Under the pieces are notes generated by a model. That model made no database searches. It was not told where the DNA came from and worked only from the letters and a program-made list of their open reading frames with translations. A stretch of 64,000 nucleotides of DNA from positions 5,456,001 through 5,520,000 of the forward strand of contig NC_047029.1 in assembly GCF_902652985.1 (NCBI RefSeq), written 5' to 3'. Made by a program: the position numbers and the translations under genes. This DNA comes from Pecten maximus (taxonomy: Eukaryota). Below are positions 1 through 64,000 of the stretch, piece by piece (the first letter of the stretch is position 1; each line of letters starts with the position of its first letter).

Positions 1-1185
1 AATAAATTTATTTTAGAAGTTTTGGAAATTGTATTGAAAAGAAATGTATTTTATTTCGATAATAAATATTACCAGAAATGTAAAGGAACAGCCATGGGCA
101 CGAAGGTAGCCCCTACATATGCCACTCTGGTTCTTGGCTATCTAGAGGAAATTCTTTACAGAAATATTGAAAAAAGAGACCAAATGCAAGCAGAATATTT
201 AAGGAAGAATTTTATCAGATTTCTGGATGATTGTTTTATAATCTGGCAGTCAGATAAAGATATAGACAATTTTTTTCGGGAACTTAATATGTTATATCCT
301 GATATACAATATACCATGGAGTGTAGTTCAGTGAAACTTGCATTTCTAGATATATACGTACAAATTGAAAATGGTAAAATCGTAACTGACTTATACTGTA
401 AGACCACTGATTCACATAATTATCTTGATTTTTTCAAATCATGCTTAGCATATCAAGCTTAATATTCCATTCAGTCTAGCTTCCCGCTTGATATCGATTG
501 TCAGTGATGAAAACACTCTAAGTAAACGCTTGGAGAATTTAATCCATTATCTACGAAATCAACATTATCCGCGTGAAATTATAGACCACGGGATAGCAAG
601 AGCTAAGAAAGAGGGACCAATTCAGTTACGCACACAGGAGAAGCTAGGTTCCTGTAATATTATTCCTTTTGAAAGTACATACAACCCAAGCAATTATAAT
701 ATATTTCCTATTGTTAGAGGTAGCGAGGATTTTTTGAAAAACAGCGAAAGAATGAAATCTATACTCAATAAAAAGAAAATCATAAATTGTAAACGTCAAC
801 CAAAAAATCTTAAGCGTATCTTATGTATTCAAAATTTGATTCTGAATTAAGAGAAACATCTGTCACAAAATGTATGCAAAAGCGATGTAAAACATGCGAT
901 ATTATTATAGACTGTCAAAGTTATACATTCAAAAATGGTTTTCATTTCAAAATTAAAACTGATATGAATTGTACTTCAAAAAATGTTATATATGCTCTAA
1001 TATGCAGTAAATGTTCAGATTTTTATATTGGTCAGACTGGCATGGAATTACGAAAACGTATTACCTTACACCGCCAGCAAACAAGAACGGAACACTCTGA
1101 TGTATTACAAAGAGAGAATAAAGAAATGTTTTGCATTCAGCTAGTGAAGCCAATGTTAAATTCTGAACGTGATAGGACAAAATAA
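1..1185 (+). pseudogene. Frameshifted Penelope RT / GIY-YIG endonuclease ORF
   Basis: One protein split over ORFs 22-462, 488-850 and 823-1185, with frameshifts near 430-470 and 825. The GIY-YIG C-terminus looks internally deleted near 1095. Confidence 0.88.
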
Positions 1186-1637
1186 ATTATGTATACAATA
1201 GATTTCTCAGTAACTTACCGAATGTACATGTACATGTATACATGTATATTATCTTGCACATTTTGTATGTACTGTTTTTATGTACAAATATGAAACTTAT
1301 GTTTTATAGTGTTTACTAACACAATTACCTATTGAAAGTTTACATTATTTCAAGTTACCGCATCTATTTTACATGTACTATACGGCAAAATCTTTGTATA
1401 CCATGACTAGTTTTAATTTGAGTACGGAGTACAGATCTATAGATTTGTTGTATAGATCTATACGATGTAATTGCTCCAATCAAGTTTTTAATGGATCGGT
1501 TTGTTTAAACCGTATCATATAGTTGGTCTCAACCCTTGTAAACTGGACAAATACGTGTTTTATAAATTATGTGCCCTACTATTATGACGTCATCAAACTA
1601 TGACGTCATAAAATGATGTACCGAATAAATTTCATAA

Positions 1638-1680
1638 TCCCCTGAAGAGCGGCACAATGTAGCCGCGAAAGTACTAGGGA
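1638..1680 (+). ncRNA. Minimal type I hammerhead ribozyme of the Penelope pseudo-LTR
   Basis: tccc-CTGAAGA-gcggc(acaatgta)gccgc-GAAA-gtac-TA-ggga. Stem I tccc/ggga, stem II 5 bp, palindromic AGTACT stem III, CUA triplet; predicted cut between 1676 and 1677. Confidence 0.9.
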
Positions 1681-2719
1681 GACAGCAGATCTGTGTTTGA
1701 CTTTTTATTTTATTATTATTTACCGTCACATGGACATTTCAACTTTATTCTATATATATATATAAACATGTATATTGACCACATTCCGATTTGAAACCAT
1801 TGACCGGAGCAAATCGCAAAGAGGAGGTTTTTATGCAGGCGTCTGTATCGTTAATACCAAATACAGTTTTAATTATTTTTAGACTTTCCCCCTGAACATT
1901 TCTGTCATGTGCGATGTATCTTTTTTATTCTTAATGACTGTAATGGCTGAATTACATTACAAAAATGAATTGCGTGATCATTAGTCGATTTTGTATTTGT
2001 AAGAGGTATGCTACTTCAAAGCCTAATTAAGCTACTACATAGTATCAGCATTCCATTATGCAAATACCAATAATTACACCGTTTGTTACAGAGACAAAAA
2101 TCGTCCCGTCTTTCCTTTGGGATTTGACTACAGAAACTAGTCCGTTACTTTATATGGATAATTCGAAATGCTAATGTTTAATCGTATTTACACTAAGACA
2201 AATTAAACCGTTACTCGAGGATTACAGATAATGGAATACATTTCAGCATCCTTCATATTTCGTTATGCTAACTAGTGATTCCTGTGATATTGGAGACAAA
2301 ATTTGACCTTGCTAGAGTTTTAATGATTTAATGATTTACCAATCATCACTGCAAAATAGAAGCTACCAAGCTTGCTTTGAAACACGTTGCCAACATCAAG
2401 AACAGTTGGATAATGACGTGCAGGGGAAAAAATTTCTAACTGAATATCGATAAAACGAGAATGGATTTTGAGCAAAATTTAAATTTAAATAGAGAGGTTT
2501 AAAAACGTTCAAGGAGGATAAAACCAGCTGATAGTTCATCAAACTTGTATGCTAAAATGTATCTACAAGCCCATATATCGCTAATCGCGCCAAATTTAAC
2601 AGAAACACGTAATCACTTCTTAGTATGCATCATACATTATCGCAGACCTTGCTTTTCTCAAGTAATTTGCTCTTCGAAAAAAATGCATATTTCAAAAGAA
2701 CATAATTAGCTCGTAAGGA

Positions 2720-3290
2720 TAATTTTTATTGCACAAAACAATCATGCCGTTATGGTTACACGTGTCTATAGCACGCAATTTGGATATTTGAGTGCAGGGA
2801 TATGACTTTGAAAACGTACACATTGATTATATTTTGAACATTAAATGTAAATGTTGGCAGTGGAAAATATTACACAAATATGGTTTATATAGATATAATT
2901 CAATTATCAAAATTGCTCCTGCTGGGTAATATTAAAAGTTCTCAAAATAATAAGAATATTATTATCTAGACAAGATGGTAAACTGTGCAGCATTGAACCT
3001 TGTTCATAAATCTGCACATTGTATCTAAATCTCAATGGTTTAACTAGTTTATCTGAATATGATATGTTTGCTAAGTTCGAAATACTATGTGATAAGAATA
3101 TTTTTGAATGATTGAAAATGTCTTCCTGTGTGGTTTATGTGTGATTGTCACAACCGCCATTTATTTTTCAAAGTCAAAACTTATTCAATTTGTACGTTTT
3201 TATAGTCATAGTTGGTCAAACACCTATTATATGCTATAGATACTTGTGAGCGAAACGGCATGGTTGTTTTGTGAAACTTAAAATCTGAAA
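2720..3290. repeat. Long imperfect inverted repeat (old foldback/MITE-like element) centred near 3000
   Basis: cacaaaacaatcatgccgtt (~2732) pairs with aacggcatggttgttttgtg (~3254); aaaacgtaca with tgtacgtttt; tgtgcag with ctgcaca at the centre. Confidence 0.65.
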
Positions 3291-6200
3291 AGTAGTTTTT
3301 TCTGTTACAAAGGTTGCTAATGCGGTAACAGAAAATTGTCAATAATGATCACTTTTTCTATATAAAAATACTAATTTATACCGATTTTACATCTGTGATC
3401 TAAAAACGTACGTGCGAACACACAGAAACCAGTTTAATATCGCCCACACACGGGTTTCAAGCGGGATAATGAGAATGTCAATAATATTTTTTAGATTCAT
3501 TATTTGTACTTCAAAGCATGGCGTCTTCCTCGTCATGCCAGAACACGTGAAAACAAAAAAGTCGGCAAAGCTTTGTTGTAGCACGTAGCCTGTTGTCATT
3601 ATTTTGATGTTAAACCTTGTTAAAAGGTACGTATTAAATCTATCATAAATGCTCGCTGTCAGCCAACCCCAAATTCCCATATTTACTTTTAACATTTTGG
3701 GAACAGTCATGTTGTAATTAGTGCAAAAGGAAATTTGAATTAGGCTTCTATCGCAGCATTTCCCCTAAAAGTATTTTTTTTAAACTGCCTTACTCTGATT
3801 TTACGTATACATGTATATCAAAATGAATTGGTAAACCATTCGGTTTAAAGTAAGTTCTTTGAAATTCAACCTTATGTAGGAACATGCAACTTCAGTAGAG
3901 CTGAACGACTAGAGGAAGTCGTCCTCTCGCGCCTACGCATATGCCATACCTACGTTACACGCACGTGTTACAACATGAGTATCAAACTTATTGTCATGAT
4001 TTGCAGTCGCATAAATCATGATAGATTGTACATATTTAAAACAACAATACGTGCTTTATTTTAAAACTTTGATGCAGTTTCTTTGTCATTAATATTTATC
4101 TACATTTCCCCTTACCCTGAAGTATTATTGTTGCCAATTAATTCGTTTACAATGATGCTGATTAGACTTTCAATCATTAGGTTTAAGGCTCAGTTGGTGT
4201 ATCTTTTTTTACCTCCTTTTCATGGAAATATCGCGGCACACTATACAGGTTACCGAGATGGATATTTAGTATTGAAATCATAAAATTTAAGACAAAAGCG
4301 CAAGTAACCATGTTTATAAACTGTCCCTTTTAACTTTGTGAAAAGCCCATAGGATGTTGATGAAGGTAATGCCCTTGCTTTATTCGTAAAAAAAGGATTT
4401 TTATTTCTTTAATTGTCTTCTTTCATAAACAATTTCTTCCAAATTTCTTTCTCCACACTGCCACTGTTTTAGTGATAGTATTCAATTTTCGTAATATCAT
4501 CCAAGATTCAGATATTGCCCGACTGCCCACGGCCATTCCCGGCTTCCCTTCAAGGCTTAACTACCGTGCATGACTTAAGAGTTCCAGAAGGACAATAAAG
4601 ACGTTTAATGCAGTTTTGTTAATTATTCGGCATATACTTATCTATATCATATTCATAACAAACGATAATCCAACGACTTTTAATAATCAAAGAAAAGACA
4701 TGTGCATGCGAATGTTTCTTTTGTGCCGTGTATGTTGAGTAAAAGATTGATACTTGCCGAAACAACATACAGCAGTAATGGTTCTTTTAGAATAACGTTT
4801 TTGGTTGAAATTTCGCCTGAAAATGATAATTTAAAAATCCGTTGTGAGATTTTGCTCAAGTAAGCATTGTTAGTACTGATCTTAAGCGTGACATATTTGA
4901 CAACGACAAACATTAATTGACGCAATTAATTATATATACTGAAATTACCAGACGCACCACAGTTCTAAACTCCTTGTTTTATTCTCTTAATGTCTCATTC
5001 AAACTCAAGTATGGATGATTTTTGTTATCATCAAACTTGTTGTGCAGACGACGATTGATAGATTTTAAAGTTGAAACTACAGTGGATTGACAAGAACATA
5101 TTATATGTAGGTTTATTGTGTCACTCTTTTTAAAATGATATACATGAAATGCAGTCTGATGAAAATGTATAGAAAATATTTATACCGAATATTCTCCTGA
5201 CTGCACTCCAATACCAACATTCTTCAATATTTTTTTTTTCTAAATCTGACAAATACGTAGTGTTGAAACCCTTGAAAATTAGAGGATTTAGGTCAGCATG
5301 TTTGCTTGGTTGGTTCGTCTGTTGTCAGTTTGATTTAACAGGGTATGTTTTCATACTTTTGTGTCAATTTAAGGAATGGAATTTCAATGCGATTGCGCTA
5401 CAAAAGAGGCGATCATTACATTAGGCTTTATTTAGATTGGAGATGTTCGAACGTGTTTATGTATATCTAAAGATGTGGACGTATATGTACAAGTATGCCA
5501 TTACTACCATTAGGAATGTTACAGCATGATTGCTGTAACAGCATGATTGCGAGGAAGACGTCATGTCGAGCTCTTATCCGCTGTGAGTGTCTCTCTGCCC
5601 TTAAATAGCCTTGAGACAAAGAAAAACATGTGGATTCTTCCTGGCATTCTTTGACATGCAATATATTTTCCTGGTACAAATTAGCACTTGAAACACTGAT
5701 CCGCCTGGAAGCGCTATGTCACCGATTTGTACATGATACATGTTTGCATAATTCGATCCCTTTAATCTCCAAATTGTATGTTCCAAATACTTCACATACT
5801 GTAGTATGTAAATTGGTTGTACGCAATAAGGGGGTGAGTTATGAACATGGTTTAAAGAATTGGCGTTATTGGAAAATCTGGAACGTTTCCCCGCCCAAAT
5901 GCTATGCTGTACACAGATGAGCAACGTTACATAACCTAATATGATCAATAGAACACTTGAGGCATGAGACTTAACACAATAATGATATTTCACCCGAAGA
6001 ATCTAGGTATGTTATTTCCTCGTACAAATGTCTAACCAGAACTAAGAGAATATCTTGTACCAAAAATGGCCATACACATCCGTCTTTAAATGCAAAACTT
6101 ACAAGTATACTTGTTTACGGATCCTATTCTTTTGCAGCATACATATTAGAATGAAATCGAGTTGAAGTTTACAAGATGTATATTAAGTATACTTCCTTAT

Positions 6201-7929
6201 AAGTGTAAGTTAGAAGCATCACACACTTATCATCCTCCCTGTTGATACAAACTATGTTGGAAAGTTTTTCTCTTAATATGAAATACTACATGTATCTGAT
6301 ACAAATACCAGCTTCGATCGATCAATCGAAAACAGGTATACGCAAATCTCCTATACGTAAAGATATAGGAAGCTGTTTGAACGATGGACGGTAGATTTTG
6401 CCGCAAAATACTTGCTTAATAAACGGAAAAAGTTAGCCACAGCGGTATCATCGAGAAAGGATTACTGCAATACTGCTTTCTGCATAAATCTGGATGAGGT
6501 ATTATTCTACGGCATTTCAGTATTACATTATGCTTTATGAATTAGATTGGCCCAACTGTTGACAAGGTCTTTTTATACCTTTAGAAGCTGTTGGTACATA
6601 TCTACTATGAAATTGTATTGTTTTTCGATTAAAAAAAACAACAATCGATAACGATATAATGACGAAACCATAATTTAAACTCAAAATTGATCAAACGAGA
6701 GAAAATTATAAACAAAACATAGATTTGCACGGAGACTCCTAAAAAGTACAGGGATAATAACACCAGGTGTTCCGAGAGAGTAAGCGTCATTTATCTGACT
6801 TCAAATAAGATTGTATTGTTGACTATACAACTTCCTGTACCTCACGAATCTTTGTGTTGTTAAATTCTCCTTCAGTAGTTGATATTTGTCACGGAAATCG
6901 TAATAATGGCAACAAGCCATTGAATATTCAATCAACTATGGCATGTGAACACAGTTGGTAGGTAATACATGGATACTGCTGCACGCTTATCATACACTTA
7001 ATTCTGGATGTGAACGGTCTACAAATACGATATCTTGAACAGCCTTGAATATATTGCTAACACATGTTACATCATGCAAAATATCACTTTAACGGGAGGA
7101 GGTTTTAGTCTTCCAATGACTGGCTTTTTCGAGGAAGTTGCAAATGAAGGAGAGGTCTAATGATGTTGATAGCGACGAAGAGATTATGCAAGATATATTG
7201 TACGTAATGTCTTGCTTCTAGAGATACAAAATGTACCATTGAACCACATGCAAGAAAGTCTCATTTAATTGATATCATCACGATATGGTTCATCGTTTCT
7301 TAATGAGTCTTTTGTTCAATAGGAATAGACTCAACATTGACACATTAGTGTCCAAGTTAAAGTATTGATGTGGACGTGAAACTACAAATGTTGATTGGTG
7401 TCTTTGAAGAACACAAGTCATTATTTCTCTTGTGCGTCATTAAGCGTAGGTGACATCAAACATAATTCTTCTAACCTATCACGCCATCTCATCGGACTGG
7501 TGAATGTGTCTCTCACAAATGATAGGTTCTAAAACCCCTCACAGGGGGCATCTTACGATTACCTATATCCGGCTTAGTGTCTGGTGTGGAACACAAAAAC
7601 CTCCCATGACGATATATGCGTAACTGATATGTATAAGGTCTACGAGAGTGCATTATGCAATTAATACAAATTATTAATGTATTGGTCCTTTAACGCGCTG
7701 GCTCTTTACAAATAGTGTTACAATCTAAAGTTGATATATCATCCACCAGGAGCTTAAGGTAAAAACAGAGCAGCTTGAAACGGGAATCCTACCATTATGA
7801 CGGTACCATGTGAACTATTTTAAATACTGTTGGTGCAGTCTTACAGCTAGGCGCCGTCAACTGCACCTTTGATCATACCAAAGTCGTGATCAGAGCTAGG
7901 ACTGGAAGCTAACATCAACAATTAATTTT

Positions 7930-8100
7930 TTTTTCTGATGTCTCCCTCGACGCTGGCTCACTTTTGGCCTTTAGTTGACTGTTCGCCCCTGTGAGGCAGG
8001 CTATCGGTTGTGTCCCTACAGCGAGATAATCTAAAAGTCTATAAACAAACCAGACTTTAAAAACTGGAATTTGTTTTTCTCAGTTTGACGTTCAACTTTA
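7930..8100 (+). mobile_element. Diverged fragment of the long (Meta-domain-like) SINE family: leader end and tRNA-like head
   Basis: atgtctccct...ctcacttttggcctttagttga.tgttcgcccctgtgagg matches the reverse complement of 22990-23090. Confidence 0.65.
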
Positions 8101-9894
8101 AAGTTGTGTTTTTTTTTCTTTTTTATTATACAAAGATTTTATATATTTTTAATAAGCCGGCTGCTTTCGATACATTAATCTCTGAGCCATAGATCACACC
8201 GTATTATGAAGCTGTGATAGACCCTTCAGTTACAAGCATACCAAACCGCAACTACAGACATACATCGGTAAGTAAAATATGTTTGTTTGTATTCTGCAGG
8301 AATATGGGGGATATTCAACTGAATGGTAATAACACTAGGCCCCTGCAGAATCGGAAAGTTTATTTTAGTCATGTGGCATTGATGAGTTGTATCTGCTGTT
8401 GAAATCGCAACACGTTGGCCTCTCTAGGACTGTCAACATTGGTTTTATTGCACCTTTGACTAAATACATTTAAGTCATCCCTTGACTTGATATCTTGGCT
8501 CAATGGCAATATTAAAGATATTTCATTCTTTTATCTGTTCTTTCTGTCCGTGTTTTGTATTTTTCTACATGTTTCTTCTTCTTTCCCGTCTTTTTTAACA
8601 CTGACTGTTGCAAAGATTTTAAAATAGAGCAATAAATCATTTTCCCGATCACTTAAATTGATTCCAAGGCAAAATAACATGATGTCGCACATTCACGTGA
8701 AAGACAATGCTTCATCTGCTGCAATAACCAGCAATTGTAACATTGTAGATTTTGTGTTGAGTTTTCCATTAAATAATAAAAGCAAAATATATTGTGTATG
8801 TTTTATGAAACTCGCTCACGCTCAATTCACATATATCACAATGTACATGCGGATTGTGTTCACTGTTTGAAAGTTAAAGGATATGACTGACGGATAGCGA
8901 GATATACTTGTTTATATGCGTCTCAAGAACAACAGAGAATAATGAAATCTTGATTCAAATTCGTTTTTCACATCGCATCATAAGTAAAGTTTGGGATCAA
9001 CGTATGATATGGAGAGATGGGTGGATATATTCAGTATAATGAGACTCAAAATCACATGTCATTAAATAAACCTGGGGACATGATCAGTAGTCACGTGATA
9101 CCAGTACGGTGTGACAGGTGGTACGCAAGGCCTTGTACAACATATACGAATTAGTAGGGACGCTGACTTTCCTCTGCCTACACATGGGTAAAGGTCAATA
9201 CTGATACCATGTAAACATGGCTTAACTTACATCTTACTGGATAAAACGTGATACAACAGGCAGATCAGCATGTTTACAGGGCATATACACGGCGATATCA
9301 CTGTTACAATTGTTTTAACCTACGCATGTCTCTAGAAAATGCAGTAATAATACTTATAACGACTAAAATACCAAATCGATGAAAATGTAAAGACCTCAAC
9401 AATACAGAGTGAATATAGACATTTCCTCCGAGTGTTGAATCCCGTTTGTAGAGATACCTACTGGGAATGTATTTTTCTCTATATCTAATGTAATGCGTGT
9501 GGAACAGGCACCGACAACGGGCGACAATAGCTGTATGTGTTTATACCTACTGTGCATGTAATTTTTGGGAAGGTAAGTGCCAGGATATATAAAACGCAAA
9601 CCTTTCACAGACGCCTACTTAGCTCGTTCTGGTACGTTGTACGTACATATATGCTTCTATTTGTGTATTTATGAATACAGTCTTATATTCTTTGACATTA
9701 TTGATAAACTAAATGTCTGCTCTTAAAGCTCAAAGTGAAAACTAATTAAGAGGTACAAGTCTGTGTACAATCTCACTTGATATTATAAACGTAATGACTG
9801 ATCTGGGAAAATTAACCGACTTCTGTATTTTACCAGAGGAATGTCTGTTTTGTATGGTGGCTGATTAACGATGTACACATCTTTCTTTTCTATG

Positions 9895-10515
9895 CTAGCT
9901 TACTAACCAAGGGCCCTACCTTTGTTATATTCGGGCCTTATCTTAGTAACTCAGGGCTCTAACTTTGCTATCGGGGGCCTAAACTTTGTAATTCAAGGCC
10001 CTTACACATCTTACTTAGGGCCAAACTTTGTAGCCTATTACCCTAACATAGCTACCTTAGGACCAAACTTAGTAGCCTATGACCCTTACATAGCTACCTT
10101 AGGACCAAACTTAGTAACCTATTGTCTTAACATAGCTAACCTAGGACCAAACTTAGTAATCTAAGGCACTAACATAGCTATCTTAGGACCAAACTTAGTA
10201 GCCTATGGCCCTAACATGGCTAATTAAGGGCATTACTTTGTAGCATATGGCCCTAGCTTTGATATCTTAAGGATCTGACTTAGTAGGTTAAGAACCTAGT
10301 TTACTATGTGATGTTCCTATGCTAGAACCAAAGGTTACTATGTTGGTGCCCTAAGATACATGTACTTATGCTAGGGCTCTAGGATGCTAAGTTTTTGCCC
10401 TAATATACATATGCAACTATGTAAGGGCCCTAGGTTACCAAGTTTGGGCCCAACGATACCTATTGCACAGAATAACTATGTTATGGCCCTCGATTACTAA
10501 GTTTGGGCCCTAACA
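9895..10515. repeat. Degenerate 21/42-bp tandem array that switches orientation near 10290
   Basis: Forward units ttaggaccaaacttagtagcctatgacccttacatagctacc; later units such as gattactaagtttgggccctaa are their reverse complement. Confidence 0.75.
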
Positions 10516-10544
10516 TTAATAGAATAGTTCACCACCTGCGGTAG

Positions 10545-10692
10545 AGACAGGGGAATCTCAACCCGAGGGGAAGATTCTTAAGTTAGTACCTTAATTAGCT
10601 TAATTACCTTACCCCGAGGCTATCTGCTTGTCTTTTCCCTAGGGTGAGATAAGAACATTTCACCCCGGTAAAACTGCGGATATCCCTGTCCA
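10545..10692. mobile_element. Small palindromic MITE-like element
   Basis: gacaggggaatc...gatatccctgtc and atctcaacccgaggggaaga...tcttttccctagggtgagat are nested inverted repeats. Confidence 0.45.
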
Positions 10693-11273
10693 GGGTAAGA
10701 GAAATATGTATCTGTTTTAGCGCCCTAAGATTGCATGGAAACAATATTATTAATCAGTCACCGAAGCTTGTAGGGTTTAAGACGCGTACACATTATGTAT
10801 AAGTCTGAATGTTTTATGAACGGTATGACTGTTGTTTATTTATGCAGCAAAAACGTTTTAAAAATAAATTTTTCGTCAGATTGTGGAAGTTTTTTTTATG
10901 ACATATGACATACATGTCCACCGGAAAAAATCGTTAACATGAGTTTGGTGAGGATGTTGTCACGTGTTCTATCGAAATTAACACCGCAATAAACCTTGTT
11001 AGCGTGAGTTTGGTAGTACTGTGGTTTTCCGATTCTCCGACGGCGTCATCTCATTCTTCCATTTTCGAATTATCTACATGTTTATGGAATCATAGTTTCT
11101 ATAAACCACTATCAGAGCGGGAAAAGCTTATATCTTCTGTATCTTAAAGCATTTCATCAGAGGCAAATAATTGAGCACACCTCAACCCCCGCCTACCTAT
11201 GCAGGATTGGTGTAGTATTTTAAATGTCTTCTGTTTTAAAACCATTACAGAACATAACAATGAGGTCTAAAAC

Positions 11274-11274
<1 letters not shown>

Positions 11275-11310
<36 letters not shown>
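11275..11310. repeat. (GTT)12 microsatellite
   Basis: Direct reading. Confidence 0.95.
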
Positions 11311-11311
<1 letters not shown>

Positions 11312-11613
11312 TTGTTTTTGTACAAATGTATGTGTCCTACTTGACCTCGTCCTTGAATGGCCGCTGCTGTTAAGAGGATGTTCAACCTCAACCCAGCAAA
11401 TGTTCTCCGTATTGATGGCTATTGGAATACACATATCATTATATTTAGAGTGGTAAGCGTAAAAATACGATTTAAAATGAATTGTTTTGTCGGCCTAAAA
11501 CCTTCATCGTAATACAATGATACGCCAGCTGTTAGCTGATATAACCAATAAGTAACGTTTGCAATTGATTTAAATACATATAAAATGTATCTTTCAGGTT
11601 TAAAAACACCACA

Positions 11614-11970
11614 ATGACGACGACAGATTTCGAGCATTTGCCAATCACCTTCCAACTCCCGAACACCACGACGTCACCTGGCGCGGAAGGCAACCTGACG
11701 GAACCTGGAGAGGAGCTTACCGCGGACAGCATCATAGTTCCGGTGATCTGGGCGCTTCTGGTGATTATTGGGACAATAGGCAATGGGATAGTGATTTATA
11801 TACTGAGCAGGTATGGCGAACGGACTGTGACTAATATATATGTCGTCAATCTAGCCTTCTCCGACCTTACCTTCATCGTGATAGTACTACCAATCACGGC
11901 CATACACTTTGTTATACCCACGTACATGTTCGGAGAGGTGGTGTGCCGGATCAGTATCTACCTGATATAC
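11614..11970 (+). CDS. Neuropeptide GPCR, kisspeptin-receptor/GPR54-like (galanin/allatostatin-A receptor group); first coding exon (N-terminus, TM1, TM2, start of TM3). Exon probably starts at 11598 after ctttcag
   Basis: N-glycosylation sequons NTT/NLT, TM1 GTIGN, TM2 NLAFSD, ECL1 YMFGEVVC. 119 whole codons followed by a gtaagt donor (phase 0). Confidence 0.92.
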
Positions 11971-14900
11971 GTAAGTATTAACGAATTGATGATTGTTATA
12001 ACGACTTGCTACGTGGACATTGCATGGTTATGAATAGTACATACGTCAATGAGCAGTATTTTATTTTTGTTGTTAATGACATGTTAACATTTCCATAAAC
12101 TCGTACATGTACTTAACGTTAACGAACCATCAGTGTGAAAAGGTCATTAGGGCCATATAGTGAGTAAAACTAATTTAAAACAGGGAAAATATACAAATGA
12201 TCAATCTAAAGATTTCCATTATGCAAAATCCTTTATATTTTTGTTAATGAAAAAAGTTGCCTCTTATCTGGATAGCTTAATCTTGTATAAATAAATTGGT
12301 ACAAACAGCTTAAAATTGGCTAAATTAAATTAAAATTGAAGCAAGAAGGCTGTTTGTACGGCCAGGGGCGATTTTTATCAATGCTCCTCAACTTAAGCAA
12401 ATCGCGACGAGCATACAAATAACAATATAGCAAGACAGTTTTCCTATAGATATGATATAGATACAGCGATACGCCAATGATTCCTGAAGAGATGTTCATC
12501 GTGTTGATAGATCCTACGTGACGATCATAATACATGTACAGTAATAGGAATGTCTCCCTTCCCTCAATCAGAATTGGTAGATTACATGGGAGATTCCATG
12601 ATATATCAAGCTTCCTGACATCGAAGCATTTTTTTAACCTATATCCTGGTTGTTAAGATGTCAGCTCCTAGACAGAGCGCTGCAGCATCAACGTGGATAT
12701 AACAGGAGTTGTATATCACTGCATGTCGAATGCGGCGAAAAGTGGCCACCCTGAATAATTCGGAATTGGGTACCGTGTCTTCTACCTTTGGAATATTGAA
12801 GAAACCAAATTCTGCCCCATTGCAACACTATGGATCTTTAATCTTTCCTTTCTCCCCTAAATACTCTATGTGTCTGTGCTTTGTATCATTCTACACACAA
12901 AGAAACCGACCTTATAAATACACTGTAAACAATCGACTATATACTACGTAATGGCTCGTTGCAGCGAACATGTTTATGAAATTAACCGAAGATATTTATC
13001 TAAAACAAATTTTAGAGAAAGCAAAGCATACCGTTAAAACTGTTAAAATAAAGTAAATATTATCAATACCTTATGATATCTGAAACAAACTACTTGAAAC
13101 CACCCTGACGCCCCTGACACTTTCTTGTTCCTAGGTCCCTAATCTATGTATCCAGTAGAATAGATAGTGAAGGAACGAGGACAGAATGTGACAGTGTTAT
13201 TGACATCTATTGCGGAATCGTAGCCTTATGTCTGTGCCTTCTTCTGCCGACAATAAAGAACCTAAACTGATATGCAACCTCAATAAAAATGTCCCACTCT
13301 AAGTGTCATGCCATTTATCATTCTGTTCATTATACTGGCACCGGGAAAAGCCATGTATGTTCCATACGCATATATTAATTTGGTGATTAAGATTTTTTTC
13401 ATTTCAATTTCAACAAATTTTATTATACAAGATGTTATAGTACAAAGGGATTTGACAACAGGCTTTTCCCACTAAATTAAGATTAAGATGCTTAGGTATT
13501 TTCAGGTTTATGATACATTTGTATACATGTATGTATGTATTTTATCTAATTTTCTACTGATTCAAATTTTAATGCTTCAATTGATCGCCACCGGATATGT
13601 GTGTTGCAATTGTATTCATGAAGGCTTGACATTATGTACGTCAGCAGGTTATATGTGCATTTGGCATCAACAGAAAAGAAGTACTTCTGGTCATTATGCT
13701 GTTGTTAAACGAGCATTTTCCAAATCGGAAATACGTCTTTATCGTTACGTTTAATCGCAATTCATTCCCCACAATTAAAGTACATGCTCCTTGACAGAAA
13801 CACAGCTTTCTTGTCTGTGGAAGCAAATCGCATTGCTGATTTCAATTTGAATCTAGGACATCCCTGAGGTGTCTTAGGTCAGTCAGTATTGGTGAACTGT
13901 CAACTCCGGCCATCAGAAATTGAGTCTCAGGAGAAATTAGATTAAGGTATGCTCGCCATGCGCTTTCACGCCAACCATTATATCCACACGCTGTTTACGA
14001 CGGAGAAGCACAGACGTTATAGGATTCCTTGTTTCCCTGGCTGTTCTTTAATAGTATATCAATAACAGTGATTCCTTAAAACAAGCTGGACTATCGACAG
14101 GCTAAATTAATAGATGGAACCTCTATATTCATTAACTTAATTTATTCATATAGATACCGTTTCCTTGTCTGGTTACACTCCTTAAAATATTTTGCAAGCC
14201 AAACCTATGTTGTTATCCATATATATTTTACGTTTTATCTTATATTCTGTATTACATATACCTAGGAGAACAATATTAAATGAAAAGAGCAGCGATATCT
14301 AGAAAGACCATTTTCTTCTCGAAAACGCATCACTGTTAATGTTGAACTACATTTTATAAGCACCTTAATAATAACATTTCCGTGTCTTTATTTTCCTGTT
14401 TATAATGTTGTACGTGCTCAAAAAGCATTTAACATGAAAGTACACATTGTCTTCTATATAACAACGACCCTTTCATATTTAGTGCAGCGTCATGACTTGT
14501 AAATGTAACAACATTAACACCGTTAGAGATTTTCGCAAAGTACAACAAACAAATCACTTTTTTAGGAATCTGGAATCAACTAAAAAGGGTATATCAATAT
14601 TATTTTTAAACGTACTATGTATCTGATTGATTTTAACAATTCCTTTCAAAAACATCAATTTATTGTCGGGGAAAGGCCAAATGACGTAATTTTTCGCTTT
14701 ATAATCAAAGTTTCCCCCTATTTGTCACGGACATCATCCAGGTACACCACCAAATCTACATTGGTTAATTTCCTATTCAAATAATCTCGGATACGAGGTT
14801 GTAATTTCAGTAAATATACGATGGCTGTTTATGTTCATGTCGCGTTACGGAAATTTGCATCGTTTTTAGTATCAGAAACGAACAAACACCCCTACACGAA

Positions 14901-15371
14901 AGCAGCGAATTGGAATTAATTAAATCAATTACTTGCAAATCATTTTCAAAAACAAACTTATTGTATAGAAGTTTTCAGTTATACGTACATGTACAAGTTG
15001 GTAGATTTGATATTGCTTTAAAACCACGGCCACCATCGTTGCCATCACAGTCGATCCCAGCCTCGATAATGAATACGGTGACAAAGTGAAAGTAGAATTA
15101 TTATGCGTAACCTGCCGTTTTTCGTAAAACTCAGTATCATTTGATGTTGCTGTACTGTATATTATCAATTCAAACAGCTAAAACTAACAAAAACACTGAA
15201 TAATACAAAATGTAACCTTCGTGTCAGGCAGTACAGACAAAACTCAAACCTGTAAACAATGTGACGTCATCGGAATGTTGAAGTTGCAACAAAGTACAAC
15301 AATGAATATTTTACATGAATAAACTAATGAGTAACAGATTGTAGGATAACATTAATAATGGTGCGGAGGGC

Positions 15372-15740
15372 CCAAACCTGTAACCTTTCTCACACCAAAG
15401 CAAGAAAACTTTCTCATACTAAACCCATAACCCATTCCCACACCAAACCCATAACCCTTTCTCACACCAAAGCAAGAAAACTTTCTCATACTAAACCCAT
15501 AACCCATTCTCACACCAAACCCATAACCCTTTCTCACAACAAACCCATAACCCTTTCTCACAACAAACCCATAACCCTTTCTCACACTTAACCCATAACT
15601 GTCCTCATACAAACAAAATCGAACTCAATAAATGTTGTCACACCAAATCCAAATCCATAACCTTTCTCACAACAAATCGGACTTCCTAACCTTTCTCACA
15701 CTAAACCCATAACCTTTTTCACACCAAAGCCATTACCTTT
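15372..15740. repeat. ~24-bp minisatellite (aaacccataaccctttctcacacc), about 15 copies, decaying 3'
   Basis: Direct reading; gives the 8-aa periodic ORFs at 15352-15612. Confidence 0.9.
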
Positions 15741-17579
15741 TACAAACCGTCAACTAAAGGTCAAATGTGCGCAATTGACAAAGAGAACAAAAATCTGTTG
15801 TGTAGGAGGAAGAAAATGATAAGATCCCTGATAGGTCACACCAAACGAATCATTCTATAAAAGAACAATTTTGTGCACTACCTGCAGGGTAGTCTGTAGT
15901 GTATTATTATACCTCATTTATATAATCGCATATTATATTGGATTAAATTGATCACGTGACGGGGTAACTATAGTGACGCCCCTATTTGGAGCCTCTCTTA
16001 CATGACGGTAGGAGTTATTAGACTTTTTCTTAGAGTTCCGAGTGCCACCAGACGACATCAAACAAATGGCAACCTGCATGTTTCCCATTCGATATTAGGA
16101 TGGAATAGATAAGAAGTTTTTCCAATAAAGGATGCCTTCAACACAAAGGACGCATCAAGGTTGGCTATGAATCTTTTAAAGAGTTTTCGATGGAAAAATA
16201 TCTGATTTGAACAACATGAAACAAAGGAATATGACAATGCTCAGCGGGAATTTCGATTTTTTCCATAGATGATTTAATAAACAATAAGTTGCAATTTCTC
16301 TGAGACATGCATATCTGTTCACCCTCGCTCTCAGGAAACATGACATGCCTCGGTTGAACAAACATAATGTGTCTCCCAAAAGCAACTATATATTGTTAAT
16401 GAAATGCTGTCGTTGTTAATGAAATGCTGTTGTTGAAACTTTTCATATAATCATTATATTGCGTTCTTGTCATATTAGATTTAGGCGTTAAAGTCTTTGG
16501 ATTGCTATTTACGTTTATTATTTAAATGAGCATAGAGTAAAAATATAACACATTTCAATGTCAGGCAACCAGGTGACGCCCATTTAACAACACTTGGAAG
16601 CAAGAACGCAGAAAACCGTCCGACGTTAATCGATTTTCTTTAGAAGTTCGCCGAACACTTATCTTATCTAGACAGCAGGTTTTTGCAATCTCGCGCTTCA
16701 AGGTGTGTAATACATTGCCGCTTTGAACACTTAGTACATTCCCATAGGACTCGTATCCTTACAAGAGTACATGTTGTATAAGAAATTACTGTTTTTTATT
16801 ATCTCGTTGATTTGTATGTCCTTTCATTTAATTTACCCAAAATCAGCAAAAACTGTGGACAATTAATGTGGATTAAGGGCTTAATTCTTATTAAATACTT
16901 TACCGATATTGCTGACTGCCGACTCCCCAGTTAACCCTAACTAGACTTAATAGTCGCCGGTCGACAATTAATGAGGCCGTTCTAGTAAAATGTATCGGAA
17001 AGCGTGGTGCTATTGTTCAGGAAGGTGTTAAGTACCTATGGCCAGGGATTCTTCAACTACAACAATCGTGGGTAAATCAAATAAGATTCACGTATATGGA
17101 ATAAGAGAATGTTCGGATTCAAATCTTTATTGCTCGGTATTTCTTACTTTTTTTTTCAAAATGACATTATAGGTTACAGATTTATTGCTTTTCAAAATTA
17201 TTCAACGTAAATTTAGAACGTTGACGAAAAAAGTTTTCCATTTTAGGTTATGTTTTCTGTTGTTTTTTATTCTGCTTTTAGTTTTCTATTCTGTGTCAAT
17301 TTGTGCTTTTCGAGAAGCTGATAAGCGGACTGGTATGTGCTGTCGTGGTTGTGTCGTCGGAAAAGACGTTTTACTCTGTTTGCTCTTGAAGGCATGCGAA
17401 GAACTTCTTTGTAGTCTCCAACTACTACCAGGAGATTCCGCCTCAAAACAATCCTTGCTATTCACGCGGCGGAAATCAAATAAACAAATAAACAAACAAA
17501 TAATTATATTCTGCGTTTGCATGTCCCGTGCTTTGATACTTCTCAATCTGTTTCTAGTATTTACGTTCTGCTCTCAAAC

Positions 17580-20380
17580 TGTACTACGCTCTGCTCTCTA
17601 ACTGTACATTCGATGTTCTAGTCTGTACGTTATACTACGTTCTGCTCTCTAACTGTACATTCGATGTTCTAGTCTGTACGTTAGACTACGCTTCTGATCT
17701 CTAACTATACATTCGATGTTCTAGTCTGTACGTTAGACTACGCTTTGCTCTCTAACTTGTACATTCGATGTTCTAGTCTGTACGTTAGACTACGTTCTGA
17801 TCTCTAACTGTACATTCGATGTTCTAGTCTGTACGTTATACTACGTTCTGCTCTCTAACTGTACATTCGATGTTCTAGTCTGTACGTTATACTACGTTCT
17901 GATCTCTAACTGTACATTAGATGTTCTAGTCTGTACGTTAGACTACGTTCTGATCTCTAACTGTACATTAGATGTTCTAGTCTGTACGTTATACTACACT
18001 CTGCTCTCTAACTGTACATTAGATGTTCTAGTCTGTACGTTATACTACGTTCTGCTCTCTAACTGTACATTAGATGTTCTAGTCTGTACGTTAGACTACG
18101 CTCTGATCTCTAACTGTACATTAGATGTTCTAGTCTGTACGTTAGACAACGTTCTGCTCTCTAATTGTACATTAGATGTTCTAGTCTGTACGTTAGACAA
18201 CGTTCTGCTCTCTAATTGTATATTCGATGTTCTAGTCTGTACGTTAGACTACGCTCTGTTCTCTAACTGTACATTCAATGTTCTAGTCTGTACGTTAGAC
18301 TACTCTCTGATCTCTAATTGTACATTCGATGTTCTGGTATGTACGTTATACTACACTCTGCTCTCTAACTGTACATTCGGTGTTCTAGTCTGTACGTTGA
18401 TGGACTACCGCTTGACTCTAACTGTAACATTCGATGTCTAGGTCTGTTACGTTAGACTTACCGCTCTGATCTCTAACTAGGTACATCGATGTTCTAGTCC
18501 TGTACGTTAGACTACGCTTTGCTCTCTAACTATACATTAGATGTTCTAGTCTGTACGTTAGACTACGCTCATGATCTCTAACTGTACATTAGATTTCTAG
18601 TCTGTACGTTAGACTACGCTTTTGCGCCTCTAAACTGTACATTCGGTGTTCTAGTCTGTACGTTTAGACTACGCTATGTATCTAATTGTACATTGATGTT
18701 CGGTAATGTACGTTAGACTTGTTTTGCTCTCTAACTGTAACATTCGTGGTTCTGGTATGTCGTTAGACTAACGCTCAGCTCTCTAACGTACATTCGTGTT
18801 CTAGTCTGTACGTAACTACCTCTTATCTCTAACTGTACATAGATGTTCTAGTCTGTAATTTAAGACTACGTTTTCTGTCTCTAATTGTAACATGCGATGT
18901 TCTAGTCTGTACGTTAGACTACGCTTTGCTCTCTAACTGTACATTAGATGTTCTAGTCTGTACGTTAGACTACGCTCTGATCTCTAACTGTACATTAGAT
19001 GTTCTAGTCTGTACGTTAGACTACGCTTTGCTCTCTAACTGTACATTCGGTGTTCTAGTCTGTACGTTAGACTACGCTCTGATCTCTAATTGTACATTTG
19101 ATGTTCTGGTATGTACGTTAGACTATGTTTTGCTCTCTAACTGTACATTCGATGTTCTGGTATGTACGTTAGACTACGCTCAGCTCTCTAACTGTACATT
19201 CGGTGTTCTAGTCTGTACGTAAGACTACGCTCTGATCTCTAACTGTACATTAGATGTTCTAGTCTGTAAGTTAGACTACGTTCTGATCTCTAATTGTACA
19301 TTCGATGTTCTAGTCTGTACGTTAGACTACGCTCTGATCTCTAACTGTACATTCGATGTTCTAGTCTGTACGTTAGACTACGCTCTGATCTCTAATTGTA
19401 CATTCGATGTTCTAGTCTGTACGTTAGACTACGCTTTGCTCTCTAACTGTACATTCGGTGTTCTAGTCTGTACGTTAGACTACGCTCTGATCTCTAATTG
19501 TACATTTGATGTTCTGGTATGTACGTTAGACTATGTTTTGCTCTCTAATTGTACATTCGATGTTCTAGTCTGTACGTTAGACAACGTTTTGCTCTCTAAC
19601 TGTACATTCGATGTTCTAGTCTGTACGTTAGACTACGCTCTGATCTCTAACTGTACATTCGATGTTCTAGTCTGTACGTTAGACTACGCTCTGATCTCTA
19701 ACTGTACATTCGATGTTCTAGTCTGTACGTTAGACTACAATCTGATCTCTAACTGTACATTCGATGTTCTAGTCTGTACGTTGGACTATGTTTTGCTCTC
19801 TAACTGTACATTCGGTGTTCTAGTCTGTACGTTAGACTACGCTCTGATCTCTAATTGTACATTTGATGTTCTGGTATGTACGTTAGACTATGTTTTGCTC
19901 TCTAATTGTACATTCGATGTTCTAGTCTGTACGTTAAACTACGCTCTGCTCTCTAACTGTACATTCGATGTTCTAGTCTGTACGTTAGACTACGCTCTGA
20001 TCTCTAATTGTACATTCGATGTTCTAGTCTGTACGTTAGACTACGCTCTGATCTCTAACTGTACATTCTGTGTTTTAACTGCTTTATATACTACGCCGTG
20101 CTCTCTAATATTACATTGGGTGTTCTAGACCGTACGCTATACTACGCTGCGCATAGTAATTGTACACTCGGTGCTCTAGACTGTACATTATGCTATACTA
20201 TTTTCTCTCTAATTGTACATTAGGTGTTCTCTGGTTTTTACGTAATACTGCGCTCTTCTGTCTTATTGTGCATTCGGTTTTCTCTGGTCTTTACGTAATA
20301 CTGCGCTCTTCTCTCTAATTGTACATTCGGTGTTCTCTAAACCGTACGTTATACCGCTCTCTGCTCAATAATTGTATATA
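17580..20380. repeat. 51-bp tandem array, about 50 copies plus degenerate 3' flank
   Basis: Unit ctctaactgtacattcgatgttctagtctgtacgttagactacgctctgat; 17-aa periodic ORFs; internal inverted repeat tagtct/agacta. Confidence 0.97.
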
Positions 20381-22666
20381 TATTCCCTTTTCTGAATTTA
20401 CACGGACGGTTCTCTTATCTATATGTTCCCTATTCTAATGTGTAAGTCGATCTCTGATCTGTACGTTCCTTATTTTAATTTGTAGGACTGTTCTCTGATC
20501 TGTACGTTCTGTGTTCGCTAATTAAATCACAGCTGCAATGCACACCCGACATCAAATGCATCCCCTGTAAGCCTTATACTCAATAAAACTATGGAATGCA
20601 TTCTAATTGTGATATATGGAACCTTTACTCCACTGTCGCAGCAGTTTACACTATTTTTATGCCAGTTAGACGCATATTGTGATCTTGTATCCCGTTGGTT
20701 TATATTACAATGTCGTATAGTGATACATGTAGTTGTCCCAGCCAAATAAATCGTCATTAGGTGTTCTGCTATTCCGCGTACGACTTTAATAATTAAGACT
20801 GCAGAACGCTGCAGCAATCAAATAAACAGTGGTACCCAATCGTGGAGGTTAAATACTTGAGACGTAAATATTGTACAATGACTACGTGTATTACTGTGAT
20901 TACTCAGAAGACATGTTATGTAGTTCTTCTTTTTACACTGGAAATATTTCACACAAAAAATCTTTGATAAATAAATATGTGTCTTAATCATCAACTGATA
21001 GTAACTACCCGTTACACATCTATTTTCAGTAACAAAACTGTAAGTTTTTTTTTTTAACACAACAGTCATATAAATATACTTGCTCACTTTATGTGAAAAA
21101 ACAATCTTCACTTCAGTTTGTCAGTAATAGATCTGTAAACATTCCATGATATTACAGCGTTCCGGATTAAGAAGGTTTATATGTAGTCCTTCAGGTCATT
21201 TGACTCGCCTCGTACCCTTTTTATTTCTTTCTTGTTTTTGTCCAGATTTTGTGTTGACGTCCTCATAAATCTCGCTGATAGCTTCCGTGTTGAGCTCAAT
21301 ATGAGTGTCCTTCTTTCGAATATTTACAACCAACTTACCAGATTTATCCTATGGGAGCCCGTAGCTGCCTAAGCTGATAATCCAAATCATATAAAACAGT
21401 TTCAATATTATCCACTTAACATGCATCTGAACTTGTGATTCTACTGTTCAAAATTGCTCGTTGACCTTTTTCATACTACCCACAATTTGACAAAGTGTCC
21501 TCCTGTTATCAGCTTCTATACCCTCCATCGTCTTGGCAGCATGAGTTGATGTTTCTATATTGTAAACAAAAATATAAATGGTCTTAGAAGTAAACAAAGT
21601 TGTACTGATGTCTCTAGTTGCTGCGTCAGCTAGATCGGTCAGCAGTCCTCCTTTCACCGGGTATAGCAGTGACATGTATATTTAATTAAGTTCAGGCAAC
21701 AGTATAACATAACATATATAATATAGATACGGAAGGCATAAACGTTGACTCCAAATATTCGTCAGTGATGTTAAGATTCGCGAGTAAAAAGATTTAAAAT
21801 GGCTCTCGGTGGATGTATAAATACAGAACATGTTATGCGCTGACCCCGTAACCAAATCATCCTGTTTGATTTTGAATTTTGATATAACAATAGTAAAAAC
21901 ATCTTAAGACTTGGGCGACCGTTCAAACCAAATCACATGAATGAAATATCGTATCAGTAGAACTGCACGAGATGACAGCAAGATGTCGGTTGTACTCTTC
22001 ACTTGCACGCGGTATTACAGTGCATACTTTGATAAATTCTCTGTGCCTGGATCAATAGCAAATGGTTGTTCTAAGATAAATCCTCCAAATTTTATCTGGA
22101 TTTAGACGAATTCTTCAGTGCGTCATCACACAGTGTAACTATGAAAAGTACATCGATGTATGATTTAAAGACAATTAGTTACACAACACACTCTTACCAT
22201 ACTCACTGACGTAATTTTATATGTGTTTATTGTCCTTTCAAGATATTTAGGCTATATGATGACTGTATTAAATGGGAACAACTTAAAAGTCTTCTCTGGA
22301 ATGTGTCACTTCACTTCACTGTAAATTATGTAAAGCTCTTAAAACAAGTGATACCGTTGTTATGATTTTAAATTCTACTCAATAAAAATTTCACATGGTA
22401 TTAAGACACAATCTTGCAGGTTTAAACACGGAATTAATGAATGTAACAGGAGCTCAATAATTATAAGTTTTTTTTAATTACTGATCATGTGACGCATGTC
22501 GGAATCCTACGCAAGGTGGAGATTGATTTGAATCATTTTTCGTCCTATCGAGAATTTAAGTTAATTCATGGAGCGACGTACTCAAAGCGCACTGCTCCAT
22601 TGAATTGGTTGCCAAAATTACACAGAATTTTTAAAGCACTCATGGTTTATGTAGGACAACGGGTGC

Positions 22667-23196
22667 TTGGTTTGGTTTGGTTTAATTTGTTTAACGTCCT
22701 ATCAACAGCTAAGATCATTAAAGGACGGCCCCGTGCGTGCGATATGCATGCGTGTGGTGAGTGCGTATGTGTGTTTTGGGAGGCTGCGGTATGTTCGTGT
22801 TAAGTCTCCTTGAGATAGGCCAGAATTTTTGCCGATTTATAGTGCTACCTCACTGATGCATACTGCCGAAGACACCCAGCAGGACACCCCACCCGGTCAC
22901 ATTATACTGACAACGGGCGAACCAGTCGTCCTACTCCTTGTATGCTGATCTCTAAGCAGGTGTAGCAACTACCATTTTTAAAGACTTTGGTATGTCTCGG
23001 CCAGGGGACAGAACCCGAAGCCTTCATCACAAGGGCGAACGCTCAACTAATGGCCAAAAGTGAGGCATTATCAAGGGAGACATTAGAAAGAAGAAAGTTG
23101 TTCAGAAAGAGAAAAGATAAGATCCCAAATTAAGTCGCCTCTTACGATCATGCAATGGGGGCAGCAGGTACAATTCTTACGCCCTACCTGCAGGGC
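22667..23196 (-). mobile_element. Full-length ~530-bp SINE (Meta-domain-like core, decayed tRNA-like head, extra 5' leader, (aaacc)n tail)
   Basis: Several homologous copies in the window; core cgttgtcagtataatgtgaccgggtgggg; 3' tail tagctgttgataggacgttaaacaaa-(aaacc)n. Domain name is from recall of mollusc SINEs. Confidence 0.8.
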
Positions 23197-25208
23197 ACTC
23201 TATGGATGCACGTACAATGCACGTATGCTCCTACTAACGGTATTGTACTAGATAACTGGTCTCGTTTTTTTGTTTTGTTTTGTTGGATTTTGTGTGTGTG
23301 TGCTGTGTTTTTTAGGATACAACTGTGCTGTAACAATAGACATTATAGAAATATTGAATGGAAACCTCAGCGAGTCATTTCAACTGATATTAATATTGTT
23401 CGTTTTATAGTATACCATTTCAGAAGTATTCTTCTTAAGCTCAACTTTGCGAATCGCTAACAAATTCGTTAAGGTAATAATATATCGAGTCTTACATAGG
23501 CCATATATCTGTATCGGTATACAAAATGTATGTCACAGATCATTTGTCATTTTCCAGTGGAAAAGTACGCCAGTCAAGTCAGTCAGTATGCCGATGTGGC
23601 TGCCTGTATCTTCGCCTCGGTATCGAAGATATAATTAAAGTTATTTACTTTCTCCCGTAGCAGATACAAATCCTGTCGTCCCACGCATCTGTGAACACGC
23701 AAAGATAGTACAACGATGCACATATGTCTTCTTATCTTAGCAACACAATAGCGTGGTACCATGAGGATCACCCAAGGAGAGTCCGCAAACACATTCAGTA
23801 GTATTTACGTTGATAGTAGCCAGCGGGCTATAGATGCCGGTGATGATGGTGGTTAATGGAATTTAAAAGTTATTTTAGATTGACGTGTCACTCGTGGCAG
23901 AGCTGTTGTTGCGTCATTTAGGTATGAGTTACGGTAAATTGACGTACGTGAACGGCGTTCCTCAATTAATGCTTCTTGTAAATGGCAGGGGTCCCAATTA
24001 GAAGGAAAATGATCTGGTTACATCGTTACCAAATGATATTCAAACATTACAGACGCGTGTCCAGTGGCAACGCGCATTTTATTGGTTTAAGGCTACGAAC
24101 AATAAGGTTTGTACTGAGCCACTTGAAAGAAACATGAAATGATCTATTAACCAAACAAACCTCTTGCTTGGGAAAATTGTAAAATTTATTGAAACTGAAT
24201 CGTTTGAAGACAACATGTTTTATGAAAACTTGAGCGTTGTAGTTGAAGTTAAAGGGCTTATCAATATTAAATCTGAAGTTTTCAACGAGATGCGTATTAG
24301 ATGATGATAAAAGCTGCATAGCAATACAATAAAGACTGTTTCTCCAGCACTTTTTTATCTAGCCTACACGCGATGATTGGAATATGCATATCACGGAAGC
24401 CTTAAATCCTGCCATTCTAAACTTCCATCATTTTGTGTTGTAAGTAACACACTGGAATATAATCAGCACGTTTGTACATCACATCAACATACTTGATATT
24501 GAAGAGGATAGCATTTCAAAACACGTCATGCTTCTATCCCAGTGATTCAATACAAGTTCAGAAATGAGTTTGACATTTCATTCAGAACCTGCAATCAGGA
24601 TGTTCCCGCTACTCATCGTTTTACAAACAGGACAAACCACATGGAATACGGAATGTTAACACGTATTCCGGCTGCTCTCAGTCCGACTGTTGTGGAAATA
24701 TGATGCAAAGCGAAGCTTGCTGAAAGTATTGACACAAACGGAAATGACACTGATTGCAAGTGTAAAGAATTTTCTCACAAGACCCTCAAGTGCGGCTGTT
24801 ACTTATGATTTCCAGTAACGGTAACTCTGTATATCATATTAATATGAAAAGATTCAATTTGTGTATTGATCGTAAAGACGCCTTTTAATATTTCATAATT
24901 TTCTTCCTCGGAGGATATGTATGTTTTCCCCGAAATATATATACATTCCCAATTATACAAAATAATACTTGACAGTAGCAGAATCTCTGAACTATTTGGT
25001 CTGCGTCAATAAATGTATTACCGGTGAATATTTTAGCTCGAAACCATTAAACTTCATCAATTATATCACAGAAAAAAACCACATCAAATCAATTCCATCG
25101 TATTTTTGGGAACTCAATTAAAATAGTTTTCAACGATCCTAACATGCCCGGAGCATCGACTTCAAACACATATCCGGTTATATTTCCACGGTTCTTACTT
25201 TATTTAAA

Positions 25209-25514
25209 GGGGTCACTATAGCTTGGTCGGTACGTGCGCCGGTCAAGTAACCGGAAGTGAATATTCCGGGTGCATGTTTCGTTGTTTCTTATCATTGGTT
25301 TCTGTTTCTCGGGAAGCTGTGAAACGTGCCGGTCTGTGCTGTCGCAGTTGTGTCCTTAGGCAAGACATTTAACCTTAATTGCTCTAGATGACATGCGATG
25401 GGCCTTCTGTATACGAGTATGATTCGGTGAGGTATTCACCAACTACTTCATGAAGATCCCGCCTTAAAATGACCCTGGCTGTTCACCGGGCGATAAAGCA
25501 AACAGACACACAAA
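25209..25514 (+). mobile_element. CORE-type tRNA-derived SINE, diverged
   Basis: A-box-like tagcttggtcggta, CORE-like gttgtgtccttaggcaagacatttaaccttaattgct (25347-25383), shared tail ccttaaaatgaccctggctgtt. Confidence 0.72.
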
Positions 25515-26696
25515 TATACCGTTAGGTCAGAAAGTTTACATTTTTTTACAATATCGATTATTCATTATGACGTCATCTTTAACGAGTTTCAGCTGTCTTT
25601 TCCTGCACCAAGGGAGATGTAGAGAGTGCCAATGCAATATCGAATTTATTAAACGAGTTTGATAATTTGATATTTGACGAGCCTTTTAAGAGGATATCAT
25701 AAAATTTTTTATTAAACTAATAAAGCAATACATTTTCAAAGTGTAGGGATGTCCAATAATCGTAAGAAATATATGTAATATCACTATTGTGACGTCATAG
25801 TATATATATGAGGACGCACCATTGTCAGTTTAAAGCCTCTCTTATATCAAAATTAATTTGGAAGTATTCACTTATATTTCATAAATATGAGTTATGCAAT
25901 AAACAGAATATTACACTCCTGGCTATGTAATATGAAATATATTTCAATAACTGTATATAGGCCACTCGCCTGAATGCTTGTGGTACATATATATCAAATT
26001 ATTGAACGGGGTTTCGCTACACTTCACATGGGGTAGAGATAGATAGCTGAAACGCGTTATGACGTCAAAATAAATTATTTCCATGGTGTCATTGTATTGT
26101 TTCCGTGAGTTCATAAAACAAATCCTTTAATTTCTATATTCAAATTGAAATCACGACCCTTGAAATTTAAAGAATGTAAAGAATGTACAACAAACCACAG
26201 CTCGCAGTTTAGTTTAAATGATTAAATATCATTTTGAAAGAAATACAACCCCGAATCATTGGCCTGCATTATACTTCAGCTAATGCATGCTATTTGTTCA
26301 TGTGTAATAAACCATTAATCTTTTTTTGGAATCGTTTACTTAATTATAGAATACAAGACGACATCTAAACTGCTGGTTTGTTCCAGAAGATATGATTAAG
26401 CATACCTAATTTTGCTTTAATTATACTTGTAAATACGTGATATTGTCGGTGTTTGTCGACATCAGTCCTTTCACACTTTTGGTTGGTTTAAGCTATTTCA
26501 TATACATGTACAATCATTTTATCCACTATCTATTGGCCAAAATGACCATCTCTTGTGGTGATGGAACAGTTAAGAATATTACAACACGAATATAATATGT
26601 TTATAACATATCAGAAACGACATTTAATGCGTTTTGAAAAAAAAAACTTTATTTATTTACAACAATTGCGAAACAAGTTATGCGTGTTATAAAGTC

Positions 26697-29600
26697 ATCA
26701 CAGTCCACGTCAATTGTCATGTTTTGTACTCATTTCAAATCACCATGCACGCTACCTGTCCTGCATTATACTCAATACAGATCAACTTCACGACACCATT
26801 CTTACGTTTTACTCATTACAGATCACCCTCAACGTCACCTGTCGTACTTATTACATATCACCCTCCACGTCACCTGTCTTACTCATTACAGATCACCCTC
26901 CACGTCACCCATCTTACTCATTACAGATCACCCTCCACGTCACCCGTCTTACTCATTACAGATCACCCTCCACGTCACCCGTCTTACTCATTACAGATCA
27001 CCCTCCACGTCACCTGTCTTACTCATTACAGATCACCCTCCACGTCACCCGTCTAACTTATTACAGATCACCCTCCACGTCACCTGTCTTACTCATTACA
27101 GATCACCGTCTACGTCACCCGTCTTACTCATTACAGATCACCCTCTACGACACCCGTCTTACTCATTACAGATCACCCTCCACGTCACCCGTCTAACTTA
27201 TTACAGATCACCCTCCACGTCACCCGTCTTACTCATTACAGATCACCCTCCACGTCACCCATCTTACTCATTACAGATCACCCTCCACGTCACCAGTCTT
27301 ACTCATTACAGATCACCCTCCACGTCACCAGTCTTACTCATTACAGATCACCCTCCACGTCACCCGTCTTACTCATTACAGATCACCCTCCACGTCACCT
27401 GTCTAACTCATTACAGATCACCCTCCACGTCACCCATCTTACTCATTACAGATCACCCTCCATGTCACCCTGTCTTACTCATTACAGATCACCCTCCACG
27501 TCACCCGTCTTACTCATTACAGATCACCCTCCACGTCACCCGTCTTACTCATTACAGATCACCCTCCACGTCACCCGTCTTACTCATTACAGATCACCCT
27601 CCACGTCACCCGTCTTACTCATTACAGATCACCCTCCACGTCACCCGTCTTACTCATTACAGATCACCCTCCACGTCACCCGTCTTACTCATTACAGATC
27701 ACCCTCCACGTCACCCTGTCTTACTCATTACATATCACCCTCCACGTCACCCATCTTACTCATTACAGATCACCTTCCACGTCACCCGTCTTACTCATTA
27801 CAGATCACTCTCCACGTCACCCATCCTACTCATTACATATCACCCTCCACGTCACCTGTCTTACTCATTACAGATCACTCTCCACGTCACCAGTCTTACT
27901 TATTACAGATCACCCTCCACGTCACCCGTCTTACTCATTACAGATCACCCTCCACGTCACCCGTCTTACTCATTACAGATCACCCTCCACGTCACCCGTC
28001 TTACTCATTACAGATCACCCTCCACGTCACCCGTCTAACTCATTACAGATCACCCTCCACGTCACCCGTCTTACTTATATATCACCCTCCACGTCACCCG
28101 TCTTACTTATTACAGATCACCCTCCACGTCACCCGTCTTACTCATTACAGATCACCCTCCACGTCACCCGTCTAACTCATTACAGATCACCCTCCACGTC
28201 ACCCGTCTTACTTATATATCACCCTCCACGTCACCCGTCTTACTCATTACAGATCACCCTCCACGTCACCTGTCTTACTCATTACATATCACCCTCCACG
28301 TCACCCATCTTACTTATTACATATCACCCTCCACGTCACCTGTCTTACTCATTACAGATCACCCTCCACGTCACCCATCTTACTCATTACAGATCACCCT
28401 CCACGTCACCCGTCTTACTCATTACAGATCACCCTCCACGTCACCCGTCTTACTCATTACAGATCACCCTCCACGTCACCTGTCTTACTCATTACAGATC
28501 ACCCTCCACGTCACCCGTCTAACTTATTACAGATCACCCTCCACGTCACCTGTCTTACTCATTACAGATCACCCTCTACGTCACCCGTCTTACTCATTAC
28601 AGATCACCCTCTACGTCACCCGTCTTACTCATTACAGATCACCCTCCACGTCACCCGTCTAACTTATTACAGATCACCCTCCACGTCACCCGTCTTACTC
28701 ATTACAGATCACCCTCCACGTCACCCATCTTACTCATTACAGATCACCCTCCACGTCACCAGTCTTACTCATTACAGATCACCCTCCACGTCACCAGTCT
28801 TACTCATTACAGATCACCCTCCACGTCACCCGTCTTACTCATTACAGATCACCCTCCACGTCACCTGTCTAACTCATTACAGATCACCCTCCACGTCACC
28901 CATCTTACTCATTACAGATCACCCTCCATGTCACCCTGTCTTACTCATTACAGATCACCCTCCACGTCACCCGTCTTACTCATTACAGATCACCCTCCAC
29001 GTCACCCGTCTTACTCATTACAGATCACCCTCCACGTCACCCGTCTTACTCATTACAGATCACCCTCCATGTCACCCGTCTTACTCATTACAGATCACCC
29101 TCCACGTCACCCGTCTTACTCATTACAGATCACCCTCCACGTCACCCGTCTTACTCATTACAGATCACCCTCCACGTCACCCTGTCTTACTCATTACATA
29201 TCACCCTCCACGTCACCCATCTTACTCATTACAGATCACCCTCCACGTCACCCGTCTTACTCATTACAGATCACTCTCCACGTCACCCATCCTACTCATT
29301 ACATATCACCCTCCACGTCACCTGTCTTACTCATTACAGATCACTCTCCACGTCACCAGTCTTACTTATTACAGATCACCCTCCACGTCACCCGTCTTAC
29401 TCATTACAGATCACCCTCCACGTCACCCGTCTTACTCATTACAGATCACCCTCCACGTCACCCGTCTTACTCATTACAGATCACCCTCCACGTCACCCGT
29501 CTAACTCATTACAGATCACCCTCCACGTCACCCGTCTTACTTATATATCACCCTCCACGTCACCCGTCTTACTTATTACAGATCACCCTCCACGTCACCC

Positions 29601-32600
29601 GTCTTACTCATTACAGATCACCCTCCACGTCACCCGTCTAACTCATTACAGATCACCCTCCACGTCACCCGTCTTACTTATATATCACCCTCCACGTCAC
29701 CCGTCTTACTCATTACAGATCACCCTCCACGTCACCCATCTTACTCATTACAGATCACCCTCCACGTCACCAGTCTTACTCATTACAGATCACCCTCCAC
29801 GTCACCAGTCTTACTCATTACAGATCACCCTCCACGTCACCCGTCTTACTCATTACAGATCACCCTCCACGTCACCTGTCTAACTCATTACAGATCACCC
29901 TCCACGTCACCCATCTTACTCATTACAGATCACCCTCCATGTCACCCTGTCTTACTCATTACAGATCACCCTCCACGTCACCCGTCTTACTCATTACAGA
30001 TCACCCTCCACGTCACCCCGTCTTACTCATTACAGATCACCCTCCACGTCACCCTGTCTTACTCATTACATATCACCCTCCACGTCACCCATCTTACTCA
30101 TTACAGATCACCTTCCACGTCACCCGTCTTACTCATTACAGATCACTCTCCACGTCACCCATCCTACTCATTACATATCACCCTCCACGTCACCTGTCTT
30201 ACTCATTACAGATCACTCTCCACGTCACCAGTCTTACTTATTACAGATCACCCTCCACGTCACCCGTCTTACTCATTACAGATCACCCTCCACGTCACCC
30301 GTCTTACTCATTACAGATCACCCTCCACGTCACCCGTCTTACTCATTACAGATCACCCTCCACGTCACCCGTCTAACTCATTACAGATCACCCTCCACGT
30401 CACCCGTCTTACTTATATATCACCCTCCACGTCACCCGTCTTACTTATTACAGATCACCCTCCACGTCACCCGTCTTACTCATTACAGATCACCCTCCAC
30501 GTCACCCGTCTAACTCATTACAGATCACCCTCCACGTCACCCGTCTTACTTATATATCACCCTCCACGTCACCCGTCTTACTCATTACAGATCACCCTCC
30601 ACGTCACCTGTCTTACTCATTACATATCACCCTCCACGTCACCCATCTTACTTATTACATATCACCCTCCACGTCACCCGTCTTACTTATTACATATCAC
30701 CCTCCACGTCACCAGTCTTACTTATTACAGATCACCCTCCACGTCACCCGTCTTACTCATTACAGATCACCCTCCACGTCACCCGTCTTACTCATTACAG
30801 ATCACCATCCACGTCACCCTGTCTTACTCATTACAGATCACCCTCCACGTCACCTGTCTAACTCATTACAGATCACCCTCCACGTCACCAGTCTTATTCA
30901 TAACAGATCACCCTCCACGTCACCCATCTTACTCATTACAGATCACCCTCCACGTCACCAGTCTTACTTATTACAGATCACCCTCCACGTCACCCATCTT
31001 ACTTATTACATATCACCCTCCACGTCACCCATCTTATTCATTACAGATCACCCTCCACGTCACCCATCTTACTTATTACAGATCACCCTCCACGTCACCC
31101 GTCTTACTCATTACAGATCACCCTCCACGTCACCCGTCTTACTTATTACATATCACCCTCCACGTCACCCGTCTTACTCATTACAGATCACCCTCCACGT
31201 CACCCGTCTTACTCATAACAGATCACCCTCCACGTCACCCGTCTTACTCATTACAGATCACCCTCCACGTCACCCGTCTTACTCATTACAGATCACCCTC
31301 CACGTCACCCTGTCTTATTCATTACAGATCACCCTCCACGTCACCCCGTCTTATTCATTACATATCACCCTCCACGTCACCCATCTTACTCATTACAGAT
31401 CACCCTCCACGTCACCCATCTTACTCATTACAGATCACCCTCCACGTCACCCGTCTTACTCATTACAGATCACCCTCCACGTCACCCATCTTACTCATTA
31501 CAGATCACCCTCCACGTCACCCATCTTACTCATTACATATCACCCTCCATGTCACCCGTCTTACTCATTACCTATCACCCTCCACGTCACCCATCTTACT
31601 CATTACAGATCACCCTCCACGTCACCCATCTTACTCATAACAGATCACCCTCCACGTCACCCGTCTTACTCATTACATATCACCCTCCACGTCACCAGTC
31701 TTACTTATTACAGATCACCCTCCACGTCACCCATCTTACTCATTACATATCACCCTCCACGTCACCAGTCTTACTTATTACATATCACCCTCCACGTCAC
31801 CCGTCTTATTCATAACATATCACCCTCCACGTCACCCGTCTAACTTATTACAGATCACCCTCCACGTCACCCGTCTTACTCATTACAGATCACCCTCCAC
31901 GTCACCAGTCTTACTTATTACATATCACCCTCCACGTCACCCATCTTACTCATTACAGATCACCCTCCACGTCACCCATCTTACTTATTACAGATCACCC
32001 TCCACGTCACCCGTCTTACTCATTACAGATCACCCTCCACGTCACCAGTCTTACTTATTACAGATCACCCTCCACGTCACCCGTCTTACTTATTACAGAT
32101 CACCCTCCACGTCACCCGTCTAACTTATTACTTATCACCCTCCACGTCACCCGTCTTACTCATTACAGATCACCCTCCACGTCACCTGTCTTACTCATTA
32201 CATATCACCCTCCACGTCACCCGTCTAACTCATTACAGATCACCCTCCACGTCACCCGTCTTACTCATTACAGATCACCCTCCACGTCACCCGTCTTACT
32301 CATTACAGATCACCCTCCACGTCACCCGTCTTACTCATTACAGATCACCCTCCACGTCACCTGTCTTACTCATTACAGATCACTCTCCACGTCACCCTGT
32401 CTAACTTATTACAGATCACCCTCCACGTCACCTGTCTTACTCATTACAGATCACCCTCTACGTCAACCGTCTTACTCATTACAGATCACCCTCCACGTCA
32501 CCTGTCTTACTCATTACAGATCACCCTCCACGTCACCCGTCTAACTCATTACAGATCACCCTCCACGTCACCCGTCTTACTCATTACAGATCACCCTCCA

Positions 32601-35084
32601 CGTCACCTGTCTTACTCATTACAGATCACCCTCCACGTCACCCGTCTAACTCATTACAGATCACCCTCCACGTCACCCGTCTTACTCATTACATATCACC
32701 CTCCACGTCACCCGTCTAACTCATTACAGATCACCCTCCACGTCACCCGTCTTACTCATTACAGATCACCCTCCACGTCACCTGTCTTACTCATTACAGA
32801 TCACCCTCCACGTCACCCGTCTAACTCATTACAGATCACCCTCCACGTCACCCGTCTTACTCATTACAGATCACCCTCCACGTCACCCCGTCTTACTCAT
32901 TACATATCACCCTCCACGTCACCTGTTTTATTCATTACAGATCACCCTCCACGGCACCTGTCTTACTCATTACAGATCACCCTCCACGTCACCCGTCTAA
33001 CTCATTACAGACCACCCTCCACGTCACCTGTCTTACTCATTACAGATCACCCTCCACGGCACCTGTCTTACTCATTACAGATCACCCTCCACGTCACCCG
33101 TCTTACTCATTACATATCACCCTCCACGTCACCCGTCTTACTCATAACAGATCACCCTCCACGTCACCCTGTCTTACTCATTACATATCACCCTCCACGT
33201 CACCTGTCTTACTCATTACAGATCACCCTCCACGTCACCCGTCTTACTCATTACAGATCACCCTCCACGTCACCTGTCTTACTTATATATCACCCTCCAC
33301 GTCACCCGTCTTACTCATTACAGATCACCCTCCACGTCACCCGTCTTACTCATTACATATCACCCTCCACGTCACCCATCTTACTTATTACAGATCACCC
33401 TCCATGTTACCTGTCTTACTTATTACAGATCACCCTCCACGTCACCCGTCTAACTCATTACAGATCACCCTCCACGTCACCCTGTCTTACTCATTACATA
33501 TCACCCTCCACGTCACCAGTCTTACTTATTACAGATCACCCTCCACGTCACCCGTCTTACTCATTACAGATCACCCTCCACGTCACCCGTCTTACTCATT
33601 ACAGATCACCCTCCACGTCACCCGTCTAACTTATTACAAATCACCCTCCACGTCACCTGTCTTACTCATTACAGATCACCCTCCACGTCACCCGTCTTAC
33701 TTATTACAGATCACCCTCCACGTCACCCGTCTTACTCATTACAGATCACCCTCCACGTCACCCGTCTTACTCATTACAGATCACCCTCCACGTCACCAGT
33801 CTTATTCATTACAGATCACCCTCCACGTCACCCATCTTACTCATAACAGACCACCCTCCACGTCACCTGTCTTACTCATTACAGATCACCCTCCACGTCA
33901 CCCGTCTTACTCATTACAGATCACCCTCCACGTCACCCGTCTTACTCATTACAGATCACCCTCCACGTCACCCATCTTACTCATTACAGATCACCCTCCA
34001 CGTCACCCATCTTACTTATTACAGATCACCCTCCACGTCACCCGTCTTACTCATTACAGATCACCCTCCACGTCACCCGTCTTACTCATTACAGATCACC
34101 CTCCACGTCACCCATCTTACTCATTACAGATCACCCTCCACGTCACCCATCTTACTCATTACAGATCACCCTCCACGTCACCCGTCTTACTCATTACAGA
34201 TCACCCTCCACGTCACCCGTCTAACTCATTACAGATCACCCTCCACGTCACCCGTCTAACTCATTACAGACACCCTCCACGTCACCCGTCTTACTCATTA
34301 CAGATCACCCTCCACGTCACCCGTCTAACTCATTACAGATCACCCTCCACGTCACCCGTCTAACTCATTACAGACACCCTCCACGTCACCCGTCTTACTC
34401 ATTACAGATCACCCTCCACGTCACCCGTCTTACTCATTACAGATCACCCTCCACGTCACCCGTCTTACTCATTACAGATCACCCTCCACGTCACCCGTCT
34501 TACTCATTACAGATCACCCTCCACGTCACCAGTCTTATTCATTACAGATCACCCTCCACGTCACCCATCTTACTCATAACAGACCACCCTCCACGTCACC
34601 TGTCTTACTCATTACAGATCACCCTCCACGTCACCCATCTTACTCATTACAGATCACCCTCCACGTCACCTGTCTAACTCATTACAGATCACCCTCCACG
34701 TCACCTGTCTTACTCATTACAGATCACTCTCCACGTCACCCATCTTACTCATTACATATCACCCTCCACGTCACCTGTCTTACTCATTACAGATCACCCT
34801 CCACGTCACCCATCTTACTCATTACAGATCACCCTCCACGTCACCTGTCTTACTCATTACAGATCACCCTCCACGTCACCCTGTCTTACTTATTATAGAT
34901 CACCCTCCACGTCACCCATCTTACTCATTACATATCATCCTCCACGTCACCCGTCTTACTCATTACAGATCACCCTCCACGTCACCCGTCTTAATTATTA
35001 CAGATCACCCTCCATGTCACCTGTCTTACTTATTACATATCACCCTCCACGTCACCTGTCTTACTCATTACAGATCACCCTCCA
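26697..35084 (+). repeat. 35-bp tandem array (~236 copies, ~8.3 kb) derived from the intron/exon-2 junction of the GPCR
   Basis: Unit actcattacag-atcaccctccacgtcacccgtctt versus the exon junction ttgccag-gtcaccctccacgccacctgtcttac at 35106-35138. Confidence 0.97.
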
Positions 35085-35112
35085 GTTAATTTGTCTTACT
35101 TTGTCTTGCCAG

Positions 35113-35248
35113 GTCACCCTCCACGCCACCTGTCTTACGTTGATGGCCATGACGATAGACCGATACTTCGCCATCGTCTTTCCTATACAGTCTATGAACT
35201 GGCGGAACGCTCTCGTGGCCACCATTGTCAGCGTTGCCGTATGGATCG
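35113..35248 (+). CDS. GPCR second coding exon (TM3 with DRY, ICL2, TM4), 136 nt
   Basis: ttgccag acceptor, VTLHATCLTLMAMTIDRYFAIVFPI...VSVAVWI, gtgagt donor; phase 0 to phase 1, compatible with both neighbouring exons. Confidence 0.95.
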
Positions 35249-35383
35249 GTGAGTTCTGTAATCTGATTGACATATAATGGTCTTGTGAATCCACGTGTTT
35301 AAGATTATTGTCTGAGTATAGCTACAACCGTTGAAATAATACAGATATGGATAACAATCATAATCAAAGGTGTATCTCTTACT

Positions 35384-35508
35384 CATACCGCAGCCTCCCA
35401 AAACACACATACGCACTCGCTACACGCATACATGTCGCACGCATGGGAGGCCGTCCTTAAATGACCTTAGCTGTTAATAGGACGTTAAACAAAATAAACC
35501 AAACCAAA
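35384..35508 (+). mobile_element. 5'-truncated copy of the long SINE with a perfect 12-bp target-site duplication
   Basis: TSD gtatctcttact at 35372-35383 and 35509-35520; roughly 90% identical to the reverse complement of 22667-22795. Confidence 0.92.
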
Positions 35509-35883
35509 GTATCTCTTACTTTATTTCAGTGTACATAGCATGCTTCTTTTTAACTTAAGATATTTCTTATGGTCACTATGAAATGGGGGCGCCATGACAG
35601 GTAGCATGATATGACCTCAACATGTATCTTTGAAATGTCACATTTTTCTCAATAATTGCTAAATTATGCACAAACGCAAAATTAAATATCAGTTTATATA
35701 ATTATATCAAAAACTCCCGTGAAAATATGCATTCACTCATTACGTGCAAGTTTAAAAAAATATTCAGTAATCTTCCCAAAATCAAGAAAAAGAGTGCCTT
35801 GATCTTTGTCAGAAGAATATTTCACAAATGAAATCATTTTGACCGTTAAATTTGTCCTCGCCAGTTTGTATTTGAAGAATAAT

Positions 35884-38345
35884 TATATTTGTTTGTATAT
35901 ATACGACAGAAGATATATTTTGTTTATATACGACATACATGATATATTGTGTCTGTATATACGACATACAAGATATATTGTGTCTGTGTATATGACAGAA
36001 GATATATTGTGTTTGTATATACGACAGAAGATATACGTAGTGTGTCTGTATATACGACATACAAGATATATTTTGTTTGTATATACGACAGAAGATATAT
36101 TTTGTTTGTATATACGACAGAAGATATATTGTGTCTGTATATATGACATACAAGATATATTGTGTCTGTATATATGAAATACAAGATATATTGTGTTTGT
36201 ATATACGACATACAAGATATATTTGGTTTGTATATACGACATACAAGATATATTGTGTTTGTATATACGACACAAGATATACGTAGTGTGTCTGTATATA
36301 CGACAGAAGATATATTGTGTTTGTATATACGACAGAAGATATATTTTGTTTGTATATATGACATACAAGATATTTTGTGTTTGTATATACGACAGAAGAT
36401 ATATTTTGTTTGTATATACGACAGAAGATATATTGTGTTTGTATATACGACATACAAGATATTTTGTGTTTGTATATACGACAGAAGATATATTTTGTTT
36501 GTATATACGACAGAAGATATATTGTGTTTGTATATACGACAGAAGATATATTGTGTTTGTATATATGACATACAAGATATTTTGTGTTTGTATATACGAC
36601 AGAAGATATATTTTGTTTGTATATACGACAGAAGATATATTGTGTTTGTATATACGACATACAAGATATTTTGTGTTTGTATATACGACATAGATATATA
36701 TTGTGTTTGTATATATGACATACAAGATATTTTGTGTTTGTATATACGACAGAAGATATATTTTGTTTGTATATACGACAGAAGATATATTGTGTTTGTA
36801 TATACGACATACAAGATATATTGTGTTTGTATATACGACATACAAGATATATTGTGTCTGTATATATGACATACAAAATATATTGTGTTTGTATATACGA
36901 CATACAAGATATATTTGGTTTGTATATATGACATACAAGATATATTGTGTCTGTATATACGACATACAAAAGATATTGTGTTTGTATATACGACATACAA
37001 GATATATTTGGTTTGTATATATGACATACAAGATATATTGTGTCTGTATATACGACATACAAAATATATTGTGTCTGTATATATGACATACAAGATATAT
37101 TGTGTCTGTATATACGACAGAAGATATATTGTGTCTGTATATACGACATACAAAATATATTGTGTCTGTATATATGACATACAAGATATATTTGGTTTGT
37201 ATATACGACATACAAAATATATTGTGTCTGTATATATGACATACAAGATATATTGTGTCTGTATATACGACAGAAGATATATTGTCTGTATATACGACAT
37301 ACAAGATATATTGTGTTTGTATATATGACATACAAAATATATTGTGTCTGTATATACGACATACAAAATATATTGTGTCTGTATATACGACATACAATAT
37401 ATATTGTGTCTGTATATATGACATACAAAATATATTGTGTCTGTATATACGACATACAAAATATATTGTGTCTGTATATACGACATACAATATATATTGT
37501 GTCTGTATATACGACATACAATATATATTGTGTCTGTATATATGACATACAAGATATATTTGGTTTGTATATACGACATACAAGATATATCGTGTTTGTA
37601 TATACGACAGAAGATATATTGTGTCTGTATATATGACATACAAGATATATTGTGTCTGTATATATGACATACAAGATATATTTGGTTTGTATATACGACA
37701 TACAAGATATATTGTGTTTGTACATTTTGTATATACGACATACAAGATATATTGTGTCTGTATATATGACATACAAGATATATTTGGTTTGTATATACGA
37801 CATACAAGATATATTGTGTTTGTACATTTTGTATATACGACATACAAGATATATTGTGTCTGTATATATGACATACAAGATATATTGTGTCTGTATATAT
37901 GACATACAAGATATATTGTGTTTGTACATTTTGTATATACGACATACAAGATATATTGTGTCGGTATATATGACATACAAGATATATTGTGTCTGTATAT
38001 ATGACATACAAGATATATTTTGTTTGTATATACGACATACAAGATATATTGTGTCTGTATATATGACATACAAGATATATTGTGTCTGTATATATGACAT
38101 ACAAGATATATTGTGTCTGTATATATGACATATAAGATATATTGTGTCTGTATATACGACATACAAGATATATTGTGTCTGTATATATGACATACAAGAT
38201 ATATTGTGTCTGTATATATGACATACAAGATATATTGTGTCTGTATATATGACATACAAGATATATTGTGTCTGTATATACGACATACAAGATATATTGT
38301 GTCTGTATACAATGTATATGACATAGATATATTTGGTTTGCATAT
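35884..38345. repeat. 29/31-bp AT-rich tandem array, about 80 copies
   Basis: Units tatattgtgtctgtatatacgacatacaaga (31 bp) and tatattgtgtttgtatatacgacagaaga (29 bp). Confidence 0.97.
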
Positions 38346-39219
38346 CCTATACCACGTACATCGCTTCTCGTCTTTACTTTGTTAGCTTGATTTACTCCCT
38401 AATGCCATGTTGCCAATAATTGATTCACTTTGATCAGACATATACATTTAAGTATTCCATCAGACCACGAAATGAACACTCTGATGGCGGCGGTAGGTGG
38501 TATGTGATCTGATCAATATGTATTACCCACATCGACATGAGTCTGTACGTTACCATGTCCCGACTCATCATGTCGAAACATGCAATCTCCGATGACATTA
38601 GAGGGTATAAGAAAAGAAGACATGTAACGTTTTATATTTGTGACGGTCATCCATCACAGATCGAACACTCGGAGTTCTCCATTAATAAAGGTTAGTTATG
38701 GGTAGAAGACATACTCAATGTAAACAGGTCGATTATGTGTTGAAAGCATGCTTCTTCAGACATCACACCCGTCTACATTATCGTATACAGCGTTTTCAAG
38801 GTTATTTGCTAAAGTGTCAGTCCAAAGTTGGTTAGCATGAACCACGTATCATGAGAGAGAAGTCGCTTTCAGGAATCTTTACAAGAGGACATGGACATCA
38901 GATAGTGGAAAAAAAATAGTGGGGTTACTAAAGCTGAGGTTTGCAAACAGCAGAAACAAATTGAACTGTCTTATCATGATTTAAACCTTATGTTAAACAT
39001 TTAAACCAAAGACTGATTGCTTGGTAGAAGATTTAACGGCCCATCAACATCTATGGTAATGTAGGCCTAACAAAGCATATTGGACATCAAACAAGGACGT
39101 ACAGTCTTTAAAATTTATATATTTTATCAATAAAAAAGAAATGAATGGCAATCTAGATTTTATAATACAAACCAAATTTCAGCATGGTGAACCTATCCAT
39201 GTTTTTTTTTTTTAATATC

Positions 39220-39605
39220 GAAGAGAGAGAGAGGGGGGGGGGGGGGGGCGTTTGTTGTCGCCAAATCAAGTCAAATATTTCATTTACTTCTCACCAGTAA
39301 ACATGTAATCAATAAAAAGGGCACTCATACTCTCCATATATGAGAGGTGATAAAAAAAGAAAGACAACACTCTAAAAGAGAGGGGGGGGGCTTATGCTGT
39401 CACCTTGGGATAGGAGTCGGCGTTTGGAGCTTTTAGCTCGCCTCACGAAGAGAGGGGGGTAATATATTGTCACATCGAGAACTGATTTGGCGTTTGGAGC
39501 TTTTTATGTCACCTCATGGAGAGAGAGGGAGCATATGTTGTCATCCTTGGGTCGGCGTCGGCTTGTAGAGATTTTACGCTCGCCTCACGAAGAGAGGGGG
39601 AACTA
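39220..39605 (+). repeat. Degenerate ~70-bp repeats with (AG)n-poly(G) tracts, resembling left ends of pearl/HINE-like non-autonomous elements
   Basis: Recurrent ggcgtttggagctttt, gctcgcctcacgaagagagggg and tgtcaccttggg..ggcgtcggc; G16 run near 39233. Confidence 0.5.
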
Positions 39606-41180
39606 ATGTTTTCATTCAAACCTCAGTTTCGAAATGATAAGGTTTTGGAGGTTTTGAAAGTTATCTGTAAACTCCTCTATATTCTCACATATAATATATA
39701 TTGTTTCATGGTTGCTGAGGGGTTAAAGTTAACATTTACTTTCTGTAATCGCTAAGAATACTTTTGGGGAAATATCTTTTTTAGACTTAGACTTGCTACG
39801 CAAAATGTAATATAACGTTTTTGATGTTAGTGTTGAAAGACATCAGTAAACTCCTTTATTATTGTACTTGGGTGTTAACATTTGGTTTTGGGGTAGTGGT
39901 AGTTGTTTTAACTATAATTTCCCGGAGTCAAACATGTTAACTACAATACAAAACCAAACACAAACTATGTCTACCTTTGTATATTGCAATATAATTTTGC
40001 TTAAATATCGCTATCTTTGGACATACCATCTAGTTGATTAACTCATTCCCTGATTCTAGTGTGAGCTATAGTGATATATAGTTTGAGGCGAGCTTTACAC
40101 CAAAATTGGTACTCTTTTTCAAGCAGGTTCTTCATATTATTGAGGTGGTAATATTTTGTCATCATCTAATAGACTGCAACAATATTTTTAAGAATCCGAC
40201 GTGCAACGTCCGTGCAGCATGGCTATCAGGCATCAACGCGAAAAGGTTAAAATGGGCGACAGTTAAAGATACAATGTACTCCAAATGGGCAGAAATTATA
40301 GCGAATATCAAGTAAGACTATCATTTTTCCGCGAAGAAATCTGATTACTTGTACTGTTGAAACAAAATAGGCTATTAGCTTTACTCGGTAAAAGACTAAC
40401 CCTGTAATATCGATTTCCAGGACAGCTAAGGTTTTGCGCGGTGAAAAAGAAGGGAATAAGTTATCGAAAATATATTTCTTAAAGGTACCGAATCAAGCCC
40501 CTATCCATCTAACTTAAACGCGACAACTTATGTAAAAGTACATGTTGAATATAACCCCGGAAAATGCTTTGAACGTAAAGGGTAACCATCCCTAATTTCC
40601 CTTGGATAGTTCCCACCCATTTTCTACCCGAGTATTTCCGTTTATCTTATGTTAGAAACATACCTAGTCGATCATTTGATTTGTTCTGAATACAATTGCC
40701 CTTTATATACCAATTTTCCTTAGACTGATTTCGTCTATCACTCGGGCGAAACACGATTGTCGAGGCAGTACGTGTAGATCTCTTAACCTTATCCCCAGAC
40801 AGTGTTACGGCTTCTCACATCGTTAGGCGTGGGACGGACCTATCCGTCTTTCAAACAATCATTGACAGTTTATCGAGAGACGTTGACGTGTAATTCGCTT
40901 CACTAAATAACCACCGTTCATCGTCTGACCTCGTGATAAATTCATCAAGTATTTCGTTCAGAAATTTTTAGTTTTGGATTTTGGTCATTGTTTAGTCTAG
41001 GATTTGTCTTCTGTATTGATGCCTTCATTAACCAAGCCTAAGCGACGCTACTCCACCGGTATAGATAATCATTTCGGAAATGATACTTTCAACTGACATA
41101 AAGGTAACGCAGTAAACAGATTTCTTAGTACCTCCTGTCAATAGCTTTGTGCATTTAAGGAAGGCCTTACATGTGTGCTG

Positions 41181-41394
41181 GGGGGCCGCAGTGGCCGAGT
41201 GGTTAAGGTGTCATGACACTTTATCACCAGCCTTCCTTCTCTTGGTTGCGATTTCGAAACCTACGTGGGGCAGTTGCCAGGTACTGACTGTAGGCCAGTG
41301 TTTTTTCTCCGGGTACTCCGGCTTTCCTCCACCTCCAAAACCTGGCACGTCCTTAAATGACCCTGCATGTTAATAGGACGTTAAACAAAAAAAA
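41181..41394 (+). mobile_element. tRNA-derived V-domain-like SINE
   Basis: A box tggccgagtgg, B-box-like tttcgaaacc, ttttctccgggtactccggctttcctcc core, shared tail; near-identical to 48169-48390. Confidence 0.88.
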
Positions 41395-42519
41395 TCATCT
41401 GTGTGCGAGATGCATGTATAAGGTGAATGTGTTTGTGTTTTGGGAAGCTTCAGGATTTTGACAATAATATATACCACTCATTCTAGTGTAGATGTACTTT
41501 CAGTGACACTGACTAATGTATCTACGTGAAGTCATTTCGAAGTGGAACTATTGGTAAAAAGGCACATTAATGTTCTATTTTTGGAGCAAATCTCGTTGAA
41601 TATTCAAGTCCTTGAGATGTTTAGATTTCCTATTCAAAAGTTAAAGCATATATGTACATAGATGATTTACGACTAGGCATTTTGACAACTAATGGTTTTT
41701 GCACATCTTGAGTGCTGTTATTTATCAATTTAACCGATAGTAGACGAAAATATGAAATATTCATCGGGACTCTACTCCACCTTATCGAGCTGCAACTAAT
41801 GAGAAAGTTCATCTGGCTAGTGTTCCTGCACGTCTTTGATCCTAAACCGTAGACATCGTCCCGTGTTAGAAATCGATCTCTCGTCCGCATATTCTGCATA
41901 CTCGATTTCAAGAATATAGAATGTTCCTTTTTTGTCCATAGCAATATAAACGCAGCAACAAAATACTACATACATTTTATTAAATGCCACATACTATAGG
42001 AAAGATTTATGCCAACAAAAATGTCATTACAAGGTGTACGGGGGTTACGCCTGTGGGATGTTCGAGTGATATTTTATTGATAGCATGTCTATAGTAGATT
42101 TGAATTAATATTATATTATCTTCAAAAACATTACTTAATATCATTTTCAAGTATTAACCTTCGAATTGCTGCCGAACATCTTGAATAGAACATCAATAGC
42201 GGACGAAGCCACGCCGGGAACGTAATGATCACCTTAACATACATTGCGTAGGAATGTAAACTACACTTGAACAAGATTGATGCAAACGTTTTTAATGATA
42301 ACACATGCTTGGTCGTTAAAGCACATGTGTGTAATCTATAAAAACAATAAATAATTACAGTAGTCATTTTAGCTGCATTTCATTTGGATTCCTGTTGTGT
42401 GTATGGCAAAAATACGCTATACATGCAGCAAAAACGCTTAGCATTTCGTCTTCATATTTTTCATGACATAAACTCTATTCAGTCATGTGGGCGCTTTATC
42501 TCGGAATGGAAGATGACAG

Positions 42520-42890
42520 TTGGTTTGGGGATTCCGTTTAACGTCCTATCAACACTAATATTGTTCGGGCCGTTAGGTCAAAGCTTACTTCGGTTGAACC
42601 AACTGAAGGACCATTTTGCTGAAATATGTTGCAGACAGGCTATCTATCTATCCATTGCGGTCCACTATACTGATATCGGAATTGGCCAATGATGATTCCT
42701 TGGAGACCGTGCGTAGTACTGAACGCTAAGCAGGGGACGTCAAATACTATATGTATTGACTTAAGTATGTCACGGCCTCGCGACAAAAAGCAATTGTGCG
42801 ACGCACTTGACAATAAAAAACGTTTTTATGACAGGAGAGAATAGATAATAATAATTTTAAAAATCCCAAATTTAATTGCCTCTAACAAAT
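42520..42890 (-). mobile_element. Old diverged copy of the long SINE
   Basis: gtttaacgtcctatcaac tail, ctaagcagg and tatgtcacggcc internal motifs, atcccaaatttaattgcctct leader remnant, all in the expected order. Confidence 0.55.
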
Positions 42891-45139
42891 GATGAAATTG
42901 GGATATTTAATATAATTCTTTCAGTATATCTATGCCATATGGGAATGAAAATTGTGGAAACATTCAACGTTTTTGAATAATGAAAATAATGATTCATATA
43001 ATTATGTGATGTCACTATGACCAAAAAAATGGATTTTTTTTTTAATGTCAAAAACATTTTTTATGTATCTTATAAAATAAAATGCTGCGGTTGTTAATTA
43101 AATCTTGTTAAGCCTATTGATTTCAGGGTAGTCTTGAATTTCGCAAATATCAGTTTTTATATTTAAAAGACTGTCATTCGGCCTGCGTGCTCACGTCATA
43201 GTTATACAAACAATACCGGGTTTTTATAACGCGCGTGTATAGAATGACTATTTCCAGTCCTCGTTACACGAACATGTTCGAATATCACGTATAACTACCT
43301 TGTTAATCTATTATTTATTACAATTAGAAACCACATCATTGCCGGGGTTCTCTGTATATGTGTCTAACTATGACATAATATGTTTTTTTCTCGAGAGCGG
43401 ACAAAAGAAAATAAATCAGGCCCACAGTACTTAACCGAGTTAATGGTGATTATATATCCGCATTAATGGTGTGTTTTTTTTCAATATTGTTTTACGGTCC
43501 ATCAACACTTGATGTCATTCAAGGCGTAATTACACCATGCAGGGACGCCCTAAAAGAAAAAGAAAATATCATTTGTTTTAAATCATAGCATAGCTTTTGG
43601 TTATGATACCGGCGTGAACGTTATCAAATATTTATAATGTAATGACATATAATGTATAAAAACTATTTAATTGACTCTGTTGAACAATCGTATACCATAA
43701 TCCTGCTAGCAACGAGGTCCTTGAAAGACAGGTATGTGGATTATATACAATTATTGCCTTCTGATAAGGTTGAAATGTTGTTCCATTAACATTAGAAAAG
43801 TTATTAACCGAAGACAAAGTCCATGTATCCATGTATTGAGACCCTAAATACAAAGGCTTTAATAGTTTTATTATAAATTGTAATTAAAATATTAGTGAAT
43901 AAAAGCAAACAATCACTTAAAACGACTTTAGATGAAAACAAATTAAACATTACGCATTCAAAACTAATTAACTATTCATCAAAGATGCACTTATTGTTTT
44001 ATTTTTTGTTAAATATACATGTAATCGTTTCAAAGCTTTCAGAGACACTACTTGTGTGGTATTATCGGACAAAGTCGAGGAAGTAATTCATACATGTAAT
44101 TTTTTAACACCCAGTCAATCAGCTTTCTCGATTAATTTTTTCTTTCGATATTGTAGCTAACGGGGAGTCATGTGACCTTCTTTCAGCCAATCAAAATATC
44201 ATTTTATCATAGAAATGTTTGTCGTTAGGTAGGAACTTTATTTAGTTTGTGGTATCAGCTGTTTGATATCGGTATTGTGATCTTGAGTTGGTGTGACAAC
44301 AAATCTAAATGGTAAAGGGGTAATTGCAAAAAAAGCGATTGACTTCTCATTAAATGTTTCATTAAATACATATCTTCTACATACACATTTCCGAGTAATG
44401 ATTTATGTGTAGTCCTACTAAAATCTTCTGAATGTTAAGAGACATCGAGTGCGACTAGATCTAATGCGGTTGTTTTGTTCCTATCTGGACAGTTTTTGTT
44501 TTTCGTTTAATCTGACTTGAATAGCGAGTCGTCGTCCTTTACTGTTGTAGTTATACTCCGGGACTCTGGTAGGATTTCCGGGGAAGTAGCCAATATCTAC
44601 TACAATAAGACTTAGCCTGCAAATGACTACCCAGGAGGCAAAGCACATCAAGTTTGTTTCAATGTCATATATACACTTTTTATGGTTGTTTGAAACGTAC
44701 GTAGATCTAGGATTGAACAAAACATTGTCAGTCTCGTGCGATTCATATTGTTTCGCTCTAATAAAAGCCCTCCTGATTTGACGTTTTACAATATCAGTTT
44801 ATGTGCTGCATGTTTCACGGCCGAATGAAACAAAAGGAGTTTACGCTCAGCTGAGGAAGGATAACAAATCAGATATGAACAAGCTCAACGTATACATAAA
44901 TTGATTGATTATGTTAATTTTAACAGCCCGTCGACAATAAAATGTCCGTGTCTTTTCGTGAATCAATTCGCTCCTATTGTTTACGCTTTTGTTTAGTGAC
45001 GTGCAGTATAACATTATATTATGTAATACGTCATACGAGTTGGCATGAAAATAGTTATGCCTCCGATACCAATATCCTTGCAATGTTTGGGTCCTCGCAA
45101 TTTTTGGGTAGTCGGGTGGAACAGTGATACATTTCCTGT

Positions 45140-45300
45140 CTTTTACCCAGGCGGCCGAGACTCGATTTCCCGATCGGACGTAAACAGTAAGGTGATAACC
45201 TTTCCGACCACGTGGGTTTCCTCCGGGGACTCCGTTTTCTCTAACAGTGATACCCTTCGCTTTCTTCCATCCTGACCAACACGGGGGATTAAAATAAGTT
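45140..45300 (+). mobile_element. Diverged V-domain-like SINE of another subfamily
   Basis: cacgtgggtttcctccggggactccgttttct core preceded by a B-box-like tcgatttccc. Confidence 0.5.
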
Positions 45301-46264
45301 TACGTTTACACTCTCGTAATCTTGTCTACTAAATGGTGAAACAAAGGATGCACTTTAGTGAAGTAAAGATTCATCGATACTGGTAGGCGTGTATTTTACT
45401 ACCGCGCCTTATAATTTATCTGTGTATTTTTTTGTACCGTAACAAAATCCATCGATTAAAATCAACACTACTAATTAACTGAGATAACGTTACTCATCAA
45501 TTACATTGAGTTAGTGTTATCTGTTATATTTAGTCCCTAGCATCAATGACGAATCCTAGAAGGACGTAAAAGCTGTACGATGTCCCTAACATCAATGTTG
45601 TGTCTTGACTTGAAGATTGACTGAAGATGTAGCTGCTGTTAGACTCTTTTAATTCTTTCTAATGTCTCACTTGACACTGCCCTACTTTTTATAACAATTT
45701 TAGTTCATCCCTATAAATATACACATGAACATAACACATAAAATCCTTCTTCCGCATAAGAATCGGATTCAGAAACAAGTTTTGCATTTCATATCTCCGT
45801 TTCTAAGGTGCATGCACTGTTTAGATATGGCGTGTAGCAGAAAAAAGAAATGTTTAGGAGTAAATATGTGTATACGTGGATGAGAGAAGAAAATGAGAGA
45901 CTTGGAAAAGTAGGGAGGAAGTGATGAGGACAGAATATAGAAAGTTTTCTATGTCATAGTAAGAAGTCTATATATGAAAGATGCCATGTTTTGAGGCTTC
46001 GATTTTGGGCCAATGGATAGCCATTCGAATATCTTCGATTAAATAATACAGTCTTGGACACACGAACAAAATCAGAGAATTTTTTCTCATTTGTTAGTTC
46101 ATTGTCACTTAACAGGCGTGTATCGGTAGAGATTTGGTAATTAACTATATTAAAACATCGAATTGAAGTTAAGAGAAAAGCCGACAACATAATACAAAAT
46201 CGTTGGTTTCCTCTTCTTAATCTCGTGAGCATAACGGTCAATTTACGGTGTTTTTTCGATATCA

Positions 46265-46750
46265 ACACGATTCCAGGGAACTGTACTCATCCCCAATCTC
46301 GCATGGTGAATCTGACCCAGTCTGCTACCGCTATTATAGTAAGCTGGCCTTTTTGGTCTAATGCATTTAAGTGATTTCAACTTTTTGTTTGTTGGGTAAC
46401 TTTTATTAGAGTCCAACAAAGAGTTCCAGAGGCCAATTTCTGATAGCAGAAACGTTTTAATGTACGTATTTGTACGCCAGGCAGGTGAACGACAGTTGTT
46501 GCGAAGAAGGGTATTGTGATCATGGATGCTGTTATTACGTAGAAGGATTCCTTGTAGATACTTAATGACCTTAACCTTTTTGTAGAAATGAATGATTTTG
46601 TGATGTTTGCGTCTTTTCTCTAGAGGGATCCAGCTTGTTTCAAGATACAATTTCACTCTATTAGTTTACCTGTTGCCTCCAGTAATGATAGTGCTGCCTC
46701 TAATTGAAGGACAGATTGAGCTTTAGTAAGATTATTCCAGATTATGTAAA
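46265..46750 (-). mobile_element. Decayed CR1/L2-group non-LTR retrotransposon ORF2 C-terminal fragment
   Basis: KLYLETSWIPLEKRRKHHK..FYK, RT..Y..TFL...I.LWNSL, GSR..QIHHARL motifs; upstream QLEAA-like codons. Confidence 0.75.
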
Positions 46751-48168
46751 TTTGAATTTGCGTAATATATCATTACTTAGCGAAATCTTTGTTTCGATAT
46801 AGTTGATATATGATCAGTCTGACCACTATTTCTTGATAGGTTCATGCCAAGGTGTTTATGTCAACAGACTTTTGTAAGAAGAGTGTTACTCATAAGGAAA
46901 TACTGGGTTTTTTAGTAGAACGATACAGCTGTATGATGTCCCTAGCACAACTATATGCTATTTCTATCTGTCGTGTGTACATCAAGATCAGGTAACGCAG
47001 AATTAAGAAATGTAGTCCTAATCCGTTTTAGAATGTTTCTCACATTTTGTTTGAAGGAGTAACATCTTACGTATGATAGTCGTTTTGGTTTCCGGCACAC
47101 AAGCGAAAATAATACCAGGTAAAGAAAAAGAAATTTAGGTTCGGGATGGCTTGGTAAATGTATGCTATCAATTGTAAACTGTCTTTTTGATCCTGTGGTC
47201 GTTATCCTTGTCGTCTACCAACGTTTTTGTCCTGCTTCTCTCTTGTTGTTCTTTTTTGTTGGTCGCAGGAATAGTGAACCCCTGCAGTAAACATAGTCAA
47301 AATACCTATAGTTATTTATTAGAACGTTTTTTTTCATCACATCAGATGCTGGATAAATGTTTCCGGATTTCTTTACGTAAGCACATATCGTTTGTTTGTA
47401 GTATTTGAACAACAAATGTCAATATCAATACGAGAAATTACATAACACCTAACTAGTGACCTCTTCTGTCATATTTCGGTGTTATCACATGCACGTGAGG
47501 TTTGGCGTTATTAATCCTGATTCCTCTCTCAATGGTGAATTCTTTCCCTATGTTGTTGAGGTGAGTTCAGCAAGTAATTTATTCTAATGTGTATAACGAC
47601 CCCTGCTGCGTCCTAAATAATTAATGAAGTCTTTTGTAACAAGTAAAGTGTATACGGTGTATAAAAATACCAAAGGCTGTGGAAATACTTAAACACGGTG
47701 TAAACACTGATTATGAAATAGACTTTGATAAATTAGGTATAGTTAATTGCAAAAGCGTTAAGTGAGGTGCAGCTGTTCTTGTTGGTACTCTCTAGGTTCC
47801 ACCGAAGCTCAAGCAAGTGCATACTATATATCTAAACAAATAATTAGCAAACAACCTATCGGATCAAATCACTTCATCAATCACCACTATGTGATAAAGT
47901 CAATCGACGCCGTTGAACAGGATGGAGATAGATAGGTTTACGTTTAGATAGATAAAAATGCAGTGCATATCGGATATTGTGAAAATAATCACCTGCTGTG
48001 CCCTTCTTTGTGTTGTATTAGATTACTCTAATGGCTAAACATGATGATGTTCCTCTGTGTCATCTGCTGGAAGTTGCCGAAATGACACAAAAATATAGCC
48101 GATATACTGTTTGCAATTTTTAATTATTTTCATTTTTTTGTTTGCTAATGTCATCCTGTCTTCATATA

Positions 48169-48390
48169 GGGGGCCGCAGTGGCCGAGTGGTTTAGGTGTC
48201 CCGACACTTTAACACTATCCCTCCACCTCTGGGTTGCGAGTTCGAAACCTACGTGGGGCAGTTGCCAGGTACTGACCGTAGGCCGGTGGTTTTTCTCCGG
48301 GTACTCCGGCTTTCCTCCACTTCCAAAACCTGGCACGTCCTTAAACGACCCTGGATGTTAATAGGACGTTAAACAAAAACAAACAAACAA
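48169..48390 (+). mobile_element. tRNA-derived V-domain-like SINE, intact
   Basis: A box tggccgagtgg, B box gttcgaaacc, V-like core, tail ending (aaac)n. Confidence 0.9.
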
Positions 48391-50859
48391 GTCTAGCTAC
48401 AGTCCACGTAATTGGTATATACGACTTAACGTTCGGCTGGAAGCAAGTACAGGAAGACTCGTTAAACTCTTTGACAATATGGGACCAATTTGTATTTCAT
48501 GCTATCGTGTAACTGCTCATGCGAGAACGGTTATAGATTTTGTCACACCAGCCTGCAAAACTGGTACCTACTACACAGGCAAAATGGCTGGAGGTAAATT
48601 TGAGTTGAAAAAATATTGACCTGAAATTTATCTAAAATTGACCTGAATCGACATGAAGAAATTTGCCTCTGTACTCATTACTGAATGTTCAGCTTCATTG
48701 AGTTCGCATTATGTAATTGTTTGTCCGTTACTGTTATTATGTGACCGAGCTGGGGTCCATATTTCTGTATCTAGGTATGCCAATGCGGAGTTATGGCCTT
48801 CATGGTCAAATGATCCACATACAACATCTGTTAATGACATTGAACAGGGTAAATACCAATTCTGCTAATGTTGCACTAATGATGCATACCTCTGTCCCAT
48901 TCCGCAGCTACGTGTATCAGTGCCTCTGACTGATTATTCTCTAATGAAGACTTATTAAGGAACAAACGACATGGATAAGGGCATACCTTATTATCCACTC
49001 GCGACGAGGGGATGTATGGAAATGTTTGTACGTACTTACGAAACCAAACGACGTTTTCGCTATAAACACTTAATTAATGATCACATTTTCTAAAACTTCT
49101 TACACTTACAACAAATCATATCGTGTGTGCATGTTTCATTTCAACCACTTTGGAATAAAAATTGAGGTCACTGTAACTATATATAGATTTTTAAATTCCT
49201 TGATAAGCGGATGTCATCAATTTTTAAAATTGTCTGTGTGCTAATTTATCTTTGTGCTATTTATTTTCTATTAGCTGTTGTGTCAACATTTGAGTACGCC
49301 AAAATAATACGTTTTCAGTACATTTTCCAGAATTGTTACAGGTCCAGATTTCGTGGAGACAGTCTTGTATGTTTTGTTTTTTAGGAGTTTGATATCCTCG
49401 CAACAGTGCAAAGGTTAAGACAGGCTCAGGATATTTCATGACATCAAATTTGTCAAAGTATATAAACAAAACAAAACAAAAAACAAAATTGATCGAGTAG
49501 TATGAAGATTTAAACCTCAGACCAATTAGACCGATATGGCTAGACATTTATCAACAGACTAGACGCTTTAGTTACAGCATGTTCTTAACCAAAGTTTCAA
49601 ATCCTACTAGATCATGGTTTTGATGGCACGATTTCTACCACTGGACGGAGTCGAATGCATTTGATCAATACCGAGCAATAAAATTAATCATGAAACTGTC
49701 ACATCAGCATGATTGATACTGCTTACTCCGCCGTTTAGTGTTGTGTATTGCTGTGTCCGACTACTTTACCATTTATAAAGGTTTGTGCCATTTTTTCTAT
49801 CAACCGATATTGTAGTTCATAACCCTTGGTCCTCCATGGGGTCCCTGATATACACAAAAGGGTCTGTTGAGTCAATCTAATGGGCACGTTGCATAGGTGT
49901 ATGAAGGCGAATCTGGAATGGATATCGATGCTGTTATTACATCCGATAATAAATGAAAAGCAGGATATTATTTCCTGGGCAGCTATATTTACAAACTCAG
50001 TAAACATGTAAATGTAATGGAGGTCGCTCGGATCAATTGCCGCACGAAAAACAGGACAATAAATCTGACAGTTATATACGAATACCGGGAACTACATTGT
50101 TTTGTGTATAACAATAGTTTTAATACAGCAAACAGATCAATGACGTATCCCTGTAGGCTTGACCGTTTTTGTTTGTTTTGGGTTTTTTTGTTCAGTATAT
50201 ATTTATTTATTATTTTTGACGTAATTATTTCTTTTCTATATTCATCTCCTTTTGAAATATATTAGATTACAGCCTTCCACAAAGTGTTAAATACAGTGGA
50301 GTGTATTGTAGTAAACACACTTGGCCAGCGAATATGCCTTCCATAGCGTTACGACAAATGTACTATGATGCTCTGTCCGCCCTGTAGTCTATCTAAATAC
50401 GTTTTTCTGGACTTGTTAAATACACATGACAACGTTAACTTCCACAGAGTGCGACTGTGGTGAGAAATCGGCACTTCTGACATTTCAAATTGTATTTGTC
50501 ACGGTACTATTTTTTTTTTTTACATTGTTCGTTTGCTTTGCAGTGGTTTCCTTTCTTCACACTTTTTATCCATCAGTTCATCCTAATGACATTATCTGAT
50601 GGGCCGTGGGGATTATAATAGTTGTTATGGTAACCGCTGATGAAATTACTCAGTGCGAGAGGGGTAAACGAGATACATGTAAGCCTCTGATCTCTTCTCA
50701 TGTCTCCCTTGAAACTCCCTCATTTTTGAGATGAGCGAATCAGCGAATGAGGCAGACTTTGTGGTCGGTCCTTAGGCTTTCCAATTCAAGGACCATCAAA
50801 CTAATTAGGTTGTCAATAATAATGACTATTAAAATATTATGTTGTAAAAGGCAAGGATT

Positions 50860-51330
50860 GCTAAAATAATAGCTCGTTACGTACAAAGATCATTTAAATA
50901 TCAAGGTTTTCACATACAAGGATCATTAAAATATCGGGTCACAATCAAGGATAATTAAAATATCAATGTTTTTACTTACAATAATTATTAAAATAGTAAG
51001 GTTGTCTCTTACAAGCATCTTTCAAATGAAATATAATGTTCTCCGTTTTACTCTGCAATTGTGGGTGTAGACAAGAAAACAATGCAACTTCTAGATGTCA
51101 GTGAAATTGAGCAGGATATATCATGGACAAATGTGATACTATAAAATATCATACAAATGTTTCTATTTAAACAGGACCAACTGTCATTTCACTAAACTGT
51201 CGTCTTAAAGGGCATTCTCAGTGAAATGTCGTAAAAATAGTCACGAACCGTCCTAAAGAAGTTTCTATTCATAGGGCCATTTCACTGAGGTGTCCCTTCA
51301 AAGGGTTGTTCCACTGAAATGTCGTTTCAA
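50860..51330. repeat. Two short degenerate tandem repeats (~38-bp acaaggatcattaaaatatc type; ~30-bp catttcactgaaatgtcgt type)
   Basis: Four to five decayed copies of each, read directly. Confidence 0.5.
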
Positions 51331-54138
51331 AGACCACTATTAGCCTCCAACGTCTTTTTTGGTCCAACATGGAATTTTACTGACTAATACTTTAAATCAT
51401 AACTATAGTGCTATACGACTAAATAATAAAGGTATCCCATCGTTGTCTGAAATATGACGCTAGATGTCAAACTCGGGGAAATTCTTAGATTCAATTCCAC
51501 TATTATTCCTATTTGAGATATTTGATTTTGAAAGACAACACTTGCATGCATGATGCTACATGTAGTTATATAAATCATTCGACACATACTTAACTCATCT
51601 TTAAGCTGACAGCGTACGCTTAAAAGCTTCCATACATAATTGATAAAAAAAAAAAAAACAGATTTAAAGTTTTTAAAATACTTCTGAGATGTGGCCCTAT
51701 TATAACGACATCTTCCGGTTTAAATAGCTAGGGAAGTGCAGACATTTTAGTGTATGCATTGTGAAAATCAGTTATAATTATATCATTGTAACAGGAAGGC
51801 GACTTATCTATGCGATCATATGCTTTCTCGATTTCTTTAAAGGTGTTTTTTATTCTACATAATTGAGTTATCGGAAAATACTTGGGAAAGCAAAAGAAAG
51901 TGATAGTTATTTCCATTATGGTATATGACAAAATGGAGACGCTACCTTGACAGTCATGTGCAATACAAAACATCCACGACATGGTACTTCTGCACGTGTT
52001 TCTCTATAATATATCCGCGTGCTATACTCAAGATTTCTAACAGTGAACAAAGCGCTACAATGTCAATTTATTTCATTTTATCACAATGTGTAGAGGCATG
52101 AAAATGAATCATAACAACGTTAATAGTTAGTCATTACTATTTCTGATAGTCTAAGTGGACCTCCTTGCATAACACCAAGTTGGGTGAAAGGGTACAGTAA
52201 CAAGATGTAGATAATTTCCACGTAATGGAAATTTGATAATCAATTATAACAGACTACAATGTATACATTTACTGTTATTTTGATATCAAATATGTCTTAT
52301 TCACATGAACGAAGTAAGTAAAGTGATACATTTAATTAGAATAAGATGCACTGTTTTCACAAAGTTTAAAATGTATACAATAATGTCAATTTAAATTAGT
52401 TAAGTTGTAATCATAGTCTTTATTTTATACTTCTTTAAAAAAAAACTATTAGTCATCAAATATATCGTATATGATAATTAACAGCGAAAATCATTTAAGG
52501 ACGTGGCCGACACATGTCGGCATTACATATTAGGAAAGGTTTGGAGTGTTACAGGGTGGTCTGTTATGTTCATTATCGTTCAATAAGTCATTGTCACATC
52601 CAAGCCAAACTTTTGGCAGGGTAAGGATAAATCAGGTTCTGTAAATGCTAAATAATTTGAATGGGATTAATATGGAAGGCATTCAAGATGTCATCTGTTC
52701 AAAACAAAATGACTTGCTTTTCCACAAAATGCATGAAAATAAATATTTCGTTATGAAAATAATAATTTCTATCGGTTTTGTGACAATCTGCTATTATTGA
52801 TACATTAGATACGTAATTAGATAATTAGCTAAGTGCATCATCGATACATTTTGGTTGAATGTAAAGTCACGGGAACCAACTTTGCTTTCAGAAAGCAATG
52901 TATCGGTAAGTGGTCTCTAAGGGTAAACAGTTTTTAGGGCGACCCTCTCTGGGAAATTTACATTGCTTGGAACCTTTTCTTTGTGTGTTGAAACCATTTT
53001 ATGAGCATGTCGTTTACAACGACAGGACGAACTATATTATTTCTTCTGTAAAATTCGTCTGTTCTTGGGTTTACTGATGTAAAAAGAATATATATATATA
53101 TATATGTAAATATGAACATTGACCTGTTATCAGATGCTAGTATCGATATGACTATATTTAGGCTACAGTGAAATAGAATATCAACATTAATATTTATCTT
53201 TAAATCATATTTGGAAACACATTTCGCTGGTGGCCGCGGCAACTACTAAGCCATTTTCCATGCATTCACAGTCTCGTTATCCGTAACATGTACAACGTGA
53301 TGTCCGTTGCCATGGATACGGTTGATATCATTTATTTGTTCCTGTCGCTCCAGAAAATGCACGGATGTCGACCCTGGGATCTTCCTGGGGATGACCATTA
53401 CTCGTGTATATATAAAATGATAATAATCATGTAGCGTCACGTCTCTTGTCAACTTTATCATCGGAAATCCAAGACCAAGAACAAAAAGCACTTTGATTAG
53501 AAAAAACGATCACGCAGACAAATTCGCATCACCACTACCACGTAATGATTTTGAAGCACCTTTTACCGGTTTCAAGCTACTTATAATAAAGTTTGTGATG
53601 TTCAAGTGGTAAGATAATTGGTCCTAATGTGTAGAGAAATTACACTCGATTACACCCAAAATAGTGTTCATGCTATGGAAGATGGAGTAGAGTCGAAGCT
53701 ATCCTCACTTACCTGCGGATATATCATTCAAGCATATATTAGCCATGGTGCTGTAAGTTAATTCACATGTAGATTTAGGCAACCACTTGAATTATCAACA
53801 TACCTTTCGTCCTTTGTCTATTAATCCATTAAAACATTAAGTTATGGAGTTCTCTCTGTGTCATAGGGACAAGCCGTTTTCAAATTATCTATAACCTAGT
53901 TGTACAATATCACTATAATTCAGTCAAATTGGATTGCAAAATGAAAATGGCAATATCTCTGTCAAATTGTACACACAGCACAACGAAGACTGTTCACAGG
54001 GTCAACAGTGCACACCAAATTTATTCGTTGATCAATAAACCATGGCCGTTTAATCATGGTCGTATTTTTTATTTGCACGGGATTTGAAGCCAACTTACGA
54101 TTGATGTCGTATATGCACGAAGCCGTGTCCACAGTGGA

Positions 54139-54619
54139 TTTGGTTTAGTTTTATTTGCTTAACGTCCTATCAGCAGCTAAGGTCATTTATGGACGGCCTC
54201 CCGTGTGTGCGGTGAGTATTCATACGTGTTTTGGGAGGCTTTGATATGTTTATGTTAAGACTCCTTGTGATAGTCCGGAACTCATTGAAGCATACTGCCC
54301 AAGACACCCAGCAGGACACACCCACCGGTCACATTATACTGACAACGGACAAACCAGTCATCCCACTCCTAATATGCTGAGTGCTAAGCAGGAATAGAAA
54401 CTACTATACTCTGGTATGTCTCGGCCAAGGGGCAGAACTCACAGCCTTCCTCACAGGGTCGAAAGCTCAGCTGGAGGCCAAAAGTGGTGAGGCATTGTCA
54501 AGGGAGACACTGTTGACATAGTTGTTAAAAAAGAAGAGAAAACAGATAAGGTCCCAAATTAAGTCACCTCTTACGATCATGCAATGGTTGCAACATGTTC
54601 ATTTTTTACGCCCTACATG
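54139..54619 (-). mobile_element. Near full-length copy of the long SINE
   Basis: Colinear with 22667-23191; probable 10-bp TSD ccacagtgga (54129) / ccacggtgga (54620). Confidence 0.88.
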
Positions 54620-57600
54620 CCACGGTGGAAGGACCACTTCAACAAAATGCTCGTTTGTTTTTACTGAAAAATAATTCATTTCACGGAGGCAATCATTTAG
54701 AACTAAACGGAGTTTTTTTCTTCCGTAAATTGTGTAATGTGTCTTTTCGTTACAACATTAATGATTCTGGATTTGTTGGTGTGGCGTTCTAACTACGACT
54801 TATAACAACTAGTATTATTCTCTGTATATCAAATAACCCTTTGTTTGAATGTCGTTATCTTTTACTCTTCCCTGGACGCTGTATAACCTATATATGGTGA
54901 CAAGGCGTTACAACAATCAATCAAAAAAATGATATAAAAAGTGAGATGAAAATCTAACCTCCAAAACAGACAATAGAACCATCAACCTCCAAGATCAAGC
55001 GAGACATATTTCACCACTGTAGCGCAGGGTCTATCATCATACCTAGTGTCGACTCGTTAAATGATTTCAAATCAAACACGAGACCAAAAGTAATTAATTT
55101 TGGCCTGCTGCATGCAGAATAAAGTGCTGTGTCATTTGTTTTTGTGGATAACCTTGAATTACTTTTAATGTCACACAGTTCTCTCTTTTGGTAGCAAATG
55201 ATGTATACGGTCATGATTGGAATATTGGATTGTGTCAGTTCAACAAGAAATAAAATCAATATGAGTTGAATTGTGTCAGTGTCGATGTACAATAAAAAAT
55301 ATCAGCACTTGTCATTTTTTGAAATGTTGATAACTAATTCTTTACTTTAAACGTGACAAAAATGGAATCTTCCTTGCGGCAAATACAGAGACCACCCGAA
55401 GGTTTGTTCTACTGCTTACAGATATACCTACATTATGGTAAAAAAAATATGCCTATTTCTTCAGATCAATGATGTTATCCATCGTTCTATCTGTAATTTC
55501 TGTCCTTGTTTTGTTGTTTCATTGACATCATTCTCGTGCGGACCTTGTGGTTACTAGGGCACTAACACATTCCAGAAACAATATTATCTTTCGGTTTTCC
55601 TGTCGTTATAATCGTCTGATGTATGAGATGGCTCTTCCTATGGACTCGTTTTAAGGACAAGTAAAGGACGGCATGCCTATATACCGTTAATACTTGGAAA
55701 ACTTCATCACCGACATTGTTCATTCATATTTTGCAGATTTTGCATATATTAAGTATATACATGATATACAAGAGGTTACAATTGCAAAAGATAAAAGGTT
55801 TAGCGAGCGTGTTTTGTAAGTTTAAAATAATAACGAACTGATGAGACTAAAATAACCACTAGTCATGTGATCTGTTTCTACCAAAATCAGTCGACGGTGG
55901 CGTTATTGTAACCACATATGCGTTTGCTGACATATGCAAATAAGTCATAGTTATAGTATCAGATTTAAAATGACACGAATTAATATGTGAAAATTAGATT
56001 TTAATAAACAATTTATTTTTTTCAAAAATTATTTTGTAAGGAACAAATAGGTGACTAGCACAACAACCAAATTTTTTTCGAACTAGATAATCGGAGATTA
56101 TCTGCGCGTATGTATGTGGTGCACTGTCATCTGCTTCCCGCCAAAAAAAATCGACAAATCGGTGTAACTGTCAAAACCCCCTGGTTTGGTACACTTCTGT
56201 GAGATGGGACGTGTTATTAATGTTCATTGTAAATGTATCCCCGTGTACAACCTGACCTCTGAATAGTAACAGAAATGATTTTTGTGAGACAGATATCATT
56301 GTTTCATTTTCAACTCGAAATTCTCTTCACGTCATCAACACTTTTTTCATATCAAAATCATTGCGAGAGTCCTTTTCGGATAAGTCGTTACATTGACTTT
56401 AAATATTTTACAACGGGCGGTGAGAACGTAACAGATTCCTACGCAGATTTTGTTTGAGTAGCAGTCTGTTCATCAAGTCACAATCCGGAAACGACGGTAT
56501 CACGTGACGTAAATCACGCGCAACTGGGTCAAAGCTCAAATTTTAACCAATCAAACGACCGGAAGATCATACACTTCTAGTGTATGTCCATCGATATATC
56601 AGAGCGTATTGCTGTAGCAATTGCAATATTGTGTATATGATTTTTCTTAATATCGGTACTTTTTGTTCGCTTAATGGCTTTAGCCAAGTAACCCCCCTTC
56701 CTCTATAACCATGCTGAGAGGATGTCGATGCCTACTTGTAAACAATGCTAATGACTTAGCCTGTGGAACTTATTGTTTCCATGAATTGACCATATTTTTA
56801 CACCATTGATTAATGCATTGATGAAGTTAGCACATTTTTAACTATATAGCCCTAAATCAACATTCCAATATCCTTTAATTTACTAACCAATCCAACAGTC
56901 ACATCATTCCTGTGCTAGTCTGAAATCCATACCGAAAAGAAAATTCACGCTAAATACCATTATAACTCGTGTGCATTTTAAGATTGCATTAAATAATAAT
57001 ATCTGACCAATCTATTCCCCGGGTAATACAAGTCGACAAAATATTATCGAATTATATATCAATGGAATACCTGCTGTGTCTTGTCTAGAAATTTTATGTC
57101 GGATTTAGCCCTAGATCCACTGGAAATGTATCTGTAATAGAAACTTTAGTCTGTAAGTCAAACCTAGACGTTCTTTTCATCTTGGGCAAATTTTAAATTG
57201 CATTTGCAAATTAGTTTATTTCTATACCATGGATAGCCGTATCAGCAACCCACTGCCGGCGGTTTGGTAGACACAGTGATAATTGTTCATGACCAGCTTT
57301 ACTCCATAGGAACGTCTTCCAGATATAGTTCGACTTCTGGGGATGACACATCTAAGACCAAAAACTGATTAAATATCAATAAAGTGGCTTCCACATTGCT
57401 TAAAGTACAACGTATACGTGTATATGAAAAAACTTAATCATAAAATACGACGTAGACAATATCGTAACGGAACTAAAACAACCTTAATATCAAAAATGAG
57501 CCAAGGTGGTGGAGAAAGTATATCAACGTATGTAGATAAATAAAATGTCTTCACTAACATTTCGGTTCTTGCTGGACTACTTTCTCGTAAACATGCATTA

Positions 57601-57834
57601 TAAACAAAACCATAGGATAACAAAATATTTTTCACAAACATTATATACATCCTTTTAATTTCCTTTAACTAGCTAGATATTATAAGACAATAATAGCATA
57701 TATCATAAATTTGAAACTCATTAACAGTATAACTAAAAAGTGCTGCATTTATCTCTTTAACGTGCTGAAGATATTTGCACTTAAATTGTGTTTAATTGAT
57801 ATTGGGATCCTTTGTATGATCAAAGATAAAACAC

Positions 57835-58109
57835 TGGTTTAGTATTGTTTAATAAACTATTCAGAGCTGAGGTAATTTAATGACGACTTGTGGTATGTTA
57901 ATGTTGGCGTCCTTAAAATGTCTCGGCCAGGGGAGAGAACCAAAAGCCTTCCTCACAAGGGCGAACGCTCAACTAAAGGACAAAAGTGAGGCATTGTCAA
58001 GGGATACGTTAGAAAGAAGAAAGTTGTAAAGAAAGAAGACAAGATCCCAAATTGAGTCGTCTCTTACTATCATGCAGCAGGTGCAATTCTTACGCCCCAC
58101 CTGCAGGGC
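57835..58109 (-). mobile_element. Internally deleted copy of the long SINE retaining the 5' leader
   Basis: 57918-58109 is colinear with 22992-23196; decayed tail near 57835-57890. Confidence 0.8.
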
Positions 58110-58229
58110 AAATAAAAGAACTGCGATATAAATCCTGCTTTAATGTAATTCATGGTAATCTGCGACAGACATTCAGATTATGTTCATATGTGATATTATA
58201 CACTACCCTTCCTTCCCTAAGGTATTACA

Positions 58230-58388
58230 GGTAGGGCACGCTATCACAAGGACACAAACAACACTAATGTACAGCAGCCTCCCAAAGACCTCGCATTTCC
58301 CAATCGCATGCATTTTGCACACAGGGGAGGCCGTCCTTAACTGATCACCGCTGTTGATAGGAATCCGAAACGAAATCGAAACCACAAA
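58230..58388 (+). mobile_element. Diverged 3' half of the long SINE
   Basis: gcagcctcccaaa...ggaggccgtccttaa...gctgttgatagga. Confidence 0.7.
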
Positions 58389-60870
58389 AGTCACAGTAGA
58401 TCAATAGTCACGCCAGTATTTTATGATAACGGTAGAATCACTGAGTCACGGTCATGATATAACCATAGTCACGTTAGTACCCGACGGTTACGATAGGACC
58501 AGCGTCACAATAGAACCTTAGAGCCAGTTCACTAGGATAATTTTAGTCCAATTTGTATCATATTCTCACGCGAGTCCAATAGTATCGCGCTAATACCATA
58601 GTGCCATTACATTGCGATATTGTGAGAGTAAGATATATTAATTAACGTTGTGCTTTAGAAATGTCAGTAATCAAACGAGGAAATGACAGTTCTGCTAATC
58701 TGAAAAGGCGTCAAAGGCCATGATTAATGACAATGCATACCTTACACAAGCAATTTTGACTGATAAATTACACCATGCATGCATTGTGATATCAAAGATG
58801 TTACGGCTGTTAATAAAGAGAGTTTCGAGCTGTAGAGGGATGTTAAGTGAATCTTGACGATCAGCGTGTTAAAACGAAACACGTTAAACGACGCGTAATG
58901 GGATTGTTGCCTCACTAAAATACATGTAGTGATGAAAATGACAATGAAACTAAAACGGAATGGTGTTTTCAAAATTTGCAAACAGGGAATTGTCGAATTT
59001 GACTTTAGCTGTTGATTCATATGAAGATAACTCCCTGCGGTGATTAATCGAATGTCTTTACAGCGTCCGTATCATGTCGTCTTTACCAAATTATATCACG
59101 TCATTAAAATATCACGTAAATCCCCATCATTGATAACGATTGAATGAGATATAAAATTGTCAACTTCACCAGAATATAAAAAAATATTTGCCTTCATTTC
59201 TGCATTGTTCAATATCTAGCCAATGATTCATTATCATCTAATTTGTGTGGTACCAAAATTAAGCTACTTGCAAAAGATATACGTATATGGAATTATGCCA
59301 CTTGTTGAGCACAATTTAGAAATCGATAGCGGTATTTAGGAGATGTCTGAGTTTAGTGATCTATCCCCTACCTTGGTTCTACTACTTTGGCAGTCTTTCT
59401 GTCTAGTCGTTATTGACGTGTTTTCCTTCATCCATGGAATTCTACATTATTCGTACTACGTCCAAGATCCCCAGCCGTTCAAGGTTAATAATGACCTCTT
59501 ACACAAGAATACATTATAAATAAGAACCTTTGATATACTATTGACCGTTTCAGGCTATTTCCTAAAATGTACTAATTGTCTAGCCTATTGTAAAAGATAC
59601 CTTATGTCGGGAATATTGTATGGGAATCGGTACAGCTATAGCCTTCGGCATACAAGGCTATGAAGCTACGATGTAGGGCCCGAGCGATGGAAATTGACAG
59701 ATTGTGACACAGAGAGAAAATTAAAATTACCAGGATTTGTGTTAACTGATAGACTAGACTGCTGTTATGTTACATAATCTTATATTGATCAAGTGAAAAC
59801 TTTCGCTGTGCTGGTGAAATATTCATTAGATTTGCATCCACTAACGCTTTACGCATCAAGCAAGGCTTCTACGGTGGATATGCATTTGTTCAATCAACAC
59901 CTTTAGTGGATGAACCTAGCGTATAACAAAAACCTTGTCTTTCCTCATAAAGCATTCACTTGCATATTGTTTTACGATCTGCCGATAAAAGAGGCTAATT
60001 TGTTCATACAACACACCAGCAAATTGGTCATCATTGCATTAATGCAACATTTGATTGATGGGGTTCTTATATCTATATTTGAAAACACGCAATTCAGCTT
60101 AAATGTAAGTTTTTTTTATATGTATTTCTTTTTTTCTAAGCGTCTGGTATTGCTTGACCTTGTCCATTTGCAGCAAAGAAAGCAATAAATAGGTACCAAA
60201 ATAAACAAATCACTTCCACACTGACCCTTCTTCCACTTAATATAAATAAATCTTCCACTTTCAATCAATATATATTATCATATGCGAAAGTTAGTTTGGT
60301 GTTTTTTTTTCATTTCCTGTTTTCAGGTAATATGGGGAGTGGTTAACCTAGGTCAGGGGACAGAACACATATTATTTCTCATTTTTGGGCAGGATACATA
60401 TTAAGGATGAAGATAGAAATCATTCGATTAAGTTGACAAGGACAAGGGATAACGTCAACGCATTCCGTAGCTATACATCAATCCACAGGAGTATAAACGA
60501 GAGCATGGCGAGAAAAAATACGAGAATAAGACTAGAAATTGCATCCCACTCATCCTATTACATTGAGTCTTCACCACCAAACTTACGTAATCGGTTAACT
60601 TCTACTAAAGAAACCAAACTTGATCTATTACTCCCATTTTAGCACTTCAGACATTTTTCATGATATTTTCTCTCTGTTTTATTCTTGATGATTTTTATTG
60701 TATTGCGTTTGTTTTCACAAACACGTGTTTCAATTCAAACCTGTCTGGTACAAGGACGTTTAGCACCATAGTTATAAGTTTATGGTGCTTTATGTATGGG
60801 TTAATATATAGTCAATATGAATCCATATACATGTTATTCTGTACAAGATGTTTTTTGTTTTTGTTTTCAG

Positions 60871-61091
60871 TCTCCTGTCTGATATCGCTACCGTACGTTC
60901 TGTTCACGAAGCTCTTAGAAAAAAACGGCGTAAGCGTTTGCACACAGCAATGGCCACTAGAGGGCATGAACAAGGGCATGGCTCTGGGCGTAGTGATAAC
61001 ATCGTACATTCTTCCCTTGGGAGTCATACTCGGCTGTTATGGCAAGATTCTCCAATACCTATGGTGGGGAAGCAAACTCAAGAAACACGAT
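60871..61091 (+). CDS. GPCR third coding exon (end of TM4, ECL2, TM5, start of ICL3), 221 nt
   Basis: Strong ttttttgtttttgttttcag acceptor; (V)SCLISLPY...VCTQQWP...SYILPLGVILGCY; gtaagt donor; phase 1 to phase 0. Confidence 0.93.
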
Positions 61092-63053
61092 GTAAGTACT
61101 ATTCCTTCATGTTGTGATGTTTATGTCGCCTTTACTGCCCGGCCATGAAACGTGTACGTTTTATTTAGGCTTCCATATAACTTGCACTTTCACTTGACAC
61201 ATAATGTCATAGGTAACGTAAACTGGCTATTAGTGTTTGTCTACTCAATGTAATCCGAGGATGATCATGAGTTTAATGTACATACAAGTCCGACGGCTTT
61301 AAATTGTTTCATTGCAGGAAGCGGCATATTCAGTTCATTTCCGAATCCAAGATATTGAGTATAGTTAACAGGCGAAAACCTTCGTCATTGCAGTTGACAA
61401 TGTATTCTGTAAATGAACTTTATCTTAAACGTGAACGATTTAGAAAAAGAACTGATGGCTTCCCTAATATACATGAAGGGCGCGTCTACATGTAATATCG
61501 GACGTCAACGTCCATAAAAATCGAAAATGTTACATGACAAATTATAAGCCTAGATCATTAATCCGACAACAAAACGTGTTCTGAATTTATTGGTATTATA
61601 AAATACCAGCAAGTCCGAATTCAACATTTAGATAACACTTGAAATATTACTTCAGGTTTATTTTCATTTCTAAACGCGAAAGTTGATAACATTTAAATAA
61701 TCACCTTACTATAAAAATAATGTATCAATTGTGTTTAAGAAGTAACTGATTTTGTGTTTGAAGCCTGATGATAATACATTTCGCGATATTTATCGATTCA
61801 ATTTTATATAATACGCAAAACCTTATATAAACTCGTTAGTCATGCTCATTCATTGAGTATAAATCACTTTGTTTTTTAAGTTATTTTAGACGTATGAAAT
61901 ACTAAAATATATCAGGAGCGAGATAAAATGTTAAACCAAAAATAGGTATAACATTCTGTTTATTCTAATCTGGGAACAGCAATCGTAAGAACCAGAACAA
62001 GGAAATAAATAATCTCGAACAAATAAAAAAAAAAAAAAGATATATTAACATTTTGTTCATCATGCAAAACAACTTATGTTTCCAAGAAGACAATAAATCA
62101 CCATATTAGGTGTGTAGAATGATATCAAAAATGAGAATTTAACTTTGTGTCCAATGTCAGATCCAAATCAATATTGCAATACATATTTTTGTTGATTTAG
62201 CTGGCTTTAGCAAACGTGTAATTTATTAACGTGACACAGCATCAGCCACAACCGGAACAAATCATCGGTTCTTATTTCAATACTTGACACTACGCTCCGG
62301 AACCAACCATCGGCGCTTCGAATGCTAACAACTCTCACTGGTCATTCCTATTACATTTTACATCAATGGACCCTGAAAAATAAATCAAATATTTAAGTAT
62401 TCTATTGCAGATTAATATCTTATACACAAATTGATAAGGTTATTGAGATATTTCTTTATTAAGATTTATGGCAATGGCAACATGACTATGTTTTCTTCAG
62501 TAAAAACTACCAACGCTAACATTCTGCTCGAACAGTCGCTTCATGGCCGGCCGCACTTTTACAATTGACCCTGATGTACTTTAAAGTGCTCTTGATATAA
62601 TTCTGTTTCCTCATCGGGTTAATGCTAGGGACATCACGTCCATCTATTGCTTGTTAATGTTACCCTGTATATTTAGTATCTGGTCGGCTTATTCGATTGC
62701 TGAGTGATCTTCCAGGCGGACAGGGGACTGTCTATTGAATCTTAGTTCCCACCAATATCATTATAGGTCAGCTGTGTTCGCGTTGAATTGGACAATGTCA
62801 TACAAGAAGACGATGTGGCAATATGACATCATTGTGCCGTAGTTCTCTCGAATGTAGCCCCCAGACACCAGCATTATTTCAATGATATATTGTCACTCAG
62901 GAAAATGCCAAGTGTTTGCTCGTCGCCCTATGTTTATTTGAATATGTTCACAGCACATGCACATCTAGATCTGGTAATATTGATTTCAATCTGGTGGCAT
63001 TATATTTTTAATATTTTTTTTATAAATTCCTCAATTTTCTTTTACTTAAAATG

Positions 63054-63233
63054 TGGTTTGGTTTTATTTGTTTAACGCCCTATCAACAGCTATGGTCATT
63101 TTAAGGAAGGGCTCCCGTGTGTGCAAAATGCATGCGTGTGGTGAGTGTTTATTTGCGTTTTTGGAGGCTTTGGTATGTTCGTGTTAAGTCTCCTTGTGAT
63201 AGTCCGGAACTTTTGCCGATTTATAGTGCTACC
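63054..63233 (-). mobile_element. 5'-truncated copy of the long SINE
   Basis: Colinear with 22667-22850. Confidence 0.88.
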
Positions 63234-64000
63234 GACGGCTGATTAATTACTTACTTGATCAACGGTTGGTAATCTGTTTATGGTCTTAACAACACACATT
63301 GATTTCATTGACTTATTAAAAATTGCATATGTTCAAAATATAGTTACCTGGAGTTTAGTGTCTAGGCGTCTTGGTTATCGAGAAGCTTGAACTAATTTAA
63401 TCCGGCCATTTGTTAATTGTTGCTACCAAGTATCGTCTGAATCAGTAGTTTATAAGCTGAGTGATGCTAAAATTCCCTCTGTGACACCGGGCGCATCAGC
63501 CATCACGCCCTGGGGTTGAGTTTAAACAGATTACTGGATAAATGATCACTGCATCACCTTCCAATGATCATTGCTACCTAGTTTGATTAAAATTGTGATC
63601 TCACGAATGAAGTTGATTTTATCATTACACCACGAGTGTTCTGAAGGGTCAGCAACTTGCCAAATATAGATTTTGATTCCAATCTGTGGCCGATTTAATG
63701 TTAAAAAGTTACTTAGAGGTGATTTTTTGAAATGTCGTTTTTCTTAAGTATTTGCCACCAAAACTGACAAGACGTAAAATCAAGTCAGTGTGAACTACTT
63801 TTTTTTAGATATTTTTTACATTTTTGTGAAATTGTGTTTCTAAACACCTATATAACAGAAACTTCAAAATGTTATTTTAACTTCAATATTGTATTTGTAT
63901 CAGCCCGAAAAATGAAAGTTGCATTTTACATCCTTATTTCCAAAGGGAACCATTTTCAATTTCCGAAAGGGACTAAATATGAAATGTCTGACCTTAAAAT

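What the first reader, a model, noticed from the sequence alone, without database searches (positions are those of the whole stretch)
26697..26860. Fossil record of the array's birth: 42-42-41-bp units with more exon sequence and lost AGs precede the 35-mers
Seen: exon-like starts fall at 26697, 26739, 26781, 26822 and 26857 (spacing 42, 42, 41, 35). The 26739 unit reads atc acc atg cac GCT acc tgt (ITMHATC), keeping the exon's Ala codon where the amplified unit has Val. The next unit keeps cttacgtt as in the exon (cttacgttg). The 26739 unit has an acceptor-like ttttgtactcatttcAA with AA in place of AG. Inference: a frame-preserving ~42-bp duplication across the splice site came first, then a ~7-bp slip between ttac microhomologies made the 35-mer. 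The 5'-most copies, which would inherit the ancestral intron end, were inactivated, so the functional acceptor effectively moved 8 kb downstream.
Basis: partly seen in the sequence, partly recalled or inferred. Interest (0 to 1): 0.7.

Follow-up and report, generated by a model that had tools for sequence, protein, structure and literature searches.

The report
Old edge copies of splice-site repeat
An 8.4-kb repeat made of copies of one exon's start sits in an intron of a scallop-like bivalve's receptor gene and is spliced out of the messenger RNA; its longer, decayed edge copies likely preserve the original 42-base duplication, but this kind of repeat ("mirage") is already known.

Summary
In detail: units of 42, 42, 41 and 35 bp precede 236 more units, and all score above 36,812 background windows. 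The array lies in intron 1 of a galanin/kisspeptin-receptor-like GPCR and occurs only at this locus. One spliced RNA contig joins exon 1 to 35113, skipping it.

A contig from another species has no repeat unit at this exon. Its intron end fits the tail of the first unit (26712-26738; p about 0.004-0.05) and not the live acceptor.

Three points weaken the reading. The 5' units are less exon-like than the 35-mers over the shared 26 nt. The Ala codon is in one unit only. Only one AG is visibly lost, and 197 of 240 unit starts keep AG, so AG loss does not explain today's splice choice.

A second individual appears to carry a 74-bp duplication of the live acceptor.

This is a large new member of the amphioxus "mirage" minisatellite kind. 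The scan has noted such arrays in other genomes.

The parts
11614..11970 (+). Exon 1 CDS of a galanin/kisspeptin-receptor-like GPCR; donor GT at 11971
   Evidence: 84% identical to P0001; its last 15 nt are the RNA loose end before 35113
26632..26681 (.). End of a dispersed repeat, stopping 15 bp upstream of U1
   Evidence: 39 other matches among 40 scored of 482 candidates, most ending at query base 432
26697..26738 (+). U1, 42 bp: unit-like head, and a tail (about 26712-26738) that is likely the ancestral intron end, with AA in place of AG
   Evidence: outgroup match
26739..26780 (+). U2, 42 bp decayed exon-start copy (ITMHATC), ends in CAG
26781..26821 (+). U3, 41 bp; keeps CTTACGTT and has three TTAC at 7-bp spacing; ends in CAG
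26822..26856 (+). U4, first 35-bp unit, moderately decayed
26857..35073 (+). Homogeneous core of 235 units (211 of 35 bp, 15 of 36, 7 of 32, 2 of 34): 26 nt of exon start plus 9 nt of intron end; the 35-bp units average 1.1 mismatches to consensus
   Evidence: all 115 genome matches of a 27-mer lie here
35074..35112 (+). Last unit, 39 bp, long and decayed; holds the live acceptor, with a branch-point-like TTAAT (A at -24), a T-rich tract and CAG
   Evidence: use shown by the RNA contig; the branch point is a motif match only
35113..35248 (+). Exon 2 (VTLHATC...VWI); donor GT at 35249
   Evidence: RNA contig X6 matches 35113-35248 with 0 differences; same start in P0001
60871..61091 (+). Exon 3
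   Evidence: its first 30 nt are the RNA loose end behind 35248

Best explanation
This is a locus-specific minisatellite built from the intron 1/exon 2 boundary of a GPCR gene and spliced out of the mRNA; it likely began as a 42-bp slippage duplication, whose old copies likely survive at both edges while a 7-bp-shorter unit took over the middle. SHOWN: the gene structure, the unit anatomy, the array's confinement to this locus, the use of the last acceptor, and the lack of 35-mer-like sequence in one related species. INFERRED, in order: (1) Slippage between TTG/TGTC microhomologies 42 bp apart copied exon +1..+30 plus the last 12 intron bases. (2) The native intron end stayed 5' (the U1 tail) and lost its AG, which would remove the strongest rival acceptor. 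(3) One inner copy lost 7 bp between TTAC repeats and was amplified about 235-fold by unequal exchange. (4) Edge copies escaped homogenisation and decayed. (5) The last copy is chosen because it adjoins the only nearby donor and has the best branch point and tract. (6) Exchange with the exon start continues, which keeps the 35-mers close to the exon. The array is most likely a neutral by-product.
For: U1-U4 and the last unit score above all 36,812 background windows. All units start with A where the exon has G; V is shared with ortholog P0001 and paralog L002, so the units share one origin. The long units match exon +27..+30 at 11 of 16 letters (p 0.0003-0.001 if independent, which they are not). 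TTAC has 7-bp periodicity in U3. X14 (organism C, 12 differences over 35110-35260) has one contig with 1,570 nt upstream, and only 1 record of that run was laid on a stretch holding a 35-mer. Its 30-letter intron end scores best against the U1 tail in 4 of 4 scoring schemes: 3, 5, 22 and 4 of 700 YAG controls and 2, 3, 22 and 5 of 444 pyrimidine-rich controls score as high. The live acceptor is equalled by 474-700 of 700. RNA contig X6 joins exons 1-2-3. Of 10 sites scanned, only the live acceptor has a YTRAY motif between -18 and -40. X5 record 15 begins with the live acceptor's letters and runs into a 35-mer tail. Edge exclusion from homogenisation is described for mirages (PMC3087553) and seen in this intron's 51-bp array.
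Against: There is one outgroup, 30 letters are visible, and the match needs a 7-nt gap. Unanchored local scores differ little (U1 18, last unit 14), and one scoring scheme gives only p 0.03-0.05. U1's head is unit-like (14 of 16 against the 35-mer, with the unit-type A and T), which a pure native intron end should not be; this is unexplained. U1 and the last unit share GT(C/T)AAT and pair in the tree at 56%, which favours rival 1. The 35-mers are closer to the exon than their supposed ancestors (2-3 differences against 6-7; Poisson p 0.05-0.12). The tree is uninformative. The RNA evidence is one contig of depth 4.3, and contigs drop rare forms.
Confidence: 0.62

Rival explanations
1. Both edges are copies of the ancestral intron end. 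The first duplication took about 30 intron bases plus about 12 exon bases, so the live acceptor and its branch point descend from the old intron end as much as U1 does. The exon-rich 42/35-mers arose later between them.
For: U1 and the last unit both read unit-head then GT(C/T)AAT(T)TGTC..TTTGT. The last unit aligns better to U1 (33) than to U2 or U3 (24 each), and the two are sisters at 56%. The five differences between the last unit and the T-variant 35-mer over +1..+26 all lie within 7 nt (alignment).
Against: The outgroup end matches the live acceptor no better than chance. The last unit matches the exon 8 of 8 at +19..+26 in ungapped register and scores highest against a 35-mer (39). No intron-end copy is seen upstream of U1, although a dispersed repeat ends 15 bp away.
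Confidence: 0.22
2. Ordinary edge decay only. The 35-mer is the original unit, the edge copies gained insertions while decaying, and the outgroup match to U1 is chance between AT-rich intron ends.
For: The 35-mers are the closest to the exon. U3 nests among 35-mers at 19-30% support. The 51-bp array in the same intron also ends in decayed units of other lengths (53, 57, 43, 40, 41). The weakest scheme gives p about 0.05.
Against: The extra bases continue the exon (+27..+30) in four edge units at both ends. Three adjacent units share the same +7 length.
Confidence: 0.1
3. The array is a functional set of alternative acceptors that makes longer receptor isoforms or tunes expression by nonsense-mediated decay.
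For: 197 AG-preceded starts, 64 of them in frame and 4 in frame and stop-free (34723, 34828, 34969, 35074).
Against: The only RNA contig seen skips the array. The in-frame share (64 of 197) is the one third expected by chance. Insertions would fall in the TM3 region (position recalled from class A GPCR topology). Lancelet mirages are reported not to disturb splicing (PMC3087553, PMC3902484).
Confidence: 0.06

Closest known systems
Amphioxus 'mirage' minisatellites (Adh3, troponin C, globins BflGb6/BflGb9, PGBD5); passages read in PMC3087553 and PMC3902484; the original Adh3 paper was not read
   Same: Tandem copies of an intron 3' end plus exon start (as in BflGb6). Many but not all units keep the AG, and normal mRNA is made. 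Concerted evolution acts inside the cluster while boundary units are excluded. Haplotypes differ in structure.
   Different: A bivalve. About 240 units over 8.4 kb, against 3-7 in the globin and PGBD5 cases read. The edge units keep a different, longer period, and an outgroup points to the old intron end.
Human CBS 844ins68 (PMC2630376, passages)
   Same: A duplication of an intron/exon junction creates two sites, and splicing favours the downstream one, giving normal mRNA. The 74-bp X5 allele has the same layout.
   Different: A single 68-bp duplication with no array. Site use in the X5 allele is untested.
Human F7 IVS7 37-bp VNTR (PMC1557585, abstract and outline)
   Same: A minisatellite spanning an exon boundary, whose pseudo-sites are silent although potentially functional.
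   Different: It spans a donor, not an acceptor, and site choice there is explained by 5'-to-3' scanning.

Membership tests
Mirage minisatellite | Tandem units that span an exon-intron boundary of the host gene | tested here: met
   The unit is exon +1..+26 (20-24 of 26 identical) plus 9 nt ending in CAG
Mirage minisatellite | Array abuts the authentic exon and is specific to the locus | tested here: met
   Ends at 35112, exon starts at 35113; 115 of 115 genome matches of a 27-mer are in the window
Mirage minisatellite | Many units keep splice signals, yet normal mRNA is made | tested here: met
   197 of 240 starts follow AG; one RNA contig joins exons 1-2-3. Rare isoforms are not excluded
Mirage minisatellite | Concerted evolution inside, boundary units excluded | tested here: met
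   Cost to consensus is 13, 12, 11 and 5 at the 5' edge, 12.5 at the 3' edge, and 1.1-1.7 as block means inside
Mirage minisatellite | Length or structure polymorphism between haplotypes | tested here: inconclusive
   X5 contig pieces imply a 74-bp duplication on one haplotype; copy numbers cannot be read from contigs
Mirage minisatellite | Somatic instability (reported for Adh3) | not testable with these tools
   Needs single-molecule data from several tissues
Intron gain by tandem duplication | A new donor/acceptor pair splits the exon or creates a new exon | tested here: not met
   The exon 1-2 junction is at the same place as in paralog L002, and the RNA contig shows no new exon
Dispersed satellite or transposon-derived repeat | The unit occurs at other loci | tested here: not met
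   0 exact 27-mer matches outside the window; diverged copies were not searched

The most novel reading that the evidence does not exclude
Splice-site turnover by a minisatellite ratchet, caught at three stages in one gene. The ancestral acceptor was disabled (AG to AA) and pushed 8.4 kb upstream. Today's branch point and pyrimidine tract were built from a copy of the exon's own coding sequence. The cycle is restarting, because one living allele has duplicated the live acceptor by 74 bp. Intron ends could thus be replaced wholesale with no change in the protein.
Probability: 0.35. Interest if true: 0.55.

Novelty: new member of a known kind. Interest (0 to 1): 0.32.

Why it matters
Mirage arrays are known and appear harmless, so the class is not new. 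This case is useful because it is very large, has RNA showing which acceptor is used, and has an outgroup pointing to the old intron end. It also appears to have a segregating allele with two near-identical acceptors 74 bp apart. That allele is a natural test of how a 3' splice site is chosen among repeats, and the locus shows how a minisatellite's unit length changes after birth.

Tried and rejected
Tree of units with exon and paralog: 32 rows and 26 columns, more parameters than sites and mostly low supports, so it is uninformative.

Ala codon as an ancestry marker: rejected. U2 also shares ATG and GCT with the paralog's exon, which I treat as chance because P0001 has Leu at that codon.

Further decayed units or an old acceptor upstream of 26697: none found.

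X4 loose ends next to the array: they read GATC-GATC at the joint and were rejected as ligation chimeras (my recall of Hi-C junctions). X4's contig over 35073-35370 has 0 differences and may be the assembled animal, so it is not counted as independent.

X12 (organism B): covers only a common repeat at 35384-35510 and gives no information.

X5's exon contig appears but not, so that output is filtered.

Receptor identity (KISS1R E 7e-58, GALR2 E 2e-55) was left unresolved.

Paper searches listed no mirage paper on a bivalve, but one search showed only 20 of 99 papers and subscription journals are not held. No supplements were read. The search of earlier findings near this place returned nothing.

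Full report
Setting. The window holds three exons of a class A GPCR on the + strand: exon 1 CDS 11614-11970, exon 2 35113-35248 and exon 3 60871-61091. Exon 1 is 84% identical to P0001, a Mizuhopecten yessoensis 'galanin receptor type 2-like' protein and the only hit at E <= 1e-15 among 143 candidates. P0001 continues VTLHATC exactly as exon 2 does. Its best solved relatives are KISS1R and GALR2 with near-equal scores. The host is therefore a scallop-like bivalve. A paralogous exon (L002, 66% identical) lies on the same contig and shows no such repeat in the 500 bases upstream that I read.

The array. Tandem Repeats Finder reports a 35-bp array at 26805-35084. Segmenting from 26857 gave 236 units of 54 types: 211 of 35 bp, 15 of 36, 7 of 32, 2 of 34 and a final 39-bp unit at 35074-35112. 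The unit is exon +1..+26 followed by 9 nt ending in CAG. An exact 27-mer has 115 matches in the genome, all 115 in this window, so the array is local.

Checking the observation. The starts, the spacings, ITMHATC, CTTACGTT and the AA tail are all present. U1-U4 score 35-55 against the consensus, and none of 36,812 background windows exceeds 23. The title overstates two things. First, over +1..+26, U1-U3 match the exon at 17, 20 and 19 positions, whereas 35-mers match 20-24; codon 5 is Ala only in U2. Second, only one AG is visibly lost. U3 and U4 follow intact CAG, and 197 of 240 starts follow AG.

Evidence that 42 came first. U1, U2, U3 and also the last unit carry exon-like letters at +27..+30 (TTTG, ATTA, GTTT, TTTG against GTTG), 11 of 16 matches (the units share ancestry, so the nominal p of 0.0003-0.001 overstates it). 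The U1 tail and the exon share TGTC and TTG at lag 42, which gives a unit of 30 exon plus 12 intron bases. U3 has TTAC at 22, 29 and 36, and removing one 7-bp step gives the 35-mer. Edge decay itself is ordinary: the 51-bp array in the same intron ends in decayed units of 53, 57, 43, 40 and 41 bp, and exclusion of boundary units is described for lancelet mirages (PMC3087553, passages).

The outgroup test. Of 24 runs listed I laid 5. X14 (organism C) has a 2,840-nt contig matching 35110-35260 with 12 differences and running 1,570 nt further upstream. It was the only record of that run laid on a stretch holding a 35-mer, so this species shows no 35-mer array. Its 30 visible intron letters were aligned, anchored at the 3' end, to nine window sites under four scoring schemes. 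The U1 tail scored best every time: 3, 5, 22 and 4 of 700 YAG controls (sampled from 2,894) and 2, 3, 22 and 5 of 444 pyrimidine-rich controls scored as high. The core is 11 of 13 identical letters, then a 7-nt gap, then the last bases. The live acceptor was equalled by 474-700 of 700 controls, and the stretch before U1 by 343-700. Against this: it is one outgroup, the match needs a gap, and unanchored local scores are close (18 against 14). I read this as moderate support that 26712-26738 is the old intron end.

Splicing. Contig X6 matches 35113-35248 with no difference, and its loose ends are the end of exon 1 and the start of exon 3. The mRNA therefore skips the array and uses the last AG. 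That site has a YTRAY motif at -24 and a T-rich tract with one A, whereas the 35-mers' branch-like motifs lie at -7/-11 or beyond -40 (motif matches, not tested function). With nearly 200 intact AGs skipped, choice most likely rests on site quality and closeness to the exon-2 donor (inference from exon definition, established knowledge), not on loss of 5' AGs. Loss of the U1 AG may have mattered early, when it was the strongest rival; that is inference. Four upstream starts are in frame and stop-free. No use of them was seen, but contigs drop rare forms.

Ongoing exchange. In X5, another sample with SNPs against the window, a 97-nt contig of depth 11.2 (single-copy depth 26.8) begins with the letters of 35106-35113, runs through a unit and a second last-unit, and re-enters the exon. 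I infer a 74-bp duplication of the live acceptor on one haplotype; the three differing letters were only partly listed, and a library chimera is not excluded.

Loose ends. U1's head is unit-like although its tail looks native. U1 and the last unit share GT(C/T)AAT, which keeps alive the rival that both edges copy the old intron end. A dispersed repeat ends at 26681, 15 bp before U1, and may have cut off older sequence.

Comparison. The array meets the tested defining features of amphioxus mirages (PMC3087553 and PMC3902484, passages). CBS 844ins68 is a single-copy analogue (PMC2630376, passages; the passage says 'donor', but the junction is intron 7/exon 8). F7 IVS7 is the donor-side analogue (PMC1557585, abstract). 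The scan holds 24 notes with my search words in at least 13 genomes (8 shown, unchecked).

Verdict. It is a new member of a known kind; interest 0.32.

Noticed in passing
window 35039-35128 (run X5, record 15): A contig implies one haplotype with a 74-bp duplication holding the live acceptor and the exon start fused to a 35-mer tail; using the upstream copy would shift the frame.
   Followed up: partly
window 26632-26681: End of a dispersed repeat (482 candidates, 40 scored) that stops sharply 15 bp before the array.
   Followed up: partly
window 35372-35559: A very common repeat (35384-35510). In X5 one contig joins 35371 to 35560 with 87 other letters, so the stretch is polymorphic.
   Followed up: no
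window 26857-31000: Higher-order structure: a block of about 42 units recurs twice and partly a third time (unit labels), pointing to recent large unequal exchanges.
   Followed up: no
window 17583-20512: A 51-bp array (about 54 copies) in the same intron; its 3' edge units are decayed and of other lengths.
   Followed up: partly
window 35884-38309; 9997-10286; 15372-15748: Further minisatellites of 31, 42 and 24 bp in or near the same gene.
   Followed up: no
window 26739-26759 and L002:1501-1521: U2 reads ITMHATC and the paralog's exon VTMHATC; three of U2's differences from its own exon match the paralog. Probably chance.
   Followed up: partly
window 1-1182: Open frames with reverse-transcriptase-like and GIY-YIG-like motifs, resembling a Penelope-type element fragment (motifs recalled, not searched).
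   Followed up: no
window 41116-41370 and 48154-48369: Two copies of a short interspersed repeat; loose ends at 35452 suggest that the repeat in intron 2 belongs to the same family.
   Followed up: no

Follow-up and report, generated by a model that had tools for sequence, protein, structure and literature searches.

Several human intronic minisatellites are known in which the repeat unit contains the splice site of the neighbouring exon. One is the 37-bp minisatellite of F7 intron 7, and the same class includes those of IFI6 (6-16), CBS IVS13, LMNB2 and PDGFA (Borensztajn et al. 2006, PMC1557585). The terminal monomer of these repeats spans the exon/intron boundary, so that a series of pseudo-sites, identical or nearly so, comes after the authentic one. 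Only the exon-proximal site of F7 is normally used, even though the pseudo-sites are functional (PMC1557585). At a larger scale, the 25-bp VNTR of ABCA7 intron 18 has alleles of up to ~10 kb, and the finding that one unit can be retained and the downstream exon skipped shows an effect of such arrays on splicing and dosage (De Roeck et al. 2018, PMC5954066). All these repeats lie on the donor side of their exons. An acceptor-side junction minisatellite was not found in the literature that we searched, nor did a 35-bp family surface there among the known satellites of Pecten maximus.

The scallop array described here, known from sequence alone, is an acceptor-side counterpart, with ~240 copies, of the donor-side junction minisatellites, its closest precedents. 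It shares with the F7 class its location in an intron, a terminal monomer that crosses the boundary with the exon so that a splice site is reiterated, and a similar unit length (35 bp, and 37 bp in F7). It differs from them in its position on the acceptor side and in its size, as the donor-side arrays have 5-26 copies, and 26 nt of its unit are conserved coding sequence, compared with 4 nt for F7. In addition, the order of transcription is reversed. The exon-proximal site is transcribed first in the F7 class, in agreement with 5'-to-3' scanning, whereas the authentic scallop site is transcribed last, and therefore scanning or a first-come-first-served rule would favour the decoys. The ABCA7 repeat resembles the scallop array in that it is an intronic VNTR, reaches kilobases in length and starts from a splice site, and we count as a further likeness that its unit begins with the splice-site dinucleotide. 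However, it lies on the donor side, in a human gene, and its correlation between length and splicing has been measured, while the evidence on the scallop array comes from the DNA itself. Finally, satellites and MITE- or Helitron-type elements of bivalves share with the array a higher-order structure, homogenised units and degenerate edges (PMC3879986, PMC5139131). Yet they are multi-locus, often shared among relatives, and flanked by elements (PMC3879986, PMC5139131), whereas the array derives from unique genic sequence and ends in an exon. The mollusc genome that hosts it is rich in tandem arrays.

The window that we analysed, a stretch of 64,000 nt of the king scallop P. maximus (LR736852.1), has one head-to-tail array of 35-bp units that fills positions 26697-35112 of the + strand (8416 nt, ~8.4 kb). 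TRF reports it as a single array of period 35 between 26805 and 35084 (236.8 copies, 93% matches, 0% indels, score 14367). A parse on the unit core gave 237 units, i.e., 236 array units and the final intron/exon junction copy, with lengths of 35 nt (212 units), 36 nt (15), 32 nt (7) and 34 nt (2). The original prediction had announced more than about 200 tandem decoy acceptors; the tandem acceptor copies are there, and their number has to be corrected to ~240 units, of which ~194 have an AG. The unit consensus, TCATTACAGATCACCCTCCACGTCACCCGTCTTAC, is made of 9 nt of acceptor-like intron (tcattacAG) followed by 26 nt copied from the beginning of exon 2. Searched in full with Rfam (at gathering thresholds) and for tRNAs, the window returned no matches, so that neither a known RNA gene nor an element derived from a tRNA came to light in the array.

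The array is not uniform along its length. Its 5' edge (26697-26812, +) consists of ~3 diverged units with small insertions, identified by local alignment with a score of 55 (200 shuffles averaged 14.8 and did not exceed 21), which reach exactly to 26697, the start proposed originally. One of these units contains CACGCTACCTGTC, with a C at unit position 23 and a T at position 28, as in the exon; the homogenised consensus has neither. The homogeneous body, delimited by TRF, unit parse and composition, extends from 26813 to 35073 (+). Within it, the unit-type string and the autocorrelation reveal a higher-order region (26850-30900, +) with ~2.6 copies of a block of ~42 units (1466 bp). The autocorrelation peaks at 1466, windowed identity at this lag is 0.985-1.0, and the first two blocks agree at 99-100%, a sign that the array has grown recently, through block duplication or unequal exchange. 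The exon-proximal half is heterogeneous, with 63 unit types, and the similarity of the units to the exon follows no gradient along the array, its mean being 27.7-28.6 of 35 positions in all ten bins. An irregular last unit of 39 nt (35074-35112, +; atcaccctccAG ttaatt tgtCTTACtt tgtcttgccAG) closes the array.

Exon 2 starts at 35113, directly after this unit, and the terminal monomer of the array spans the intron/exon boundary. The true junction, tcttgccag|GTCACCCTCCACGCCACCTGTCTTAC at 35104-35138, is a 35-mer of 9 intron and 26 exon nucleotides that constitutes the terminal repeat and matches the consensus at 29 of 35 positions. Its 26 exon nucleotides match the consensus at 23 positions and the T-variant unit at 24, exactly the range of the alignment originally claimed, and translating the unit again yielded ITLHVT(C/R)LT. 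When up to three mismatches are allowed, the 26-mer occurs 137 times in the window for an expectation of 0, always on the + strand and within the array, in line with the earlier description of a sense-strand array running straight into the exon. The resemblance is closest to the exon of the species itself, as the exons 2 of the other scallops match the unit at 20-21 of 26 positions against 24 for P. maximus, and every P. maximus-specific synonymous state of exon 2 is present in the unit.

The host gene encodes a class A (rhodopsin-type) GPCR of the kisspeptin/galanin-receptor-like kind (protein XP_033762404.1; protein clusters named galanin receptor type 2-like or GPR54-like), and its first two exons, each searched separately, both match Pfam 7tm_1 above the cut-off of 30.5 bits (exon 1, 52.1 bits; exon 2, 35.1 bits). 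The coding part of exon 1 (11614-11970, +) comprises 119 codons from the ATG to the donor, ends in phase 0, and covers the N-terminus, TM1, TM2 and the first half of TM3 (7tm_1 E=8.6e-14, profile positions 1-66). Its donor, gtaagt from 11971, lies at the 11970/11971 boundary given previously. Intron 1 (11971-35112, +) is 23,142 nt long and the 35-bp array makes up its last 8.4 kb. The same intron also contains an unrelated satellite, a 51-bp unit repeated 54 times between 17583 and 20336. Exon 2 (35113-35248, +; VTLHATCLTLMAMTIDRYFAIVFPIQSMNWRNALVATIVSVAVWI) has 136 nt, runs from phase 0 to phase 1, and encodes the receptor from the second half of TM3 through the DRY motif and ICL2 into the beginning of TM4; its first 26 nt are the part that recurs in the repeat unit. 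Its donor (gtgagt from 35249), its 7tm_1 match and its 100% identity to the public protein P0152 (tblastn) confirm that the 136-nt exon is real. Exon 3 (60871-61091, +; 221 nt) encodes TM4, ECL2 and TM5 between the acceptor ttttgttttcag and a gtaagt donor at 61092, and exon 4 lies outside the window. Exons 1 and 2 are contiguous both in the Pfam profile (1-66, then 68-111) and in the public protein (residues 1-119, then 120-164), and the annotated protein, a computational gene model, is collinear with the profile across 11970 to 35113. The conserved TM3 cysteine and the DRY arginine are spaced by exactly 25 residues, which suggests that no repeat unit belongs in the mRNA.

We compared the orthologous loci of Mizuhopecten yessoensis, Argopecten irradians and Ylistrum balloti, a comparison also suggested by the original prediction. 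The boundaries of exon 2, its 45 residues and the position of the intron are identical in the four genera. The unit core has 0 matches with up to three mismatches in the three orthologous loci (70-100 kb), where the sequence upstream of exon 2 is unique. Hence, the sharing with relatives that the library model of satellites describes was not observed at these three pectinid loci. Collinear conserved intronic blocks bracket the position of the array among the orthologous introns; the 5' flank of the array has no detectable homology with the sequence just upstream of exon 2 in the other species, and only more distal intronic blocks align. A run of N (27898-28758) in one of the sequences (L001) was left unchanged; at ~5 kb from exon 2, on its upstream side, it leaves the conclusion unaffected. 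A transposable element carrying tandem repeats was considered and rejected, as the 3' flank of the array is a conserved exon and the 5' flank consists of decaying units and then unique intron. Beyond the array, the unit has no copy in 88 kb of the P. maximus genome. An exact 21-mer scan of metagenome contigs gave 0 matches, a weak negative since this collection is unlikely to hold scallop DNA, and the 372-residue stop-free translation of the array had no match at E<=0.001 among 5.8 billion protein clusters, which is weak evidence against annotated copies elsewhere. As far as these loci are concerned, the array is lineage-specific and of genic origin, and the corresponding position in the three other genera lacks it. 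The direction of the derivation, from gene to satellite and not the reverse, is the one originally proposed: among the four genera only P. maximus has the array, its units carry the synonymous states specific to this species, and conservation of the TM3 motif VTxxATCxTL extends to Platynereis, Lineus and vertebrate KISS1R-like proteins.

Arrays of this sort are frequent in the region. Species-specific minisatellites with units of 23-58 bp cover ~16%, 16%, 11% and 2% of the four orthologous loci, and intron 1 of Argopecten contains a 6.7-kb array of a 36-bp unit. An array of a 36-bp unit also abuts the same exon in M. yessoensis, on the donor side. We rejected it as a junction-spanning repeat, its exon-side score being 14 for a shuffle range that extends to 22. 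Its position nevertheless hints at something non-random about the flanks of exon 2, which a purely neutral account leaves unexplained.

The units of the P. maximus array retain many features of an acceptor. The parsed units have an AG in 194 of 237 cases and a CAG in 193, CTTAC occurs 195 times and CTAAC 30 times, nearly every unit having one or the other, and the pyrimidine content of the array is 68% against 51% in the rest of the window, all of which agrees with the earlier description of C/T-rich units with CAG and yUnAy-like motifs. Between positions -20 and -4 the decoys have 12 pyrimidines out of 17 and the true site 13. Judged by composition, most units look like competent acceptors. 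However, the G of the decoy AG is absent in 18% of all units, in 42/211 of the 35-nt units and in 20/50 unit types, on 19 backgrounds, and is among the most variable positions of the unit, the top one by distinct unit types, which is not what would be expected of maintained decoys. The loss of the AG is not enriched near the exon, where 16 of 20 are kept in the last bin compared with 82% overall. GT occurs in the array in two contexts only, CAC|GTCACC and CCY|GTCTTA, and the 8416 nt contain no donor-like site (0 GTAAG, 0 GTGAG, 0 AGGT); a recursive splice site (YAG|GTRAGT) was rejected on these counts. NAGNAG acceptors and recursive sites resemble the array in that they, too, present a single exon with several in-register candidates for its 3' splice site. 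The sites of a NAGNAG are 3 nt apart and both are used, and recursive sites need the juxtaposition AG|GT. Neither process applies to the scallop array. The authentic acceptor receives its pyrimidine tract from the irregular last unit, and its candidate branch point is a CTTAC whose A, at 35098, precedes the AG by 14 nt. The same unit contains the two decoy AGs closest to the exon; splicing to them would move the exon start to 35074 (+39 nt) or 35086 (+27 nt), in frame and free of stops in both cases. Since the decoys are not weak by simple measures and are transcribed before the true site, some use of them is plausible, especially at 35074.

We regard the array as probably a lineage-specific intronic minisatellite seeded from the intron 1/exon 2 junction, and most likely neutral or mildly deleterious baggage. 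A tandem duplication of the 35-bp junction segment, in which 9 nt belong to the acceptor and 26 nt code for part of TM3, would have been the seed. The 3'-most copy would have remained the functional acceptor because it alone was contiguous with the rest of exon 2, and the copies upstream would have become intron. Slippage and unequal exchange, latterly in blocks of ~42 units, could then have amplified the array to ~240 copies (8.4 kb). Acceptors of a 23-kb intron are presumably recognised through exon definition, and as the array lacks donor-like sites, only AGs within a few hundred nucleotides of the donor at 35249 would be able to form an exon. The authentic site may be set apart from the near decoys by its G at +1, a distance of 14 nt rather than 10 nt between branch point and AG, and a U-richer tract. 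Orthology and the computational gene model lead us to infer that the ~194 decoys are largely silent. As its alternative, the original prediction offered a neutral expansion that exon definition makes tolerable, and this fits the lack of donor-like sites and the commonness of minisatellites in these introns.

The original prediction also raised the idea of a splicing rheostat. In such a rheostat, or decoy sponge, acceptor-like units would bind U2AF/U2 or be spliced, giving unproductive or variant isoforms, and array length would set receptor dosage. The ~194 pyrimidine-rich sense-strand AGs, transcribed with their branch-point-like CTTAC or CTAAC ahead of the real site, suit this idea, as do the position of the nearest decoys inside exon-definition range, two of them adding stop-free in-frame extensions, and the example of the human ABCA7 VNTR, whose unit starts with the donor GT and whose length correlates with altered splicing (PMC5954066). 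Yet the AG is the least conserved position by unit type, more than 95% of the array has no donor partner for exon definition, three other genera have the same receptor and no array, the canonical product is the only one annotated, and arrays unrelated in sequence are common in these introns. We therefore find the rheostat unlikely. Just as doubtful is its stronger form, a functionally live array, the first natural acceptor-side counterpart of F7, in which a share of transcripts that depends on length would be lost to decoys or stalling, making the array a heritable dial, growing by 1.5-kb blocks, on the dosage of a neuropeptide receptor.

The remaining explanations appear less probable still. 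Long-read assembly may have inflated or mis-joined a real array, both in its length and in its near-identical 1.47-kb blocks; tandem arrays are classic sites of assembly error, a single assembly was seen, and the identity of the 1466-bp blocks is very high. However, the degenerate edges, the many unit and indel variants and the heterogeneous exon-proximal half have the texture of a real array, and an assembler can change copy number but cannot create homology with the junction, so that we give this artefact little weight. It is more improbable that the array acts at the level of DNA, either as a chromatin element or as a platform that offers transcription factors a reiterated site. Its core CCACGTCA (reverse complement TGACGTGG), which we take to resemble a bZIP site of the CRE/UPRE-like type, occurs 222 times, its ACGT arises from a single C-to-T difference with the exon (CCACGCCA), and unit positions 12-27 are nearly invariant while the other CpG, at positions 28-29, is heavily decayed; some 220 ACGT-core sites would result. 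Recent homogenisation explains the low variation of the core equally well, the bZIP match is putative, and the array is not conserved in other species. Least credible of all is a dispersed satellite, or a transposon carrying repeats, that landed by the exon, the similarity being coincidental or the exon start having been captured from the repeat. Many bivalve satellites are indeed associated with transposable elements (PMC3879986, PMC5139131). Against this, the start of the exon is ancestral, with boundaries and peptide identical in four genera and a motif conserved across phyla, the 24/26 match extends to species-specific synonymous sites and is too good for chance (0 matches expected), no element terminus separates the array from the exon, and the searches of the surrounding 88 kb, of metagenome contigs and of proteins found no other copy.

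Even if it is merely tolerated, the array is a clean natural experiment in the choice of 3' splice sites. Its ~194 near-consensus decoys share the 5'-proximal enhancer content of the exon, because they carry its first 26 nt, and transcription reaches every one of them minutes ahead of the real site, yet a single acceptor, the last, is enough for the gene model. The locus thus sets exon definition against first-come-first-served choice and branch-point scanning, a contest that the donor-side repeats of F7, IFI6 and CBS cannot set up since their authentic site comes first in transcription. It also offers the birth of a satellite that can be dated and traced to its source, a conserved coding junction: the comparison places this birth after the split of Pecten from Ylistrum, Argopecten and Mizuhopecten, with what appears to be growth by block duplication still visible. 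If the nearest decoy were used, it would add an in-frame variant of 13 residues to TM3. If the length of the array affects splicing, a commercially fished species would have a copy-number-variable regulator of a kisspeptin/galanin-type receptor.

The array occupies positions 26697-35112 of the window, in intron 1 of a GPCR gene, and adjoins exon 2. Exon 1 of this gene runs on the forward strand from its ATG at 11614 to 11970, encodes 119 residues matching Pfam 7tm_1 positions 1-66, and is followed by a gtaagt donor. Exon 2 (35113-35248, + strand, 136 nt, donor gtgagt) continues the domain with positions 68-111, exon 3 lies at 60871-61091 (+), and exon 4 falls outside the window. Across the splice, exactly 25 residues separate the TM3 cysteine from the DRY arginine, and therefore no repeat unit belongs in the message. 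The exons were queried individually and not as a joined model. Exon 1 alone, searched against 1.8 billion representative proteins, retrieved a 383-aa scallop protein whose 90% cluster includes galanin receptor type 2-like and GPR54-like proteins from Mizuhopecten yessoensis, Argopecten irradians, Pecten maximus, and Ylistrum balloti. The public P. maximus receptor XP_033762404.1 matches window exons 2 and 3 at 100% identity, and by eye its residues 1-119 are identical to the translation of exon 1; the 89.6% given by tblastn for its residues 1-135 takes in read-through into intron 1. The same 237 matches to the unit core recur in the P. maximus locus LR736852.1 (GCA_902652985.1), each shifted by 1613, and the final 2 kb of the window are found there without a difference. 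Hence, the window is from the king scallop. A (TGT)16 microsatellite is present at 11274-11321, about 290 nt upstream of the receptor start codon.

The original prediction of an array made of the intron/exon junction proved accurate. Tandem Repeats Finder (TRF) reports one array at 26805-35084, with a period of 35, 236.8 copies, 93% matches, and no indels relative to the consensus. Parsing on the unit core gave 237 units, 236 in the array plus the junction copy itself, falling into 63 sequence types with the consensus TCATTACAGATCACCCTCCACGTCACCCGTCTTAC; 212 of the 237 measure exactly 35 nt and the others 32-36 nt. The extension to 26697 at the 5' end consists of about three decayed units (alignment score of 55; the highest of 200 shuffles reached 21). 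At the 3' end the array runs uninterrupted into the exon: ...cattacAG atcaccctccAG ttaatt tgtcttac tt tgtcttgccAG/GTCACCCTCCACGCCACCTGTCTTAC GTTGATGG... The junction 35-mer at 35104-35138, with 9 intron and 26 exon nucleotides, is identical to the consensus at 29 of 35 positions; its exon part matches at 23/26, or 24/26 against the T-variant unit, and the likeness ends at exon nucleotide 26. Allowing up to three mismatches, this 26-mer has 137 matches, all on the + strand and all inside the array, where none were expected. Of the 237 parsed units, 194 keep an AG; the array has 195 CTTAC and 30 CTAAC motifs, and pyrimidines make up 68% of it and G 7.7%.

The unit has further peculiarities. The motif CCACGTCA (reverse complement TGACGTGG), at unit positions 19-26, is nearly invariant, with 222 occurrences between 26813 and 35073, and arises from one C-to-T difference relative to CCACGCCA in the exon; we take TGACGTGG to be an ACGT-core bZIP/CRE-like site. 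The unit's second CpG, at positions 28-29, is strongly decayed to TG/CA. As the unit is G-poor, all three sense frames of the array (26697-35112, +) are nearly stop-free, with 11-17 stops in 8.4 kb and a longest open run of 711 codons, against about 390-400 stops in each antisense frame. The array translation has no similar protein in the database.

The prediction also held that the array derives from the gene and not the reverse, and the comparison with other scallops bears this out. In three other genera, the orthologous loci have the same phase-0 intron position, the same 136-nt exon, and an identical 45-residue peptide, with ordinary unique sequence upstream of the acceptor and, over 70-100 kb, nothing that matches the unit core; the M. 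yessoensis locus (L001) has one assembly gap, situated about 5 kb before exon 2. Collinear intron blocks (for example, window 24808-24894 with L001:33078-33164, and 24842-24905 with 34669-34732 of L003, the locus of another genus) position the array between the last common block and exon 2. Among the first 26 exon nucleotides, seven synonymous sites vary among the four species, and the unit has the P. maximus state at all seven; overall it matches the exon start at 24/26 in P. maximus and at 20-21/26 in the other species. The peptide encoded there is part of a VTxxATCxTL motif common to Platynereis, Lineus, and vertebrate KISS1R-like receptors. Array-free orthologues, species-specific states, and a conserved motif together show that an old exon gave rise to a young array. 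The array arose on the Pecten lineage after its split from the three other genera. Array edges generally escape homogenization, and the degenerate unit at the 5' edge (CACGCTACCTGTC) fits this, as it retains two exon states missing from the homogenized consensus. Intron 1 also contains collinear non-coding blocks conserved between scallop genera (window 23600-24900, L001:31228-33164, L003:32818-34732; blocks of up to 445 bp at about 70-78% identity), and these may regulate the receptor gene.

Do the acceptor-like AGs of the units, hereafter decoys, tune the mRNA, or is the array a neutral expansion tolerated through exon definition, both of which the prediction considered? Judged by composition, the decoys are not weak: they have 12/17 pyrimidines at -20 to -4, against 13/17 at the true site, and CAG with a CTTAC/CTAAC motif in almost every unit. 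The true acceptor differs from them by a G at +1, a U-richer tract (tttgtcttgcc versus tcatta), and a CTTAC-to-AG spacing of 14 instead of 10 nt, through an irregular last unit that is 4 nt longer; these features presumably make it the better site. Donor-like sequence is absent from the array (no GTAAG, GTGAG, or AGGT), the only GT contexts being CAC/GTCACC and CCY/GTCTTA. With an intron of 23 kb, exon definition would be expected, and only AGs within a few hundred nucleotides of the donor at 35249 could be paired with it. The near decoys offer exon starts at 35074 (+39 nt), 35086 (+27), 35004 (+109), 34969 (+144), 34899 (+214), and further ones. The +39, +27, and +144 options keep the frame and contain no stop, and most others shift the frame; use of these three is predicted to add residues in TM3 while escaping NMD. 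Of the 211 units of 35 nt, 42 have lost the G of the decoy AG, mostly to T. No other position is as variable when distinct unit types are counted (20/50), and the loss occurred on 19 different backgrounds. This lack of protection argues against selection keeping the decoys, and it is compatible with neutrality or weak selection against them. The regulatory reading is unsupported so far and mildly disfavored.

Junction minisatellites are known on the donor side. The first monomer of the 37-bp minisatellite of human F7 intron 7 spans the exon 7/intron 7 boundary, and its 4-8 identical pseudo-donors are silent (Borensztajn et al., PMC1557585); IFI6 (25 pseudo-sites, the two nearest used), CBS, LMNB2, and PDGFA are further cases (PMC1557585). 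In ABCA7 intron 18, the VNTR unit has the donor GT at its start, and altered splicing correlates with VNTR length (PMC5954066). In contrast to all of these, the scallop array is on the acceptor side, for which our literature searches found no example, has about 240 copies instead of 5-26, and contains 26 nt of conserved coding sequence in its unit. Moreover, its authentic site is transcribed last, so 5'-to-3' scanning, the explanation for F7, would favor the decoys in this case.

Minisatellites are common in these introns. Every scallop examined has unrelated, species-specific ones of period 23-58 bp in the receptor introns: 51-bp x 54 and 31/62/93-bp x 79 in P. maximus; 29/58-bp x 51-91, 27-bp x 76, 32-bp x 37, 36-bp x 30, and others in M. 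yessoensis; and a 36-bp array of 6.7 kb in intron 1 of A. irradians. The large ones (1-7 kb), at 17583-20336 and 35884-38309 of the window, L003:11936-18652, and L001:19916-26236, are mutually unrelated. Summing TRF array spans with scores of at least 400, minisatellites make up roughly 16%, 16%, 11%, and 2% of the four loci. The M. yessoensis 36-bp x 30 array (98% match, L001:33876-34951) starts at +6 of intron 2, right after the GTGAG donor of exon 2 (L001:33735-33870); it has no significant homology to the exon side and adjoins the junction without spanning it. That two genera each have a species-specific array touching this small exon, one at either end, seems to exceed a rough estimate of chance.

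The window contains other elements as well. Open frames at 1-1182 (+) encode a reverse-transcriptase fragment (Pfam RVT_1, below cut-off) and then a GIY-YIG nuclease domain (above cut-off), which is the order of a Penelope-like retroelement, here truncated by the window start. A short dispersed element, with copies at 41116-41370, 48170-48358, and about 35385-35505, has an open frame ...GAAVAEW(L/F)RC... and matches nothing in the Rfam and tRNA scans. Since comparable copies recur several times in the loci of M. yessoensis and A. irradians, it is probably a pectinid SINE/MITE.

The array itself has grown unevenly. Its distal half (about 26.85-30.9 kb) is made of some 2.6 copies of a 42-unit, 1466-bp block, of which copies 1 and 2 are 99-100% identical, and the exon-proximal half is heterogeneous, a pattern characteristic of recent unequal exchange involving large blocks. 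Such block duplications account for about 45% of the units. As an array, the 35-bp repeat is not special; what is special is its nucleation site, a splice junction with conserved coding sequence. We consider it likely that it is a lineage-specific, junction-seeded minisatellite, tolerated because exon definition still selects the exon-proximal acceptor.
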